Shown: positions 1 through 64,000, counted from the first letter of the stretch. The stretch: 64,000 nucleotides of DNA from Candidatus Bathyarchaeia archaeon (GCA_038870975.1 JAVZJD010000001.1:1001966-1065965), one strand, 5' to 3'. The notes: generated from the letters alone by a model not told the origin. Made by a program: numbers and translations.

Positions 1-30
1 CCATTTTTCTTTTTTAAAAATAAAAATGGT

Positions 31-681
31 TTAAGCTTTCTGAGAATGTTTAGTCGATGTCTTGAATTTCGATAAAGCTATTAACACTACTCCAATGCAT
101 GCAACGGCTAAACCTATCAACGGCTCAGGTCTCCTCACATGAACCATGACTATTCTATCGGTTTCAAAACCCGTGACAGCCCATCCCCACATGTATACAT
201 GCAATTCTAGCACATGCTTACCAGCTTTAATTTCCGGAGTTGCCCATTTAGATCCAACGGTTTGCCCCCACCTTGTCTCCCAAGCATCTATTACCAATTC
301 ACCGTCTATGTATAGTCTAGCGCCATCGCTGCTGATGGCTTCAAATTTTACAAATCCATCTACAGGCATTTCTATTTCAGCTTTAGCTATAAAGCCCATC
401 TGTCCTCCATAGCCTCCAAATACGGCCCCATCACCCCAATTATACCAGAATGTAGCTGGGAATGTTCCGTTTCCTAGGAGTAAAGCAGAATTCGTCAGAT
501 AGTCTTCAGAAAATCCTTCACTGGTGGGCTCGGAGAGAAGATAATACCATGTTACATTCCAGTCAGACACTTGAACTTTATACTCCGTCGGTACAGTTTC
601 TTCCTTAAGCGGTATGACGGCTAAAGCGATACCGACTGCAAGAATAACCACACCGACTTTAACAAGAGTATTCAATATCAT
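31..681 (-). CDS. Membrane-anchored PA14-domain protein (putative carbohydrate binding)
   Basis: Hydrophobic helices at both ends; PA14-like core SSDGARLYIDGELVIDAW...GKHVLEL. Confidence 0.7.
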   Translation of the reverse strand: MILNTLVKVGVVILAVGIALAVIPLKEETVPTEYKVQVSDWNVTWYYLLSEPTSEGFSEDYLTNSALLLGNGTFPATFWYNWGDGAVFGGYGGQMGFIAKAEIEMPVDGFVKFEAISSDGARLYIDGELVIDAWETRWGQTVGSKWATPEIKAGKHVLELHVYMWGWAVTGFETDRIVMVHVRRPEPLIGLAVACIGVVLIALSKFKTSTKHSQKA

Positions 682-770
682 CCACAGCTTAAGGTATAGT
701 TTCCTCGGTTTTTAAATATTAGCTTAAAGTTGCTAAGTTTTATAAACAGCCTGCGTTTAATAGTACGTTT

Positions 771-3700
771 ATGGTAGGAATGGGTATAGTTGAAGCTCTA
801 ATCGAAAAACTAAACGGTAAATATGAAGAGTTAAGCAGGTATAGAACTAGACTGCAGTGGAAGTTTTTCCAAGGTCGAGCCGTGGGAGCATACGACAAAA
901 ATTTCGACGACTCTTCTTGGGCTGATGTTAAACTCCCCATGATGGTCGACCTTAGGAAAGGTGAAGCATGGCTTAGATGCCGTGTAACGTTTCCAGATCG
1001 CGTGTCAAATATTCCAGTTGAAGGCTCTAAGGCTAAACTGTTCTCATCTGTTATGACTACTGGTGCTGAAATATACGTAGACTCTAAGCTTGTCTTATCG
1101 GCAGACTACTGGACGGAACTTAGAGGTCCTATGATTGTTTTAAGCGAAAATGCTAAACCAGGTGAGTCGCATCTGGTTGCTGTAAGGTTTTATCCATGTA
1201 CCGAACCCATAGGCGTACCTGAGTTTAACATCATATACAGCAATGTAGAGAACGTGCTTTTCGAAATAGACGCTTTTATGGAGGAGCTTAAATTTGCTAT
1301 GTTAATCCCCGGAGGCGATAAGGCTGTTGAAAAAGCAGCGGAGGATTTCAATCTAAGGGTTTTCGATGAAAGCTACGAAAAGTTACTGGATGAAATAGAG
1401 AGGGCTAGGAGTAAACTATCCTACCTGTCCAATGAGGTTAAGAAGTTTAAAGTACACTTGGTTGGTCATGCTCACATAGATATGAATTGGCTTTGGTCTT
1501 GGAGAGATACAGTTGAAACGATTAAAAATACGTTTAAAACAATGCTAGACCTTATGGATAAGTACCCTGTCTTCCACTTCTCACAGAGTCAAGCTGTCAC
1601 TTACATGGTAGCTGAACAATCATTTCCAGAGGTATTCAAACGTATACGTAAGAAGGTTGAAGACGGTAATTGGGAGGTTACAGCAGCTACATGGGTTGAG
1701 GCAGACTTAAACATGGGCGGCAATGAAGCTCTCATAAGACAGTTCCTCTACGGTAAGCGTTACTCTAAGAATAAGTTGGGTGTAGATGTTGAAGTCTGTT
1801 GGGAGCCTGACACCTTTGGCCATCCGTTAACAATACCCCAGATAGTGAGGAAATCCGGTATAAAGTACTACTACTTTATGAGGTGTGGTCGAGGCTTTCC
1901 AATGTTCTGGTGGGAGGGTATTGATGGTTCAAAGGTACTCGCTTTCAACAGCGTATACAATAACACAGTATACCCTAGAACGGTCTGCAGCATAGCTAGA
2001 GAAGTCTTCGAAAAACACGGTTTAAAGACGAGTATGTTCGTATACGGTGTTGGAGACCACGGTGGAGGACCGACATTAGAAGACATAGAAATAGCCCTTA
2101 AAATGCTGAATAAGCCCCTCCTACCAACAATAATCTTCAGTTCGGCTCGAGAATTCTTCAGAGAGGTTGAAGAAGAGATTAAGCTTAAGGATAAGGAATT
2201 ACCCGTTGTAAAAGGCGAGCTTAACTTCACATTCGACGGATGCTATACAACTCACGGTGATATAAAACGGTATAATAGGATTTGCGAGAGGATGCTTGTA
2301 GATGCTGAGAAAATATGCTGTATCGTAAATCTATATCCTAGGGATAAACTTGCAGACGCCTGGCGTAAGACTCTCTTCAACCAGTTCCACGACATTTTAG
2401 ACGGGAGTGGAATAGGTGAGACGTATGTGTACTCTAGGATGTTGGCTGAAGATGTTTTAAGATGCATTAGAGACGTTATAGACTCGGCTCTTGAGAAATT
2501 AGCTTCAAGTATCAAGTTTAAGGAAGAGGGTTTACCTATAGTCGTCTTCAATCCTTTAGCTTGGCCTAGACGCGGCGTTGTTAAAATTAAAATCCCCAGC
2601 CATTTAGTGCCCTCTAAACCAGTCGTAGTATCCCCCAGTGGTAAAGTTGAACCAGTTCAACTGTGTGAAGATGGCCTCGTATTTATAGCGGATGTTCCAG
2701 CCCTAGGATATTCTACATACTACCTTAAAGAGGGCTCAGTTGACGCGGGAGTCCTTGGTAAAAATCTTACGCTTGAAAACGAATTCTTCAGAATTACAAT
2801 CGATAACAGGACTGGGACGATAAGAGAGCTCTACGATAAGAAAGCTAATAGAACCGTCTTCAACAGATTTCAATACGAAGCTACACAGCCCAAGGAGAAC
2901 AACCTATTCCAAGTACTCCACGAAGCCCCCCATCCGATGTCTGCTTGGATAATAGGTGAGATAACTCACGTTGAGAACCTCATTAAACCCGAAGAGATCA
3001 AACTCATCGAGAATGGACCTGTAAGAGCAAGAATAAGAGTAGTCTACAAGTATCGTAGGTCGAGAATATGCTCTGATGTAATACTACTCAAGGGAATTCC
3101 AAGAATAGACTTCCAAGCGTTGATAGACTGGTGTGAATTTTCAAATGAAAACGTAGATGCGCCGATGCTTAAAGTCTCATTTACACCGATTCTAAAATCT
3201 ACTGGTAAAGCCGTTTTTGAAGTACCATTCGGCTACGCTGAAAGACCCGCGGACGGTTCTGAAGTCCCTGCGCTAAGATGGGTTGACGTCTCAGATGGAG
3301 AATACGGGTTAACCCTAATCAACAACTCTAAGTATGGTTTTGACGTATCTGGAAATACGATCAGAATGACGCTTGTTAGAACAAGCTATAGCCCAGATCC
3401 AACCCCAGACCAAGGCTTACATGAAGTAGCCTATTCATTATATCCGCATGAGGGGAATTGGACAGCAGCTTTAAGTTTTAGAAGAGGCTTCGAGCTGAAC
3501 CATCCACTTGAAGCAATAGCCGTGACAAAACCCTCAGGTATGAGGGGTATAAACCCCGAAGTAATGAGCTTCCTAGAGGTAGAACCTGAGAATATAGTTG
3601 TTACCTGCCTTAAGAAGGCCGAAGACTCGGAAGACATAGTCCTCAGATTCTATGAGGCTACTGGCTTAGAAACCGATGTAAAGCTGAAATTCGGATTCCA

Positions 3701-3830
3701 GGTTAAAGGTGTACAGGAGTTAGATTTGATTGAAAGACCGCTAAGTGGAGAATTTGCCGTAGAAGGCGATGCGTTCACTCTGCGGGTTAAACCGCTTGAG
3801 ATAAAGACGTTAAAGCTTAGAATGGTTTAG
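771..3830 (+). CDS. Glycoside hydrolase family 38 (alpha-mannosidase-like) with N-terminal beta-sandwich extension
   Basis: Zn motif GHAHIDMNWLW; WEPDTFGH; GVGDHGGGP; FNQFHDILDGS; C-terminal KKAED motif. Confidence 0.93.
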   Translation: MVGMGIVEALIEKLNGKYEELSRYRTRLQWKFFQGRAVGAYDKNFDDSSWADVKLPMMVDLRKGEAWLRCRVTFPDRVSNIPVEGSKAKLFSSVMTTGAEIYVDSKLVLSADYWTELRGPMIVLSENAKPGESHLVAVRFYPCTEPIGVPEFNIIYSNVENVLFEIDAFMEELKFAMLIPGGDKAVEKAAEDFNLRVFDESYEKLLDEIERARSKLSYLSNEVKKFKVHLVGHAHIDMNWLWSWRDTVETIKNTFKTMLDLMDKYPVFHFSQSQAVTYMVAEQSFPEVFKRIRKKVEDGNWEVTAATWVEADLNMGGNEALIRQFLYGKRYSKNKLGVDVEVCWEPDTFGHPLTIPQIVRKSGIKYYYFMRCGRGFPMFWWEGIDGSKVLAFNSVYNNTVYPRTVCSIAREVFEKHGLKTSMFVYGVGDHGGGPTLEDIEIALKMLNKPLLPTIIFSSAREFFREVEEEIKLKDKELPVVKGELNFTFDGCYTTHGDIKRYNRICERMLVDAEKICCIVNLYPRDKLADAWRKTLFNQFHDILDGSGIGETYVYSRMLAEDVLRCIRDVIDSALEKLASSIKFKEEGLPIVVFNPLAWPRRGVVKIKIPSHLVPSKPVVVSPSGKVEPVQLCEDGLVFIADVPALGYSTYYLKEGSVDAGVLGKNLTLENEFFRITIDNRTGTIRELYDKKANRTVFNRFQYEATQPKENNLFQVLHEAPHPMSAWIIGEITHVENLIKPEEIKLIENGPVRARIRVVYKYRRSRICSDVILLKGIPRIDFQALIDWCEFSNENVDAPMLKVSFTPILKSTGKAVFEVPFGYAERPADGSEVPALRWVDVSDGEYGLTLINNSKYGFDVSGNTIRMTLVRTSYSPDPTPDQGLHEVAYSLYPHEGNWTAALSFRRGFELNHPLEAIAVTKPSGMRGINPEVMSFLEVEPENIVVTCLKKAEDSEDIVLRFYEATGLETDVKLKFGFQVKGVQELDLIERPLSGEFAVEGDAFTLRVKPLEIKTLKLRMV

Positions 3831-3845
3831 TTTACGTATTGGAGG

Positions 3846-4826
3846 TTGATTTTGAAGTCTAGAGAGAGGGTTTTAAGGGCCTTAGACCTCGAAGAACCAG
3901 ATAGAGTTCCAATGTTTGAACTCGAGTTTCAATATCCCGAGCTTGTATGCGGTAAACCTTACATTTTATGGAGTGGCTACGGCTCATGGGAGCAGACGGT
4001 TTTCAGAGACATCTTAAGTAAGATGAAAATCGAAGAAGATATCGCTAAAGTCACGAGACACAATACTGAAGTCTTAGTTGAAACCTGTTCCAAGCTCGGT
4101 TACGACGTTTTCAGGCCATCCTTCGTACCAGATCCATTGGAGGCTATACGGTATGCTCGTAAAATAGCCCCCGACCTTGCAATAATGGGTAATAGTCCTG
4201 GAACAGGACTTGGAATACCAGACGGTAAGTCTATGTTTCACATAGTCAAGTGGACCTATACTAACCCTGAAGGTTTGAGAAGAATAGCTGAAGATAGAGT
4301 CCGTAGAAGCTTAGAATATATAAGGCTTCAAGTTGAAGCTGGAGCTGAAATAATCGTAGATTGTACAGACTATGCCCTTAAATCAGGCCCATTCTTCAAA
4401 CCAGAGTTTTATCATAAAGTAGTCTTTCCACTCATAAAAATCCTAGTTGATGAAGCTCATAGAGTAGGAGCTTTCTTCATTCAACATACGGATGGAAATC
4501 TATGGCCTATAATAGACGGTCTCATAAACACCGGGATCGACGCTTTACACTCGATAGATCCATCGGCTGGCATGAGCCTTAAAGAAGTTAAAGAAAAATA
4601 CGGAGATAGAATAGCTCTATGTGGTAATGTAGATGCTGCTAACACCCTCTTCCTAGGTTCACCTGAAGACGTGGCTTATGAAGCTAGAAATTGTATAAGA
4701 AACGCTGCCTACGGTGGTGGATATTTCCTAACGAGTAGCAACTGCATATACCGCGGGGTGCCAATCGACAATACGCTCGCACTCGTTAAAACAGGTTTAA
4801 AATATGGCCGTTATAAGCCGCTATAG
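3846..4826 (+). CDS. UroD/MtaA/CmuA-superfamily protein
   Basis: SRERV..AL..EEPDRVP; HTDGN; KEKYGD..LCGNVD; GGGYFLTSSN; GGAGG upstream of TTG. Confidence 0.88.
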   Translation: MILKSRERVLRALDLEEPDRVPMFELEFQYPELVCGKPYILWSGYGSWEQTVFRDILSKMKIEEDIAKVTRHNTEVLVETCSKLGYDVFRPSFVPDPLEAIRYARKIAPDLAIMGNSPGTGLGIPDGKSMFHIVKWTYTNPEGLRRIAEDRVRRSLEYIRLQVEAGAEIIVDCTDYALKSGPFFKPEFYHKVVFPLIKILVDEAHRVGAFFIQHTDGNLWPIIDGLINTGIDALHSIDPSAGMSLKEVKEKYGDRIALCGNVDAANTLFLGSPEDVAYEARNCIRNAAYGGGYFLTSSNCIYRGVPIDNTLALVKTGLKYGRYKPL

Positions 4827-5497
4827 TAAAGGTCCTTTAGAAGTCTCGGGAGCTCTCCTACGCTATCTATCACGTAGTCAGCTCCCGCCTCCTTTAAAAC
4901 TTCTCTAGTAGCAACACCCGACGTAATGCCGATAGATACCACCCCTGCTTTCAAGGCGGCTTTAATGTCTATGGTACTGTCGCCGACCATAATGGCCTCC
5001 CCTCTTCTTAGATTGAGTTTTGAAAGCGCGTATTTGATAGGTTCAGGGTTAGGCTTCATGGCTTTAACGTGTTCTCTTGCAACGATCAACTCGAAGAAGT
5101 TTCCGATGTTGAGTTTTGAAAGCGTAAGAATCGTAGCATTAAAACAATTGTTAGTTACTATTACTAGTTTAAGCCTCATACGTTTCAATTCGCTTAAGGC
5201 TTCGTAAGCCCCTTCTAAAAGCTCCGGGTTTGAAGCCGCCTCCAGCTCGTATTTTTCGGCTATTTCAAGACTGAGGGCTAACAGCTGTCTATACCTATGG
5301 GCTTCCCCTATCTTCTCCATGTAATTTTTCACCACCTCTAAGCTCTCGTAAAGGCTTAATCTGGAATCTAGCAAGTATTCTGGCACTCCATTAATCTTAA
5401 GCGTTTTAAAGACTTCGGCCTTCGCATCCATATATCTATACTTCAATTTAACTATGGTCCCATCTAAGTCTAAGAAAACAGCTTTTAGCAATCGCAC
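4811..5497 (-). CDS. HAD-superfamily hydrolase (phosphoglycolate phosphatase-like)
   Basis: DLDGT, VTNN, KPNPEP and MVGDSTID motifs. Confidence 0.9.
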   Translation of the reverse strand: MRLLKAVFLDLDGTIVKLKYRYMDAKAEVFKTLKINGVPEYLLDSRLSLYESLEVVKNYMEKIGEAHRYRQLLALSLEIAEKYELEAASNPELLEGAYEALSELKRMRLKLVIVTNNCFNATILTLSKLNIGNFFELIVAREHVKAMKPNPEPIKYALSKLNLRRGEAIMVGDSTIDIKAALKAGVVSIGITSGVATREVLKEAGADYVIDSVGELPRLLKDLYYSGL

Positions 5498-5576
5498 TCA
5501 CAGTTCTTCAATGATACTCTTAAATTTATCCTTTAAGGTTTGTTTAACAGAGTTGAGTAGACGTCGGGAAAAAATT

Positions 5577-6410
5577 ATGGATAGAGTTTACAGGGAGATC
5601 TTCCCAGAGCTTGAATTCGGCAAATTTAAAAGTATTGAAGTGATTGGTGATATAGCGATAATTAAAATTCCAAGGGAGCTTGAACCGTACAGGTTTAAAA
5701 TAGGTGAAGAAGTCTTAACGCACATGCCTTCGATTAAAACAGTCCTTAGACAGCTTTCACCGACATTGGGACCTTACAGAATTAGAGGTTTTGAGTGGCT
5801 TGCAGGAGAAAATAAGACGTTAACGTATCATAGAGAGCATGGTTGCATTTTTAAAGTCGACCTTTCTAAAGTCTACTTTTCACCTCGGCTATTGTTTGAA
5901 AGACTTAGAATAGCCAAACTTACGAAACCGAATGAGGTGGTTGTAAACATGTTTGCTGGTGTTGGATGCTTCTCCATAATCATAGCTAAACATAAACCTG
6001 TATTAAAAGTCTATTCTATAGATGTAAACCCTGACGCATATGAACTTATGGTTGAGAATATAAAACTCAACAGGGTTGAAAGCATCGTCAAACCAATACT
6101 TGGAGACTCTAAAAACATCGTTGAAAATATGCTTATGGGTTCTGCGGATAGAGTCTTAATGCCCTTACCAGAGCTTGCCTACGACTATTTACCTTCAGCT
6201 GTTTTATGTTTAAAAGACCGCGTGGGATGGATACACTACTACGACTTTATTAAGGTTCATCCCGGCGAAAAACCCGCCGAGAAACTTTCTGAAAGGGTCT
6301 CTAAAATGCTCAACACTATCACACCACACTGGAGTATAGAAAACTCTAGGATTGTGAGAACTGTAGCATCTAGAACCTATCAGGTCGCGTTGGACATACA
6401 TATTGGTTGA
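5577..6410 (+). CDS. trm5: Trm5/TYW2-family tRNA methyltransferase (short form)
   Basis: IGDIAII, EHGC.FKVDL.KVYFS.RL..ER.RI, MFAGVG, D.NPDA, DRVLMPLP; start moved to ATG 5577 to avoid overlap with the HAD gene. Confidence 0.85.
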   Translation: MDRVYREIFPELEFGKFKSIEVIGDIAIIKIPRELEPYRFKIGEEVLTHMPSIKTVLRQLSPTLGPYRIRGFEWLAGENKTLTYHREHGCIFKVDLSKVYFSPRLLFERLRIAKLTKPNEVVVNMFAGVGCFSIIIAKHKPVLKVYSIDVNPDAYELMVENIKLNRVESIVKPILGDSKNIVENMLMGSADRVLMPLPELAYDYLPSAVLCLKDRVGWIHYYDFIKVHPGEKPAEKLSERVSKMLNTITPHWSIENSRIVRTVASRTYQVALDIHIG

Positions 6411-6464
6411 ATGCTTAGATTTAAAAGGGTCTCTTCTTCAAAATTTCTAGAGGAGGTTGATATT

Positions 6465-6590
6465 ATGAGCGTTGAAAGAAAATGTGCAAACTGCGCCAAT
6501 GCAAAGCCTAGGAAAGGTGAATTATACTGTTCCCTTCTCAAACAAAAGGTCTCTCAAGACTACAAATGTGGAAAATTCAAGCCTAAATAA
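6465..6590 (+). CDS. 41-aa four-cysteine microprotein (putative Zn ribbon), not in ORF track
   Basis: AGGAGGT at 6451-6457; translation MSVERKCANCANAKPRKGELYCSLLKQKVSQDYKCGKFKPK*. Confidence 0.72.
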   Translation: MSVERKCANCANAKPRKGELYCSLLKQKVSQDYKCGKFKPK

Positions 6591-6601
6591 AGCTAAGAAC
6601 A

Positions 6602-7450
6602 TCAAGTTAATACCTCAAATTCTCTACCAAATATCAGCTTAATATTCATCCTCCTACACTCTTCTTTTAAATACTCTAAAACATCCTTAGAAGCATTACC
6701 AACTGCCAGAAGCTTCAACATAGCCTTCTTTCCAGCCAATTTCTCCGCAATCTCAATTCTCTCAGAAAGCTTATTAAGCTCATTTCTAGCCACATCTAAA
6801 TTTTCCAAGTACAATGTAACCTCACCGACAACTAAAGGATCCTCAGAGAAAACATTCACCTCGTAAATTCTCCCATCGTGGAGGAGAACCTTTCTATCTA
6901 TTTCCACATCAAAATAACCCATATTTTCAAGCATAAGTTTCACAAATGAACAAGTATAATGTTCAAAAGTCACGTTTAAAGCCTTACCAAAAGTTTCAAA
7001 AGAGGCTCTAAGTCTCCTCTGCTCCTCCCTCATTTCTCTGAAATCTCTCCTAAGTTCCCGAACTTCTTCCCACAACTTGGTTACATTCTCCCAAAGCTTT
7101 TCTTGGCCCTCTCTCAACGCTTTAACTTCCATCCACAGCTTCTCCTGTTCAGCTCTAAGGCTTTTCAACTCTTCTCTATGCTCCTCGAAACGCTTATTGT
7201 AGTCTTCTCTCAACGCTTTAACTTCCATCCACAGCTTCTCCTGTTCAGCTCTAAGGCTTTTCAACTCTTCTCTATGCTCCTCGAAACGCTTATTGTAGTC
7301 TTCTCTCAACGCTTTAACTTCCATCCACAGCCTTCTGAGCTCCTCCATCAACTCCCTTAAGCCAAGTAAACCAGCTACAGCAAATCTGAATTCTTCATCT
7401 TCTTCGAGAAGCCTTAACAACTCTTTTTTAAGAGACATACTATATGACAT
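6602..7450 (-). CDS. Coiled-coil repeat protein with C-terminal PD-(D/E)XK-like domain (DUF3782-like archaeal family)
   Basis: N-terminus LKKELLRLLEEDEEFRFAVAGLLG; long heptad repeats; YEVNV...VVGEVT. Confidence 0.75.
   Translation of the reverse strand: MSYSMSLKKELLRLLEEDEEFRFAVAGLLGLRELMEELRRLWMEVKALREDYNKRFEEHREELKSLRAEQEKLWMEVKALREDYNKRFEEHREELKSLRAEQEKLWMEVKALREGQEKLWENVTKLWEEVRELRRDFREMREEQRRLRASFETFGKALNVTFEHYTCSFVKLMLENMGYFDVEIDRKVLLHDGRIYEVNVFSEDPLVVGEVTLYLENLDVARNELNKLSERIEIAEKLAGKKAMLKLLAVGNASKDVLEYLKEECRRMNIKLIFGREFEVLT
7110..7331. repeat. Perfect in-frame 96-bp tandem repeat, about 2.3 copies
   Basis: Units start at 7110, 7206 and 7302; each encodes LWMEVKALREDYNKRFEEHREELKSLRAEQEK. 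Confidence 0.97.
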
Positions 7451-7662
7451 CGTATTTAATCAACTATTTAAAGCTGACGTAAGTCTCTTAATGTAATTTA
7501 GGGTTTATCCTTTCCTTTTATTAGGATCCTTGAATGTAATAAAGTATTTAAACACTTTTCTTGTTAATTAATTTTTAATTATATGTACACAAAAATGAAT
7601 CTCTTATATTGAATTTTCTCATCGTAATATTTAATTTCAGTACATTATTTCTTAAATTTGCC

Positions 7663-9180
7663 CTATATATTTAAGATTTTCATGATTATTTTCGCGAATC
7701 TTTCTCCAACAATTGCCCTTATTAATTGAGCATCCTCTTTGCCTATACAATTTAACGCTCTTACTAACGCTATGTATATTGAGGCTCCAATAATGACGTA
7801 TAGCGGAAGCAATAGGTTGTTTTGTAGGATTTGTTGTAGTGTCAGTACTCCCACTGCCATAATTGAAGAAGATATTAGCGTTTTTAAAGCCATCTGTTTA
7901 TCTACTTCTATTTTAACTATTCTTGATGTATAATAGAATGATAGTGTAAACGAAGCCATGAGCGAGAGCCCTCTTACTATTGTCAATCCGATTAAGTTTA
8001 ACCTCCAGAGTAGGGGGAAGAAGACTAAACTTACAGTAATGGAAACCACGTCCAACAATAGTATGGTCTTTGTCCTCCCATAGACTAGTAGTAAACTGCT
8101 AAACGATGGCAATATTCCATAAACTAGTCCAAATATTGAGAGGATTGCGAGAACACTCCACGCATCAGAATACTGTGCACCAGCAAACAATGTAATTACA
8201 GGTTTAGCTACAACCGCCAAGCCGGATGCTAATGGAAACATTATAAGCATCGTGTATTTACTTGCGTGTTTCACACTTTCTGATATTGCTTTATGGTCGT
8301 TTTTTCCATACATTACTCCATAGTATGGGAGGAGTGAAGAACCAAGAGATGATGCTATCGTAATAAGTACTGAGAATGCCTTGTAAGCTACGTTATACAT
8401 GCCAAGCTGCTGAATTGGTAAAAACATCAGGATTAACGCTTTATCATACCAAGTGTATAAGAGTGAAACTATGGATCCTAAGTATATTGGCGTGGAGAAT
8501 TTTAACATGCTGGGTAACAGTTCAATCGACTCATTTATTACATCTTTACTGAAGTTTACATGTTTTAAAGTCGATATAGCGAGGATTGTGAAAAGAGTTA
8601 AATCTCCAACGATCCAACCGTATATTACGCCGATTAACCCATATCCATTGAAGAGGAATAGTGTTGTAGACACCCATCTTATAGATGTATAGAAAATACC
8701 ATAAATTGCCATCTTCTTCAATCTACCTGAACCCCAGAGAATACTGTTCAACAGGGAAGATATAGATAGAAAGACAACATTTACTGTAGCGAGTGTTAAG
8801 ACCTTCGAGTAAACTGGTGTTTTGAATAAGGCTTCAGAAACCTGTGTTGATAATACAACGACTGGCAGGGTAGCAGTTAATATTAAAACGAGTCTAAGCA
8901 TTAAGGCGGAGAGTATATGCTTCGAGTAGTCTAAACCCCTACCAATATCTTCAGATATGAACCTTGCGATTGAAGGTGAAATCCCCAAGTCTATTCCAGT
9001 TTGAATAAGCGAACATAGCATTGTAACACCTGCTATTACACCCATCTCCTCTTGAGTTATAACTCTGGCCATGTAGGCGTATCCTAGGACGCCTATCAAC
9101 GTTGAGAAGATATTCTGTAGAGTAAGATATGCTGAACCTACTGCAACGCTTGTTATGCTAAGTTCAGTAGCTTCGGCCAA
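7663..9180 (-). CDS. Oligosaccharide flippase (Wzx/MOP family)
   Basis: About 14 TM segments; DLGIS..IARF; YDKALI...LG.YNVAY motifs. Confidence 0.88.
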   Translation of the reverse strand: MAEATELSITSVAVGSAYLTLQNIFSTLIGVLGYAYMARVITQEEMGVIAGVTMLCSLIQTGIDLGISPSIARFISEDIGRGLDYSKHILSALMLRLVLILTATLPVVVLSTQVSEALFKTPVYSKVLTLATVNVVFLSISSLLNSILWGSGRLKKMAIYGIFYTSIRWVSTTLFLFNGYGLIGVIYGWIVGDLTLFTILAISTLKHVNFSKDVINESIELLPSMLKFSTPIYLGSIVSLLYTWYDKALILMFLPIQQLGMYNVAYKAFSVLITIASSLGSSLLPYYGVMYGKNDHKAISESVKHASKYTMLIMFPLASGLAVVAKPVITLFAGAQYSDAWSVLAILSIFGLVYGILPSFSSLLLVYGRTKTILLLDVVSITVSLVFFPLLWRLNLIGLTIVRGLSLMASFTLSFYYTSRIVKIEVDKQMALKTLISSSIMAVGVLTLQQILQNNLLLPLYVIIGASIYIALVRALNCIGKEDAQLIRAIVGERFAKIIMKILNI

Positions 9181-9310
9181 GATTTACACCATTATTTACC
9201 AGTCGGTTTTTAAAACACTTAACATATGAAGTTTCAACGTTTTCCATATAAATATTTAGCAAAGCCAGCTTCAATCGCCAACACTCCTCTAATTCACCTA
9301 AAAATAAAAG

Positions 9311-9790
9311 GTGTTCGTCACGTTATGGAAATGTTTAAAGACTACCAGTGATATTATTATGCGAATGTCTGAAGACGAAATAAGAAAGACGCTTAAAAAT
9401 CTTAGTGAGAAGATGGATAATATCATCGCGAGACTGGACTACTTGGAACAAATTATAGCCAGATACCCGGATTTGGCATCTCTGTCTGAGGTGGTTTTCT
9501 GGTTTAAAACTGGTCTGAAAATCTATGATGAGCCTTTAAAAGTTTTAAACAGACTTCTATCCTTAGGCGAGGTGATGGACGAAAAAATCGACGAAATATC
9601 TAGAGTCATAGTGCAATCTCTGGCCTTAAGAGGGAGTATGAATATTTCACAGCTCACTAGAGAGGTTAAAGCTCAGAGGGGAAAAGCGTCTAGGAGGACT
9701 GTGAGGGCTAGGTTGAAAGCGCTAATTGAGAAAGGACTCGTTGAGAAATCCGGTCATTACTTCCAGCTAGCTCGGAGGAAAACTGGTTGA
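9311..9790 (+). CDS. Coiled-coil plus C-terminal winged-HTH protein (true start probably near 9359-9366)
   Basis: MNISQLTREVKAQRGKASRRTVRARLKALIEKGLVEK. Confidence 0.75.
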   Translation: MFVTLWKCLKTTSDIIMRMSEDEIRKTLKNLSEKMDNIIARLDYLEQIIARYPDLASLSEVVFWFKTGLKIYDEPLKVLNRLLSLGEVMDEKIDEISRVIVQSLALRGSMNISQLTREVKAQRGKASRRTVRARLKALIEKGLVEKSGHYFQLARRKTG

Positions 9791-9942
9791 TATACATCTG
9801 AGAATGGAATCTTCAATCCATCATATTACAACCGTATTAGGCTCCATTGGATTATTCTTCTGACATATATCCATTTTCTGGCCACTTTTACCCATCAAAC
9901 TTAAGTAATCTATCCAAGCTCATTATAGGCTGAGGTGGTATT

Positions 9943-10260
9943 ATGGCATCGGAATCTGAAAAGGAAGAGTTGAAAGCAGTCGCAGAATTCATAAAAGAAC
10001 TGTCGAATGTAGTGCCAAACATGGTTAAAGGCATTTTAGAAAGCTTCTTTAGCGAAGAGGCTGGAAGGTCGATGGGGAAAGCAGTCGGCAACTTCTACAA
10101 TGAGCTTGTAAAATCTGGAATTCCTCCGCAAACAGCCGTAGACATGGCTAGAGAATACTTAGAGACTCTAACAAAATGGAGCGATATTTTAAAGACCCTG
10201 CAAATCCATGCGCCGCCGAAAAGAGAAGCTAAAGAGGTAGAAGTGCTTAAAGAAGAATAG
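9943..10260 (+). CDS. Hypothetical helical protein
   Basis: GAGGTG upstream; 105 aa; FYNELVKSGIPP motif. Confidence 0.8.
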   Translation: MASESEKEELKAVAEFIKELSNVVPNMVKGILESFFSEEAGRSMGKAVGNFYNELVKSGIPPQTAVDMAREYLETLTKWSDILKTLQIHAPPKREAKEVEVLKEE

Positions 10261-10270
10261 CAATAGGTGA

Positions 10271-10525
10271 ATGTGTTTGAATTCATCCCTCTTCTTTTTT
10301 ATTCTCAAACTCTTCTGGGCTTTCACAGTTATAGTTTTCAAGTTTTCATGGATTCTTCTTAAAGCTAAATGGCGGAGATGGAGAACCGTTAAAGTCTTCA
10401 GAAAACAGCTTATGAAAAGTGGAGTTCCAAGAAGAGGAGCGGTGGAAATTTCAAAAAGTTATATTTCCATAAATTTTAGAGATATCGTCCGTCTGATGCG
10501 TTCATTATCCAAGCTGCAGCAATAA
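10271..10525 (+). CDS. Small hypothetical protein with hydrophobic N-terminus
   Basis: GGTGA upstream; shares the F..L.KSG.P...AV....Y motif with the upstream gene. Confidence 0.7.
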   Translation: MCLNSSLFFFILKLFWAFTVIVFKFSWILLKAKWRRWRTVKVFRKQLMKSGVPRRGAVEISKSYISINFRDIVRLMRSLSKLQQ

Positions 10526-10547
10526 GCTTAAAAATAGAGGATATTTA

Positions 10548-12347
10548 CTAAGCTCTACAAGACTTTTTGAAGGCTTTAACAGTATTCACGTAGTTTCTTA
10601 CAGAATCTACTAAAGCGACCGCGAAGAGTATGATGAAGATTATGAAAACCGAAGACTGTACGTAGGCTACCGTTGTTCCCATGGGTAGAAGTTCATATAC
10701 TACTTTCAAAACTCCACCATGAATGGAGGCGGAGGCAAAGACTAGTATAGGCCAAAACGTAATGAGGCCATAGAGAGGATTGTAATGTTTAAGCACGTAT
10801 GATGTTGCAACAAGTAGACCTATGCATGCCATCAATTGGTTGCACATTCCAAACATAGGCCATATCACGCTTATAGTTCCAGTGTAAAGTAGATAGGCCC
10901 ATGCAAATACCATAAAGATGGTTAAAACAATCGTGCTAAGCCACCACTTATAAGCTTTTGTAGGTTTTATTCCTAAAGCGTCCTGCAAGAAATACCTTCC
11001 CATACGTGTACCATGATCCATGATTGGCATTATAAATACGCCTATGTATACTATTGCTATTTGATACCAATACACTATGGTTGCGTCTAGGCCAAATAAG
11101 CTGGAGAGGATCTTCGCTATACCGACACTTAGAGAGGTTACACCGCCTGTTCTTCCCTGAAGATTCATACCTATTAACTCTGAAATCCTCTTCAACTCCA
11201 CAGGTTCCATTCCAAGTGTGGCATAAACTTTGGGAGACGTATTAATGGCAAAATAATCTCCTGGAGCTAACATGCAAGCTAAACATAAAGCCACAACCGC
11301 TATAGCGCTCTCCAGTAGCCAGCCACCATATGCAATAGCTCTTATATCGGTTTCTTTAGATAGAAGCCTCGGTGTTACGCTTGAACAGCAGAGACTATGC
11401 CAGCCTGATATAGCTCCACACGTAATAGTTATAAAGAGAAACGGCCAAAGTGCTCCTGAAATCACAGGCCCTCCTTTGAAGCTGTATTCTGTGACTGGAG
11501 GTATTTCCAGAGTTGGATGTGCAAGGAATATAGCTACCACAAGCAAAATGACGAATGCAATCTTCATAAGTCCACTTAAATGGTCTCTGGGAGTTAACAG
11601 TATATGGATAGGTAGTATGGAAGCAATTGAAGAGTATAAGGCTATTAGAATTATCAAGGCTCCTCTATCTAAGTCGAAAATCTTAAGTAGCCATGTGTGT
11701 TGAAACATTCCTGCGGTGAAAAATAAAGCCATTAGTATGGCTAGACCTATTACCGACGCTTCGAAAGTCCTCATCCTCCTGATCCACCTCGTATATACAT
11801 ATATGAGAATTGAAATCGGAATGGTCATCATAACGGTGAACGTAGCCCAAGGATTATGTTCAAGCGCATTTATAAGGCCCATGCCCATACCTGAGATGGC
11901 GACAATAGCCATGAAGAATGTTGCCAATGTTATGGTGATCCAACTTAACCGCCCTAACTCCTTCCGTGCGATTTCTCCAATAGACTTTCCACCATTTCTG
12001 ACAGATAGGAGCATAACCATAAAGTCGTGTACTCCACCAGCTAGACACGTAGCTATCAGTATCCATATTATGCACGGAAGCCAACCATATTGAGCGGCTA
12101 AAGTAGGTCCTAAAAGGACACCAGCGCCTGCTATCGTTGCGTAATGATAAAATAGGACTACCCATTTATTCGTAGGTACGTAGTCCCTTCCATCATTAAA
12201 CTTTACAGCTGGTGTCGGGTTTCTATCGTCCAGCTTAGCAATCTTTGCGGCTAGAAACTTTGAGTAAAACTGGAAACCTAATGCAAATACAAATACAGCC
12301 AATGCCATTAGAATGGCTGAATTCAACAACATCACTCTTGAGAACAT
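10548..12347 (-). CDS. cstA: Carbon starvation protein CstA family transporter
   Basis: TPA...NDG.DYVPT; HYATIAGAG..LGP; FITITCGAISGWHSL; IWPMFG..NQL. Confidence 0.93.
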   Translation of the reverse strand: MFSRVMLLNSAILMALAVFVFALGFQFYSKFLAAKIAKLDDRNPTPAVKFNDGRDYVPTNKWVVLFYHYATIAGAGVLLGPTLAAQYGWLPCIIWILIATCLAGGVHDFMVMLLSVRNGGKSIGEIARKELGRLSWITITLATFFMAIVAISGMGMGLINALEHNPWATFTVMMTIPISILIYVYTRWIRRMRTFEASVIGLAILMALFFTAGMFQHTWLLKIFDLDRGALIILIALYSSIASILPIHILLTPRDHLSGLMKIAFVILLVVAIFLAHPTLEIPPVTEYSFKGGPVISGALWPFLFITITCGAISGWHSLCCSSVTPRLLSKETDIRAIAYGGWLLESAIAVVALCLACMLAPGDYFAINTSPKVYATLGMEPVELKRISELIGMNLQGRTGGVTSLSVGIAKILSSLFGLDATIVYWYQIAIVYIGVFIMPIMDHGTRMGRYFLQDALGIKPTKAYKWWLSTIVLTIFMVFAWAYLLYTGTISVIWPMFGMCNQLMACIGLLVATSYVLKHYNPLYGLITFWPILVFASASIHGGVLKVVYELLPMGTTVAYVQSSVFIIFIILFAVALVDSVRNYVNTVKAFKKSCRA

Positions 12348-12486
12348 ATACTTTGTAAGGTTTATTTAAACATTATGTTAATATTTAATTAACATAATGT
12401 GGAGGTGTCTAGTAAATATTAAGGGGTTTATTTTTATATGTAGTAATTAAAAAATTTGGCGTAGAATAGTTTCGTTCTTTACATTC

Positions 12487-13275
12487 TTAGCGTGTTATAC
12501 TGTTGAAGATCTGCATGCTTTCCTCTTGTGCCTCTGTAATGAGTTTTAAGCCGTCATTGAACTTGCCGACTTTTAATAAAGCTTCCCCCGTTTCAAGCTT
12601 TCTTCTAGATTCGGCTGCTAACTCTGATCTCCCTCGTCGTACTACCCCCTCTATAGCCTCTCTAGTGAGGTAGATTATTTCATCAGCCATCCCATACTTC
12701 ATGTAGGGTAGAGACTCATAGTAAGCTATTCTCTCAGCCAAATCTGAGAAAGGTTGAGGCTTTAACTTTGCCAGCCATCTGCCTCTGACTCTAGCTTCGA
12801 CGAGTGCAACATCTAAGTTGTACCGTGTTACAGGTAGTGGGTTTATTGGACGGAAGCCTAAGATTATAAGCCATCTACAGATGTCCTGTAAAGCTAATAT
12901 GCATCCTTTACCCGTACCGCCAGCTACAGCCACGGCTAAAGCTGGCTTTCCAGATTCTCCATAGTATCTCATTCTATCCATAAAGTCTTTAGCTAAACCG
13001 TTAACTGATAGAAAGTAGACTGGTGCTATAAAAGCTAGGGCATCATTATCGTTAAGCTTTCTCCTAAGCTCAAGAGTATCGTCTCTCACTCTACACGCCA
13101 TCTTCTGCCAGCAAGGAGGTTGTTCACATGCAAGGCATGGACCAATACGCTTCTCAGCCAAGGTTATAAGCTCAACTTCACTATCAACCTCTTTAACACC
13201 CTCAGCAACTTCTCTAGCGAGCTTCATGCAAAGCCCATCTCTATGTGGGGAACCTGATACTATTAAGACCCTCAT
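12487..13275 (-). CDS. Flavodoxin-fold / iron-sulfur flavoprotein family
   Basis: SGSP..DG; CLACEQPPCWQKMAC; APVYF...KDFMDR. Confidence 0.85.
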   Translation of the reverse strand: MRVLIVSGSPHRDGLCMKLAREVAEGVKEVDSEVELITLAEKRIGPCLACEQPPCWQKMACRVRDDTLELRRKLNDNDALAFIAPVYFLSVNGLAKDFMDRMRYYGESGKPALAVAVAGGTGKGCILALQDICRWLIILGFRPINPLPVTRYNLDVALVEARVRGRWLAKLKPQPFSDLAERIAYYESLPYMKYGMADEIIYLTREAIEGVVRRGRSELAAESRRKLETGEALLKVGKFNDGLKLITEAQEESMQIFNSITR

Positions 13276-13351
13276 CCATAAACACCTCTACAAAATAGTA
13301 CCAATTAGTATTAAAGACTTAAATTCAACTTGAACGCCGTGTTGATCTTGA

Positions 13352-15172
13352 TTGGTCTACTGGTGTCTAGACTGCAACGTTCCCCTCATAGCTGAAAATT
13401 GCTCATCGTGTAGAAGTAGAGGAGTAGAAGTTAGGCTTTTCCGTCCTGAAGATCCTAGACCTGCTTTAAACCACGACTTAAATGTTCTTAGAGATGCTGT
13501 AGAATCTGAGTTTGGAGTAGGAGCTTTCAGGAAAATACTGTGTGGTGGTGTTATTCTTCTAAATAGGGTTCCTTACGCCGATGTGGGATATGAAGTTGTT
13601 GGAGACGGTTATATTCTGGGGGATCTATTCTACGATATTAGTCTTCTTAAATGGAGGTTTAAACCCGTTAAAGTTGGTTGCCTAAAGCTTGTTGAAAGTG
13701 GATGCATGGAATCTGTTAGAGTTGATGGCGAGCTTATTAAGGGTCGAGAGATTCATTCAAAGGTCGTAGACCGTGGATATGTAGCCATTAAAGATCAAAA
13801 TGGAGAAGTCGTAGGGGTTTCTGAACAGATGGGAAATCGTTTAAAAATTTTAAACTTGTGGAAGCCACTTGGAGGTGTTGAAAATAGGAGGAGAAGCAGT
13901 CTTCTAGACGCTTTAAAAGCGAATGAGGATGCTCTTTTCTCAGTAGAGTCTAAGGGGGCAGCTTCTCTATATAAGAGATGTAAGAGATTTGAATGGGATG
14001 TCGCTCTATCTTTCTCAGGTGGTAAAGACAGTCTTGTAAGTTTGAATTTAGCTCTCGAAGCAAATTTAGAGCCTGTAATAGTTTTCACAGATACGGGTGT
14101 TGAACTACCGGAGACTGTTTTAAACGTTTACGATGTTTCCTCAAAGTTCGGACTTAAATCGTTTGAAGCGGAAGCCAGAGATGCGTTTTGGAAGGGGTTT
14201 GAACTTTACGGTCCACCTGCCAGAGGATATAGGTGGTGTTGTAAAACCTGTAAGTTAATACCAACAGTTAAACTATATAAGAACGTGTTTAAAGGAAGGG
14301 TTTTAACGATTGTTGGACAGAGGGCTGCAGAGTCTAGAGCTAGACGTAAGAGAGGGGACATATGGGTAAACTACTGGATACCTAACTGTTTGAATATGAC
14401 GCCGATCAACGACTGGACTATGTTACACGTTTGGCTGTACATATTCTACAAAAAGCTTGAAAGTCTTGTAAACCCGCTATACTTTAAAGGATTAGATAGA
14501 ATTGGATGCTACACTTGCCCCTACTGTAATCTAGCAGAGTTTCAAGATGTTAAACGTCTACATCCTGAACTATGGGCTCGATTAAATGAGAAGATTGAAG
14601 AATGGGCTTTTAAAAACGGTTTTAACGATGACTATGTGAGGTTTGCATTATGGAGATGGAGGAAGACTCCGAGGAGGATCGAGAAATTAACGGGTTTATC
14701 GTTTAAAGATGTCACTCGTACTTCTCTTAAAATTGAACTAGTTGAAGTCGATAAAGACGTTTTAACCCTTAAGCTCAATAGCTCAATAATCCTTGATAAA
14801 ATCTTAACACTTTCACCGACTATTGGAGGACTTGAGAAAACTTCAGAAAATGTGTTGGAGAGAAAAGAGGGAGGTGTCTTAGTACGCCTGTATTCTAATG
14901 GTGTAGTAGAAGCTCACGGTGTTGAATACTTCAACCTCAGACCTCTAATTAAGGTGTTAAGTCTTGTGTCGAGGTCTACATTATGCTGTAGATGCGGCTC
15001 ATGCGTCTACTGGTGTAGGAAAGAAGCCGTAAAATTGGTTTACGACCATATAAGCGTAGATGCTTCGCGTTGTGATGGCTGTGGACTATGCACAGATAAG
15101 TGTCCCTCTGCCGTCTACTTTATAGAGGAAAATCTCCAGGTACTAGTTAAAGCCGTCTATAGGAAAAATTGA
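13352..15172 (+). CDS. PAPS-reductase-family protein with N-terminal Zn knuckle and C-terminal ferredoxin domain
   Basis: SFSGGKDS, RWCCKTCK, GQRAAES..R, RIGCYTCP; CCRCGSCVYWC and CDGCGLCTDKCP. Confidence 0.9.
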   Translation: MVYWCLDCNVPLIAENCSSCRSRGVEVRLFRPEDPRPALNHDLNVLRDAVESEFGVGAFRKILCGGVILLNRVPYADVGYEVVGDGYILGDLFYDISLLKWRFKPVKVGCLKLVESGCMESVRVDGELIKGREIHSKVVDRGYVAIKDQNGEVVGVSEQMGNRLKILNLWKPLGGVENRRRSSLLDALKANEDALFSVESKGAASLYKRCKRFEWDVALSFSGGKDSLVSLNLALEANLEPVIVFTDTGVELPETVLNVYDVSSKFGLKSFEAEARDAFWKGFELYGPPARGYRWCCKTCKLIPTVKLYKNVFKGRVLTIVGQRAAESRARRKRGDIWVNYWIPNCLNMTPINDWTMLHVWLYIFYKKLESLVNPLYFKGLDRIGCYTCPYCNLAEFQDVKRLHPELWARLNEKIEEWAFKNGFNDDYVRFALWRWRKTPRRIEKLTGLSFKDVTRTSLKIELVEVDKDVLTLKLNSSIILDKILTLSPTIGGLEKTSENVLERKEGGVLVRLYSNGVVEAHGVEYFNLRPLIKVLSLVSRSTLCCRCGSCVYWCRKEAVKLVYDHISVDASRCDGCGLCTDKCPSAVYFIEENLQVLVKAVYRKN

Positions 15173-15251
15173 ACCCTATGGGAATCTTTAAAACTTTTAA
15201 GTGAGGAGTAGCCTAGTAAACTACGTTCAAAATCTAAGGAGATGATATTTA

Positions 15252-15806
15252 ATGTGGGAAATCTTTTGGCTTGGCAGAGCTGGTCAAGGAGTCATAACCG
15301 CTAGTCATATTCTATCTGCGGCTGCCATCCTAGAGGGGAAACATGTCCAGGCATTCCCACAATTTGGCGCTGAGAGACTCGGCGCACCCGTGAGAGGATA
15401 CACTAGGATAAGCGATGAACCCATAGAAATACACAGTTCCATATCCAAGCCTGATGTTGCCGTCATAATGGACACAAATCTTTTAAGAGACTTAGTTAGG
15501 AATGGAAGCTTACCAGACGCTAAGATTCTAGTGATTAACAACAGTGGAGACGAACAACTCGCGAAGCAGGTTCGAAGCCTGAAATCTAACGTGTGGGCTG
15601 TTAACGCCACTGGGATATCTATGAGTATATTTGGTAGAGTTGTGGTTAATACCCCTATGGTGGGTGCCTTGGTTAAAGTCGCGCCAATTGTTTCTCTCAA
15701 AGCCGTTGAAGAAGCTGTTGTAGAGAGGTTTAAAGAGGTTCTTGGCGCGAGAAACGTTGAAGCAGTACGTAGAGCATATGAATCTGTGGAGGAGGTTAAA
15801 CCATGA
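15252..15806 (+). CDS. porG: Pyruvate/2-oxoacid:ferredoxin oxidoreductase gamma subunit
   Basis: GRAGQGV; FPQFGAERLGAP; NTPMVGA. Confidence 0.92.
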   Translation: MWEIFWLGRAGQGVITASHILSAAAILEGKHVQAFPQFGAERLGAPVRGYTRISDEPIEIHSSISKPDVAVIMDTNLLRDLVRNGSLPDAKILVINNSGDEQLAKQVRSLKSNVWAVNATGISMSIFGRVVVNTPMVGALVKVAPIVSLKAVEEAVVERFKEVLGARNVEAVRRAYESVEEVKP

Positions 15807-16069
15807 GTAAATACGACGTAATAATGGGCGCGGTTATACCTAAACCTAGAAGCTCTATCGAAAATAAAACCGGCGGATGGAGAACCAAAAGGCCGGTTAT
15901 CGACGTAGAGAAGTGTGTAAACTGTCTAATATGTTGGATCTACTGCCCGGATGCAAGCATAATCAGGCTTGAAAAGTACGTTGCGGTAAACTACGACTAC
16001 TGTAAGGGATGCGGTATATGTGCTGAAGAATGTCCTAGGAAAGCCATAACGATGGTAGAGGAGGTTTGA
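15803..16069 (+). CDS. porD: Pyruvate/2-oxoacid:ferredoxin oxidoreductase delta subunit
   Basis: KTGGWRT.RP; two 4Fe-4S motifs. Confidence 0.95.
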   Translation: MSKYDVIMGAVIPKPRSSIENKTGGWRTKRPVIDVEKCVNCLICWIYCPDASIIRLEKYVAVNYDYCKGCGICAEECPRKAITMVEEV

Positions 16070-16072
16070 CAA

Positions 16073-17254
16073 ATGGGTAGACGTATGGGTTTAACGGGGA
16101 ATGAGGCTATAGCGTACGCTGTTAAACAGTGCGACGTAGGGCTCGTATCAGCCTATCCGATAACGCCCCAGACTATAATAGTTGAAAGGATAAGCGACTA
16201 CATTGCCAACGGGGAGATAGATACAGAGTTTGTATGCGTAGAGTCTGAGCATTCAGCACTTTCAGTATGCATCGGTGCCAGTTTAACTGGTTTAAGAGTA
16301 TTCACTGCCACGGCCAGCCAAGGCTTAGCTTTGATGCACGAAGTCCTCTACGCGGCCTCTGGGTTGAGATGCCCAATAGTTATGGCTGTGGCTAATAGAG
16401 CTCTATCTGCACCGTTAAATATACACTGCGACCACTCAGATATGATGGGGTCTAGAGACTGCGGTTGGATTCAAATATTTGCAGAGAACGTTCAAGAAGC
16501 TTATGATTGGACTATTCAATCGTTTAAGATAGCTGAGCACCCCAATGTTCAGCTTCCTGTAGCCGTTAACATAGATGGATTCACCTTGACTCACTGTTTA
16601 GAAGACATAGATGTCTTAGAGAAGGAGACCATTGAAAAGTTTCTACCCCCTAGGAAACCCATATACCGAATAGACCCTGAGAATCCCATGACCTTCGGAG
16701 CGTGGACTATGCCTGAGTATTACTATAAGTTTAAACTCCAACAGCAGGAAGCTATGGAGAATAGTATTAAAGTGATTAAACAGGTAACAGATGAATACGG
16801 TGAACTCACGGGTAGAAAATACGGAGTAATCCAAAGCTACGGCTTGGAAGATTCGAAAGTAGCTATTATGGCCCTTGGGAGTACATGTGGAACATTAAGA
16901 CACGTCGCCAAGTCTCTAAGGAAGACCGATGGTCTTAAAGTAGGGGTTATAAAGCTTTGGCTATATAGGCCTATACCTGAAGACGACCTTCTATCGATAT
17001 TTGACAACTTAAAGGCTTTAATAGTCTTGGATAGAGCATTAAGCCCTGGAGCCGTCTTCGGGCCTCTCGGAAGCGACATTGCTTCAATAATCGTTAAACG
17101 GGATTTAGACCTTAAGCTTCTAAACTACACCTATGGTCTTGGTGGAGACGAGGTCTCCCTAGAACTTGCTGAAAGGCTTCTTAAATTAGCTATGAAAATA
17201 TCGGAAGGCGTTAAACCTCCGAGTTTAACTGGATATTTAAAGGAGGTGGTGTGA
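16073..17254 (+). CDS. porA: Pyruvate/2-oxoacid:ferredoxin oxidoreductase alpha subunit
   Basis: AYPITPQT, VESEHSA, TASQGL..MHE. Confidence 0.95.
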   Translation: MGRRMGLTGNEAIAYAVKQCDVGLVSAYPITPQTIIVERISDYIANGEIDTEFVCVESEHSALSVCIGASLTGLRVFTATASQGLALMHEVLYAASGLRCPIVMAVANRALSAPLNIHCDHSDMMGSRDCGWIQIFAENVQEAYDWTIQSFKIAEHPNVQLPVAVNIDGFTLTHCLEDIDVLEKETIEKFLPPRKPIYRIDPENPMTFGAWTMPEYYYKFKLQQQEAMENSIKVIKQVTDEYGELTGRKYGVIQSYGLEDSKVAIMALGSTCGTLRHVAKSLRKTDGLKVGVIKLWLYRPIPEDDLLSIFDNLKALIVLDRALSPGAVFGPLGSDIASIIVKRDLDLKLLNYTYGLGGDEVSLELAERLLKLAMKISEGVKPPSLTGYLKEVV

Positions 17255-18180
17255 AAATGGTTACAATAAAAGAAGTTCCGTTAGAAGAGTATTGGGGTCC
17301 TGGGCACAGCGCGTGTGCTGGATGTGGTCCATCAATAACCATTAGGCTAATACTGAAAGCTCTAAGAGGGCCGACTGTGGTTGTTACACCGACTGGCTGT
17401 ATGGAGATTGTATCAAGCTCCTATCCGCAGACTGCTTGGGGTGTACCCTGGGTTCACGTGCTTTTCGAAAATGCTGCCGCTGTAGCCTCGGGAATAGAGG
17501 GAGCGTATAAATACATGGCTAAAAAGGGCCTTCTCGATAAAAAAGTTGACGTTGTCGTAATAGGTGGTGATGGGGGGACTTTTGACATAGGTATACAGGC
17601 TCTTTCTGGCGCTTTAGAGAGGTGGCATAAGTTTACATACATATGTTATGACAATGAGGCCTACATGAATACTGGGATTCAAAGGTCTGGTGCAACGCCT
17701 AAGGGCGCGGCTACGACCACCAGTCCAGCAGGGGAAGTGGTACCGGGTAAGCTAGAGTATAAGAAGAACCTAATAGAGATAGCTGTCGCACATCGCATAC
17801 CATACGCCGCTACTGGTACAATAGCCTATTGGAGCGACTTGATGGAGAAAGTACGTAAATCCTTAGAAGCAGACGGACCTGCTGTTCTACACTTTTTAGC
17901 ACCATGCCCACTGGGTTGGAGGTTCGACCCATCCCAGACTGTTAAATTGTCTAGGCTTGCTGTTCAAACTAGATACTTCCCAATATACGAAGTTGAGAAT
18001 GGAGCCTACAAGTTGAATGTTAAAGTCTTAAAACCTCTGCCAGTTGAAGAGTTTCTAAAGCCTCAAGGTAGGTTCAGACACTTATTCACTCCGAAGTTTA
18101 AATACGTTATAGAGGATATTCAAAAAAATGTAGATGAAAACTGGAAGAAGCTTCTAGAAAAATGTGGCGTGAGAGAATAG
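17251..18180 (+). CDS. porB: Pyruvate/2-oxoacid:ferredoxin oxidoreductase beta subunit
   Basis: GHSACAGCG; TPP motif GGDGG...DNEAYMNTG; PCPLGW. Confidence 0.95.
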   Translation: MKMVTIKEVPLEEYWGPGHSACAGCGPSITIRLILKALRGPTVVVTPTGCMEIVSSSYPQTAWGVPWVHVLFENAAAVASGIEGAYKYMAKKGLLDKKVDVVVIGGDGGTFDIGIQALSGALERWHKFTYICYDNEAYMNTGIQRSGATPKGAATTTSPAGEVVPGKLEYKKNLIEIAVAHRIPYAATGTIAYWSDLMEKVRKSLEADGPAVLHFLAPCPLGWRFDPSQTVKLSRLAVQTRYFPIYEVENGAYKLNVKVLKPLPVEEFLKPQGRFRHLFTPKFKYVIEDIQKNVDENWKKLLEKCGVRE

Positions 18181-18189
18181 ATGTTGGAT

Positions 18190-19857
18190 TTAATCTGAAG
18201 TCTCTTCTTCTTTTTCTTTTTCTCCTGGAGTCTTTGGCGGCTTCTCTTCTTTAATTTTGCCAGCAGCTATAACGTCGTCTATTCTAAGTATACTTGTTGC
18301 TGCTTCAACTGCAGACTTTATAATCTGCTCTTTAACTGCTAGAGGCTCTAAGACTTCAAGGTTATACATGTCTGCAGTCTTCCCACTTAAAACATCTATG
18401 CCATACCATATTTTGCCTTTCTCATGGCTAGCTCTAAGCTCCGCAATAGCGTCAATAGGCTCTAAGCCTGCGTTTTCAGATAAGACTGACGGTATTACCT
18501 CTAAGGCTTCAGCGAACTTGAGAACGGCAAGCTGCTCTTTACCTGATAGGCTTTCAGCCCATCTTCGTATTCTAAGGCTTAGCTCAAGCTCTGGAGCACC
18601 ACCACCAGCTACTATTGCAGGATTCTGTACGACGTCTTTAACAACGCAGAGAGCATCGTGAATACTTCTCTCAGCTTCCTCAACGACTTTATCAGCTCCA
18701 CCCCTTATCAGAATAGTGACGCTCCTAGGATTCTTACAACCTTCTATGAAGACCCACTTATCCTCTCCCACTTTACGCTCTTCAACTAGTGTCGCATATC
18801 CGAGGTCTTCAGGCTTCAAATCCTCAATGTCTGTGACTATTCTAGCTCCAGTAGCTCTTGACAGCTTCCTCATATCTGACTCTTTAACTCTTCTAACAGC
18901 TAATATACCTCTCTTAGCTAAGAAGTGCTGAGCCATATCGTCTATACCTTTCTGACATACTACAACGTTGGCACCAGTATCGGCTATCTTATCAACCATA
19001 TTCTTAAGCATCTTAGTTTCCTGCTCTAAGAATGCTCTTATCTGGTCTGGCCTCTCTATCTGGATTTTCGCATCTATCTCTGTCTTCTCTATCTCAAGAG
19101 GGCAGTTTAAAAGGGCTATCTTAGCCTCTTTAACGGTCTTAGGCATGCCGGGGTGGACAACCTCCTTATCTAGAACTATGCCCTGAATAAGCTTTGTAGC
19201 TGTTATATCTTCACCAGCTTTCTTCTCAACTTTCACATCGTCTAAGTCAACTCTATAGCCTTCTTCAAACTTCTCAGCCACTTGGAGGATTGCATCTACT
19301 ACGAGGTTGGCGAGAAACTCCTTGTTTTCAGCTATAGCCTTCGTACCCAGAGAAGTCATAGCTACTTTCTTTAAAACCTCCTTATCCTCGGGTTCCACCT
19401 TAATGGCGATTTCCCTTAAAATTTCAAGGGCTTTGCTAGCGGCAGCCTCATAGCCTTCAGTTATAACACTTGGATGAATGTTTAAATCCAGTAAATCTTG
19501 AGCTTTCGAGAGGAGTTCACCCGTAAGAACTACCACCGAAGTCGTTCCATCACCAACTTCGTTGTCTGTAGCTTTAGCTATTTCAACCATCATTTTAGCC
19601 ACAGGGTGTTGCACATCCATCTCCTTAAGAATAGTAGCTCCATCGTTTGTTATGGTGACATCGCCTAAGCTATCCACAATCATTTTATCCATGCCCTTAG
19701 GACCGAGAGAAGTTTTAATCATTTCAGCTACAGTTCTGGCGGCCATTATGTTGGTCGATAGAGCCTCTCTACCTCTTGTTCTAGTCGTCCCCTCTTTAAG
19801 AATCAATACTGGTTGACCGCTTTCAGTAACAACCGGTATCGCTTCCATAGCCGTCAT
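18190..19857 (-). CDS. ths: Thermosome (group II chaperonin) subunit
   Basis: [32 protein letters not shown]. Confidence 0.97.
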
Positions 19858-20096
19858 AATATCATCACCTAAAAACTTCAGTGAAGAAAAGAGAAATATA
19901 AAGATTTATCCAAAAAGACCCGCATTTCACAGTGAAATACCCGAAATAATTCTCAATTTTCCCAGTATGCGGTTAAACAGCTTAAAAATCGTTAGAAGCA
20001 ACTATCTAATGGATAAGCTCTACACACGCCAACTAGAGTATATTGTTAAATGGACTCTACTTGCTGGCGACTCTAACTACAGGAGGGGATGGCGTT

Positions 20097-20681
20097 TCAT
20101 TTTTTCTCGAGTTTAGACTCTGTTTTCGCAGGAACTGTTTTAGACTTTGAGAGTCTGAATGTCTGTCTATCCCTCTCAACTTCTATCCTAAGGGGTACGT
20201 TCCTAATAGTTGTTGAAAGCTTTTTAACAGTTTCAAAGTCTATGGGAGCCTTTCTACCAGCGTAAGAGACTACAACTTTAACTTCAGTAGTTCCATCTGG
20301 AAGCCATATCCTGTTGATAGTTCTTATGCTTGCAGGTGCAAATAACTCTTCTAAGAATTCTCTGAGGCTACTTCTATAGCTTAAAACTCTAACCTTCTTT
20401 CCGAATATTTCTCCAAGCTCCTTAATGGCTCTACCGCCTTTAGAAATAAGCTTTGCTACGTCCTTCTGCTCAACTAAGACGGCTAGAACGTCGTCAACTA
20501 TGTAAGCTTTATAAAAAGTAACATCTTGAAGCAATTGGCGATGTTGAGTTTCAAGTTTCAGGAGAGCTTTCGCCACCTCTATATCCAGCTCTGAAATAAT
20601 GCCTGTTTTAAGTTTCTCCTCACAGCTTGAGCACAATATCCCAGTTTTTAAGTCGAAGAGGCATACCGGTGTCTTAACCAC
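20097..20681 (-). CDS. Archaeal NusA-like KH-domain protein with N-terminal Cys cluster
   Basis: PVCLFDLKTGILCSSC; LISKGG..IKEL; NRIWLPDG. Confidence 0.75.
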   Translation of the reverse strand: MVKTPVCLFDLKTGILCSSCEEKLKTGIISELDIEVAKALLKLETQHRQLLQDVTFYKAYIVDDVLAVLVEQKDVAKLISKGGRAIKELGEIFGKKVRVLSYRSSLREFLEELFAPASIRTINRIWLPDGTTEVKVVVSYAGRKAPIDFETVKKLSTTIRNVPLRIEVERDRQTFRLSKSKTVPAKTESKLEKK

Positions 20682-20762
20682 ATCTACCTACCTTCCATAT
20701 TCCTTTATCTATGAGAGGATTTTACTTAATAAATGTATTTCGCTTGAATAGACGGATTGACA

Positions 20763-20821
20763 GGGCTCAGCCGGTCGATCCGTCATCAAGAGTCAGCCTT
20801 TTGATAGGGTCATCACAGCCC
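20763..20821 (-). ncRNA. Box C/D sRNA 1
   Basis: Minus strand: GGGCT-GTGATGA(C)-CCCTATCAAAAGG-CTGA(D')-CTCT-TGATGA(C')-CGGATCGACCGG-CTGA(D)-GCCC; 12-13 nt guides; terminal GGGC/GCCC stem; intergenic. Confidence 0.92.
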
Positions 20822-20879
20822 AAATAAATATTATGTAAATCAGTCAAATTAACTTTACAGCATCCTAAGCTTAAGAACA

Positions 20880-20946
20880 GGCTCAGAGTCTGCTCGCTAA
20901 ATTCATCCACATATGTGTCGTTAGACAGTGTCGCTCATCATCACCA
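20880..20946 (-). ncRNA. Box C/D sRNA 2
   Basis: Minus strand: ATGATGA(C)-GCGACACTGTCTA-ACGA(degenerate D')-CACATATGT-GGATGA(C')-ATTTAGCGAGCAGACT-CTGA(D)-GCC; TATA-like TTTTAAAG about 25 nt upstream. Confidence 0.75.
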
Positions 20947-20968
20947 CTATTTTCAGTGTAGCCGCGCG

Positions 20969-20982
20969 CTTTAAAACCTTTA
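20969..20982 (-). promoter_or_regulatory. BRE/TATA promoter for box C/D sRNA 2
   Basis: Minus strand TAAAGG-TTTTAAAG at canonical distance from the C box. Confidence 0.55.
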
Positions 20983-21227
20983 CTATTCTACATACACTTA
21001 AAACATCCGTCTAGTTGAAGAGACCTTAAAAAAGTTTTCATCTTTTAAATTAAATTAACGATTTCATCATTTTTTCATTAAATAGTAGACTATCTTTCAT
21101 TTCGAAAAGACAACGTCTATTTTTTAGAAGCGTTTCCAAGGCATTGAAGGCTGAATCTTAGTATATACCATATGGATATCTGAAACAAAAGCATATATCT
21201 CTCTTACAGAGTCTAACTCAGTATTAG

Positions 21228-23252
21228 GTGAGAAAAATGGGTAGCGAATACATGGAAGAATTGAAAATCACCGTACCAATGTTAACATTGGCGGTTGTTA
21301 TAACAGCCATTCTAACAGCTCTTGGAAACTTATTCATATTTTTCCTACCGTGGCCGTTTTCGTGTAACATGAACGCAGGGACTCAGATATCAACTCCGGG
21401 CTTTGAACTACTTGGTATGCCCTTCGTAGTGTCTTTAGTTATTGCTTTACTTATGCGCATACCATCTACCAGAAAATATTTGTCATCAGGGGCTCTCATA
21501 CTTCTATACTCTACCGCTTTAGCAGCGTCAGCGTTTGCCAATACAAATTCACCGTGGAGGGAAATATATGCTCTGATGACGGCTCGTCTAGCCACCTCAG
21601 AATCAGTCATGGTCTACGTTCCTGAGTTCGTATCACCACCAAGAGATGCGGCAGACGTACTTATTAGAGGCGCGGGAAGCATAACTGCAGTACCTTGGAA
21701 TAAGTTCATACCAGCTATGACATGGTGGTTCTTCATGTTCGCCTTCTTTGCAGGTGTGAGCGTAGGTTTAGCGAGCATCTTCCGACGCCAGTGGGTGGAC
21801 ATAGAAATGCTACCGTATCCTCAAATAGCAATTGCACATAGCACAATCATAGGGTCGAGAGAAGTCGGTAATTCTAAATGGGCTGGAAGATTGGCATTCA
21901 TTCTAGGTTTCATAATTGGACTTGCTCTAGAGCTTATTAGAGCTGGTATATTATTCTTCCCATGGTTTCCAGACGTATACTCGATACGTACGAACACGTG
22001 TGGTGGTTCAGTTACACACTGGCTAACATTTCCAGGCACAACATGGCACTACGGTCTTACAAAGCTCACACCAGTGTATGTACTATTGCTACTTGCACCA
22101 TTGCACTCGCTGTTCAGTATCGTGTTCTGGGGTATAGTGTACGAGATAGCGAGTGCTGTTGCAGTTGCCCTAGGATACTACACGGGATATGTAGATATGG
22201 GCTTCTGTGGAAAAAGCTGGTGTGGAAGCAATACACCGTTTGCAGAACCGCCGCTTGCATTCGGGTCTGTGATTGCTGGTGTCATGTTAGGTGCATTCAT
22301 CATGACAATTTTCCATGAAAGACATCACATAATCATGACGTTGAAGATGGCTTTAGGAATGGCTAAAGATCCTAAAGTCGAAGCTGAAGAGCCGATGTCC
22401 TACCGATCTGCATGGATGCTATTTATCGTATCCTTCATACTTCTAATCGCTTTATTCGCATCAACGGGTATGAGTGTCTGGGCGTCGTTCGTAATAACTC
22501 TCACTGGTGTCGTAGTCTGGTTTACAACCAGTCAACTATGGGCAAGAGTAGGAGGTTCAAACGAGCCTGGATACAACTTCGGACCGTTTTTCGCAAAAAT
22601 GCTCCTATGGCCTCCTACAGCATACTCACTGCCAGTTACCTCTGCGGATACGAGTTTAGCTCAATTCTTCATATATGAGCCAGTTTCACACTGCCCCAGC
22701 AATCCATGGTGTAGCACTTTCTACGCTGCAATAGGGCCCTATAAAATGGCTAAAATGATGAACATACATCCTAAAGGTGTATTCAGAATCACATTCACAT
22801 CTATACTAGTCGCAATATTCGTAGCGTGTATAATGATGATACTGCTTCCAGCCGTATATGGGAGAGGCGTGACTGGTTGTATTTGGCCGGGTAACATAGA
22901 ATTTAGGATTAACGACATGTGGAATAGACCGTCACCAAGACCTATTGCAGATATAGCACCTTGGGTAACCGGCGGCTTCGTTTTCATGGTGATTATGAGC
23001 TTTCTACATACAAGGTTTCTATGGATGCCGGACCCGCTGATGAGTATAATCGCTTGGGACTGGATTGGTGGGCTTCACGGAATATGGATGGCCTCTTTAG
23101 TAGTCCTCATAATAAAATGGCTAATACTTAGAATTGGAGGAAGCAAACTATATGAAGAGAAGGCTATACCATTTGCCGGTGGCTTCATGCTTGGAGCTGC
23201 ATTGAATGCACTAATAGCTGGAATTGGAGCTTTCATTGCATATCCACGTTAG
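21228..23252 (+). CDS. DUF6785/OPT-like polytopic membrane protein
   Basis: IFRRQWVDIEMLPYP; EEPMSYR.A; C-terminal IKWLILRIGGSKLYEE...PF..GF..G. Confidence 0.8.
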   Translation: MRKMGSEYMEELKITVPMLTLAVVITAILTALGNLFIFFLPWPFSCNMNAGTQISTPGFELLGMPFVVSLVIALLMRIPSTRKYLSSGALILLYSTALAASAFANTNSPWREIYALMTARLATSESVMVYVPEFVSPPRDAADVLIRGAGSITAVPWNKFIPAMTWWFFMFAFFAGVSVGLASIFRRQWVDIEMLPYPQIAIAHSTIIGSREVGNSKWAGRLAFILGFIIGLALELIRAGILFFPWFPDVYSIRTNTCGGSVTHWLTFPGTTWHYGLTKLTPVYVLLLLAPLHSLFSIVFWGIVYEIASAVAVALGYYTGYVDMGFCGKSWCGSNTPFAEPPLAFGSVIAGVMLGAFIMTIFHERHHIIMTLKMALGMAKDPKVEAEEPMSYRSAWMLFIVSFILLIALFASTGMSVWASFVITLTGVVVWFTTSQLWARVGGSNEPGYNFGPFFAKMLLWPPTAYSLPVTSADTSLAQFFIYEPVSHCPSNPWCSTFYAAIGPYKMAKMMNIHPKGVFRITFTSILVAIFVACIMMILLPAVYGRGVTGCIWPGNIEFRINDMWNRPSPRPIADIAPWVTGGFVFMVIMSFLHTRFLWMPDPLMSIIAWDWIGGLHGIWMASLVVLIIKWLILRIGGSKLYEEKAIPFAGGFMLGAALNALIAGIGAFIAYPR

Positions 23253-23342
23253 TCCCTATTTTTTCTCTTACGGTAGACCAAAATAGTTATAATTAGCTGC
23301 GTTCTGCAATTTCTAAAAGATTGTTCAGATAAAGGCTATGTC

Positions 23343-24233
23343 TTACTCTTCCCTTAATATGGGGCTTTTTCCATCAACAATATACGGCATTTTACGTGTT
23401 CTGAAAACGACTATCCTATCACTAAAATTCATCAGATATGTGAGTAGTAGGTTCTTTCCAAGCCTCGTCAATGCGAATACTGGTATGGCTACTCCAAGTT
23501 GCATAAGAGCCTCAGGTCCAATCTTCTCACGTATTATTCTAGATGCGCTTGCGCAAACTACATCTGCTCCAGCTAGAATCCTCTCCAAATCATCTTCCGT
23601 TGCACATGTATTGCATACTGAGAAAACGGCTATTTGTACATGGTTTTCTCTCTCAAATCTACGGATATGCTCTATCGATTTTGAGTTGAAATGAGCCACC
23701 GTTACAGCTATGCGTTTAAACCCCGATTCTACTGCTTTAACGACACCGTTAAATTGATCGATTTCAGCCGTCCCCTCGTTTAAAATGATCCCACCTCTAC
23801 TTTTAATATGTTCAATTATCTCTTCGATGGGCGTAGTTCTCATTATTCCAGTAAGTCTAGCTCCAATTTCTTGAACTAACTGTGGATTGCCAGATATAAC
23901 GGTTCCAGCCCCCTCACATACTGTGACAGCGCAGTCTAACAACCCCTCCTTCATACAAGTAGATATGATTTCTGAGCTTCCATATGGAACAACCATAGAG
24001 GGGTCGAAAACCCTGCCTTTGCAGCAGAAGCCGAAGCCTTCAATCTTCATCTTTACACAGTTTTTAACAACTTCTCTATCTACTTTTTTCACACCGTAGA
24101 AAGCTTCAAGCATAGGACAGTAGACTATTCTCGGTTCAGTCAAGACTTTTACGTCGCCATTTTTAATCAAAACTTTTGAACCGCAGCAGTAAAACTCATG
24201 CTCACCAACAGAGACCTTCAACACCATCCCCAC
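23343..24233 (-). CDS. Methanogenesis marker protein 8 (DUF2099) homolog
   Basis: YCP; VPYGSSEII; DCAVTVCEGAGTVI..NPQLVQEIG.R.TG...TTPI; IDQ..GV..A; CASAS. Confidence 0.85.
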   Translation of the reverse strand: MGMVLKVSVGEHEFYCCGSKVLIKNGDVKVLTEPRIVYCPMLEAFYGVKKVDREVVKNCVKMKIEGFGFCCKGRVFDPSMVVPYGSSEIISTCMKEGLLDCAVTVCEGAGTVISGNPQLVQEIGARLTGIMRTTPIEEIIEHIKSRGGIILNEGTAEIDQFNGVVKAVESGFKRIAVTVAHFNSKSIEHIRRFERENHVQIAVFSVCNTCATEDDLERILAGADVVCASASRIIREKIGPEALMQLGVAIPVFALTRLGKNLLLTYLMNFSDRIVVFRTRKMPYIVDGKSPILREE

Positions 24234-24261
24234 ACATATACTCCTGTGGAGTTATGAGGGT

Positions 24262-25341
24262 TTAAAGCCACATAAATTCTTCCATAGCCTCTACCAATGC
24301 TTTTATGTTCTCTAGAGGCGTAGGCGGGTATATGCCGGCTATGAGCATGAGTCCCCCCTCTTTAAGGCTTAGTGTTTTGACGGCGTGACATACGTGCTTT
24401 TTCACGTCTTCTGCTGTACCAAATGGTACGACTAACTGTCTATCGATATCTAGGTCTACACAGACCTCTCCCTTACAGAGTTTGGCTATCGTATCGACTC
24501 CGTTTACTATATCTTGAATGTTTAGAATGTCTACACCCGATTCTATAAGTTGATCTACGACCTCAACAACATGCCCATCACTGTGTAGATATGCATGTAC
24601 ACCTGCTTCTCTAACTTGGCTGAAAATTTTGAAGTAGCTTGGGTATATGAATTCTCTGAAAACCCTAGGGCTTATGGGCATTCTATCCTGCATTCCAAGG
24701 TCATCTCCGAAAGAGATGACGTCTAAGTTTCTAAACGCTAGAAGCCTTCTAACTAAAGCTAGGTTGTACTCGGTTAACATATCTATAAGCTCGTAAAGTT
24801 GAGTGGGCTTACGTATGAAGTCTTCCATGAGGTTTGTGAAACCCCTAAGATAGTAGAGTCTTTGGAAGAAGAAACCATGAGGCATACCTCCTATCAAAGG
24901 CTCATCTGCCTCCCTAGCCCTCTCTAAGCCTTCATAAACCTGGTTCCACGGTACAAGACCACCCCCTTCAACTGGCAATCCATCTTCAGGATCGGGCAGT
25001 TGAAAGTTTCTAAGCAAGCTCCAATTATTAAGGGAATGCTTAACAACTTGACCTTGCAATCCTTGAATCGGGAAAGCCCAAACGCATCCAAATGGGTCTG
25101 TAAACGTTCTATTAGACTTCAATATGCGAGGTTCAGAGCAGTATTCAATAGAGCCGCGTTTAAACCCACGGAAGATCAGCGGGTGAGCTGAAGCTAAATC
25201 CTCCAACTTCTCCCTATATACATTCCATACGGGCCAAGATATGCTTACTCTACACGGTATAAATTCGGGTCTTTTAAATTCTATTGCTCTTAGAAAGTTC
25301 TCTCTCCAAGATAGACTAGGTCTTCTAAGATAGTCCAACAT
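24262..25341 (-). CDS. UroD/MtaA/CmuA-superfamily protein
   Basis: REN..RAI.F..P; TDPFGCVW; GDDLGMQ...ISP; HSDG; DIDRQ. Confidence 0.88.
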   Translation of the reverse strand: MLDYLRRPSLSWRENFLRAIEFKRPEFIPCRVSISWPVWNVYREKLEDLASAHPLIFRGFKRGSIEYCSEPRILKSNRTFTDPFGCVWAFPIQGLQGQVVKHSLNNWSLLRNFQLPDPEDGLPVEGGGLVPWNQVYEGLERAREADEPLIGGMPHGFFFQRLYYLRGFTNLMEDFIRKPTQLYELIDMLTEYNLALVRRLLAFRNLDVISFGDDLGMQDRMPISPRVFREFIYPSYFKIFSQVREAGVHAYLHSDGHVVEVVDQLIESGVDILNIQDIVNGVDTIAKLCKGEVCVDLDIDRQLVVPFGTAEDVKKHVCHAVKTLSLKEGGLMLIAGIYPPTPLENIKALVEAMEEFMWL

Positions 25342-25411
25342 CTCGTCCTCAACAACTTCTATTTTTAATAATTTTACCGTTACGGTGTATTAACAGGATT
25401 ACTCATCTACC

Positions 25412-25969
25412 TTAGTAATGTTGCTCTATAATACTGTTTCTACTCGCCCCTTCTATATCACTCTCAGCCCTCCGACCAAGAATACATATGAGAGAAACGA
25501 GCATCAACAATATTCCACATTCTATAACTACCCCCTCCCTTCTCAAGCTTAAGTCTGGAAGAGAATTGAGATACCTAAATAGAGGTAGAAAGTCTAAAAA
25601 GTTGAAGAGATTATGGATGATCGGTCTACCCCAGAAAGAGGTTTGAAAGGAGAAGAAACTTGATGTATGTATGATAACCCAGTCTAAATCTGGAAGTATC
25701 GAGAAGCCCATTCCAACCTTATACTCCCCCCAGCATTTAACAACAATTAAAACGCTTAGGAGAACCATCGCTAGATGGTAAATGATCCAGAATGGATCTT
25801 CAAAGAGCGGCGTAGGTGGATGGTAAGTAAACCTAGCTAATCTATCTAAGACACCGTGGGATATGAAAGCCAAAAAAGCTGTAAGAAAATATCGTAGAGA
25901 AATCGGTTCGACTTTCCTTAAAATCTTTTGAATAAGTACACCCATGACTAAGTGGGTGGGTCCCTGCAA
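25412..25969 (-). CDS. Membrane protein, possibly a membrane-bound metal-dependent hydrolase
   Basis: TH at N-terminus, SHGVLD, ILPDLD and several TM segments. Confidence 0.6.
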   Translation of the reverse strand: MQGPTHLVMGVLIQKILRKVEPISLRYFLTAFLAFISHGVLDRLARFTYHPPTPLFEDPFWIIYHLAMVLLSVLIVVKCWGEYKVGMGFSILPDLDWVIIHTSSFFSFQTSFWGRPIIHNLFNFLDFLPLFRYLNSLPDLSLRREGVVIECGILLMLVSLICILGRRAESDIEGASRNSIIEQHY

Positions 25970-26012
25970 CGTTTAAACACCTTTGTTGAAATCTCCTCAG
26001 ATAGATTAAGGA

Positions 26013-27299
26013 TTAGTAGAGCAATATGAGCCATAGTGAGCCTTTGGCTGGTTTTATCGAATTTACTTTAATGAAAGGCCCCGGCGTATCTAATGCTACT
26101 TTACCGCAGCCTTCAGGTATTTCCAGACGTATAGTCACGTAGTCTTCAGGGTTTATTAGTGAAGCGGTTTCAAATACCTCTACTAAGACTCTACCATGGT
26201 CGGCTCCACTGTGGACCAGTAGAGCTTTTCTCGCAGACCCAGTCCAATACCATTTCCCCGGCAGCTCTCTCTGGGTTTGTACGAAGACTCTATCTTTAAG
26301 AACCCCATAATTTCTCGGGTTAAATATAGAATAGTCTACGTAAACCGCGTAAATCTCATGGATATATCCCTCTCTCCCGGTGTCTCTCCTAGTCGACCAA
26401 GTATCTCTGAAAGACGAGAACAGTATCTTGGGGTATCCATCCGGCTCAGTCGTATAATGGGGATGTCCAATCTGCGTAAACACGTCATCCACCATGAGAT
26501 TTGGCAAGACATCCCCCTCCAACAGGCCTACGACTGGTATTCCACCATCCGGGTTAAGACCCTTAACATCACTGAGGGGAGGTCCCATGAACATTTTTAA
26601 AACCCATTTCCCAAATTCATCAGACTCTGTTATTACAGAGATTCGGGGCATTAAAATCAGGTCTAAAACGGCGTTTCCACTACCATGCCAAGCAGCTATT
26701 CCATAATCCTCTAATCTTATGTTCTCAAAATCATCTACATTCCTAATAGATAGGAGCTTTATCTTCTCCCCAGATGGAATTGCGGCTACAGCATCATGTA
26801 GATAGCCGTAGGCCCCCATGGGTTTGAATGGAACACCATGGTCTCCTACACCTTCTAAAATCCGCTTAAAACTCAACCTATTCCAGTTAGAATCAAACCA
26901 GAATACGTATGCTTCACTATCCTGCGTAACAGTCACTATAAATTCTTCTCTCACAGGGTTGTACAAGCCTCTAACAGCGTTCATCGTATAGGTTCCAGGG
27001 ATGATTCCAGACGGTAGAATCTTCTTAACCCTATCAACGTCTACTGTTAAATCCTTCTCTATAGGTGCAACAGCCCCTTCGCGTTTTAAGCCGACTAGGT
27101 CTCTCCACCCAGTGAATAGAAGCCACCTTTCGCCAGTCGAACTGTTGAATACTATGTAAGGAGTTCCAACACCTCCGGAAAAGTCTGGGAAAACTCTCTT
27201 CAACTCTTGAGGTCTAAGTACGGGTACTATCCTTTTAAAATTCACCGTCAATCCTCCTCCATTACTCGGTAAGACATGTAGAAATTTAAAAGCTTTCAA
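26013..27299 (-). CDS. Hypothetical protein, possible beta-propeller carbohydrate-active enzyme (start uncertain)
   Basis: Long beta-rich ORF; GVGTPY and GHPHY blade-like starts; GGAGG before an internal GTG. Confidence 0.55.
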   Translation of the reverse strand: MKAFKFLHVLPSNGGGLTVNFKRIVPVLRPQELKRVFPDFSGGVGTPYIVFNSSTGERWLLFTGWRDLVGLKREGAVAPIEKDLTVDVDRVKKILPSGIIPGTYTMNAVRGLYNPVREEFIVTVTQDSEAYVFWFDSNWNRLSFKRILEGVGDHGVPFKPMGAYGYLHDAVAAIPSGEKIKLLSIRNVDDFENIRLEDYGIAAWHGSGNAVLDLILMPRISVITESDEFGKWVLKMFMGPPLSDVKGLNPDGGIPVVGLLEGDVLPNLMVDDVFTQIGHPHYTTEPDGYPKILFSSFRDTWSTRRDTGREGYIHEIYAVYVDYSIFNPRNYGVLKDRVFVQTQRELPGKWYWTGSARKALLVHSGADHGRVLVEVFETASLINPEDYVTIRLEIPEGCGKVALDTPGPFIKVNSIKPAKGSLWLILLY

Positions 27300-27412
27300 A
27301 CCGTTAACACACTATAGGCGTTCTTCTGAAGAATCGTTCGTTATAAGGAAACGATTTTAAATCCTCAGCTCTACATGGAAAAACTTTAATAGTATTTTTT
27401 CTTGATGGAAGA

Positions 27413-28285
27413 TTGAGGAAGATGTATTTACAAAACAAGTTTTACAAAATGTCTACTGTTTTAATGTTTATAGCACTTCTATCGTTAATCCATATATGTG
27501 AAGCGGAGGAATCTAAGAACATTTACATATACTATGATTCATCATACCGTAATTCATGGCTCTCAATTACAGATTCAGATACAATCGTTAAATTCGTGCC
27601 AGAAACTCTAGCAAAGTACGGTATATCATGTGAAACCGTAGATGCTAAACGGCTCGCCGAAATCGTTTCACATCTTGAAGACGCGCCCAATACAATCATA
27701 TTAATGTCCATGGATGTAGCCCCAGATACAATTTGGACTGGTGCACCGGATTCCCCAATACAATTATGGATTGAAGCAGGTGGAACACTCATATGGACTG
27801 GCGATTGGGAGTTCTACTACGTCGGGTTTTCCAATTATACTAATGTACACCAGCCCTACATTGAAAATATCGTCTTCGGTATGATAACTGTTACAGCGTT
27901 TGCTGATAATACGGAGGTGAAACCCACGGAGCTCGGACGTAAAATCATGCCGAGTTTTGAAAGCTATAGAACAGATAGACCTACTTATGCTTCAATTGCT
28001 GAAACCTTTGACTGTGAAATCTATGGACTATCAGATGACGGACTCTACGCAGAACCAGTTCTAATAAAAGTCGGTAAGGGAGCTATCGTCAAGATCTGTA
28101 TGACCGGTGGAGATGTCGATTCTAATACACGGGCTATTTTAATATGCGAATTCATCCTAAACAGAGTATTTAACATGGGAGGGGTTAAAATCGAGAGACC
28201 ATTCCCAGTAATTCCCATAGCTATAGGGGTAGTAATAGCTGTGGCTACCGTCGCATTAATAGTACACTTTATTAGGAGACGATAA
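27413..28285 (+). CDS. Secreted protein with C-terminal membrane anchor
   Basis: Signal-peptide-like N-terminus; C-terminal TM followed by RRR. Confidence 0.7.
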   Translation: MRKMYLQNKFYKMSTVLMFIALLSLIHICEAEESKNIYIYYDSSYRNSWLSITDSDTIVKFVPETLAKYGISCETVDAKRLAEIVSHLEDAPNTIILMSMDVAPDTIWTGAPDSPIQLWIEAGGTLIWTGDWEFYYVGFSNYTNVHQPYIENIVFGMITVTAFADNTEVKPTELGRKIMPSFESYRTDRPTYASIAETFDCEIYGLSDDGLYAEPVLIKVGKGAIVKICMTGGDVDSNTRAILICEFILNRVFNMGGVKIERPFPVIPIAIGVVIAVATVALIVHFIRRR

Positions 28286-28287
28286 GC

Positions 28288-29571
28288 TTACCTATCCTCC
28301 TCGTATACTTTAAAGCCCATCAGCTTAGCTAGACTTCTAAGTTCATTCAGCCAATTTCCGTAGAATGTTACTCTATGCCATCCCCACCTCCAGTTTTCAA
28401 GTATACGGTCAGCTTTAACTTCTACGGCTAGTTTTGTTCTACAGGCTCTCTCATCGTCAATATTAGCCACGGCTTTACCAGTATGAATAGTCATAGCTTT
28501 CTCAAATGGGTTTACTTGAATCGTTGTTACGTATTCTTCTAGAGGCATTAGAGACTGTATAGACGCTCCACTTCTATCTTCGGCGTGAGACCTTATGATG
28601 TAAGGGTTTACTGGTCCGTTTAGACCGTAGACCATGCTCGGAGCTACGCAGTGAGCATATACAATCCACTTCTTAGATAAGTCGAAAACTGGGTCTGATA
28701 TGAAGCTTGGCTCTCCGGTTAAATATTTAATTATGAGCATTGCCAGCGTAGAGTTTAAATCCGCCTCGCATGCACCGATTAATCCTTCGTTGTTTAACTG
28801 GAAAAACCCTAAACATGGGTAAGCCTCTAGCCTGTTTGAGTATACTAAAGTTAAGCAGTCTACTGCTATGGCGATGGCTCCCTCCTCCTTTAGAAGTCTT
28901 TTCATTGCCAAGTACATTCTAGCCGCTTTAACGATTTCTCCTCTACTAGGCTCCATTACTCTCAAGGCCTCACGTATCCACTTCTCAGCCCACTTTTCCG
29001 CCTCCCCTATATCAGTTTCGCGATAGTACTGGTTAAGCTTCTCTGAAGATTCCTTTAAAACTTCAACACCTAAACTACTTTTGATAGCTTCAGAGGTCTT
29101 TCCTACATCTCTATCTGTTACAACGATTATCCTTGATTTTTTGAGTAATGCTACGACTCTGATCAACTTTAGAGCTTTAACTACATCTTCAAAGTCGGAT
29201 GATGCTACGGCTAATACAGGTAGTTCCTTATCCTTAGCCCAGGTGTATGTTGAAATCAGTTCGCCGCTTCCACCATATAAATCGTCTACTAATATCGTAG
29301 GTTTACCTGCACCTGCTATAGCATATCCGGCTCCAACCCATATGCCAAGCATGTAGACGACGTAACCGTCAACATCGCTTACTTCCTTAATTATCCTCTC
29401 TCCATCTTTCGAGCTCATAGCGGTTTTAAAATTGACGTCAAAATCTGGTATCTTCTTCTTAAGAAGATCCATAATCTCTTTCTTCCGAGCCTCATAATCA
29501 TAGCCTTTATAAGGCCAAGTAGGGGCGTCTGAAGACGGGTGGGAGAAAACCACGCAAATCCTACAACTCAT
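28288..29571 (-). CDS. L-fucose/L-arabinose isomerase-like protein
   Basis: AIAVDCL, YPCLGF..LN..G....CEAD, SDP, YAHC, CRTK, HRV..YG. Confidence 0.75.
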   Translation of the reverse strand: MSCRICVVFSHPSSDAPTWPYKGYDYEARKKEIMDLLKKKIPDFDVNFKTAMSSKDGERIIKEVSDVDGYVVYMLGIWVGAGYAIAGAGKPTILVDDLYGGSGELISTYTWAKDKELPVLAVASSDFEDVVKALKLIRVVALLKKSRIIVVTDRDVGKTSEAIKSSLGVEVLKESSEKLNQYYRETDIGEAEKWAEKWIREALRVMEPSRGEIVKAARMYLAMKRLLKEEGAIAIAVDCLTLVYSNRLEAYPCLGFFQLNNEGLIGACEADLNSTLAMLIIKYLTGEPSFISDPVFDLSKKWIVYAHCVAPSMVYGLNGPVNPYIIRSHAEDRSGASIQSLMPLEEYVTTIQVNPFEKAMTIHTGKAVANIDDERACRTKLAVEVKADRILENWRWGWHRVTFYGNWLNELRSLAKLMGFKVYEEDR

Positions 29572-29715
29572 ATAGCTATATCAAATTGTAATAGGATAAA
29601 AGACTTTCCAACGTAAAATCTTCTTAAAATTTCTCAATCTCCGGCTGATTTAAATATACCATGTACTAGGTTAATTTTTTAAGCAGTTTAAGCTAGAATT
29701 CCAGAGGGGGTGTAA

Positions 29716-30477
29716 ATGATAAAAATCGGTTGTGCTGCCTACTCTTACAGAGATTATCTTAAAGATGGAAGAATGAGTTATGAAGATTTTATAGAAGAAG
29801 CTTACCGTATGGGACTGGATGGTGTGGAGTTGACTCTATACTGGCTTCCATCTAAAGACCCATCATACCTTAGAAAGCTTAAGAGGTTGGCGTTTTCACG
29901 TGGGCTACCAATATCTTGTGCTGGAATCTCTACGAACTTCTGTACTCCAGATAGTTCTGAGAGAGACCGTATGATTAGAGCCGTAGAGGAAGGATTGAAT
30001 ATTGCTCGCGAATTGGGGGCATCAGCCCTTAGAGTTTTCGGAGGTTATACGCCTAGAGGATATACAGAGGCTGAAGCGACTAACTGGACAATAGAAGCGC
30101 TCAAGACTTGTGTAAGCTATGCTGAGGAAAAAGGCGTTGTAATAGCCTTAGAAAATCATGGGGGGATTACGGCTAGAGCAGATAATGTTGTAAGAATTGT
30201 GAAGGGTGTAGACTCACCGTGGCTTGGTGTGAACTTAGACTTGGGCAACTACACTGAGTCTACGTATGAGGATATTGCTAAAACAATTCCATATACTGTC
30301 CACATTCATGGGAAAATAAGTACAGCCAAGGGGGTTTCAGTCGACTATGAGAGAGTAAAGGGAATGCTTGTAAAAGGAGGCTACAATGGCTTCATCTCCA
30401 TTGAGTATGAAGAAGAGGAGGACCCTAAGACAGCCATACCGAAGTTTGCAAAATACCTGCTTAACCTCTTTAAATGA
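29716..30477 (+). CDS. Sugar phosphate isomerase/epimerase (AP-endonuclease-2 TIM barrel)
   Basis: LENHGG, NLDLGN, HIHGK, SIEYE metal ligands. Confidence 0.9.
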   Translation: MIKIGCAAYSYRDYLKDGRMSYEDFIEEAYRMGLDGVELTLYWLPSKDPSYLRKLKRLAFSRGLPISCAGISTNFCTPDSSERDRMIRAVEEGLNIARELGASALRVFGGYTPRGYTEAEATNWTIEALKTCVSYAEEKGVVIALENHGGITARADNVVRIVKGVDSPWLGVNLDLGNYTESTYEDIAKTIPYTVHIHGKISTAKGVSVDYERVKGMLVKGGYNGFISIEYEEEEDPKTAIPKFAKYLLNLFK

Positions 30478-30502
30478 AGATTAAGGGTGAGGTGGCTTAA
30501 GT

Positions 30503-31552
30503 ATGGGTAATGTAGTTAAAGTAGGTATATCCGGTCTTGGAAGAAGCGGTTGGAGTATTCACGCTAATACGCTTGAGAAATGCCCCAACTTATACAAGAT
30601 AGTAGCTGTATCCGACCCTATCGAGGAGAGACGTCGTGAAGCTGTAAGTAGATTCGGCTGCAGAGCATACCCCAACTTTGAACAGCTTATAAAAGATGAT
30701 GAAGTAGAGCTTGTAGTCGTAGCTACTCCAAGCTTTCTACATGCCCCACAAACCATAGAGGCTTTAAAAGCTGGTAAAAACGTGGTATGTGAAAAACCCA
30801 TGGCTACAAGCCTCTCCGAAGCCGATGCTATGATAAATGCCGCTAAGGAATCCAACAGAATACTGACGATTTTCCAAAACATGAGGTATGCGCCAGACTT
30901 TCTAAAAGTTAGAGAGGTAGTCCGTTCAGGAATACTGGGTCACATAGTTCTCATAAAAATCTATTGGCATTTCTTCGGTAGACGCTGGGATTGGCAGACT
31001 TTAAAGAGATTCGGAGGAGGAGAACTCAACAATAACGCTTCACACGCCATAGATCAAGCTCTCCAACTTATTGGAGATGGGGAACCCGAAGTCCTATTCT
31101 GCGACCTTCAGAGGACTTTAACCCTGGGTGATGCCGAAGACCACGTGAAAATAACCTTGGGAGTTCGTGGGTCTCCTACAATCGCCGATATAGAAGTTAC
31201 CCGTGCATGTGCCTATCCTCAGAACACATGGTTGATAATGGGAACTCAGGGAGGGCTTACAGGGACATCCACATCATTAAGATGGAAGTACTTCAACCCT
31301 GCAGACCTTCCCCCGAGGAAGGTTGAAACGGAGCCGACGCCAGATAGAAGCTACAACTGGGAGGAAATCCCCTGGAAGGAGGAAACGTGGAATTTAAGTA
31401 GAGACCAGAAGAGGGGTGAAATGCTCTTCTATGAAGGCTTGTATAGAACATTGCGTGAGGGAGCGCCCTTAAGTATTACGCCGCAGAGTGTTCGAAGAGT
31501 GATGTGGGTAATAGAAAAATGCCGCGAATACTGTGAAAAACGTTCAACGTAA
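30503..31552 (+). CDS. Gfo/Idh/MocA-family oxidoreductase
   Basis: GLGRSG, VATPS..H, VCEKPM, GGGEL.N..SH..D. Confidence 0.93.
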   Translation: MGNVVKVGISGLGRSGWSIHANTLEKCPNLYKIVAVSDPIEERRREAVSRFGCRAYPNFEQLIKDDEVELVVVATPSFLHAPQTIEALKAGKNVVCEKPMATSLSEADAMINAAKESNRILTIFQNMRYAPDFLKVREVVRSGILGHIVLIKIYWHFFGRRWDWQTLKRFGGGELNNNASHAIDQALQLIGDGEPEVLFCDLQRTLTLGDAEDHVKITLGVRGSPTIADIEVTRACAYPQNTWLIMGTQGGLTGTSTSLRWKYFNPADLPPRKVETEPTPDRSYNWEEIPWKEETWNLSRDQKRGEMLFYEGLYRTLREGAPLSITPQSVRRVMWVIEKCREYCEKRST

Positions 31553-31965
31553 ATACGTCTTCTATCCAATAATTTCGACTTTATACTCCGTAATTTTACC
31601 AAGTTCTGTTTTTCATAGTTAAAAATAGTAGTAGCATTTTTTTAAATCTGGGGTCTCCTATCGATGCCATATCGTTCTTACGATCTTAGATCATGTTATG
31701 AGCCTTTTTGGGCTTAAATGGGAGGATGCACAGCTACATAGACATTGGAAACGGTTTAATAGCATTATAGGGGCTCTAATATGAATTAGTGAAATAGGTG
31801 ATTACACCATAGGTTTCTTCACAGCAGAATTAGATAAAGCATTAGAATCTTTAAAGTGGACTGGAAGTTAAAACCGCCCCTCAATCTTTTAAGAAATATA
31901 ACCTCTTCGATTGAATAATTTCATGGGATTTAAACGGTTTTCTTTAGATACCTCTACATAGAAAA

Positions 31966-32394
31966 CTACCACTTTTCTAAGCGTTCACTTTTCCTTGTGA
32001 TCCCTTCTTCGTCTGCAAACTTCCATATACCTTCACCGGGTTTTAACAGTACAATTTTTAACATGTCCATTAGCTTATCGCTTAATATAACTTCATCCTC
32101 ACCTGGCGTGATGACAGCTGTTACATCTACGGGTCCAACATCCCTATCGTCTGTTAGAACCTTAATTTTAACAAGGCCTCTGACTAAGAAGGTTTTAACA
32201 AGCGCTCCTCCGACAGCTTTGTAGTCTTCCACTTGATATTCTGTCATAAGCCTTGGGAATATATTCAATCTCTCAGCAACTTTAATCGGTAATATTACCT
32301 CCGGCTCATCCGCCTCAAATCCAGAATTAGCTAAAGCCACTGTTACAACTTCTCCTGTAGCAGAGTGAAGTTTAACTTTTACCCTGACAACCAT
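31966..32394 (-). CDS. Archaeal clan-AA aspartyl-protease-like protein (ANSG variant)
   Basis: VRVKVKL...VALANSGFEA; EVILSD.L..L.IV...PGEG.W. Confidence 0.7.
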   Translation of the reverse strand: MVVRVKVKLHSATGEVVTVALANSGFEADEPEVILPIKVAERLNIFPRLMTEYQVEDYKAVGGALVKTFLVRGLVKIKVLTDDRDVGPVDVTAVITPGEDEVILSDKLMDMLKIVLLKPGEGIWKFADEEGITRKSERLEKW

Positions 32395-33117
32395 AGGGCT
32401 AACCTCTAGTTGGCTGGTTTAAACTTGCCGACTCTCTTTGGTCCACTTACACGCCTAAACTTTCCTGTCCTTCTAACCATATATCTGCCCAATTATTGGT
32501 AAGTGAAGTGTTTTATAAAAGTGTTTGCTAGAAAAACCTCTAACTTCTGCTGGAATGAATGGGCAAAGTTTAGATTCGATAATCCTCAATTTTTGGAGTA
32601 TCTTCTTGGAGGATATTCTCTTACTAAAGTTGAGACTTAAGAATGAGTAGATACTCTGCATACTGAAAGAATGATGTTATGTAGATTTTTACGGTGATTT
32701 CCATAAAGAAAGCAATCATCCTCCTAAGAGAAGATGTTTACCAGAAGCTTAAGGCTGAGAATGGCTTTAGAAGGCTCTAAGATCCTCTTCCGAGAGCGTG
32801 AAGAGCTTGGAGAAGCTTCAGAACGGGGAGCTGTTGAGTATCTTATGCGTAAAACGGTTTGCATCGCTCAGTTATTGGAAAACTTCCGCTTCCAACGCTT
32901 AAGATAGTTACCCATATGGATATTGTTGTTAATTTTCAACTTTATACTCGCTACCCATTTCTTTCACAGATTTAAATCTTCGTAGTTATATATGTTTGAA
33001 CGCAGGATTACGGCTTATATACCCTCATCTAACTTTTCCTGAAATTAGGTATCATGGTAAGCTTTATCAAAAGAAAACTTTAAACGTATGCAATCATTCA
33101 TATGGCGGTGTAAGCAT

Positions 33118-34455
33118 ATGGGCGTTAAAATCACTATTATAGGGGCAGGTAGTCTGGTTTTTACTCCTAATATTCTCGCAGACCTTACGAAATCCAATGT
33201 CCTCGCTGGCTCCAACGTCTGTCTCATGGATATAGATGAGAAGAGGCTAAACTTAATGACCAAGCTTGCCGATAGAATAATGCGTGAAGAGAAGTCGGAT
33301 ATTGCCGTTAACGCAACCACTGATAGAGCTGAAGCTTTGAGAAACGCTGACTACGTAATTATCTCAATATCTGTTGGTACTGATGTTGAAAGATTCGACG
33401 TTGAAATACCGAAGAAGTACGGTTTATATGCATCAGTGGGGGATACAACTGGACCGCAGGGTTTTGCAAGAGCGCTTAGACACATCCCGGTTATGGTCGA
33501 CATCGCTAAGGATATTGAGAGAATCTGTCCAAGCGCTTTTGTACTCAACGTGACAAATCCAATGACCGCGTTATGTACAGCTATGCTTAAAACGTCGAAG
33601 ATAAACCTCATCGGACTTTGCGTTGGAATATACATAGCGAAAAACTTCATAGCTAGACTTCTAGATCTAGACTCTGAAACAATAAGCGTAATCGCGGGTG
33701 GAATAAACCACTTTACGTGGATAAAGGAGATTTTCATTAGAGGTGAGGACGTTTATCCTAAGTTTCACGAAGTTTGGGAGAATGCTAAGAAGTCGTACAG
33801 TAGACTTGAGATGCTTGAAAAATTCAGAGGCCACTACATATCCCTACTCCTGTACGATAAATTCGGACTATTTCCATCCCCTTCAGACTCTCACATAGCA
33901 GAATTTTTACCATACTTCATAAGGGAGGATAAAGCATACGGTTCCATCTACGGTTTAACACTATACCCGCAAGGGACAATATACGACCCTAAGTGGCGTG
34001 AACAGGCTTGGTCACGTCTAGTTGAATGGGCAACTGGCACAGCTCCACTAGATGAGCTATTCGCGAGAACATTCACAGAAGAAACGCTTGTAATCAGAGT
34101 ACTTGAAAGTCTATCGTCTAAACGTAACGACTTCTACGAGGCGGTTAATATCCCAAATATGGGGTCTATTCCAGATATTCCAAGTAACGCTGTAGTTGAG
34201 GTTCCAGGGGTTGTAGGTAATATAGGGGTAAAGCCTGTCCAAGTTGGCTCACTTCCCAAGTCAATCACACAGCTTCTCAGACAGCAACTTACACACATAG
34301 ATTTAACGGTTGACGCCGCTTTAACCGGAGACAGTAAACTTGCATTACAAGCACTGTTAATGCATCCTTCAATACCAAATTTAGAGGTTGCTGAAAACAT
34401 ACTTAACGATTTAATAAGATACGAATCTAAGTATCTTCCACAATTTAAAGATTAA
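33118..34455 (+). CDS. Glycoside hydrolase family 4 (NAD+/Mn2+-dependent), CVGI variant
   Basis: KITIIGAGS; GDTTGPQG..RALR; NVTNP; GLCVG; GINHF; VVEVP. Confidence 0.92.
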   Translation: MGVKITIIGAGSLVFTPNILADLTKSNVLAGSNVCLMDIDEKRLNLMTKLADRIMREEKSDIAVNATTDRAEALRNADYVIISISVGTDVERFDVEIPKKYGLYASVGDTTGPQGFARALRHIPVMVDIAKDIERICPSAFVLNVTNPMTALCTAMLKTSKINLIGLCVGIYIAKNFIARLLDLDSETISVIAGGINHFTWIKEIFIRGEDVYPKFHEVWENAKKSYSRLEMLEKFRGHYISLLLYDKFGLFPSPSDSHIAEFLPYFIREDKAYGSIYGLTLYPQGTIYDPKWREQAWSRLVEWATGTAPLDELFARTFTEETLVIRVLESLSSKRNDFYEAVNIPNMGSIPDIPSNAVVEVPGVVGNIGVKPVQVGSLPKSITQLLRQQLTHIDLTVDAALTGDSKLALQALLMHPSIPNLEVAENILNDLIRYESKYLPQFKD

Positions 34456-35669
34456 CGGATTATGGGGTAATCTGCTAAGCGCCTCCAAACATCCAACATC
34501 ACTTTTATACTCTCCCACGGTGTATCTGGAAATATTTGATCTATTGCTGATAATATGAATCCTCCTCCTGGTGCAAGCGTTTCAATAGCGTCTACTACTG
34601 CTTTCTCAATCTCTTCCCTAGACCACAGCTTTAGCGTGACTGAAGAGTTTATACCACCCCATATGCATATCCTATCTCCAATTTCTCTTTTCACTTGTAA
34701 TAATTTTGCTCCTCCTTGAACGGGGTCTACACCGTAGAGGACATCTACTCCCGCCTCTTTGAAGAAGTCTAAGAGAGGCATTATACCCATAGACATTATG
34801 TAGCAGAATTTAAGCCCATGTCTATGAACATAATCCGCCAGTTTCTTAACATAAGGTAGTATGAATTTTCTGTAGAGTTTCGGCGGCCAAAAGTCCGCAT
34901 TCTCATACCATCCACGGTGAACAATTAGATCTACTGCTCCAGACTCTATGGCTAATCTAATATACCTGATATCCCATTCAAATATTACATCTAACACTCT
35001 TTGGATAAACTCTGGATTTGTATAAGCAGCTCTAATGGTGTTTTCGAGCCCGCAGAGCCAATGTAGTGCATCTGCGCCGACAACTCCACCTTCAACTCCT
35101 TCTTCATAAGCCATACCGGCTTCAACTAAAACACCATGCTTATCTGCGAAACTTCGAACTTCATTAGCCTTCTCAAAGAAGATTTTAAGCTCTTTATCCG
35201 AAGGTTCTGTAAGTAAACATGATAATGCATCTATATCCTCCTCCTTTTCAACAAGAAACTTTAAAGAACGAGCCTTCGGGATAACAAAATCCGTAAAAAG
35301 TGGCACATCGTCACCATGTGGCCAGTCTGGTGTTTGACGTACAATGCGCTTAAGGACGCCCTTAGCTGTGTGGTATTCTTTTATAATCAGCGCATCTCTC
35401 TCCCCAGGTGGATGAATCTTACTTACCTTAGTTTTGACCTCTGGGTTAAGTGAAACTGGTACTTTTAAAGTTATAGTATCATCTATTCCAAGTTTTAGTA
35501 GTCTGAGGACGCGTTCAAGCTCACTATGCCAACGGTCATTCTCATCTACTAGAAACGGGCGCTCCCACCACTTAAGACATAATGGAACGTGGTCTGGTTC
35601 ATCTAAATTTATGGCTGTTAAAAGCCGCTCCCTCGAATTCAACTCCTCTCTCAATTGAAACACCTCCAA
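34452..35669 (-). CDS. UroD/MtaA/CmuA-superfamily protein
   Basis: SRERLLTAI..DEPDHVP; GD...WGGIN; APGGGFILS. Confidence 0.85.
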   Translation of the reverse strand: MEVFQLREELNSRERLLTAINLDEPDHVPLCLKWWERPFLVDENDRWHSELERVLRLLKLGIDDTITLKVPVSLNPEVKTKVSKIHPPGERDALIIKEYHTAKGVLKRIVRQTPDWPHGDDVPLFTDFVIPKARSLKFLVEKEEDIDALSCLLTEPSDKELKIFFEKANEVRSFADKHGVLVEAGMAYEEGVEGGVVGADALHWLCGLENTIRAAYTNPEFIQRVLDVIFEWDIRYIRLAIESGAVDLIVHRGWYENADFWPPKLYRKFILPYVKKLADYVHRHGLKFCYIMSMGIMPLLDFFKEAGVDVLYGVDPVQGGAKLLQVKREIGDRICIWGGINSSVTLKLWSREEIEKAVVDAIETLAPGGGFILSAIDQIFPDTPWESIKVMLDVWRRLADYPIIR

Positions 35670-35764
35670 CTGGATTTGGGAAAGACCAGTTTAAAGCTTT
35701 ACGAATCCACATACGACGTAGACTATGTAATATTCCTAATACAAACTCGGCCGTTCCATAAAGG

Positions 35765-37198
35765 TCACTGTTTAATTAGAGATTCACTTGCCTCTTTAAT
35801 TATTCGGTCTATTTCTCTTTCCACACTTAAGTCTAGAGGCTCAACCTCATGCTTTGACAAGATTCTATTGACTGTTTCCCTAATCTCCCTCAATTTAGCT
35901 GGAGCGTCCTTAGACTTCCATGCCTCCCAGTTCAGTCTATCGAAGATTTTTGGAAACCAGAATTCACTTCTTATGTGTAGTATAGTGTGTCTCTGAGAGA
36001 GAAAGCTTCCACCTATACCTACTCTTTTTATAACATCTAAGGCTATGGTTTCACTCTCAACATTGAAACCCTTTAGTAAGCGTTTAACGTAACTGGCGAC
36101 TTCATCATCTACTACTAGTTGCTCTAAGCTACCGCCGACGTCCGCGCCTATGATACCTTGATGCCCACTAAGCTCTGCTCCTGCAAAAGCACCTAGAGTC
36201 ATAGTTGCAGCCTTCTCAACGCCAGATTGGAAATCAACACTTTTAGAGTCTGTTAAACCCACGTTAACATGTACAGGTAAACCGTAGTATAGACCTATTT
36301 GAACCATAGCTACCGCCATTAAACCCTGTTCAGGAGAACCAAAGGATATGTTTCCAGTTCTCTGATCCATTATGTGGGGTATACCGCCATAGAGGATTGG
36401 CGTTCCTGGACCTAAAACCTCCGCAATAACTATGCCAGCTAGTATTTCGGCGTTCTCAAGGGCTAGCGTTCCAGCCAATGTTGCAGGCCCCGTCGCGCTC
36501 GCCATAACCATAGGTGCAAAGCAAACTGGGATTTTACGTTCAGCAAAAAGTTTTAAAATAGGTAGGCTGTGAGGGCTGAATTTTAATGGGCTTATAGGCT
36601 CGAAAAAACCTAGGGATAGGGGTTTCTTGCCAGGCGCTTCTCCCGTTATAGTGGTCCACATTTTAAGTATGTATTCAGCCGATTGAACTGAGTATATCCA
36701 AGCGAAAAAAGGCTTTGAAGTATGCTTGATGAGCGTTGCATACATATATACGTCGGCAATTTGCAAAGGTACATCCTGAGGTACGAATAAGGCACCTACT
36801 ATGTCTATATTTTCCAACGCGTCTCCGAGTTTAACAGCTTTTACAGTATCTTCTAGGGTTGCAATTCTTCTATCGCTTGTTAAAGGGTCTACGACGTTCA
36901 TCATACCTCCACTAGATAGGACTTTGAACTTTCCATCGCCAAATGTTACGTTTCTACCGCTCCGTGAGTATACTGTGAAGCTTTTAGACGCTTTCTTAAC
37001 CATTTCAACGATTAAGCTCTCTGGAAGTTTAACGGTCGAAGTCTTCCAATCTACTTCACAGCCCACGTTTTTAAGCGCGTTAACTACTTCATCGTTTGGA
37101 ACTTGAACCCCTACTTCTTCCAAGATGTTTAAAGAAGCCTCATGTATGGATTCAACATCTACCCTCGATAGTATTTTAAGCCTCAAATTGGGCACCAC
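35765..37198 (-). CDS. MttB-superfamily methyltransferase, non-pyrrolysine
   Basis: IHEASL.ILEEVGV; ISPL; GPATLAG..A..NAE.LAG; FGSPE; TDSK..D.QSG.EK; SLEQLVVD.E. Confidence 0.93.
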   Translation of the reverse strand: MVPNLRLKILSRVDVESIHEASLNILEEVGVQVPNDEVVNALKNVGCEVDWKTSTVKLPESLIVEMVKKASKSFTVYSRSGRNVTFGDGKFKVLSSGGMMNVVDPLTSDRRIATLEDTVKAVKLGDALENIDIVGALFVPQDVPLQIADVYMYATLIKHTSKPFFAWIYSVQSAEYILKMWTTITGEAPGKKPLSLGFFEPISPLKFSPHSLPILKLFAERKIPVCFAPMVMASATGPATLAGTLALENAEILAGIVIAEVLGPGTPILYGGIPHIMDQRTGNISFGSPEQGLMAVAMVQIGLYYGLPVHVNVGLTDSKSVDFQSGVEKAATMTLGAFAGAELSGHQGIIGADVGGSLEQLVVDDEVASYVKRLLKGFNVESETIALDVIKRVGIGGSFLSQRHTILHIRSEFWFPKIFDRLNWEAWKSKDAPAKLREIRETVNRILSKHEVEPLDLSVEREIDRIIKEASESLIKQ

Positions 37199-37210
37199 AT
37201 ATACGCTTCT

Positions 37211-38527
37211 TTAACGCTTGGTTTTAAACTGAGGCAGAAGAGGTGCGTGAACCTCTAGAAGTTCGTCAAGCGTTTTCTTAGCCGCTTCAACGCTATGTAC
37301 AACCGGGTCTATCAGCAGGGCTTGTAATGCCTTTTCATAAGACCCTTCATACGCAGCTTCAACCGATAACCTTTGAATGACTGCTTGTGTATAGCACAAT
37401 GCATCTATCCCAGTCGGGAGACTTCCAATATGTATCGGATGTATACCACTACCGTCGACTACGGCAGGCACCTCTACCACAGTATCTAATGGTAGATTTG
37501 TCACCACACCCTTGTTCGGAACATTAACAGCATACTCGAAATACCGTCTGTTTGAAACGATAGCTTTGATTATGTTCACAGCCTGTCCTCTTTCACCTCT
37601 GATTAGTTCTGAAGAGCTATAGAGTTCTACAGACAATTTATCCGTAGCTAAATCATCCACTGTTTTACGAATATTTTCAGACCATTTTTCAACGGCGCTA
37701 AGCCAGTTTTCCCCTCTCTCCCTCTCTGGGACAATATCCCAAGCATAAGATACATATTCCCCTACATGCCCATCTGATGGAGATGGATAATATCCATACG
37801 TTAGGCATAAGATCCTAGACAGAGGCTCCCCAGCCAGTATGTCTCGCTTAACGTCATCCGCAGTTTTAAGCCTATCAATAAGAATAGGATAAGCATTTTC
37901 ACCAGAATCTTTAAACCAAAGCTTCAGAATCCATGTAAAGTGGTTCAATCCAGCGGCCAGAGCTTCAATCTGACGGCCTAAAGCTGTAGATAGCCACTCC
38001 ATTCTGCCGTAGATTCCGGGGCAGAGTCCAACAGCTTTAAGCTTCGTATAACGGTTTATTGCATATGCTACTCTCGCCTCTGGGTTTGAATAGTTCATAA
38101 CTAAAGCATTGGGACATAGGTCTTCAACATCACGGCATATTTCTAATACCAATGGAACTACACGTAGAGTATGTGCCAACCCTCCTGGACCACCACATTC
38201 GCCGATAACCTGTTTAATGCCATATTTATGGGGTATTTGAAAGTCCAGCCACCACCTCTTCATCCTCTCTTTCTCAACAGCTATTATTACAAAGTCTGAA
38301 CCACTAAGTCCATCTTTAGTTTTCGTGAAAGATTCGATCTTTAAATTAGCTTTAAAGTACTCATTAAACCGCTCTGCAACCTTAGCCATAGTCTTAAGCT
38401 TCCCCTCGTCTATATCTATCAATGCAATAGTGCCACCGTGAAGCTCTTCCGTGCTCACGATATCGCGTAATGTTTCAAGACCAAAGGAAGCACTACCAGC
38501 ACCAACTAAAGATATCTTAACCTCCAT
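37211..38527 (-). CDS. Glycoside hydrolase family 4, CPGI variant
   Basis: KISLVGAGS; GECGGPGG..H.LR; NYSNP; GLCPG; GLNHF; VVEVPA; start at ATG 38527 after GGAGG. Confidence 0.92.
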   Translation of the reverse strand: MEVKISLVGAGSASFGLETLRDIVSTEELHGGTIALIDIDEGKLKTMAKVAERFNEYFKANLKIESFTKTKDGLSGSDFVIIAVEKERMKRWWLDFQIPHKYGIKQVIGECGGPGGLAHTLRVVPLVLEICRDVEDLCPNALVMNYSNPEARVAYAINRYTKLKAVGLCPGIYGRMEWLSTALGRQIEALAAGLNHFTWILKLWFKDSGENAYPILIDRLKTADDVKRDILAGEPLSRILCLTYGYYPSPSDGHVGEYVSYAWDIVPERERGENWLSAVEKWSENIRKTVDDLATDKLSVELYSSSELIRGERGQAVNIIKAIVSNRRYFEYAVNVPNKGVVTNLPLDTVVEVPAVVDGSGIHPIHIGSLPTGIDALCYTQAVIQRLSVEAAYEGSYEKALQALLIDPVVHSVEAAKKTLDELLEVHAPLLPQFKTKR

Positions 38528-38730
38528 AAAAGTGCCTCCACACTTAGAAAAACCCTTGAAATATTTAAGTTTACATGCGATGAAATAGACTTTTGAGAGA
38601 TGTATAGAATCCTCCAACGCCGTAATCTTCTAAAAACTGAACATATCCTAGTGTAATTTAGTGTCGCATCCAAGGCCCCCTCTAATGGAACCTTAAAAAG
38701 AAAAAAGAGGAATCGTTCCCACTGCTTGGT

Positions 38731-40731
38731 TTAGAATGGTATGAAGAACCTTACCACGCCTATTGGATGGGCCATAACGTTTACTAAAGCTAAACCAGCT
38801 AGAAATCCAGCGACAAATGGAATGCCATAATTCTCGTACAATTTACTCCCACCTACTTTTAACGTTATCCACTTAGCTATCCAGGCGAATACAAAGGCGT
38901 TCCAGCTCCCCCACCAAGCGATACCAACGCTTGGAGCCATTGCAAAGCCGAGTGGATGTAATGGCCACCATATGAATCTAGCTCTAAGCAGAGATAAGAT
39001 TACTGTGATCAATCCACCTACGAACATTACTCCAAAGACGGTGTTCGCCGCCCCTCCGAAGACGTATCTTTCAATGGAGCTATCCCACATGTATTCCATA
39101 GAGCATGTACCCCAAACCGTCACACGACTTGTGCCAAGTAGATAGTAGATCCACACTCTTGCACATAGCATCACGGGGATTGCTATGAGGGATGATATAA
39201 CTAGTAGTAGAAAGCTATTACGTATATTGACGTTTGTTAACTGTCCCATCTTTAGAACGCTCATGGTTGTATGTGCTCCGTTAACAGGACCATTGGGTAC
39301 TACATTCCATCCACATACGATGAATGCATGAGCCATGAACCACTCAGTAGAATATTCTGAGGGTGCCGTAGGCCATATTAAGCGTAGCGGCCAGCTCATC
39401 CATACTGCTTTCTCATGAACAAAGGGGCATCCGGCGATACCGAGAGCATAAGTATCTGTTATTGAGTGGAGAAACGTCACCATTAGCCCTACTAGAGCTA
39501 CGGCGATGGTTATCCCGGAGAAGCATTGATAGGCAATCATAAATACTGCAGACATTAGGATCAACAGGTATATTGTTCTATAGCTAAATACTTCACCATT
39601 CGAGGGTCTACCATGAATAGCTTCTTTAAACGTATCAGCTACATATGTTCTTGAATGCCACATCACCATAAGTGCTATAGCTACTATTCCACCCATAGAT
39701 ATATAAGCCCAGTAGAACGGCGGAGTCCAGTAAAGTGCCTGATCGTAGATTGCTCTACATCCACCACCCGTTGTAAGAAGTCCAGTGTGGTAGCCTAAAA
39801 CATAGGCCGCTTGATCAAGTATTATCATTAAAATCGTGAAGAACGTGAAGCTGAACAGTATGTCTAGTGGTGCCAGAAATAGTATTGCATGCGCCAACGG
39901 GTCTTTCGTAAACCTGCCCCAGTGGACTATTGACTGCATAAGTGGGTCGGTGGCTGGTAGACAAACGCATCCTACGGCAGTGGTATTAACTCTGTAACCG
40001 AATATGTCTGGCCACCATGGGAAGAGATATGTGAGGAGAATCTGCACCTCTATTAGGAATCCTACTATGAAGCCTATGATGTAGGGTCTGATGCTTCTTC
40101 TCTCAGTCCTCTCCGCCTGTATGAATTCAACAGTTCCATAAGTAGCTAGTACATGAGGAAACGGTACTCTCTCAACATCTATCCACCTACGTCGCAATAG
40201 TAGCATGAGGCTTGATGTAAAGAACATAAACGTGTACATGTATAGTGTCCAGAATAGTATAGTTGGAGCCCAAGCCCCCCAATTTACTGGCATTCCACCG
40301 GGTATTATTTCTCTAACGACGTCGTATGGAGGCATCCACCACCAACTCTCCATGATAGTTCTAAGAGGCTCAGGTGAGTATAAGATAGGCATTACGTGTG
40401 CCACTGGATGTAACGCGAAAGTAACCATGTCTTGAAATCCATAGTATGACATAACCAATCCTATTATGTATATCGAGACCAAGGTTGGAACGCTAACCTC
40501 TCGAGTTCTTTTTAAAGGATACATTAGAAGCAATAGGAATACTGGAGCAATAGGTAAAGCCGTTGTTCTGGCGTATATACCCCACGTGAAGTGGCACATT
40601 AAGCCCAGGCTTGTGATATTGCAGAGAGCCATATCGATTGTTCCGACAATCGATAGAATCAACGATAGTAGTGGTATTAAAATCCAGTGTTTACTTTCGA
40701 ATTCCAACTCTCCCCTAGAAGGCATAACCAA
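38731..40731 (-). CDS. DUF6785/OPT-like polytopic membrane protein (paralog of 21228-23252)
   Basis: LLRRRWIDVERVPFP; RARFIWWPLHPLGF; KWITLKVGGSKLYE. Confidence 0.82.
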   Translation of the reverse strand: MVMPSRGELEFESKHWILIPLLSLILSIVGTIDMALCNITSLGLMCHFTWGIYARTTALPIAPVFLLLLMYPLKRTREVSVPTLVSIYIIGLVMSYYGFQDMVTFALHPVAHVMPILYSPEPLRTIMESWWWMPPYDVVREIIPGGMPVNWGAWAPTILFWTLYMYTFMFFTSSLMLLLRRRWIDVERVPFPHVLATYGTVEFIQAERTERRSIRPYIIGFIVGFLIEVQILLTYLFPWWPDIFGYRVNTTAVGCVCLPATDPLMQSIVHWGRFTKDPLAHAILFLAPLDILFSFTFFTILMIILDQAAYVLGYHTGLLTTGGGCRAIYDQALYWTPPFYWAYISMGGIVAIALMVMWHSRTYVADTFKEAIHGRPSNGEVFSYRTIYLLILMSAVFMIAYQCFSGITIAVALVGLMVTFLHSITDTYALGIAGCPFVHEKAVWMSWPLRLIWPTAPSEYSTEWFMAHAFIVCGWNVVPNGPVNGAHTTMSVLKMGQLTNVNIRNSFLLLVISSLIAIPVMLCARVWIYYLLGTSRVTVWGTCSMEYMWDSSIERYVFGGAANTVFGVMFVGGLITVILSLLRARFIWWPLHPLGFAMAPSVGIAWWGSWNAFVFAWIAKWITLKVGGSKLYENYGIPFVAGFLAGLALVNVMAHPIGVVRFFIPF

Positions 40732-40818
40732 CTATTAGTCCATGTGTATATATAAGCATTTTCTCGGATGTTTAGAAGCTCATGTCATTTAACCATTACC
40801 TACGAAGTCAAAGGAGGA

Positions 40819-41895
40819 TTAAAATATGTTGCCTTTTACAGGATACTTTCCATAAATCGTCAATGTCTTAGTAATTGTCATAAATGCATCTTCAAGCAAG
40901 TCTACTGGAGCGTCTTCAGTCATTCCTATGATAACCCCATCCCCAGGGGCTATCTCCTCCAAAAGTTTAATCGTGTACTTTTCAATCACTTTAACACCGT
41001 AGTGTAGAATCGTCTCTGGAAAATTAACCCATATTATAAACTTGTTATTCCAACATTCTTTAGCCTCTTTAAGCGGTAAATCGCCCATAGGTGGAGGAGT
41101 GAAAGCCTCTACAATGTCTATGTTCATTGTTGCAATGTGGTATTTCAACTTCTTCAGCAATCCATCCATATGTACCGATAGCATCTTATTCTTAGCGTGG
41201 AGTATATCTGCGAACTTCTCAAGTAAAGGTATATAGTACGTTTCAAAAATCTTCGGGCTCATAACTAAGCCCGTAATCTGGTCCCCACACCATACGAATT
41301 CAGCCGGAGAATTGGCTATTATACGATATGTCTCTTCCTGCCTCTCAGCCATAATATGTATTAAATCTTCAATCCTCTCCCTATTTCTATAAAACTCTTT
41401 ACAGAGTCTTTCTAAACCCATATAATGAACCCATAATTTGCTAAAAGGCGTAGGATCAGCATTAGCAGTTAAAATACCACTATTTCCTACTTTCTCATCG
41501 AGTTCTACAAAATATCCATAATCAGGTTTATATACAGCGTCTTCCTCTATGAATCTTATAACTCTATAATCAGATGGTTCTTTAAACGGGTATTCTACTA
41601 TCCAGTTTTCACCAGCTTCAGGTCTTAAACCAGTTCTAATACGCATAGACATTGAGCCTACGGGTGTACTGTAAGTCCTATGCACAATATTTCCAATCCT
41701 TCTCTCCTCTACGTGTACATTTGGATGTTCAACTCTATAAACTGGTATCCAGGCGTACAGAATACCCATACCCATGCTTCTAAGTCTTTCTTCAGCAGAT
41801 GGGCTTATCCTAGCGATAGACCTATATGGAACAAAAGGAATATACTCAGGCTTACCACGGTGTAAAATCGCCATGATATTCTCTCTAATATTCAT
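40819..41895 (-). CDS. UroD/MtaA/CmuA-superfamily protein
   Basis: REN.MA.L....PEYIP; TPVG; MSP..F..YY.P; VHMDG; EAFTPPPMGD. Confidence 0.85.
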   Translation of the reverse strand: MNIRENIMAILHRGKPEYIPFVPYRSIARISPSAEERLRSMGMGILYAWIPVYRVEHPNVHVEERRIGNIVHRTYSTPVGSMSMRIRTGLRPEAGENWIVEYPFKEPSDYRVIRFIEEDAVYKPDYGYFVELDEKVGNSGILTANADPTPFSKLWVHYMGLERLCKEFYRNRERIEDLIHIMAERQEETYRIIANSPAEFVWCGDQITGLVMSPKIFETYYIPLLEKFADILHAKNKMLSVHMDGLLKKLKYHIATMNIDIVEAFTPPPMGDLPLKEAKECWNNKFIIWVNFPETILHYGVKVIEKYTIKLLEEIAPGDGVIIGMTEDAPVDLLEDAFMTITKTLTIYGKYPVKGNIF

Positions 41896-41953
41896 CTACT
41901 AACACCAGAAAGGGAGATATTTTATATAGGAATAAGGAGATTGTTTCTAAATT

Positions 41954-43372
41954 ATGAGTTTTACCTTTAAACCTAGGCTCAACATTGGAGACATCGTTCC
42001 TAAGCGGCTCATAGAAACTATGCATGAGAGGGCTTTAGAAGTCCTCGAAAAGGTAGGGATCAAAGTCACAAATAAGCTTCTCATAAGACGGATAATAGAA
42101 CGTAACGGGTTTAAACTAGACAGGGAATGGGTGAAAATTAAAAGTAGCCTAGTTGAAGACTTAGTCGTAGAAGTTAGACGGAAACGAAAGCATAGTATGA
42201 TGCGTAGTTTAAGTGAGGAAGAGCTTATACTTTCACCTGGGTATCCAGGTTGTTCTTGGATAGTAGACTTAGAGACAGATACCATAAAACCTTTAACAAC
42301 TGAAAAACTCGTAGAAGCCACTAAGCTTACGGATTCGCTTTACGAGTGGGGCGTTAGAGGAGGGGCTCCAGGGGCTCCCGTAGATGTACCGCCTAAACTG
42401 CGGAGGGTTGCGCAGTGTTTAATAGGTTATACGTATAGCCGTTCAGCTGGCCCGGCTCCATTTGAAAGTTACGAGGAGGCCGTCTATATTAAGCGTATGG
42501 CTGATGTTATGGGTCATGGTTTCGGGGTGGACGTGTACGTAATAAGCCCCCTCCGTCTTGAAGGCATATCTTTAGATAGGGCTATACCGTTCTTAGAGAA
42601 TGGGGAATGTGATTGGGTGGGAATAACGTCTATGCCGCTTGCAGGTGCTACGGCACCAGTATATCCAGTGGGGGCATTTATCCAAGGTATAAGCGAGGCT
42701 TTAGGTGGATACGCCATACTTCACGAAGCCTACCCAGACATACCTATGGGCTTCAGTGTAAATGCCTACCACTTCGATATGCGCCATGGTAACATAGTAT
42801 TCGGGTCTCCTGAGCAGACCCTAATGGACTTATTTAGCATAGTGTTAAACATGTTTTACGGTGGAGGACTGCACGGGGTTAGATCTTTCAGAACAGTTGC
42901 AAAACAAGTAGACATACAGGCGCAAGTTGAAAAAGCCTCTTCAGCCACGGTTGGAGTATTAACAGGACCTGGCGCATTTATCCATGCTGGCCTACTGAGT
43001 ATAGATGAGATCTTTAGCCCCGTACAATTGATCATAGACTGCGAATTGGCTAAGTATTTAACTAGGCTTGCTAAAGGTTTAGAATTTACGGAAGATCAAA
43101 TAGAACTGTCAATTGAAACAATAGCCAGGTGTGCTCTCAAGGGTCAGTATTTAACAGATGAAACGACTCTGAAAGATTACAGGAGGATATATTGGACTCC
43201 CGAAATATTCGACTATTCCCTACTTCACACATACAAACCAGGTCCAGATATAATAGCGAAAGCCAAGAAAATATGTAAGGAGAAGATCCAAACACATAGG
43301 TATCAGCTTGAAGACGAAAGAAGGAAAAAACTAGAAGAAATATATCGAGAGGCTGTTAAAACGCTATCTTAG
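41954..43372 (+). CDS. MttB-superfamily methyltransferase, non-pyrrolysine (divergent)
   Basis: MHERALEVLEKVGI; ISPLRL; GATAP; FGSPE; K.VD.QA..EK; FSPVQLIIDCE. Confidence 0.88.
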   Translation: MSFTFKPRLNIGDIVPKRLIETMHERALEVLEKVGIKVTNKLLIRRIIERNGFKLDREWVKIKSSLVEDLVVEVRRKRKHSMMRSLSEEELILSPGYPGCSWIVDLETDTIKPLTTEKLVEATKLTDSLYEWGVRGGAPGAPVDVPPKLRRVAQCLIGYTYSRSAGPAPFESYEEAVYIKRMADVMGHGFGVDVYVISPLRLEGISLDRAIPFLENGECDWVGITSMPLAGATAPVYPVGAFIQGISEALGGYAILHEAYPDIPMGFSVNAYHFDMRHGNIVFGSPEQTLMDLFSIVLNMFYGGGLHGVRSFRTVAKQVDIQAQVEKASSATVGVLTGPGAFIHAGLLSIDEIFSPVQLIIDCELAKYLTRLAKGLEFTEDQIELSIETIARCALKGQYLTDETTLKDYRRIYWTPEIFDYSLLHTYKPGPDIIAKAKKICKEKIQTHRYQLEDERRKKLEEIYREAVKTLS

Positions 43373-43462
43373 AAATAGTTTTGCTGTTTAACATTATGAA
43401 GTCTTCCTTTAGTCTTTATTATTAGACTCGTCTGACTTTTTTATGCGTTTGCAAGAATTTTA

Positions 43463-43784
43463 TTGCAAATCTTTGGAAGAAAATCTTCGGTGTCTGTAGG
43501 GGAGCTTATTCAAATGTCCATTGTCATAACGAATAATGGAACTGCGACTGCATTCGACATCTCGTTAAAAGATACGCCTTCCGAGGGATTTCAAGTGGTT
43601 TCAGGAGTATCCACAACATTCTATAGTGAATTATCACCATCTGAATGTCGATCATGTAACTGCACAGTAAAAAGTATCGAAAGAGGGGACGTATATGCTT
43701 CCTCCAATTATAGTCACGTATAAAGACCAAGACCAAACAATATATACGGCTACATCAAACGCTGTAAAGACATCTGTTGGATGA
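43463..43784 (+). pseudogene. Frameshifted BatD/DUF11-like Ig-fold domain remnant
   Basis: VGE...I.ITNNGTATAFDI.L.D in one frame; after GGGG at 43685-43688 the domain continues in another frame as TYMLPPIIVTY...TATSNAVKTSVG*; no signal peptide. Confidence 0.65.
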
Positions 43785-43938
43785 AGATATTTTCCTATCT
43801 ATATTGTAAACAAAGTTTTATCCATTTAGAATTTATGATATTATTCTTAGAAATTTTTCTAAAATTTTCCGGTCATTATTGGAAAACTATGATTTTTAAG
43901 TTGGAGAAAACTTTTATACCTAAACTCGTAATATTTTA

Positions 43939-44214
43939 GTGGTAGATATGCTCTTCATAACTTTGTGTAGATTTAGAAAAAAGCCTACGAAAGAAACCAT
44001 AGCTGAAGCTCAGAGGCTTCTTGAAGAAGCAACTAAAGAAGGTGCTAGGATTTTAGGTGTATACTGGGTTTTAGGTCGGTATGATGTAGTTCTCATATCT
44101 GAATGTCCCGACGAAAAAACACATATGAAAATAGCCATAAAATTCGGAGATATAGTCTCAACGGAAAGTCTTGTAGCAGTCTCCTCCGAAGAGGCGGTAA
44201 AGCTCCTCACGTAG
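43939..44214 (+). CDS. GYD-domain protein
   Basis: YWVLGRYDVV...E.PD; STESLVA. Confidence 0.9.
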   Translation: MVDMLFITLCRFRKKPTKETIAEAQRLLEEATKEGARILGVYWVLGRYDVVLISECPDEKTHMKIAIKFGDIVSTESLVAVSSEEAVKLLT

Positions 44215-44431
44215 CTATTAGAAAAAGGCTTCAAAAAATCAAAAGTAATATCTATATGTTTAGTTTAACTAGATTTAAATACCATGAGAAATGTTGAAAA
44301 TTTTGAGAAGGTTGGTATTTAGTCTTATCATCTTCTGCATATTTTGAGATTCATATTGCTACATTATTTTTAAGTCGTCAGGGAAATTAAAATATAGTAG
44401 TCCTTGATAAGTATCATTTGAGTGTCAACTT

Positions 44432-44803
44432 ATGGGTCATATATGGGTGAATGTCAAACTCTTAAATCCTAAAACGGGCGGTGAAATTGAGACTAAAGCG
44501 CTTATCGATACAAGTGCAACGTATACCGTTGTCCCAGTGGAGATCGCTAGAAAACTGGGTCTTGAAAACCTTGGCTTTGTAGACGTGAAAACAGCTAGCG
44601 GTAGTGAAAGGCTTTGGGAGTCGGAGGTTAGAATAAGAATGTTTGATAGAGAGAGATCGTCACCAATACTCGTAAGCGAGAAGATGGATGTTCTATTGAT
44701 TGGCGTCGTAACCTTAGAAATACTCAGGCTGAAAGTGGATCCGACGACGGGTATAGTCGAAGAGCTTCCACTCCTTCTATACACGGTCTACATAAGAGGA
44801 TAG
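44432..44803 (+). CDS. Clan-AA aspartyl protease family protein (DTS instead of DTG)
   Basis: MGHIWV; ALIDTSATYTVVP; LIGVVTLE.L.L.VDP.TG. Confidence 0.85.
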   Translation: MGHIWVNVKLLNPKTGGEIETKALIDTSATYTVVPVEIARKLGLENLGFVDVKTASGSERLWESEVRIRMFDRERSSPILVSEKMDVLLIGVVTLEILRLKVDPTTGIVEELPLLLYTVYIRG

Positions 44804-44860
44804 CGTAGTGATGGTGAGGCTGTAGGGCGTCTTAGGTGGTCTTCAGGTGTTTTAATGATG

Positions 44861-46264
44861 TTACGTACCTGTTGTAATTCCCTCTCTAGACAGTATCGAC
44901 CTGGCGACTATTACACCAGATACTGATGCCTGCATGAGCCCACGTGTTATACCAGCCCCATCGCCTGCTACGTAGAGGTTTTTAATGTCTGTTTCAAGGT
45001 TTCGATCTAGCTTTATTCTAGCCGAGTAAAATTTAACCTCTACACCGTAGAGTAGTGTGTGGTTTGAGAAGACACCTGGCGTAACTTTGTCAAGAGCTTC
45101 AAGCATTTCAAGTATATCCGTTAAATACCTGTAGGGAAGTACGAAGCTTAAATCTCCAGGAGTGGCGTTTTTCAAAGTAGGTTTAACTATGCTACGGTTT
45201 ATGCGGTCTTCAGTAGACCTTCTCCCATTTTTAAGATCTCCAAGCCTCTGGATTATAACACCGCCGCCTATTATGTTGGCGAGCCTCGCTATGTACTTAC
45301 CGTAGGCTATAGGCTCTTTAAATGGCTCCGTGAAAGATACACTTACTAAAACCGCAAAATTGGTATTATCAGTCTTCTTCTCCGAATAGCTTTGACCGTT
45401 AACAGTTAGGACATCATCATATATCTCTGTTATTACTTCTCCATGTGGGCATACGCAGAAAACCCTAACCATGTCGTCAAAAGACTTAGAGTAGAATTGA
45501 AACTTCGGCTCGTATAATACGTCTGTCAAAGGCTCCATAACGGCTGATGGTACTTCAACTCTAACACCTAAATCAATCGGGTTGTTTTCAAGACGCAATT
45601 GGAAACGTCTAGCCTCTTTCTGAAGCCACTCTGCACCGCTTCTACCTGGAGCTAGTACAATGTATCTGGCCCTGTAAACCTCTCCATCAGATGTCTCAAC
45701 GCCGATAGCTTTACCATTCTCTACGAGAAGTTTAGCAACCTCCGCTCTAAATTTAACTTCAACCCTATCATCTAAGTATTTTCTAGCAGCTTCTAACACG
45801 TCGCGGGCTTTATCTGTACCCATGTGTCTTAAAGTCATAGGTATAAAGTTCAACCCTGCTAAGACCGCCTTTCTCCTAATGTTTTCTAGGAAGTCGGTTT
45901 CACCAGTATAGACTTTATCTGGTACACCAAACTTCCTATAGAAAGCATCCACATATTTCACAAGATTTTCAAGCTCTTCTCTAGGTAGATAGTCCGTAAG
46001 CCACCCTCCTACGTCTGGAGAGAGTATGAGCTTTCCATCGCTGTACGCTCCAGCCCCTCCCCAACCGTTAAGAAGATTGCATGGTTTACACTGTTTATTG
46101 CAGACTCCATATGTTAAAGCCGGGCATCTGCGATTTCTAATGTCTAAACCCTTCTCAAGCATTAAAATCGAGAGGTCGCTCTTCTCCGATAGCTCTAATG
46201 CGGTGAATATTCCAGCTGGCCCACAACCAACTATTACTACGTCGTACAGAGCAATCCCAACCAT
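44861..46264 (-). CDS. FAD-dependent oxidoreductase (uncharacterised family)
   Basis: VGCGPAG; GWGGAGAYSDGKL; GVRVE; GDGAGITRG. Confidence 0.88.
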   Translation of the reverse strand: MVGIALYDVVIVGCGPAGIFTALELSEKSDLSILMLEKGLDIRNRRCPALTYGVCNKQCKPCNLLNGWGGAGAYSDGKLILSPDVGGWLTDYLPREELENLVKYVDAFYRKFGVPDKVYTGETDFLENIRRKAVLAGLNFIPMTLRHMGTDKARDVLEAARKYLDDRVEVKFRAEVAKLLVENGKAIGVETSDGEVYRARYIVLAPGRSGAEWLQKEARRFQLRLENNPIDLGVRVEVPSAVMEPLTDVLYEPKFQFYSKSFDDMVRVFCVCPHGEVITEIYDDVLTVNGQSYSEKKTDNTNFAVLVSVSFTEPFKEPIAYGKYIARLANIIGGGVIIQRLGDLKNGRRSTEDRINRSIVKPTLKNATPGDLSFVLPYRYLTDILEMLEALDKVTPGVFSNHTLLYGVEVKFYSARIKLDRNLETDIKNLYVAGDGAGITRGLMQASVSGVIVARSILSREGITTGT

Positions 46265-46439
46265 AAAAGTGAGGCGACGTATATTAAAGTTTACCAGTTA
46301 TAAATCTTAGTCAGCTGACAGCGGATAACACCCAATCTATTGAACATATTTATTATAAAAACTTTTAAATCTTTCAAATATTTTGCATAAAATTGTGAAA
46401 AATTAAGCATTTCCCTTCTATGCATAGGTTGATGGGAGC

Positions 46440-47717
46440 GTGGAGATGTTGAACGCGAAAAACTTAGTAGTCGGTTTAATAATAGGTCTCATAATCGGAG
46501 CAGTTCTCGGCTATTCTATAAAACCAACAGGCCCGTCAAGTGAAGAATATGAAAGACTTAGAAACGACTACAACCGTGTTGTAGCTCAACTTGAGAGCGT
46601 TACGGCTGAGCTTCAAAACTTGAAAAAACCGCTAAAAGTAGGGTTTATCTACGTTGGTCCAGTTGGAGACTGGGGCTGGAGCCATGCTCACGATGTCGGA
46701 AGAAGATATATTGAAAGTATTTTCCCATGGGTTGAAACAGTCTACGTTGAAGCAGTCCCAGAGGGAGACTGCCCTAAAGTGATAGATAGGCTGATAGATG
46801 AAGGGTGCGACGTCGTCTTTACAACAAGCTTCGGCTTCATGGATGCGACGGTGGAGGCGGGTGAGAAGTATCCAAGCAAGATCTTCTTCCATTGCTCAGG
46901 CTATAAGAGACGTGCTAACGTAGGTACATACTTTGCTGAGTTTTACCAACTCTACTACTTAAACGGACTAATGGCTGGTGCTTTGACGAAGTCAAATAAA
47001 GTGGGCTACGTAGCCGCGCATCCAATTCCAGAAGTAGTTAGACATATTAATGCATTTGCTTTAGGCGTTAAAGAAGTTAACCCGAATGCCGTTGTAGATG
47101 TTCGTTGGATCTTTTCTTGGTATGATCCGTCTGCTGCTAGGGAGGCTGCCGAGTCGCTTATAGCTTGGGGGGCTGACGTTTTAGCATTTACAGAAGATTC
47201 TCCAACAGTAGTGCAGGTTTGCCAGGAATACTACAATAGGGGTAAATCTGTCTACTGCTTCGGACACTACAGTCCAATGCAGAATTTTGGTCCAGACGTA
47301 TGCGTGAGTGGACAGTTAGTACACTGGGAGGTTATATATGCGGATATACTCAGTAAAATACGTAGCGGCTACTACAATTCTACAAATCTGGCCAATGTTG
47401 ACTATTGGTGGATGCTTCGAGAGGGAGCTGTGGAGCTTGGCGGCGAATACGGTGTCCCAATAAACCCGAAGTTTATACCAGTGTTAAACAGTACCTATGT
47501 AGATCACCCAGAGTTTGGTAGAATAAGCGTCTACAACCTCGTCATGAAGAGGTTGAATCAGATGTCTGAAGATACTGTCGTCTTCGACCCATTCACAGGC
47601 CCAATATACGATAACAAGGGTGTATTAAGGGTTGAAGCTGGTAGACGAATGACGCACGATGAACTTTGGACGATAAACTGGTTTGTAGATAACATTGTTG
47701 CAAGTGTTCCAGTATAG
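46440..47717 (+). CDS. BMP-family ABC substrate-binding protein (purine/nucleoside type)
   Basis: KVGFIYVGPVGD.GWS.AHD.GR; TTSFGFMD; IPEVVRHINAFALG. Confidence 0.92.
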   Translation: MEMLNAKNLVVGLIIGLIIGAVLGYSIKPTGPSSEEYERLRNDYNRVVAQLESVTAELQNLKKPLKVGFIYVGPVGDWGWSHAHDVGRRYIESIFPWVETVYVEAVPEGDCPKVIDRLIDEGCDVVFTTSFGFMDATVEAGEKYPSKIFFHCSGYKRRANVGTYFAEFYQLYYLNGLMAGALTKSNKVGYVAAHPIPEVVRHINAFALGVKEVNPNAVVDVRWIFSWYDPSAAREAAESLIAWGADVLAFTEDSPTVVQVCQEYYNRGKSVYCFGHYSPMQNFGPDVCVSGQLVHWEVIYADILSKIRSGYYNSTNLANVDYWWMLREGAVELGGEYGVPINPKFIPVLNSTYVDHPEFGRISVYNLVMKRLNQMSEDTVVFDPFTGPIYDNKGVLRVEAGRRMTHDELWTINWFVDNIVASVPV

Positions 47718-47784
47718 GTTTTTATCTTCCCCCTCATTTTTTCTTCGAAGACGTGTGATTGCGTTTCAATGGGTGCGAGTAAAC

Positions 47785-49269
47785 ATGGATGACGAACCAC
47801 TCGTTAAAATGGTCGGGATAACGAAATTCTTCCCCAACGTTGTAGCGAACGATTCGGTAAATTTTGAGCTCAAGCGTAGCGAAATTCATGGCCTTCTCGG
47901 TGAAAATGGAGCTGGAAAAACGACGCTCATGAACATTCTCTACGGCATATATAAGCCTGATAAAGGTGAAATCTACATAGAGGGAAAACCAGCCCGTATA
48001 AAGTCTCCAAGAGATGCCATACGCCTCGGAATAGGTATGGTGTCTCAATTTCCAGATCTAGTTGAAAACATGACTGTAGCCGAGAACCTTGCTCCTCTTT
48101 TTCCAGGTAAAATTTTAAGAAGAGAGAGAATTAAGGAGATCTGTAGAATCGCTGAAGAATACGGCCTCCCAGTAGATGCAGAAGCAACGGTTTACGATCT
48201 TTCACTCGGAGAAAGACAGAGAGTTGAAGTTTTGAAGGCTCTAATACGTGGAGTTAAAATACTTATACTCGACGAACCTACGACGGTATTGACTCAAAGC
48301 GAGGTTAATTCTCTTTTCAAGGCTATTAGGAAGATGCGAAGTGAAGACAAGGGGATAATATTTGTGTCGCATAAGCTTCCGGAGGTTTTAGAAATAACGG
48401 ATAGAATTACTGTTCTAAGGAGGGGTAGGGTTGTTGCAACTCTCAAAACTCGAGAGACAAACGAAGAAGAGCTTGCAAAACTAATGGTCGGTAGAGCAAT
48501 AGTAAGGAAGTATGTGAGGGAAAAAACGGTTCCAGGTGAAGAAGTATTGAAAGTTGAAGATTTATACGTATTGAACGATAAAGGCGGACTGGCCGTAAAA
48601 GGCTTAAGCTTTTCAGTTAGGAGGGGTGAAATTTTCGGTATAGCTGGAGTATCTGGAAATGGTCAAAAAGAGCTGGTCGAAGCGCTTACTGGTCTTAGGA
48701 GGGTAGAGAAGGGTAGGATAATAATCGACGGAAGTGAATTAACCTCCCATCTTCAGTTTAGGAGAGTTGCCTCGCATATACCTGACGATAGAATTGGAAT
48801 GGGTATCCTGCCGTCATTAAGCGTTCTAGAAAACCTTGCCTTAATATCATATCGGCGTTTTTCTAAGTTTGGCCTTCTAAAATCTAAAGAGCTTGAACAG
48901 CATGCTAAAAACCTAGTTGAAAAGTATAGTATAATTACTCCTTCTCTTAAAGCACCCGTCTGGCAGCTGTCTGGGGGGAATTTAGCTAGGCTTATCTTAG
49001 CAAGGGAAACTTCTACAAATTACAGCCTCATAATAGCGGTCCACCCAACCTTCGGCTTAGATGTAGCTTCAACAGAGGAAACTTGGAAGCTTTTACTCGA
49101 GCTTAGAAAGAAAGCAGCTATACTTCTAGTCTCGGAAGATTTGGAGGAGATTATTCAACTAAGCGATAGGATAGGGGTTATGTACAGGGGAGAATTCATG
49201 GGCATACTGGAATCTGAAGAAGCAGACGCTGAGAAAATAGGATTAATGATGGGAGGTGTTAAAACATGA
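47785..49269 (+). CDS. Nucleoside/sugar ABC transporter ATPase (two NBDs)
   Basis: GENGAGKT; LILDEPT; LSGGN; start moved to ATG 47785. Confidence 0.93.
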   Translation: MDDEPLVKMVGITKFFPNVVANDSVNFELKRSEIHGLLGENGAGKTTLMNILYGIYKPDKGEIYIEGKPARIKSPRDAIRLGIGMVSQFPDLVENMTVAENLAPLFPGKILRRERIKEICRIAEEYGLPVDAEATVYDLSLGERQRVEVLKALIRGVKILILDEPTTVLTQSEVNSLFKAIRKMRSEDKGIIFVSHKLPEVLEITDRITVLRRGRVVATLKTRETNEEELAKLMVGRAIVRKYVREKTVPGEEVLKVEDLYVLNDKGGLAVKGLSFSVRRGEIFGIAGVSGNGQKELVEALTGLRRVEKGRIIIDGSELTSHLQFRRVASHIPDDRIGMGILPSLSVLENLALISYRRFSKFGLLKSKELEQHAKNLVEKYSIITPSLKAPVWQLSGGNLARLILARETSTNYSLIIAVHPTFGLDVASTEETWKLLLELRKKAAILLVSEDLEEIIQLSDRIGVMYRGEFMGILESEEADAEKIGLMMGGVKT

Positions 49270-50318
49270 TTAGAATTGAGGAGAGAAGGGAACAGTCTCT
49301 ACTCGTAAAAATAACTACGAAAATTGTAGCGGTACTCTTAGCATTGGGAATATCAGCAGTCATTTTCATGGGATATGGAATCAATCCAATATACGCTTTC
49401 TCAGTAATGTTCTCTAAATCGCTAACTTCATACGGTTTAAGCGAAGTCGTAACTAAATTTATACCGCTTGAACTTTGCGGATTAGGATTAATAGTTGCAT
49501 TTAAATCTGGTATGTGGAACATAGGTGCGGAGGGACAGCTTCTAATGGGTGCTGTTATGGCTACTTGGGTAGCCTTATTCATAGATGTTCCAGATTTTAG
49601 CCGTCTGCCGCTAATACTGATTTTAAGTATGGTTGGCGGACTTGCGTGGGCAATCATACCTGCCTTCCTTAAAGTAAAACTTGAAGTTAATGAGGTTATG
49701 GTGACACTTATGATGAACTACATAGCCAGTTTTCTAGTCAACTACCTCGTCTACGGTCCTTGGAAGGGGGCTAAAGAATGGGGCTTTCCCTATACGGATA
49801 AATTCCCAGAGTCCGCATGGTTGCCGACAATACCCAACACGAGAATACATTGGCCGACACTGATTATAGCATCGGTAGCAGTCTTTACAATGTTTCTAAT
49901 CATGTTTAAAACAACTTTGGGATTTGAAATGAGAGTATGCGGTCAGAGTAAGAGGGTTGCAGAGTACTCTGGAATGAATTATGCAAAAGCGTTAATTGTA
50001 AGCATGGCTATAAGCGGGGCCCTTGCTGGTTTAGCTGGTGCTGGAGAAGTATGTGGAATACACCACCGTTTAAGGTATGCATCTGCGATTTCCTCAGGTT
50101 ATGGATATTCAGGGATAATAGTTGCCTGGCTTAGCGGTCTACATCCGGCGGCTTCTCCACTCTCAGCTTTCTTCATAGCCTTCCTCCTAACTGGTGGAGA
50201 CATTCTACAGGTTTCCTTTGGGCTTTCCTCTGGAGTTGTCAACGTATTCAACGGTGTCATTCTATCTTCTCTACTAATTTCAGAGCTCTTCGGAAGATAC
50301 AGACTGAGGTGGAAATAA
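49266..50318 (+). CDS. Nucleoside ABC transporter permease
   Basis: WNIGAEGQ; NEV..TLMMNY; GYGYSGI.VA.L. Confidence 0.92.
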   Translation: MIRIEERREQSLLVKITTKIVAVLLALGISAVIFMGYGINPIYAFSVMFSKSLTSYGLSEVVTKFIPLELCGLGLIVAFKSGMWNIGAEGQLLMGAVMATWVALFIDVPDFSRLPLILILSMVGGLAWAIIPAFLKVKLEVNEVMVTLMMNYIASFLVNYLVYGPWKGAKEWGFPYTDKFPESAWLPTIPNTRIHWPTLIIASVAVFTMFLIMFKTTLGFEMRVCGQSKRVAEYSGMNYAKALIVSMAISGALAGLAGAGEVCGIHHRLRYASAISSGYGYSGIIVAWLSGLHPAASPLSAFFIAFLLTGGDILQVSFGLSSGVVNVFNGVILSSLLISELFGRYRLRWK

Positions 50319-51238
50319 TGGATCCTGCTACTGAGTTAATATCTATGGTTGTAAGTGCAGGCACTCCTCTTCTACTTTCAGCTTTGGGAGAGATATATGC
50401 GGAGCGCTCTGGAGTATTAAATCTAGGCGTAGAGGGAATGATGGCGCTAGGAGCTGTATTCGCTTTCTACTCAACCTTATTGACGAAAGAACCACTCTTC
50501 GGATTAATAGTAGCAATCTTAGCGGGTCTAGCGCTTGCATCTATACATGCCTTCGTTTCCATATCCATCCGTTCAAATCAAATAGTATCCGGTTTAGCAT
50601 TGTCAATGCTTGGAATAGGGTTAAGCTCTCTAATTGGGAAAAGCCTCATAGGTGTACCGTTAAAACAAACTATACGTAGATTTGAAGTACCCATTTTGAA
50701 GGATATACCGATTATTGGAGGGTTTTTCGTACAAGACTACTTAACCTACGCCTCATACCTCATGGTCTTACTGCTATGGTTTATCCTTTTCAAGACTAAG
50801 ATTGGAGTCTACATGAGAATGGTCGGTGAAAACCCTAGGGTCGCAGACACAATGGGAATAAACGTCTCAGTTGTCAGATACATTTGCACTCTCTTGGGAG
50901 GTGCTTTAGCAGGTCTAAGCGGAGCCTATTTAAGTATATACTATACGCCAGCTTGGATTGAGGGTATGACTGCAGGACAGGGGTGGATAGCTCTAGCTCT
51001 CGTAATATTCTCAGCGTGGAATCCACTTTACGCAGTTGCAGGGTCGTATCTTTTCGGAGGAATTAGGGTCTTACAGTATAGGTTACAGCCATATGGCTTC
51101 TCCCCACCTCTACTTCAAACTCTGCCCTACATCTCCACGATAGTTGTTCTAGTAATATTCAGCAGTAGTCGATTAAGGAGGAGACTTGGAGCTCCCTCAG
51201 CCCTTGGTAAACCATACTATAGAGGTGAGAAAACATAG
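50309..51238 (+). CDS. Nucleoside ABC transporter permease
   Basis: ERSGVLNLGVEG; GENP..AD..G; G.GWIALA; P.ALGKPY. Confidence 0.92.
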   Translation: MEIMDPATELISMVVSAGTPLLLSALGEIYAERSGVLNLGVEGMMALGAVFAFYSTLLTKEPLFGLIVAILAGLALASIHAFVSISIRSNQIVSGLALSMLGIGLSSLIGKSLIGVPLKQTIRRFEVPILKDIPIIGGFFVQDYLTYASYLMVLLLWFILFKTKIGVYMRMVGENPRVADTMGINVSVVRYICTLLGGALAGLSGAYLSIYYTPAWIEGMTAGQGWIALALVIFSAWNPLYAVAGSYLFGGIRVLQYRLQPYGFSPPLLQTLPYISTIVVLVIFSSSRLRRRLGAPSALGKPYYRGEKT

Positions 51239-51247
51239 CCTCTACTA

Positions 51248-52357
51248 TTACTCTTTAACGAGCCTCCTCCAAACTTCTGTACTTATTCTCACAAGCTTTT
51301 CAGATTCACCTCTCCCTATTGGAGTAATTCTTACAAACTTCGCTTTCACCCTAAGCTCATCGATGTTTCCAGCGCCTATGTAGCCGAAGCCCTGTTTAAC
51401 GCCGTCTACTATTTCCATAAGAACATCTTTTAAGCTACCTTTATACTCTACAAGTGCTTCAACACCTTCGGCGGCATGTTTAGTTCTTCCACTATATCTG
51501 TCGGTTTTACATATGACTGTCTTAGAGCCCATCCCCCTGTATGGTTTAAAAAGACCTTTAATCCCAATGGCAGTCCCATCTATTATACTTCCAGGTGTTT
51601 CATCCGTACCGGCTATCAAGTAGCCCAGCATTACGGAGTCTGCTCCCAGAGCCAAAGCCTTAACAATATCGCCGCTATTCGTTATCCCTCCATCAGCTAT
51701 AACGGGAATCCCTTTCTTCTTCGCCTCTAAAGATGTGAAGTATACGGCTGAAGCTTGAGGTGCTCCAACACCTGTTACAATCCTAGTTATACATATCGAA
51801 CCGCTCCCCAAGCCAACCCTTAAGCCGTCTGCAATATCTACATAATCTTCTACGGCTCCTGCAGTTGCTATATTTCCAGCTATTAGATCGCATGATATCA
51901 GCTTTCTAATTCTACTGGCAAATTTTACTACTTTCTGATTCTGTCCATGAGCGCAGTCAATTAGAATAGCGTCTGCACCAGCCCTATCCAATGCTACTGC
52001 TCTTTCTTCGTCGAAGGGACCTATGGATGCCACTACTCGCAACTGGCCGTAGTCGTCTACTGTAGATTCTTCTCCACCGTAAACCTTCTTAACTTTCTTA
52101 ACCTCTTCAACCTCCCTCTCCAGGCTCATATTTCTATGAATTGCCCCTATGGCGCCGAGTTTTGCCATTTCGATAGCCATACGGCTTTCGGTGACGTAGT
52201 CCATTGGGGAGCTTACTACTGGTATACTAACTTGGATATTTCTCGTTACTTTAGATTTCAAGCAAACTTCATCAGGGTCTACGGTAGAGGGTCCTGGAAG
52301 TATTAAAAGTTCATCGTAGTTTATCCAATGTTCCAGATTATTGAGTTTGTCCTCCAT
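51248..52357 (-). CDS. guaB: IMP dehydrogenase family protein lacking CBS domains
   Basis: SSPMD; GLGSGSICITR (catalytic Cys); IADGGI; YRGMGS; RY flap dyad; EGVE. Confidence 0.82.
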   Translation of the reverse strand: MEDKLNNLEHWINYDELLILPGPSTVDPDEVCLKSKVTRNIQVSIPVVSSPMDYVTESRMAIEMAKLGAIGAIHRNMSLEREVEEVKKVKKVYGGEESTVDDYGQLRVVASIGPFDEERAVALDRAGADAILIDCAHGQNQKVVKFASRIRKLISCDLIAGNIATAGAVEDYVDIADGLRVGLGSGSICITRIVTGVGAPQASAVYFTSLEAKKKGIPVIADGGITNSGDIVKALALGADSVMLGYLIAGTDETPGSIIDGTAIGIKGLFKPYRGMGSKTVICKTDRYSGRTKHAAEGVEALVEYKGSLKDVLMEIVDGVKQGFGYIGAGNIDELRVKAKFVRITPIGRGESEKLVRISTEVWRRLVKE

Positions 52358-52413
52358 TTAAGTATCGATGTAGTTTGTCTCTATAAATTCTTTTCGTTTA
52401 ATTAATGGCTTAT

Positions 52414-53508
52414 CTAGGCGGTTCGTGTATATAATCCGTGTTTTTCTCCGATTCTAAGCATGGCGAAGTAGTTTTCGACTCTAACATAATTAGCTATGGT
52501 GTTTCCAGACCCTAAAGCATAGCCTCCTCCTAGGGCACACTTTTTAAGTGTTTCAAGGGTATATTTTTCAACGTCTTCAACGTTAAACCTGGCAAGTTTA
52601 TCAACGTCGATTCCGCCTAAAATTGCAATACGATCTCCATATTTTCTCTTTGCTTGTACTACTGGCGTCGATTCATCTTCATAGGAATGTTTAGCGTCTA
52701 TACCTACGTAGTTTATGAGGTCTTCCATAATGCATTCAAGGTTTCCACACGCGTGGAGTATGAAGGGAAGCCCCCTCCTATGCGCGGCTTCAACACACTT
52801 CTTCTGCCAAGGGAAAACATACTTCCTCATATGTTCAACTTTTATGAATGTTCCACGTTTATAGCCCATGTCATCACCCATGACGATGCCACCCACTTCC
52901 TCAAACTCTGCAAGGTATGCGTCCACTCTCTCGATTATAGAGCCTACACTGTTGAACATCATCTCTATGAGTTTGGGCTCCATGTAAATCGCCTTGGCAA
53001 ATGGTACCGTACCCATAAGCCACATTACATTTTCAAGAACCCCTCCTCCAGCTCCAGCGAGTATCTTCATGTCCTCAGGTATGGTCTTTCTTAACTCATT
53101 AAAAGTTTCAAGCCCTATTGGGAGGATCTCATGTCCTCTCTCAGGCCACGGGTACTCATAGTAGTCTTCAATTGTCTCTATTTCTCCCCTATGTTCATTC
53201 TGCCAGCTTCTGAAACCTCTAGAGTATTGAGCTGTATCTTTAGCTGCCAATACGTTAGATCTTGGAAGATTCAGCGGTGCTGAAAATGGTACATAGTCGT
53301 AGCCGAGCTTTCTATAGAATTCTACGAGTCTTCTACAGTACTCCTTCACGGTCTCCCTTTTAGAAGGGTCTATTCCAAATCGTACTCCTAATACGACTTC
53401 CATAACTTCCTGATCTACGAAGAGTTCGTAGAATGGTACTCTATCTGGCTCTTCCAACATTAGAGCTTTAAGTAGTCTTTCAAAATTGGGCTTACGCATA
53501 TACGTCAC
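52414..53508 (-). CDS. UroD/MtaA/CmuA-superfamily protein
   Basis: PNFERL..AL..EEPDRVP; GDDMGYK; LHACGN; LGGIDVD; ALGSGN. Confidence 0.88.
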   Translation of the reverse strand: MTYMRKPNFERLLKALMLEEPDRVPFYELFVDQEVMEVVLGVRFGIDPSKRETVKEYCRRLVEFYRKLGYDYVPFSAPLNLPRSNVLAAKDTAQYSRGFRSWQNEHRGEIETIEDYYEYPWPERGHEILPIGLETFNELRKTIPEDMKILAGAGGGVLENVMWLMGTVPFAKAIYMEPKLIEMMFNSVGSIIERVDAYLAEFEEVGGIVMGDDMGYKRGTFIKVEHMRKYVFPWQKKCVEAAHRRGLPFILHACGNLECIMEDLINYVGIDAKHSYEDESTPVVQAKRKYGDRIAILGGIDVDKLARFNVEDVEKYTLETLKKCALGGGYALGSGNTIANYVRVENYFAMLRIGEKHGLYTRTA

Positions 53509-53555
53509 ATCTTAGGCTAAAGTCTGTTCTCCTTATAAGTGTAACATTTACAACG

Positions 53556-54017
53556 TCATTCCTCTCCGACGTAGTATATCGATTTAACCTCTATGATTCT
53601 AGAAGTTAAAACTCCTCTTACAACTATCACAGCGTCTACAGAATACGTGTATATGGCTTCGGGTTTTTCAGGTGTTGTAAAAGTGAAGAAGATTGTAGCT
53701 TCTAAAGTCTCTGAGCTGTGTGGTTTAACAACCCGCCTTTCAACTGGATAGATTATGTCTTTCTTTAAGCCGCTCATAAGAGTACAGTGTAAAACCAATA
53801 CGCCTTCAACTGTAACATCCAATAGAGCGTAATTCCTTATTTCAATCGCTACAGTCAATTTGAAATACTCTGGTATACGCTGGTCTATTGAGTGGTAGAC
53901 GTTTATTACTTCCACCAGGTATGGAGTAGCTAGTATATAGCCTGATGCAACTAGTATCAGCACAATGCAGAACAAGTTTTTCCAAGTATGGAGGATAGTC
54001 TTAGAGATTGAGGTCAA
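53556..54017 (-). CDS. Hypothetical membrane-anchored beta-sandwich protein
   Basis: N-terminal TM then beta-rich region; overlaps the 3' end of the PAC2 gene. Confidence 0.55.
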   Translation of the reverse strand: MTSISKTILHTWKNLFCIVLILVASGYILATPYLVEVINVYHSIDQRIPEYFKLTVAIEIRNYALLDVTVEGVLVLHCTLMSGLKKDIIYPVERRVVKPHSSETLEATIFFTFTTPEKPEAIYTYSVDAVIVVRGVLTSRIIEVKSIYYVGEE

Positions 54018-54648
54018 GCCCCAGTATGTTATTTATGAATCTTAAGGCTCTTAGAGCTGCAGATTTATCGCCTTTGACGTTTTTACACCCAGCTAATACT
54101 CCAACGCATAGGATGCCTCCTCTAAGATTAGCCACTCCAAGTATAAGCCCAGTCAAACCGCTTAAATACCCCCTGTAGGGCTTAGCCCCAGCCTCGATGA
54201 GCTTGTTCAACACGTCTGGGTCGTTGGAGGTTACGGCTATAATCCTCGAATCTATAAATCCGTCGACGGCGAGTATCCTCCTACAGCCTATATCCATCAT
54301 ATAGTCGACTATACTTTGAGCTATCATATAGTTCGACTCTGGGATTGTAAAGTCTGGTTGAAAGTCGCCAGACAGTAGGAATACGTCCCTACCGCCAGTC
54401 TTAGCATGATGTACCTCGTAGTGTAGAGGTTCGAATGAGCCGTTTTCAACTTTAATTTGGTCTGGAAAATAGATGCTGTAGACTCTACATATAAGCTGCG
54501 CATCTGTAAGCTCTCTAATTACCTCCACTGTGATTCTACCAACTTCTCCAACACCTGGCATTCCAACTATGAAAACGGGTTTTTCCACAGTAGGCTTGTG
54601 CAGTTCTTCGATAAAGACTCCAGGGTACTCCTTGATACTCGCGGTCAA
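54001..54648 (-). CDS. PAC2-family proteasome assembly chaperone
   Basis: IVGMPGVGEVG; FP; GDFQP; SGLTGLILG; D..AA. Confidence 0.85.
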   Translation of the reverse strand: MTASIKEYPGVFIEELHKPTVEKPVFIVGMPGVGEVGRITVEVIRELTDAQLICRVYSIYFPDQIKVENGSFEPLHYEVHHAKTGGRDVFLLSGDFQPDFTIPESNYMIAQSIVDYMMDIGCRRILAVDGFIDSRIIAVTSNDPDVLNKLIEAGAKPYRGYLSGLTGLILGVANLRGGILCVGVLAGCKNVKGDKSAALRALRFINNILGLDLNL

Positions 54649-54793
54649 CTTTAACTCCTCGTCTGTAATATCAAGCTACCCGTAGGGTTAAATTTTTTCC
54701 TCGTTAGGAAAAATATATAAAGGTCTCAAGTCAATTTTTAATCTGGCATCTTGCGGAAAATCAGTGTTCCGAGGTAGATAATTAGGTTGGAGG

Positions 54794-55084
54794 ATGTCTA
54801 AAATGTCTGAAAGCGAAGCAGTAGTATTGATAGGTAAGAAGCCTGTTATGAACTACGTTGTAGCATGCATGACGTTGTTCAACGCTGGTGCAAAGCAAGT
54901 AATAGTAAAGGCGAGGGGTAGAGCAATATCTAGAGCCGTAGATACAGTTGAGCTCATAAGAAGAGCCTTCATAAAAGACCTGGTCATTAAAAACATTTCA
55001 ATAGGTACACAAGAGCTCACAGGTCAGAACGGTCAAAAAACCAATGTTTCAACGATGGAAATCGTCTTAGCAAGACCGAAGTAG
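54794..55084 (+). CDS. albA: DNA/RNA-binding protein Alba
   Basis: IGKKPVMNYV; KARGRAISRAVD; VSTMEI. Confidence 0.97.
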   Translation: MSKMSESEAVVLIGKKPVMNYVVACMTLFNAGAKQVIVKARGRAISRAVDTVELIRRAFIKDLVIKNISIGTQELTGQNGQKTNVSTMEIVLARPK

Positions 55085-55120
55085 AAAACATCATTTCCTC
55101 CTTTTATTTATTTTTTAAAC

Positions 55121-56362
55121 ATGTCTCAGCGTTTAAAAACCCGTCCTCCGGGACCTGAAGCTAGGCGTGTAATCGAGGGTTTTTACAAGGTTTCTCCTCC
55201 AACATACATACAGTATCCCCTCGTTGTTAAGAGGTTTGAAGGAGCTAGGCTAGTAGATGTCGACGGGAATGTCTACATCGATATGGATGGTGACCGTGGT
55301 CTTAGATCTATACCTCTGAGTATAAGCGATTTTCCGGCTGAGGCTGCGCAAGCCATTCAACCGGCGGATGGTCTTCTTTTAGAAGTCGAGTACGAGCTTT
55401 TAAATGCGTTAAAGCATGTACTGGATGCGGATTATAAGCTTCACTTAGCGTCGTCGGGTTTAGAGGCTTTAACGTTAGCTTTGTCTTCTATTACTGAAGT
55501 TTCAAGTTCGAATTCAATTTTACTCTTCCATGGACGTGTGGAAGACTCTTATAACGTTGGGCTGAAGCCTATGGTTGTCAACAGACTACCATATCCATAC
55601 TGTTTTAGGTGCGCATTTAAACTCGATATTTCCAATTGTAACTACTTATGTGTAGAACGTTTCAAAGAACTGCTTGATGAAATAGGCGGTTCAATTTCTC
55701 TAGTAGTTTTCAGACCAGTGGAGTCTTCGAAGTGTATAGTACCTCCTGAAGCTGTATGGAGGAGAATAGTGAAAGCTTCGAGTGAAGTTGGGATACCTAT
55801 TCTATGCGATGAAGTTGAGGTTTCACCTGGTAGATCTGGCAAGGTTTTCTGGTTTCAAAGCCTCGAAGTTAAGCCAAGCCTCATATGCGTAGGTGATGGT
55901 TTGGCGTCTGGGCTTCCAATAGGGGCGGTCGCTGTGGAAGAGTATTTAGCCGTTTGGAGGCCTAAGCTTTTGAAAGCCGTAGCTTTAAACTGCATGGCCG
56001 CTTTAAAAACGATTGAGGCGGTTAAAGATGGGGTTTTGCTATCGAAGATACATAGGCTTGGGAGGGCTTTGAGGAAGAGGCTTGAAGAACTAAGCATCCA
56101 ATGTGAACTCATAGGTGATGTAAGAGGGTTGGGGCTCATGGTTGGATTTGAGCTTGTTAAAGACTTGAAGTCGAAAACTCCGGCGGATACGGAAGCAAAA
56201 TTCCTATCCAGGTACTGCTTTAAGAGGGGGTTAATACTTGGATTTGAAAAACCCTCCATCATAAGGCTAACACCTCCTTTGACGATCGAAGAGAGGATGA
56301 TCGAAGAAGCACTTCAAATAATTGAAGATGGGGTCAGAGAACTCAGACAAACCTTAACCTAA
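55121..56362 (+). CDS. Class III aminotransferase-fold protein, catalytically degenerate
   Basis: YPLVV...G....DVDGN.YID; CDEV; IGDVRGLGLMVG.E; IR..PPL; PLP-lysine position reads VGDGLASG. Confidence 0.8.
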   Translation: MSQRLKTRPPGPEARRVIEGFYKVSPPTYIQYPLVVKRFEGARLVDVDGNVYIDMDGDRGLRSIPLSISDFPAEAAQAIQPADGLLLEVEYELLNALKHVLDADYKLHLASSGLEALTLALSSITEVSSSNSILLFHGRVEDSYNVGLKPMVVNRLPYPYCFRCAFKLDISNCNYLCVERFKELLDEIGGSISLVVFRPVESSKCIVPPEAVWRRIVKASSEVGIPILCDEVEVSPGRSGKVFWFQSLEVKPSLICVGDGLASGLPIGAVAVEEYLAVWRPKLLKAVALNCMAALKTIEAVKDGVLLSKIHRLGRALRKRLEELSIQCELIGDVRGLGLMVGFELVKDLKSKTPADTEAKFLSRYCFKRGLILGFEKPSIIRLTPPLTIEERMIEEALQIIEDGVRELRQTLT

Positions 56363-56403
56363 AGAAATCTTTAAGAAAGACTCGAAAGATTCAATTATTT
56401 TGA

Positions 56404-56496
56404 AGCCCGGTGGTGTAGCGGCCAAGCATGGCGGGCTCTGGATCCAACTCCCGGAGGGGAACCCCGCCGACGGGAGTTCGAATCTCCCCCGGGCTA
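56404..56496 (+). tRNA. tRNA-Gln(CUG) with 20-nt intron at canonical 37/38 (56442-56461); CCA not encoded
   Basis: Acceptor AGCCCGG/CCGGGCT+A; anticodon stem GCGGG/CCCGC; T arm GGGAG-TTCGAAT-CTCCC; BHB with central helix CUCU/GGGG, bulges GGA and AAC, lower helix UCC/GGA. Confidence 0.96.
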
Positions 56497-57231
56497 CTCT
56501 TCCATAAGAGCTTCCATCAGTTTGAAGACCCCAGTCTTCAATCTTTTTACTGGTAAAATTGCATAGTTTACTAGTAAAATTCTCATGGATTAGCGCTTTG
56601 ACGGATTGTTAAATGCTACTGAAGCCGACGTTTTAAGTCTCTCCAGAAGAATCGGATACTCTTCTTCTCTTACCGAGGCTTCAACAGCCTTTCATCCTTG
56701 CCTGCGATGTAAAACCGTCGTCGATTAACCGCTTAGACGATTCTAGACTTTCCGTAATTATGGATATTTTATGGTTGTTTTTTATGGACAGTGAGACCCC
56801 CTAGGGGGGAGTTTGAGATGAGGGCTAAGGGTTTGAGGGAGCTAATTATCTTATGAAGACAATTATAATGCGATTTTAAAGTTGTTGTAAAGGAATAGAG
56901 TTCTCTATTTCGAACCTACCTCTCCCCTAGATTTTTCCATCATTTTCCCCACGTTTTCAACTTCTAATACTTGAAAAATGTCCATTATAATACCGTTTTT
57001 CCAGTAGGCGATTCATCTTGTCTCTAACGAGCTGTTCTTTCCTCAGACAATGCTATGAACTTTAAAGCCGATGATGAATCGGCAAATATACCTCTTCTGA
57101 AGAGAACTTCGGCTTCTACACATCTAAAGTTCTCACCGTCGTTCGAGAATTTTTGAAGTTTGAAATGTGGGATTTTTCCATTTTTTGGGAAATTTTAAAA
57201 TAAGTGGGACCTATTATTTTAGTGGAGTTGA

Positions 57232-57477
57232 ATGAAGATAGTTAGAGTTGATGAGAAAGGTAGGATAGTTATTCCTAAAAGCATAAGGCGAAAAGCTGAA
57301 GTGAAAGAGGGGGGTTATGTCTCAGTTGAGGCTAGAGAGAAGACTATAATACTTAAACCCTTAGAGCCTACGGCAAGTAAATACTATGGGGCGTTTAAAA
57401 TCGTTAAATGGCCTGAAGACTTAGATGAATTCATTATAGAGGTTGTGAAGGAATGGTGGATGCGGAAAGCTACGTAG
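57232..57477 (+). CDS. vapB: AbrB/MazE-family antitoxin
   Basis: VRVDEKGRIVIPKSIR; overlaps the downstream PIN gene. Confidence 0.9.
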   Translation: MKIVRVDEKGRIVIPKSIRRKAEVKEGGYVSVEAREKTIILKPLEPTASKYYGAFKIVKWPEDLDEFIIEVVKEWWMRKAT

Positions 57478-57878
57478 ACGTTAACATCTTCATATATTGG
57501 CTTGGCAAACACCCAATATTTGGCGAAGTAGCATATGAGTGGATTAAGAGGATTGCTGAGGGGACCCGCGGGAAATACGTAACATCAAGTCTAACGTTAT
57601 ATGAAACGCTTGTGATTATTGCAGGCTTAACTGGTAGAAGCCTTAACGATAGACAACTAGTAGAAGATATAGTCAATTCTATAACAAGCCTCAAGGGATT
57701 GATGATTGTAAAACTTGAACATGAAGACTATGTTCAAGCTGTTGAGTTGATGAAGGAGTATGAAATCGACTGCGAAGATTCCTTACATCTTGCAACGGCG
57801 CTGAAGGCTGGTGTAAAAAAGATAGTGTCAAACGATGAGGATTTCGATAGAACGCCGCTTAAGAGAATCTTCAAATAG
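57453..57878 (+). CDS. vapC: VapC-family PIN-domain toxin
   Basis: YVDVNIFIY; TS.LT..E; DSLHLA.A; SND.DFD. Confidence 0.92.
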   Translation: MVDAESYVDVNIFIYWLGKHPIFGEVAYEWIKRIAEGTRGKYVTSSLTLYETLVIIAGLTGRSLNDRQLVEDIVNSITSLKGLMIVKLEHEDYVQAVELMKEYEIDCEDSLHLATALKAGVKKIVSNDEDFDRTPLKRIFK

Positions 57879-57891
57879 CGCCTCTATAACC

Positions 57892-58863
57892 CTATACTAG
57901 ACTTATCTTCGGCTCTCTCCCCGTGTCTATGAGCATTCTCATGTATTTTAAAGCCGATTTAACTCGTCTATCTACTACGTCTATGCCTTGAGGCTTGTGG
58001 TTTTCAAGCACTGGAGCACACTCTTCCGAGGCTATGAAGCCTTCATATCCTATCCTTTTAAGCTCATTTACAAAGGCTAGGTAGTTTACACGGTCTGCCC
58101 TCATCCAAGGATATATTCCACGCTTAATTATTATCGTTCCATCTTCCGCAAGGTCGAAGGAATGCGAGCCGTAGTGTGAATGTACAATGCCTACCTCCCG
58201 GCAGGACTCTACCGCTCTATGTATATATTCATCGCTCTGGTCTACGAATAATGGTACATCTAGACATAGCTTTACATTATCCATATTCACCTCTCTAACC
58301 ATCTGAAGAGCATCTTCATACCCATAGTTTATCACGGGAGGGTGATTCTGAAGAGCCACAGTAATACCGTATTCTTCAGCCCACTTGGCGGTTTCACGTA
58401 TTCCTTCAACGGCGAGCCTCCACATTTCATCACTGGTTATAAAGTTCCTCTTGTAGTCGAAGGCTCTATTGGCAAACTCGTACGTCCCAAGTCCCTCGTA
58501 CCTGCTAGTGCCAGTCCAAGCGGCGAAAACCTTCACGATTGAAGCTTCAAGGTCTCTAGCAAGCTCCAATGCCTCCTTAACCATACATAGGTTATTCTCC
58601 CTCTCTTCTATAATGGGGCTTACGAAGTTTGACATGGTTTCTACGGCGCAGAGCTCTATCTGGTGAGACTCCGCCGTCTCCCTAATACTCCGCCTTCTAC
58701 TCTTATCCAAGTCGCATGGGAGAGCGACGGGCCTCTTAGTTTCAATAGATAATCCTTCAAAGCCGAGCTCCTTAGCTTTAACTATCTGCTCTTCTAAAGA
58801 TAAGGCTGGTCCTCTATACCATAGACCACAGTAGGTTACAGTGAAAAGAGCCAGTTTAATCAA
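57892..58863 (-). CDS. Sugar phosphate isomerase/epimerase-family TIM barrel
   Basis: LQNHPP; CLDVP; GY.G.IASEEC; start moved to TTG 58863 after GGGGGTGG. Confidence 0.85.
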   Translation of the reverse strand: MIKLALFTVTYCGLWYRGPALSLEEQIVKAKELGFEGLSIETKRPVALPCDLDKSRRRSIRETAESHQIELCAVETMSNFVSPIIEERENNLCMVKEALELARDLEASIVKVFAAWTGTSRYEGLGTYEFANRAFDYKRNFITSDEMWRLAVEGIRETAKWAEEYGITVALQNHPPVINYGYEDALQMVREVNMDNVKLCLDVPLFVDQSDEYIHRAVESCREVGIVHSHYGSHSFDLAEDGTIIIKRGIYPWMRADRVNYLAFVNELKRIGYEGFIASEECAPVLENHKPQGIDVVDRRVKSALKYMRMLIDTGREPKISLV

Positions 58864-58923
58864 ACAAATACCACCCCCTATAGTTAAATAGGGGTTTAAG
58901 TATTTGTAAGCTTTGGGGTTCAT

Positions 58924-60117
58924 ATGAGCGTTGAACGAGGGGCATGGTTTAGAGAGGCACGCTTCGGAATGTTTATCCACTGGGGTCTATACTCAATACT
59001 CGGCCGTGGAGAATGGGTCATGTATCTTGAACACATACCAGTAGAGGAGTATTCAAAACTAGCTGAGAAATTTAAACCTGCAAAATTTAACCCTGAAGAA
59101 TGGGTTTCCTACGCTAGAGAGGCGGGTATGCGCTACATGGTTTTAACAAGTAGACATCACGACGGCTTCAGTCTATTCGACAGTAAGGTTTCAAATTACA
59201 CAGCCCCCAAGACGGCTGCGGGTAGAGACTTAGTAGCAGAATTCGTTAAGGCGTGCCATAAGGCTGGTATGCGTGTAGGACTCTACTACAGCCTTTTAGA
59301 CTGGAGGTGGCCTGCATACTGGAATGGACCTAAAAGAGACCCTGAAGGTTGGTCTAGGTTTCTAGAGTATGTCCATACTCAAGTCGAAGAAATATGTAGC
59401 AACTACGGTAAGCTCGACATTTTATGGTATGATGGAGCATGGCCTTATAAGGCTGAAGATTGGAGGTCAGCTGAGCTTAACGCTAAAGTCCGCAAACTCC
59501 AACCCGAAATACTGATAAACAACCGCTCTGGGCTTCCAGAAGACTTCGACACACCTGAACAACACATTAGTTTTTCGCCTCCAGGTAGACTATGGGAATC
59601 CTGTATGACTATGACCGAGTACTTCTGGGGCTACTGTAAAGGAGACCCTTGGAGATCGACTAGAAGACTCATTCAAACACTTGCGACTTGTGCGAGTGGC
59701 GAGGGAAATCTTCTATTGAACGTTGGACCTAAAGCCGATGGAACATTTCCAGCTGGAGCCATAAGGATACTTAGGGAAATAGGCTCCTGGATGAAAGTCA
59801 ACGGCGAATCTATATACGGCTCTGAAAGATGCCCATTTAGCACATCCGTTGGAACATTCACAGCTAAAGGCAGTAAAGTATACGTACACGTATTCAGGTG
59901 GCCAGGTAGGGAAATATGCATAGCAGGCGTAGGCAACGATGTGAAAGATGCGTACATGCTAGCTACGGGCGAATACGTGAAGTTTTCCAAGAAGGATGGA
60001 AGAGTCTTCCTCAGGGGGTTGCCTGCGAGAGCTCCAGATCCATACGATACGGTTATAGTTTTAGAGCTTGATGGTAAACCGCACGGTTTAACATTTAAAG
60101 TCGAACAGCAATTATGA
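58924..60117 (+). CDS. Alpha-L-fucosidase (GH29)
   Basis: ARFGMFIHWG; TSRHHDGF; GLYYS..DW; LWYDG; LLNVGP..DG. Confidence 0.95.
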   Translation: MSVERGAWFREARFGMFIHWGLYSILGRGEWVMYLEHIPVEEYSKLAEKFKPAKFNPEEWVSYAREAGMRYMVLTSRHHDGFSLFDSKVSNYTAPKTAAGRDLVAEFVKACHKAGMRVGLYYSLLDWRWPAYWNGPKRDPEGWSRFLEYVHTQVEEICSNYGKLDILWYDGAWPYKAEDWRSAELNAKVRKLQPEILINNRSGLPEDFDTPEQHISFSPPGRLWESCMTMTEYFWGYCKGDPWRSTRRLIQTLATCASGEGNLLLNVGPKADGTFPAGAIRILREIGSWMKVNGESIYGSERCPFSTSVGTFTAKGSKVYVHVFRWPGREICIAGVGNDVKDAYMLATGEYVKFSKKDGRVFLRGLPARAPDPYDTVIVLELDGKPHGLTFKVEQQL

Positions 60118-60186
60118 TAAGCAATTACATCAATTCTTATTTTTTAGCATTCAAGTAGGCTGTATTTTTTCTAAGCGATGTGACGT

Positions 60187-60618
60187 TTAAAGCGTTTTTA
60201 GAAGTTCTTCTAAACTCCTCTTCAAATTCTCCAACTGGTTTTTGTAGTGTTCTCTCTCGGTTTCAGCTTTCCTAAGGGCTTCCTCTAATTCCCTTATCTT
60301 GGCTTCATAGGCTTTTTTAACATCCGATTCAAAGACGAGTTTTTCTATATGGGAATCCTCAAACGATAGTTCACCTTTATCCTTGTCGTAGAATGCTTTA
60401 ACAGTGATTCTTACAAAGTCTCCTTTACCAAGTTTAAGTTCTTCTACAAGCTTTCCGTAGAGTATTTGATTAAGTTTAGCTACATCTCTAAGTATTACAT
60501 CCCGAGGTGCTAAATTCTTAAAAACAGCTAATGCTACTTTCCTAAGCTTACTTGCATATAAAGCGGCTGGTATAACACCAGTTCTAAGCTCAACCTTTTC
60601 GGAAGATTGTATAGACAT
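60187..60618 (-). CDS. DUF2258 / ThermoDBP-family single-stranded nucleic acid-binding protein
   Basis: ELRTG.I.A..YA.KLRKV..A; V..LN..LY..LVEE......D.VRI.V; C-terminal coiled coil. Confidence 0.78.
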   Translation of the reverse strand: MSIQSSEKVELRTGVIPAALYASKLRKVALAVFKNLAPRDVILRDVAKLNQILYGKLVEELKLGKGDFVRITVKAFYDKDKGELSFEDSHIEKLVFESDVKKAYEAKIRELEEALRKAETEREHYKNQLENLKRSLEELLKTL

Positions 60619-60663
60619 TCAAGAAGTAGTTTTTTCTTACAAATATATGAATTTTACCGATAA

Positions 60664-61767
60664 TTAGTCTACCACAGCTTCTACGAGCAAATTATGAAAA
60701 ACCGTTCTCACATCATTTATTCTTAAACAGGCTGGATTATTCCTAGAAGGATGAATACGATTAGTCAATAATACCGCAAAAAGGTCCAATTTAGTATTTA
60801 TCAATATCGATGTTCCAGTGAAACCCGTATGTCCATATGAGTCGTAGGGGAGGGGCCATTCCACTGGCTTAGCCCATCCAAGTCCAAATCTTTTAGAGCT
60901 GTCCTCAACCCAAACTTCTACGGCTTTTTCAACAGTCGCCTCTCCGAGAATTCTAACAGAGCCGTAGCATCCCCTATTAAGCATCATCTGACTGAAGACC
61001 GCTAAATCGTATGCCGTGGAAAATAGACCAGCATGACCCGCTACGCCTCCTAGAGCGTAGGCATTTTCATCGTGAACTTCACCTACTAGCACCCTCCCCC
61101 TCCATGGACAGTTCTCAGTAGCAACTGCTTTAGCCTTGAGAAGCCCCGCGGGTTTAAAGGTTGTTTCAGACATTTTAAGCGGCTCAAATATTTCATTTTT
61201 AGAAAGCCTGTCGAGGCTAAGCCCTGAGATAGTCTCAAGTATAAAGCCTAGTAGGATGAAGCCTAAGTCACTGTAGACGACTCTAGAGCCAGGCTCATAT
61301 TCGCAGTTTAACTGAGTTATTACATTTAGAAACTCGTTTTTACTTTTGCAGGTCTTGTAGAGCGGTAGCCAAGCAGGCAATCCAGAGCTATGTGTTAGAA
61401 GATGCTTTATTTTAACGTTTTTCCTCCACTCACGGCTCCAACCATCTAAGAATTCTGATAGAGGAGATTCAAGGCTTAAAAGCCCTTTTTCAACCATCTT
61501 AAGCGTTAAAGTCGTCGTACAGACAGGCTTGGTAATAGATGCTAAGTCGAAAACCGCTTCTCTAGCCATAGGTCTTACTTCAGGTATAAGTTGAGCATAG
61601 CCTCTAGCCTCATGAAGAGCTATTACACCCCTCCGAGCTACTAGAGCTACAAAACCTGGGTAGACTCCATCTCTAACCCCGCCCTCTAAAACCTTCAACG
61701 CCTTCAGTAGTTTTTCAGGGTTTAAACCAGCCTCCGACGGTTCTCCAAACTTTAAAATACTACGCAT
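60664..61767 (-). CDS. Serine hydrolase, beta-lactamase-like family
   Basis: ASITK (SxxK), LLTHSSGL, YSD, VHDENA, GHAGLF, GHTGFTG; start moved to ATG 61767. Confidence 0.92.
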   Translation of the reverse strand: MRSILKFGEPSEAGLNPEKLLKALKVLEGGVRDGVYPGFVALVARRGVIALHEARGYAQLIPEVRPMAREAVFDLASITKPVCTTTLTLKMVEKGLLSLESPLSEFLDGWSREWRKNVKIKHLLTHSSGLPAWLPLYKTCKSKNEFLNVITQLNCEYEPGSRVVYSDLGFILLGFILETISGLSLDRLSKNEIFEPLKMSETTFKPAGLLKAKAVATENCPWRGRVLVGEVHDENAYALGGVAGHAGLFSTAYDLAVFSQMMLNRGCYGSVRILGEATVEKAVEVWVEDSSKRFGLGWAKPVEWPLPYDSYGHTGFTGTSILINTKLDLFAVLLTNRIHPSRNNPACLRINDVRTVFHNLLVEAVVD

Positions 61768-61808
61768 AAAAGCATCCTCTTTGAAAAAATAAAGGAACTT
61801 AGTTTGCG

Positions 61809-62366
61809 TCAACTGGGCATACATATTATCTCCTTTATCTTTAACTCTGTAAACTTTCGAGAGTATGATGGTTTAACTACTATCGCTGTATCGGCTCCTC
61901 TATCCGTCCCAGCTATAGCAATGACGCTTCTATCTACTGGTATAAGCCCTGCATCAGCTGCCATTAGAACGACCTCAACGCAGACCTTCATACCTTGGCT
62001 AAACCTGTAAAGAGTTTGAGCTATGATCTCTTTAACCGATATAAAGCCTGTGAATGCTTCATCAACTCCGTCGCTTAAAGAATGAGTACCCGTAAATACT
62101 TTAATACCCTTCCTCTGGAGAGCTGACCGCTCATCCTCCGTCATCGTCCAGCCTTCTTCACTATAACCTTCAGATATCGTCACGGCAACTATGTTGAATT
62201 CCGATGGATTGAAAACTTCAGCCAGTTTAAGCGCTGTAGAGCCGTGAGTTGAAGCAACCACTATATCTCTTATCCCAAGCTCTAAAGCCCTTTCGTAGGC
62301 TAATCTAATGGTTTCTTCCGTATTCCCTGGTCCAGCCCTTTCAAAATAGGTTATAGTTTTCCTCAT
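61809..62366 (-). CDS. Stand-alone pyruvate kinase C-terminal alpha/beta-domain protein
   Basis: YF...G..NT; VVAST.G.TA; QGMKVCVE..LMAADAG; GT.RGADTA. Confidence 0.85.
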   Translation of the reverse strand: MRKTITYFERAGPGNTEETIRLAYERALELGIRDIVVASTHGSTALKLAEVFNPSEFNIVAVTISEGYSEEGWTMTEDERSALQRKGIKVFTGTHSLSDGVDEAFTGFISVKEIIAQTLYRFSQGMKVCVEVVLMAADAGLIPVDRSVIAIAGTDRGADTAIVVKPSYSRKFTELKIKEIICMPS

Positions 62367-62387
62367 ACCAATTCTATGGTTTTAGAT

Positions 62388-62537
62388 TCAGTAAATAAAT
62401 TTTTCCAAAGTATAGAAATGGTTAAGAGTCGAAGTTACGTATTTCCTTTCAATTTCATCTTCGAGTGCACATAAGAAACATTCTGCACCGCTTTTGATCA
62501 TCCTCTCGATGCGGAAGTATGTCACATCAACACTCAT
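62388..62537 (-). pseudogene. Truncated CxxC protein (DUF6062-like N-terminus), not in ORF track
   Basis: ATGA-coupled to the upstream gene; MSVDVTYFRIERMIKSGAECFLCALEDEIERKYV... ends after 49 aa. Confidence 0.5.
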
Positions 62538-62830
62538 GCAAATAACCACCGTTCCTCAATCGTTTTTAATATGCTTACAGCATAGAAAGTGTCCTCAAAA
62601 GTGGATATTCCAACGTCTGACCTTGCAAATCCGCCGTTCGCGTTCTGGCATTTAAGAACAAGTTCGGTTGTTTGATTTGGATATTTTAGACGTCCTCCGA
62701 GGAGGTTCAGCGTTGACACCCCGTAGTATACATGTTCCATGTATGGTGTGGAAGTGTTTGGAACAACTGTGAAGCCTCCATAAGGCTTTTCGCAAGCCCT
62801 GACATAATCCAGGGTCTCTTTAAGCAACAT
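62534..62830 (-). pseudogene. C-terminal fragment of a prenyltransferase/squalene-oxidase repeat protein
   Basis: Two repeats only (CEKPYGGF...TP..EH.YYG; CQNANGGF...ST.EDTFYA); no N-terminal repeats. Confidence 0.6.
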
Positions 62831-63080
62831 GCTTAAGGATTAACTCCCGCTTTCTAAGCCTAATGTCTCTACAATATAACTTGCCAAACTCCAACCTCTA
62901 CACCTGCATCATCACAAACTTGATAGTATTAACAAACGTCATAACATCCATTTCAGCTATAAAATGCGGAAGAAAACAAAACAAAGAACATGCCAGAACA
63001 CCTAAACTGTCCCTATTCTAACAGTTAAAAATTGTCCCAAATTGAGTTCTACACGTTTTCACCTTTTTCTTTACCTAATC

Positions 63081-64000
63081 TCAAAGCTGGAATTTTTTAA
63101 AGGCTAAATATTTAAAGGGGTCGACGATTCCAAGCGTGAATAATGCTGAAAAGCCCAAGGCAAAAAGAACTTGATCTGGTGGGAGTGAAGGAATTATTAT
63201 GCCATATACGCCCAGCAACGTAAATCCAATTATTATGACTGTAAAAGATGCTATTAAACCCTTGCCGGGCTTTGAAGACCAGAAGTGTCTTCTTTCTCTT
63301 ACAATGTACACTCTAAATTGACTATTAAAGACTAGCACCAGCATTATAAAAGTGCGCAGTTTTTCCCACCCTAGCTGGAAATAATTTTTTCCTATTACCA
63401 TTGCGGTCACGCTTTCAACAACCAAGAGTAAACCAACCACAAGAGATGCCAATGTAATGTTTTTAACATTCCACTTATTTGGATTACTTGTATATTTCAC
63501 GTTATCTGTTGCTAATGACATCGTTGAAAAATCATTTGCAAAAATTAGCAACGTCATGCTTAATAGGCTGAGGGCAATGTCATGCAACCAGAAAAATCCA
63601 AGCGTCAATAAAGTGACAAACTCTATTACTTTAGCAACCTTATTTATAACCCACGTTAACATTCGCTGGTATATCTGCCTGCTTATTTTTATCGCACTAA
63701 CGATCACCTTCACACCTTGTTCGGTCAGAACAACACTGGCTGAGGCTTTCGCCACATCTGTCGAGTTGCTTACAGCTATTCCCATTTCCGCCTGTTTAAG
63801 TGCAGGCGCATCATTGACTCCATCACCAGTCATTCCCACCATGTGTCCATTTGACTGCAAAAGTTTCACTATCTCATATTTATCTTCAGGGTATACTTCG
63901 GCAAAACCATCATATTTCTCGACAATTTTTGCTCTCTCTGTGTCATTTAGGGCTTTAAGTTCAGCTATTGGAATAATCCTATCGCCGATTGAGGCTTGAG
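63081..64000 (-). CDS. P-type ATPase, plasma-membrane H+-efflux (IIIA) type, 3' part; the gene starts beyond the window
   Basis: MTGDGVNDAPALK; TDVAK..A..VL; SRQIYQRM; NDF..M.LATD; the frame stays open upstream (GFAEVYPEDKY). Confidence 0.9.
   Translation of the reverse strand, partial: QASIGDRIIPIAELKALNDTERAKIVEKYDGFAEVYPEDKYEIVKLLQSNGHMVGMTGDGVNDAPALKQAEMGIAVSNSTDVAKASASVVLTEQGVKVIVSAIKISRQIYQRMLTWVINKVAKVIEFVTLLTLGFFWLHDIALSLLSMTLLIFANDFSTMSLATDNVKYTSNPNKWNVKNITLASLVVGLLLVVESVTAMVIGKNYFQLGWEKLRTFIMLVLVFNSQFRVYIVRERRHFWSSKPGKGLIASFTVIIIGFTLLGVYGIIIPSLPPDQVLFALGFSALFTLGIVDPFKYLAFKKFQL

Follow-up and report, generated by a model that had tools for sequence, protein, structure and literature searches.

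Both MttB-family genes of a hot-spring archaeon lie in a glycosidase and sugar-uptake cluster: a candidate route for demethylation of carbohydrate-derived compounds

In a hot-spring archaeon, both MttB genes sit within a sugar-uptake and glycosidase cluster. The arrangement raises the question of whether glycoside breakdown is coupled here to corrinoid-dependent methyl transfer, as a first-pass annotation of the window (the whole stretch of 64,000 nucleotides analysed here) had proposed. The analysis supports this interpretation in part. It establishes the identities of the genes, their conserved linkage, the parts that are encoded in trans and the altered binding-site residues of the MttB proteins, and it points to an undescribed anoxic demethylation of carbohydrate-derived compounds. 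In the literature, we found no paper describing such an operon.

Gene content of the cluster

The cluster begins with GH4_A (33118-34455, plus strand), whose reading frame opens at 33088; the start was set at 33118 from 445-residue relatives. GH4_A is convergent with UroD_A (34452-35669, minus strand, 405 aa), and the two overlap by 4 bp. MttB1 (35765-37198), GH4_B (37211-38527), a DUF6785+DUF6784 protein (38731-40731) and UroD_B (40819-41895) follow, all on the minus strand, and MttB2 (41954-43372, plus strand) diverges from UroD_B. The GH4_B start was placed 30 codons inside the open reading frame (37211-38617), after public 438-aa calls of identical or near-identical proteins. Pfam places the UroD-like, DUF6785, GH4, MttB and UroD-like genes, and the flanking convergent GH4 and divergent MttB genes, just as the first-pass annotation had them. 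The run had also been called tight, which holds for the 12-bp gap between GH4_B and MttB1. This is the sole tight junction of the cluster, and the remaining gaps measure 87-203 bp and contain TATA-like boxes. Within the 58-bp divergent spacer, a TTTTATATA box (41920-41928) read from the sequence lies approximately 25 bp from the start codons of both UroD_B and MttB2, and it may be an archaeal promoter element that the two genes share.

Elsewhere in the window are a distant sugar isomerase-like protein (28288-29571, minus strand), a xylose-isomerase-like TIM barrel (29716-30477, plus strand) and a Gfo/Idh/MocA oxidoreductase (30503-31552, plus strand). UroD_C (3846-4826, plus strand) lies 15 bp downstream of a GH38 alpha-mannosidase (771-3830, plus strand), as had been noticed earlier; the pair is an instance of a genome-wide association of UroD-like genes with glycosidases without MttB.

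GH4, MttB and UroD-like genes do each occur twice in the cluster, a doubling that had been pointed out. The 1.85 Mb genome carries around 24 UroD-like genes, around 10 GH4 genes and 21-23 DUF6785 genes, several of the last adjoining glycosidases. Doubled UroD-like or DUF6785 genes are therefore unremarkable in themselves. Both are general sugar-locus families of this genome, and the UroD-like family occurs at sugar loci with or without MttB. The genome, which is 92.9% complete, has only two MttB genes, and the specific feature of the locus is their position.

GH4 membership was judged by the presence of both domains, the N-terminal GxGS dinucleotide fold and the Mn2+-binding Cys and His. GH4_A and GH4_B each carry both Pfam domains, and their GAGS (GxGS), GLC(P/V)GI (GLCVGI in GH4_A, GLCPGI in GH4_B) and NH motifs align with those of solved GH4 enzymes; GH4_A is a family 4 glycosidase of the NAD+/Mn2+ type. 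The best models for the two are alpha-galactosidase and alpha-glucosidase, each scoring under its cut-off. In the GH4 tree, GH4_A clusters with a Caldilineae protein (L019_3335) and two paralogues from its own genome. GH4_B falls in a clade of nine rows from four phyla (97% SH-aLRT) that leaves out the genome's other seven GH4 paralogues. By this tree, GH4_B-type genes linked to MttB make up one subfamily across four phyla.

UroD_A and UroD_B had been taken for MtaA-type proteins that move the methyl group onward, and their sequences argue that they are not. They score 50 and 27 bits, far under the NCBIfam MtaA/MtbA cut-offs of 235-400, and the His-x-Cys...Cys zinc site is not kept. The H/C/C ligands of MtaA align to Y/M/D in UroD_A, and the corresponding positions in UroD_B are H, D and E. 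HemE was also rejected (≤38.6 bits against a TIGR01464 cut-off of 303; 24 paralogues in the genome). UroD_A, of which PF01208 covers only the C-terminal half, is a distinct subtype of the URO-D superfamily with the motif YIM(S/T)xG, and the same subtype is found at two further MttB/GH4 loci (L019 and L105). UroD_B is a divergent member (PF01208, 39 bits) with the motif HMDG. Both are probably sugar-processing enzymes, or else first-step methyltransferases of an undescribed kind; for the second methyl transfer, MtrH is a better candidate than either. The DUF6785/DUF6784 protein (Pfam 118.9 and 57 bits) is a polytopic membrane protein with 11-13 hydrophobic segments, and it is a probable importer.

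MttB1 and MttB2 and their substrate site

Both MttB proteins belong to the non-pyrrolysine MttB superfamily. PF06253 (cut-off 25 bits) matches MttB1 at 298.8 bits and the more divergent MttB2 at 141.9 bits, and both can be aligned with MtgB from one terminus to the other, MttB1 also with MttB. Against the MtgB structures 9yce and 2qne, MttB1 scores 251 bits, with likeness along the whole barrel, and MttB2 scores 93 bits against MtgB. Trimethylamine MttB proper was rejected (TIGR02369, cut-off 525; 394.6 bits for MttB1 and 133.9 for MttB2). There is no in-frame UAG, the pyrrolysine position aligns to Leu315 in MttB1, and the reading frames are uninterrupted.

The residues with which MtgB binds betaine include Tyr97, Arg312 and Phe356, and an arginine at the Arg312 position is conserved in all characterised members of the family (PMC13080624). 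In MttB1, the three positions align to Gly, His and Asp. Across the MttB1 clade, the Tyr97 position is Gly in 79/79 members, the Phe356 position is Asp in 78/79 and the Arg312 position is Tyr or His. In the pairwise alignment, MttB2 retains Tyr97 and His348, while Arg312 is replaced by His and Phe356 by Asp; Asp occupies the Phe356 position in the MttB2 clade too. Neither protein has the Tyr97/Phe356 pair together with Arg312 that was required for assignment to the quaternary-amine members (MtgB, MtcB, MtyB, MtpB and MthB). These changes make a classical acidic quaternary amine an unlikely substrate. Invariant polar residues (His275, Asn312, His346 and Asp353) replace the quaternary-amine cage. 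MttB2 falls in a distinct clade (100% SH-aLRT); in Clostridia and Caldilineae, the genes of the clade members included in the tree adjoin GH4 and genes of MttB1 type.

Demethylation of methoxy compounds by the MttB family had been put down as established. That goes too far: the substrates of the characterised members that we found are trimethylamine and acidic quaternary amines (PMC13080624). In the literature, we found no characterised MttB-family enzyme with a sugar or an O-methyl group as substrate. For MttB1, a proposed substrate:corrinoid methyltransferase, and for MttB2, we infer as substrate either a sugar methylated on O or N or an aglycone that carries a methyl group.

Linkage in other genomes and corrinoid machinery in trans

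Co-localisation of GH4 and MttB is found again in phyla far apart, with a GH4 subfamily dedicated to it, as the first-pass annotation would lead one to expect. In 8/80 species loci, an MttB1-type gene has a GH4 gene no more than 6 kb away; these loci belong to two clades of Bathyarchaeia and to Clostridia, Caldilineae, Actinomycetota and Phycisphaerales. The linkage was also seen in a Methanomethylicaceae MAG, in an Anaerolineae locus where an MttB2-type gene accompanies three GH4 genes, and in an archaeal locus with MttB2, GH4 and UroD. The gene order in Clostridia is GH4, sugar ABC transporter, MttB, MttB, ADH, GH4, ROK, UroD, and in Caldilineae it is UroD, PfkB, GH4, sugar ABC transporter, GH4, MttB1, MttB2, BadF-type ATPase, GH4. 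GH4-MttB loci usually contain sugar transporters and sugar kinases, and no amine or betaine transporter was found at them; the sugar-uptake setting claimed earlier is borne out, with sugar catabolism alongside. The sugar-conversion gene order at 28288-31552 is retained in two relatives (L006 and L007). When GH4_B-type homologues were sampled from the GH4 side, only 1 of 4 had an MttB neighbour.

The window lacks a gene for a B12-binding protein, and it had been argued that a corrinoid protein would have to act in trans. A candidate is encoded outside the window. The genome's one cognate-type corrinoid protein (215 aa) combines a B12-binding_2 with a B12-binding domain, reaches 226 bits with TIGR02370 (cut-off 215.3), carries DLHDIG as its DxHxxG motif and is MtgC/MtbC-like. 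Also outside the window are two MtrH-type methyltransferases, one of which fits the MtgA model best, CdhC, and one RACo/RamA-family activase, the activator that had been suggested as worth seeking. The corrinoid-system genes are thus not clustered with the first methyltransferase; corrinoid protein, MtrH and activase lie elsewhere on the genome. The activase is nearest to AcsV and may therefore serve the corrinoid protein of acetyl-CoA synthase instead. None of the three lies anywhere in the window, nor in 78/80 related loci. A corrinoid protein adjoins an MttB1-type gene only in L008 and L009, which are the closest non-kin MttB1 relatives and have sugar kinase, SIS-domain or FucI-like genes alongside; in L009, a related FucI-like isomerase lies between the two. 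A stand-alone corrinoid protein is present in 5/5 other genomes with MttB1-type genes, and a RACo-family activase in 4/5 of them versus 1/14 control genomes. The proposal was open to disproof by a lack of linkage in other genomes or of a corrinoid protein in this one; with conserved linkage, and with corrinoid protein, activase, MtrH and CdhC encoded in trans, it is not overturned.

The gene directly upstream of MttB is more often Gfo/Idh/MocA (28/70 loci) than GH4 (5/70), and in most bacterial relatives the MttB partner is a Gfo/Idh/MocA oxidoreductase rather than GH4. MttB2-type genes adjoin AP_endonuc_2 barrels, Gfo/Idh/MocA and Amidohydro_2 genes. Such neighbours would suit MttB-like TIM barrels that are not methyltransferases and were recruited for keto-sugar lyase, hydratase or isomerase chemistry on GH4 or Gfo/Idh/MocA products, after the model of the xylose-isomerase-like barrels of 3-keto-glycoside, C-glycoside and inositol pathways. 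The loss of the amine cage to invariant polar residues and the 78 loci without a corrinoid protein agree with this, and many hosts belong to Pirellulales and Acidobacteriota, groups often regarded as aerobic or facultative. We nevertheless consider it unlikely. The nearest archaeal relatives have the corrinoid protein next to the MttB1-type gene, 6/6 genomes examined have a stand-alone corrinoid protein and 5/6 the activase that is rare among controls, and we know of no family member with a function other than that of a corrinoid methyltransferase. Identity to MtgB is retained over the entire barrel, and every characterised member covered by PMC13080624 is a corrinoid methyltransferase.

A reading in which the two proteins are ordinary methyltransferases of methylamines or quaternary amines (an osmolyte, for example), merely neighbour sugar genes and are not fed by the glycosidases is quite improbable. 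The pyrrolysine codon is absent, Phe356 is changed in both clades and Tyr97 in the MttB1 clade, and MttB1 is without the Arg conserved in all characterised members (PMC13080624). The loci lack an amine or betaine transporter and are tied to one GH4 subfamily, sugar transporters and kinases in unrelated phyla. Public annotation does name the two proteins trimethylamine or glycine betaine methyltransferases, and published Bathyarchaeia surveys interpret mttB likewise; some adjacency is also to be expected in a genome so dense in sugar genes, and most junctions of the cluster are spacious enough for the genes to have their own promoters.

Some Gfo/Idh/MocA-MttB loci adjoin DegT-type aminotransferases and could have a different role. 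The MttB pair might serve biosynthesis or act on a cell-envelope sugar, for instance an amino sugar that Gfo/Idh/MocA and DegT-type enzymes produce, and several bacterial loci do have DegT/DnrJ/EryC1 aminotransferases and epimerases close to Gfo/Idh/MocA-MttB. We consider this very improbable: the partners in the window and at GH4-linked loci are importers, glycosidases and sugar kinases, that is, catabolic, and to our knowledge no corrinoid-dependent member of the MttB family methylates sugars.

Proposed route and related systems

We favour a glycoside-utilisation locus that acquired a cobalamin-type demethylation step, and we give the following route an even chance. A glycoside would be imported by the DUF6785/DUF6784 membrane protein and cleaved by GH4_B and GH4_A via the NAD+/Mn2+ oxidation-elimination of family 4. 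MttB1 and MttB2 would act as substrate:corrinoid methyltransferases, taking a methyl group from a carbohydrate-derived compound and not from an acidic betaine; candidate substrates are an O- or N-methylated sugar, amino sugar or cyclitol, or a methylated aglycone. The acceptor would be the genome's single, trans-encoded corrinoid protein, kept reduced by the RACo/RamA-family activase, and from there an MtrH-type methyltransferase would load the methyl group onto the pterin carrier that serves the Wood-Ljungdahl pathway. That methyl transfer occurs at all, what the substrate is and which path the methyl group takes are what we infer from the locus.

The best solved relative of both proteins is MtgB, also a non-pyrrolysine TIM barrel, from the glycine betaine:corrinoid:tetrahydrofolate system MtgB/MtgC/MtgA of Desulfitobacterium hafniense (PDB 2qne, 9yce; PMC13080624). 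The present proteins depart from it at Tyr97, Arg312 and Phe356 (MttB1) or at Arg312 and Phe356 (MttB2), no corrinoid protein or second methyltransferase adjoins them, and they are accompanied instead by GH4 glycosidases, a membrane importer and enzymes of sugar conversion. The Methanosarcina trimethylamine system MttB/MttC/MtbA (PDB 7xcl) draws on the same superfamily; MttB1 scores 212 bits, and NCBIfam trimeth_pyl is its top model, yet under its cut-off. The present locus differs in having Leu in place of pyrrolysine and UroD-like neighbours without the MtaA/MtbA zinc site.

The first methyltransferases of aryl methyl ether O-demethylase systems have a URO-D fold, so that, by analogy, this role could fall to the UroD-like genes of the present locus. 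Those systems (acetogen Odm/Mtv type) follow the same four-part logic of first methyltransferase, corrinoid protein, second methyltransferase and activase feeding the Wood-Ljungdahl pathway, and one has been reported in lignin-using Bathyarchaeia (PMC10321748). In contrast, the candidate first methyltransferases here are of MttB type, and they are set among glycosidases and sugar transporters, not in aromatic catabolism.

In the 3-keto-glycoside, inositol and C-glycoside pathways (NCBIfam BT_2158/BT_2159, IolG/IolE), a Gfo/Idh/MocA dehydrogenase works alongside a xylose-isomerase-like TIM barrel. Gfo/Idh/MocA and AP_endonuc_2 genes likewise flank MttB in the window and in relatives, and GH4 shares transient 3-keto chemistry with these pathways, but none of them includes an MttB-family protein.

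The one carbohydrate demethylation that we found in the searchable literature is that of porphyran 6-O-methyl-D-galactose by a cytochrome P450 encoded in polysaccharide-utilisation loci, a reaction that depends on oxygen and releases formaldehyde (PMC6292453, PMC9400963). The P450 route has no sequence relationship to the present module, which would be its anoxic counterpart, conserving the methyl group. Tentatively, and with more doubt than confidence, we suggest that a module mobile between archaea and bacteria, with two new MttB clades, carries out a demethylation of methylated carbohydrates that is anoxic and cobalamin-dependent, the first of its kind. The substrates would then be O- or N-methyl sugars, uronates, amino sugars or cyclitols. 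The NAD-dependent partner, GH4 or, in Planctomycetota, Verrucomicrobiota and Anaerolineae, Gfo/Idh/MocA, would free the substrate or activate it by oxidation, converting a poor alkoxide leaving group to an enolate-type one, and the methyl group would be kept for acetogenesis instead of being lost as formaldehyde.

Gene cluster and genomic background

The genes named in the first-pass annotation were all confirmed, each with its Pfam domain in place. The cluster consists of a family 4 glycosidase, GH4_A (33118–34455, plus strand), the URO-D-superfamily protein UroD_A (34452–35669, minus), the non-pyrrolysine MttB-superfamily protein MttB1 (35765–37198, minus), a second glycosidase, GH4_B (37211–38527 or 38617, with two possible starts, minus), a polytopic membrane protein with DUF6785 and DUF6784 domains (38731–40731, minus), UroD_B (40819–41895, minus) and a second MttB-superfamily protein, MttB2 (41954–43372, plus). 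The end of GH4_B precedes MttB1 by 12 bp, and a GH38 gene (771–3830) is followed 15 bp later by a UroD-like gene, both as first described. The remaining gaps in the cluster measure 87–203 bp and contain TATA-like boxes; in the 58 bp spacer between the divergent UroD_B and MttB2 genes, one TTTTATATA box lies at the middle (spacers were inspected by eye). A sigma-70 promoter scan returned sites no commoner than in shuffled sequence, and its model is inapplicable to an archaeon.

Two related loci, L006 and L007, have an extra DUF6785 gene between Gfo/Idh/MocA and GH4_A. In the window, that interval (31553–33087) contains no more than a 142-codon ORF, which implies loss here or gain in the relatives. 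Three conserved genes without a Pfam family (26013–29571) keep their order in the same two relatives. The product of one of them (28288–29571) is a distant sugar isomerase with weak matches to the sulfoquinovose and L-arabinose isomerase models. Between MttB2 and the gene for an FAD-dependent oxidoreductase, a small ORF (44432–44803, plus) encodes a retropepsin-like aspartyl protease domain.

The source genome (1.85 Mb, two contigs, 92.9% complete) is closest to hot-spring Bathyarchaeota MAGs and contains an archaeal thermosome and archaeal marker families. It carries approximately 24 URO-D-family, 23 DUF6785(/DUF6784) and 24 Gfo/Idh/MocA genes, and 10 GH4 genes. At many sites that lack MttB, UroD-like genes adjoin GH38, DUF6785, Gfo/Idh/MocA or xylose-isomerase-like barrels. 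The doubled UroD-like genes, noted in the first reading, are therefore background, as are the DUF6785 genes, because both families are large genome-wide. Examples of large paralogue families in the window lie at 3846–4826, 24262–25341, 52414–53508 and 21228–23252. The DUF6785 proteins, with 11–13 hydrophobic segments, probably serve this lineage as its sugar importers. There are exactly two MttB genes in the genome, and both are inside the window. In a class search of 17 genomes, four of the five further species in the genus had an orthologue of MttB1, whereas no member of the five remaining genera did. This confinement suggests that the MttB module was acquired by transfer, although 17 genomes are too small a sample for a profile test.

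Conservation of the linkage

Relatives of MttB1 at 45–56% identity are numerous. In a species collection with one genome per species, at least 516 places encode such a relative, most of them in Planctomycetota, Verrucomicrobiota, Anaerolineae, Acidobacteriota and Bathyarchaeia. The proposed co-localisation of GH4 and MttB genes was borne out across genomes: a GH4 gene lies within 6 kb of the MttB1-type gene in 8 of 80 fetched loci. Three of the eight are from close kin (L006, L007, L012); the rest come from a second Bathyarchaeia clade (L015), Clostridia (L013), Caldilineae (L019), Actinomycetota (L055) and Phycisphaerales (L020). A second MttB was seen in 6 of the 80 loci, a UroD-like gene in 12 and a corrinoid protein in 2. 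The gene content of GC-rich bacterial loci was taken from phmmer hits and public gene calls, since greedy calling gave spurious antisense ORFs there.

The order in the Clostridia locus is GH4, sugar ABC transporter, MttB, MttB, Zn-ADH, GH4, ROK regulator and UroD. The Caldilineae locus is a single same-strand run of UroD_A-type, PfkB kinase, GH4_A-type, sugar ABC transporter, GH4_B-type, MttB1-type, MttB2-type, BadF-type ATPase and GH4 genes. An Anaerolineae locus holds UroD, a sugar ABC transporter, an MttB2-type gene and three GH4 genes, and in a Methanomethylicaceae MAG a GH4_B-type gene follows 147 bp after an MttB1-type gene (46% identity), next to a sugar ABC transporter. The relatives from Clostridia, Caldilineae and Anaerolineae are without exception MAGs. 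Further MttB2-type genes have DUF6785, AP_endonuc_2, Gfo/Idh/MocA and Amidohydro_2 genes as neighbours, and one lies with a GH4 fragment and a UroD_A-type gene. Upstream of MttB2-type genes in an uncultured archaeon and an Anaerolineae MAG there is an Amidohydro_2 gene pair (L104:7350–8860 and L106:2330–3923), in the latter approximately 5 kb away in a same-strand gene run; it may be an additional conserved partner.

Tree building placed the MttB2-type proteins in a clade of their own (100% SH-aLRT). The loci of its members from Clostridia, Caldilineae and Bathyarchaeia also contain an MttB1-type gene and GH4, and in both bacterial loci the two MttB genes are directly adjacent. The MttB-linked GH4_B-type genes of Bathyarchaeia, Actinomycetota, Clostridia and Caldilineae fall into one clade (97%) that leaves out the other seven GH4 paralogues of the source genome; thus, a specific GH4 subfamily accompanies these MttB genes. 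From the GH4 side, only one of four further GH4_B-type homologues has an MttB neighbour, so the glycosidase need not be linked to MttB. Outside its close kin, MttB1 is nearest to two archaeal genes, each with a corrinoid protein alongside. One locus (L008) reads corrinoid protein, MttB, UroD, MttB, flanked by PfkB, double-SIS protein and MalK-type genes; the other (L009) reads corrinoid protein, FucI-like isomerase, MttB. This FucI-like gene is related to the one at 28288–29571.

In 28 of 70 loci, the MttB1-type gene is immediately preceded by a same-strand Gfo/Idh/MocA gene. A particular Gfo/Idh/MocA occupies this position in Planctomycetota, Verrucomicrobiota, Anaerolineae and others (among L010–L085, e.g., L010:8609–11428, L026, L028 and L066), often with ROK kinases, sugar ABC or TRAP transporters, or DegT-type aminotransferases nearby. 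We found no description of this gene pair.

Corrinoid machinery

A DxHxxG corrinoid protein and a RamA-like activator, both of which had been proposed for checking, were found elsewhere in the genome. The corrinoid protein (215 aa, motif DLHDIG) has B12-binding_2 and B12-binding domains, is encoded on the other contig at L005:9684–10331 and passes the NCBIfam model for methyltransferase cognate corrinoid proteins. It is the only one, despite the roughly 24 UroD-like genes. Its unclustered gene lies between a lysine-2,3-aminomutase-like/ATP-grasp pair and a GH116 gene (L005:3739–13059; G000:C2, approximately 683.9–693.3 kb), a few kilobases from an alpha-L-fucosidase and DUF6785 pair. There is one full-length RACo/RamA-family activase, with AcsV as its closest relative. 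CdhC is present, as are two MtrH-family genes, one of which scores best with the MtgA model; a genome search found no Pterin_bind protein. None of the corrinoid protein, MtrH, activase and CdhC genes is linked to the window cluster. Judged by sequence, the parts for passing a methyl group from an MttB-type enzyme into the archaeal Wood–Ljungdahl pathway exist.

The UroD-like proteins, first read as methyl carriers of the MtaA type, are by sequence not methylcobamide:thiol methyltransferases of that type. All five in the window score far under the MtaA and HemE cut-offs, and the zinc ligands of MtaA (His-x-Cys...Cys) align to Y-I-M...D in UroD_A and H-M-D...E in UroD_B, so that orthology with MtaA was rejected. 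Most UroD-like genes of the genome have an HxDGN motif in place of the HxCGN of MtaA. The UroD_A subtype, with the motif YIM(S/T)xG, is common to the MttB/GH4 loci of Caldilineae and of an uncultured archaeon; a paralogue in the source genome lies away from any MttB. UroD_A-type and UroD_D-type paralogues are found in tandem at G000:C1:601589–603901. On the minus strand of the window (23343–25341), a UroD-like gene (24262–25341) is 28 bp from a gene passing the 'methanogenesis marker 8' model (DUF2099); we noticed no sign of methanogenesis in the window.

One alternative is that the MttB-like proteins, which keep company with sugar oxidisers, act in keto-sugar chemistry and not as methyltransferases. 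We consider this unlikely. A stand-alone corrinoid protein of 206–228 aa, similar to that of the source genome, was present in all five other genomes with MttB1-type genes that we searched (Phycisphaerales, Acidobacteriota, Armatimonadota, Caldilineae and Clostridia). In the Clostridia genome it is followed by a Pterin_bind methyltransferase, and in the Caldilineae genome a UroD-like gene adjoins it. RACo-family activases occur in four of these five genomes versus one of 14 control genomes that were not phylogenetically matched. Because both components accompany MttB1-type genes, genuine corrinoid chemistry is favored, within a small sample and with unmatched controls. Complex prediction for MttB1 and the corrinoid protein gave a score of 0.12, below the threshold, which weighs neither for nor against.

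Substrate site and proposed route

In MtgB, the glycine betaine:corrinoid methyltransferase of Desulfitobacterium hafniense, Tyr97 and Phe356 make cation–π contacts, and Arg312 and His348 contact the carboxylate (2026 study, PMC13080624). Arg312 is common to all characterised members, and the substrates of the non-pyrrolysine MttB members listed there are all acidic quaternary amines (PMC13080624). In the MttB1 clade, Tyr97 is replaced by Gly (79/79), Arg312 by Tyr (His in archaeal members) and Phe356 by Asp (78/79), and His348 is kept; His275 and Asn312 are likewise invariant. Pairwise alignment of MttB2 shows Tyr97 and His348 kept, with His for Arg312 and Asp for Phe356, the latter in all four rows of its clade. 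Neither MttB1 nor MttB2 contains a pyrrolysine codon. With several of the MtgB binding residues replaced, classical trimethylamine or betaine use is unlikely. Ordinary amine methylotrophy, with the MttB genes merely sharing a neighborhood with sugar genes, is somewhat less probable than keto-sugar chemistry, and a biosynthetic or envelope role is very improbable. A polar substrate bearing a hydroxyl or amine would suit the pocket better. CHGx-type GH4 motifs may mark alpha-glucuronidases or alpha-galacturonidases; 4-O-methyl-glucuronate is one candidate substrate among others.

We propose that a methylated glycoside would be imported via DUF6785 and cleaved by the GH4 pair. MttB1 and MttB2 would hand the methyl group to the trans-encoded corrinoid protein, and MtrH would pass it onward into the Wood–Ljungdahl pathway; the demethylated sugar would enter central metabolism via the neighboring isomerase, oxidoreductase and TIM-barrel genes. 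The MttB clade is regularly paired with an NAD-dependent sugar oxidiser (GH4 or Gfo/Idh/MocA), which suggests, as a chemical conjecture, that oxidation beside the methylated position may improve the leaving group sufficiently for Co(I) attack.

Polysaccharides of plants, algae and microbes commonly contain methylated sugars, and the present module bears on the question of how anaerobes handle their methyl groups. For carbohydrate demethylation, the searchable literature yielded only the cytochrome P450 route, which needs oxygen (PMC6292453), whereas the module is proposed for anaerobes. The same literature held no paper linking MttB to GH4 or sugar loci, and nothing on MttB together with uroporphyrinogen decarboxylase, on motif classes of GH4, on corrinoid demethylation of methylated sugars or on anoxic 4-O-methyl-glucuronic acid demethylation. 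The enzyme families and the corrinoid logic are known; the context and the binding pocket are new, and the class of substrate is probably new as well. Many members of the MttB superfamily are still uncharacterised, and this clade is a concrete, assayable candidate because of its sugar loci, re-made pocket and dedicated GH4 or Gfo/Idh/MocA partner. In published Bathyarchaeia surveys, these genes are entered as trimethylamine methyltransferases. If the proposal is true, this routine annotation in methane-cycle surveys would be corrected for these genes, and, in both Bathyarchaeia and polysaccharide-degrading bacteria, C1 metabolism and acetogenesis would be tied directly to the breakdown of polysaccharides.
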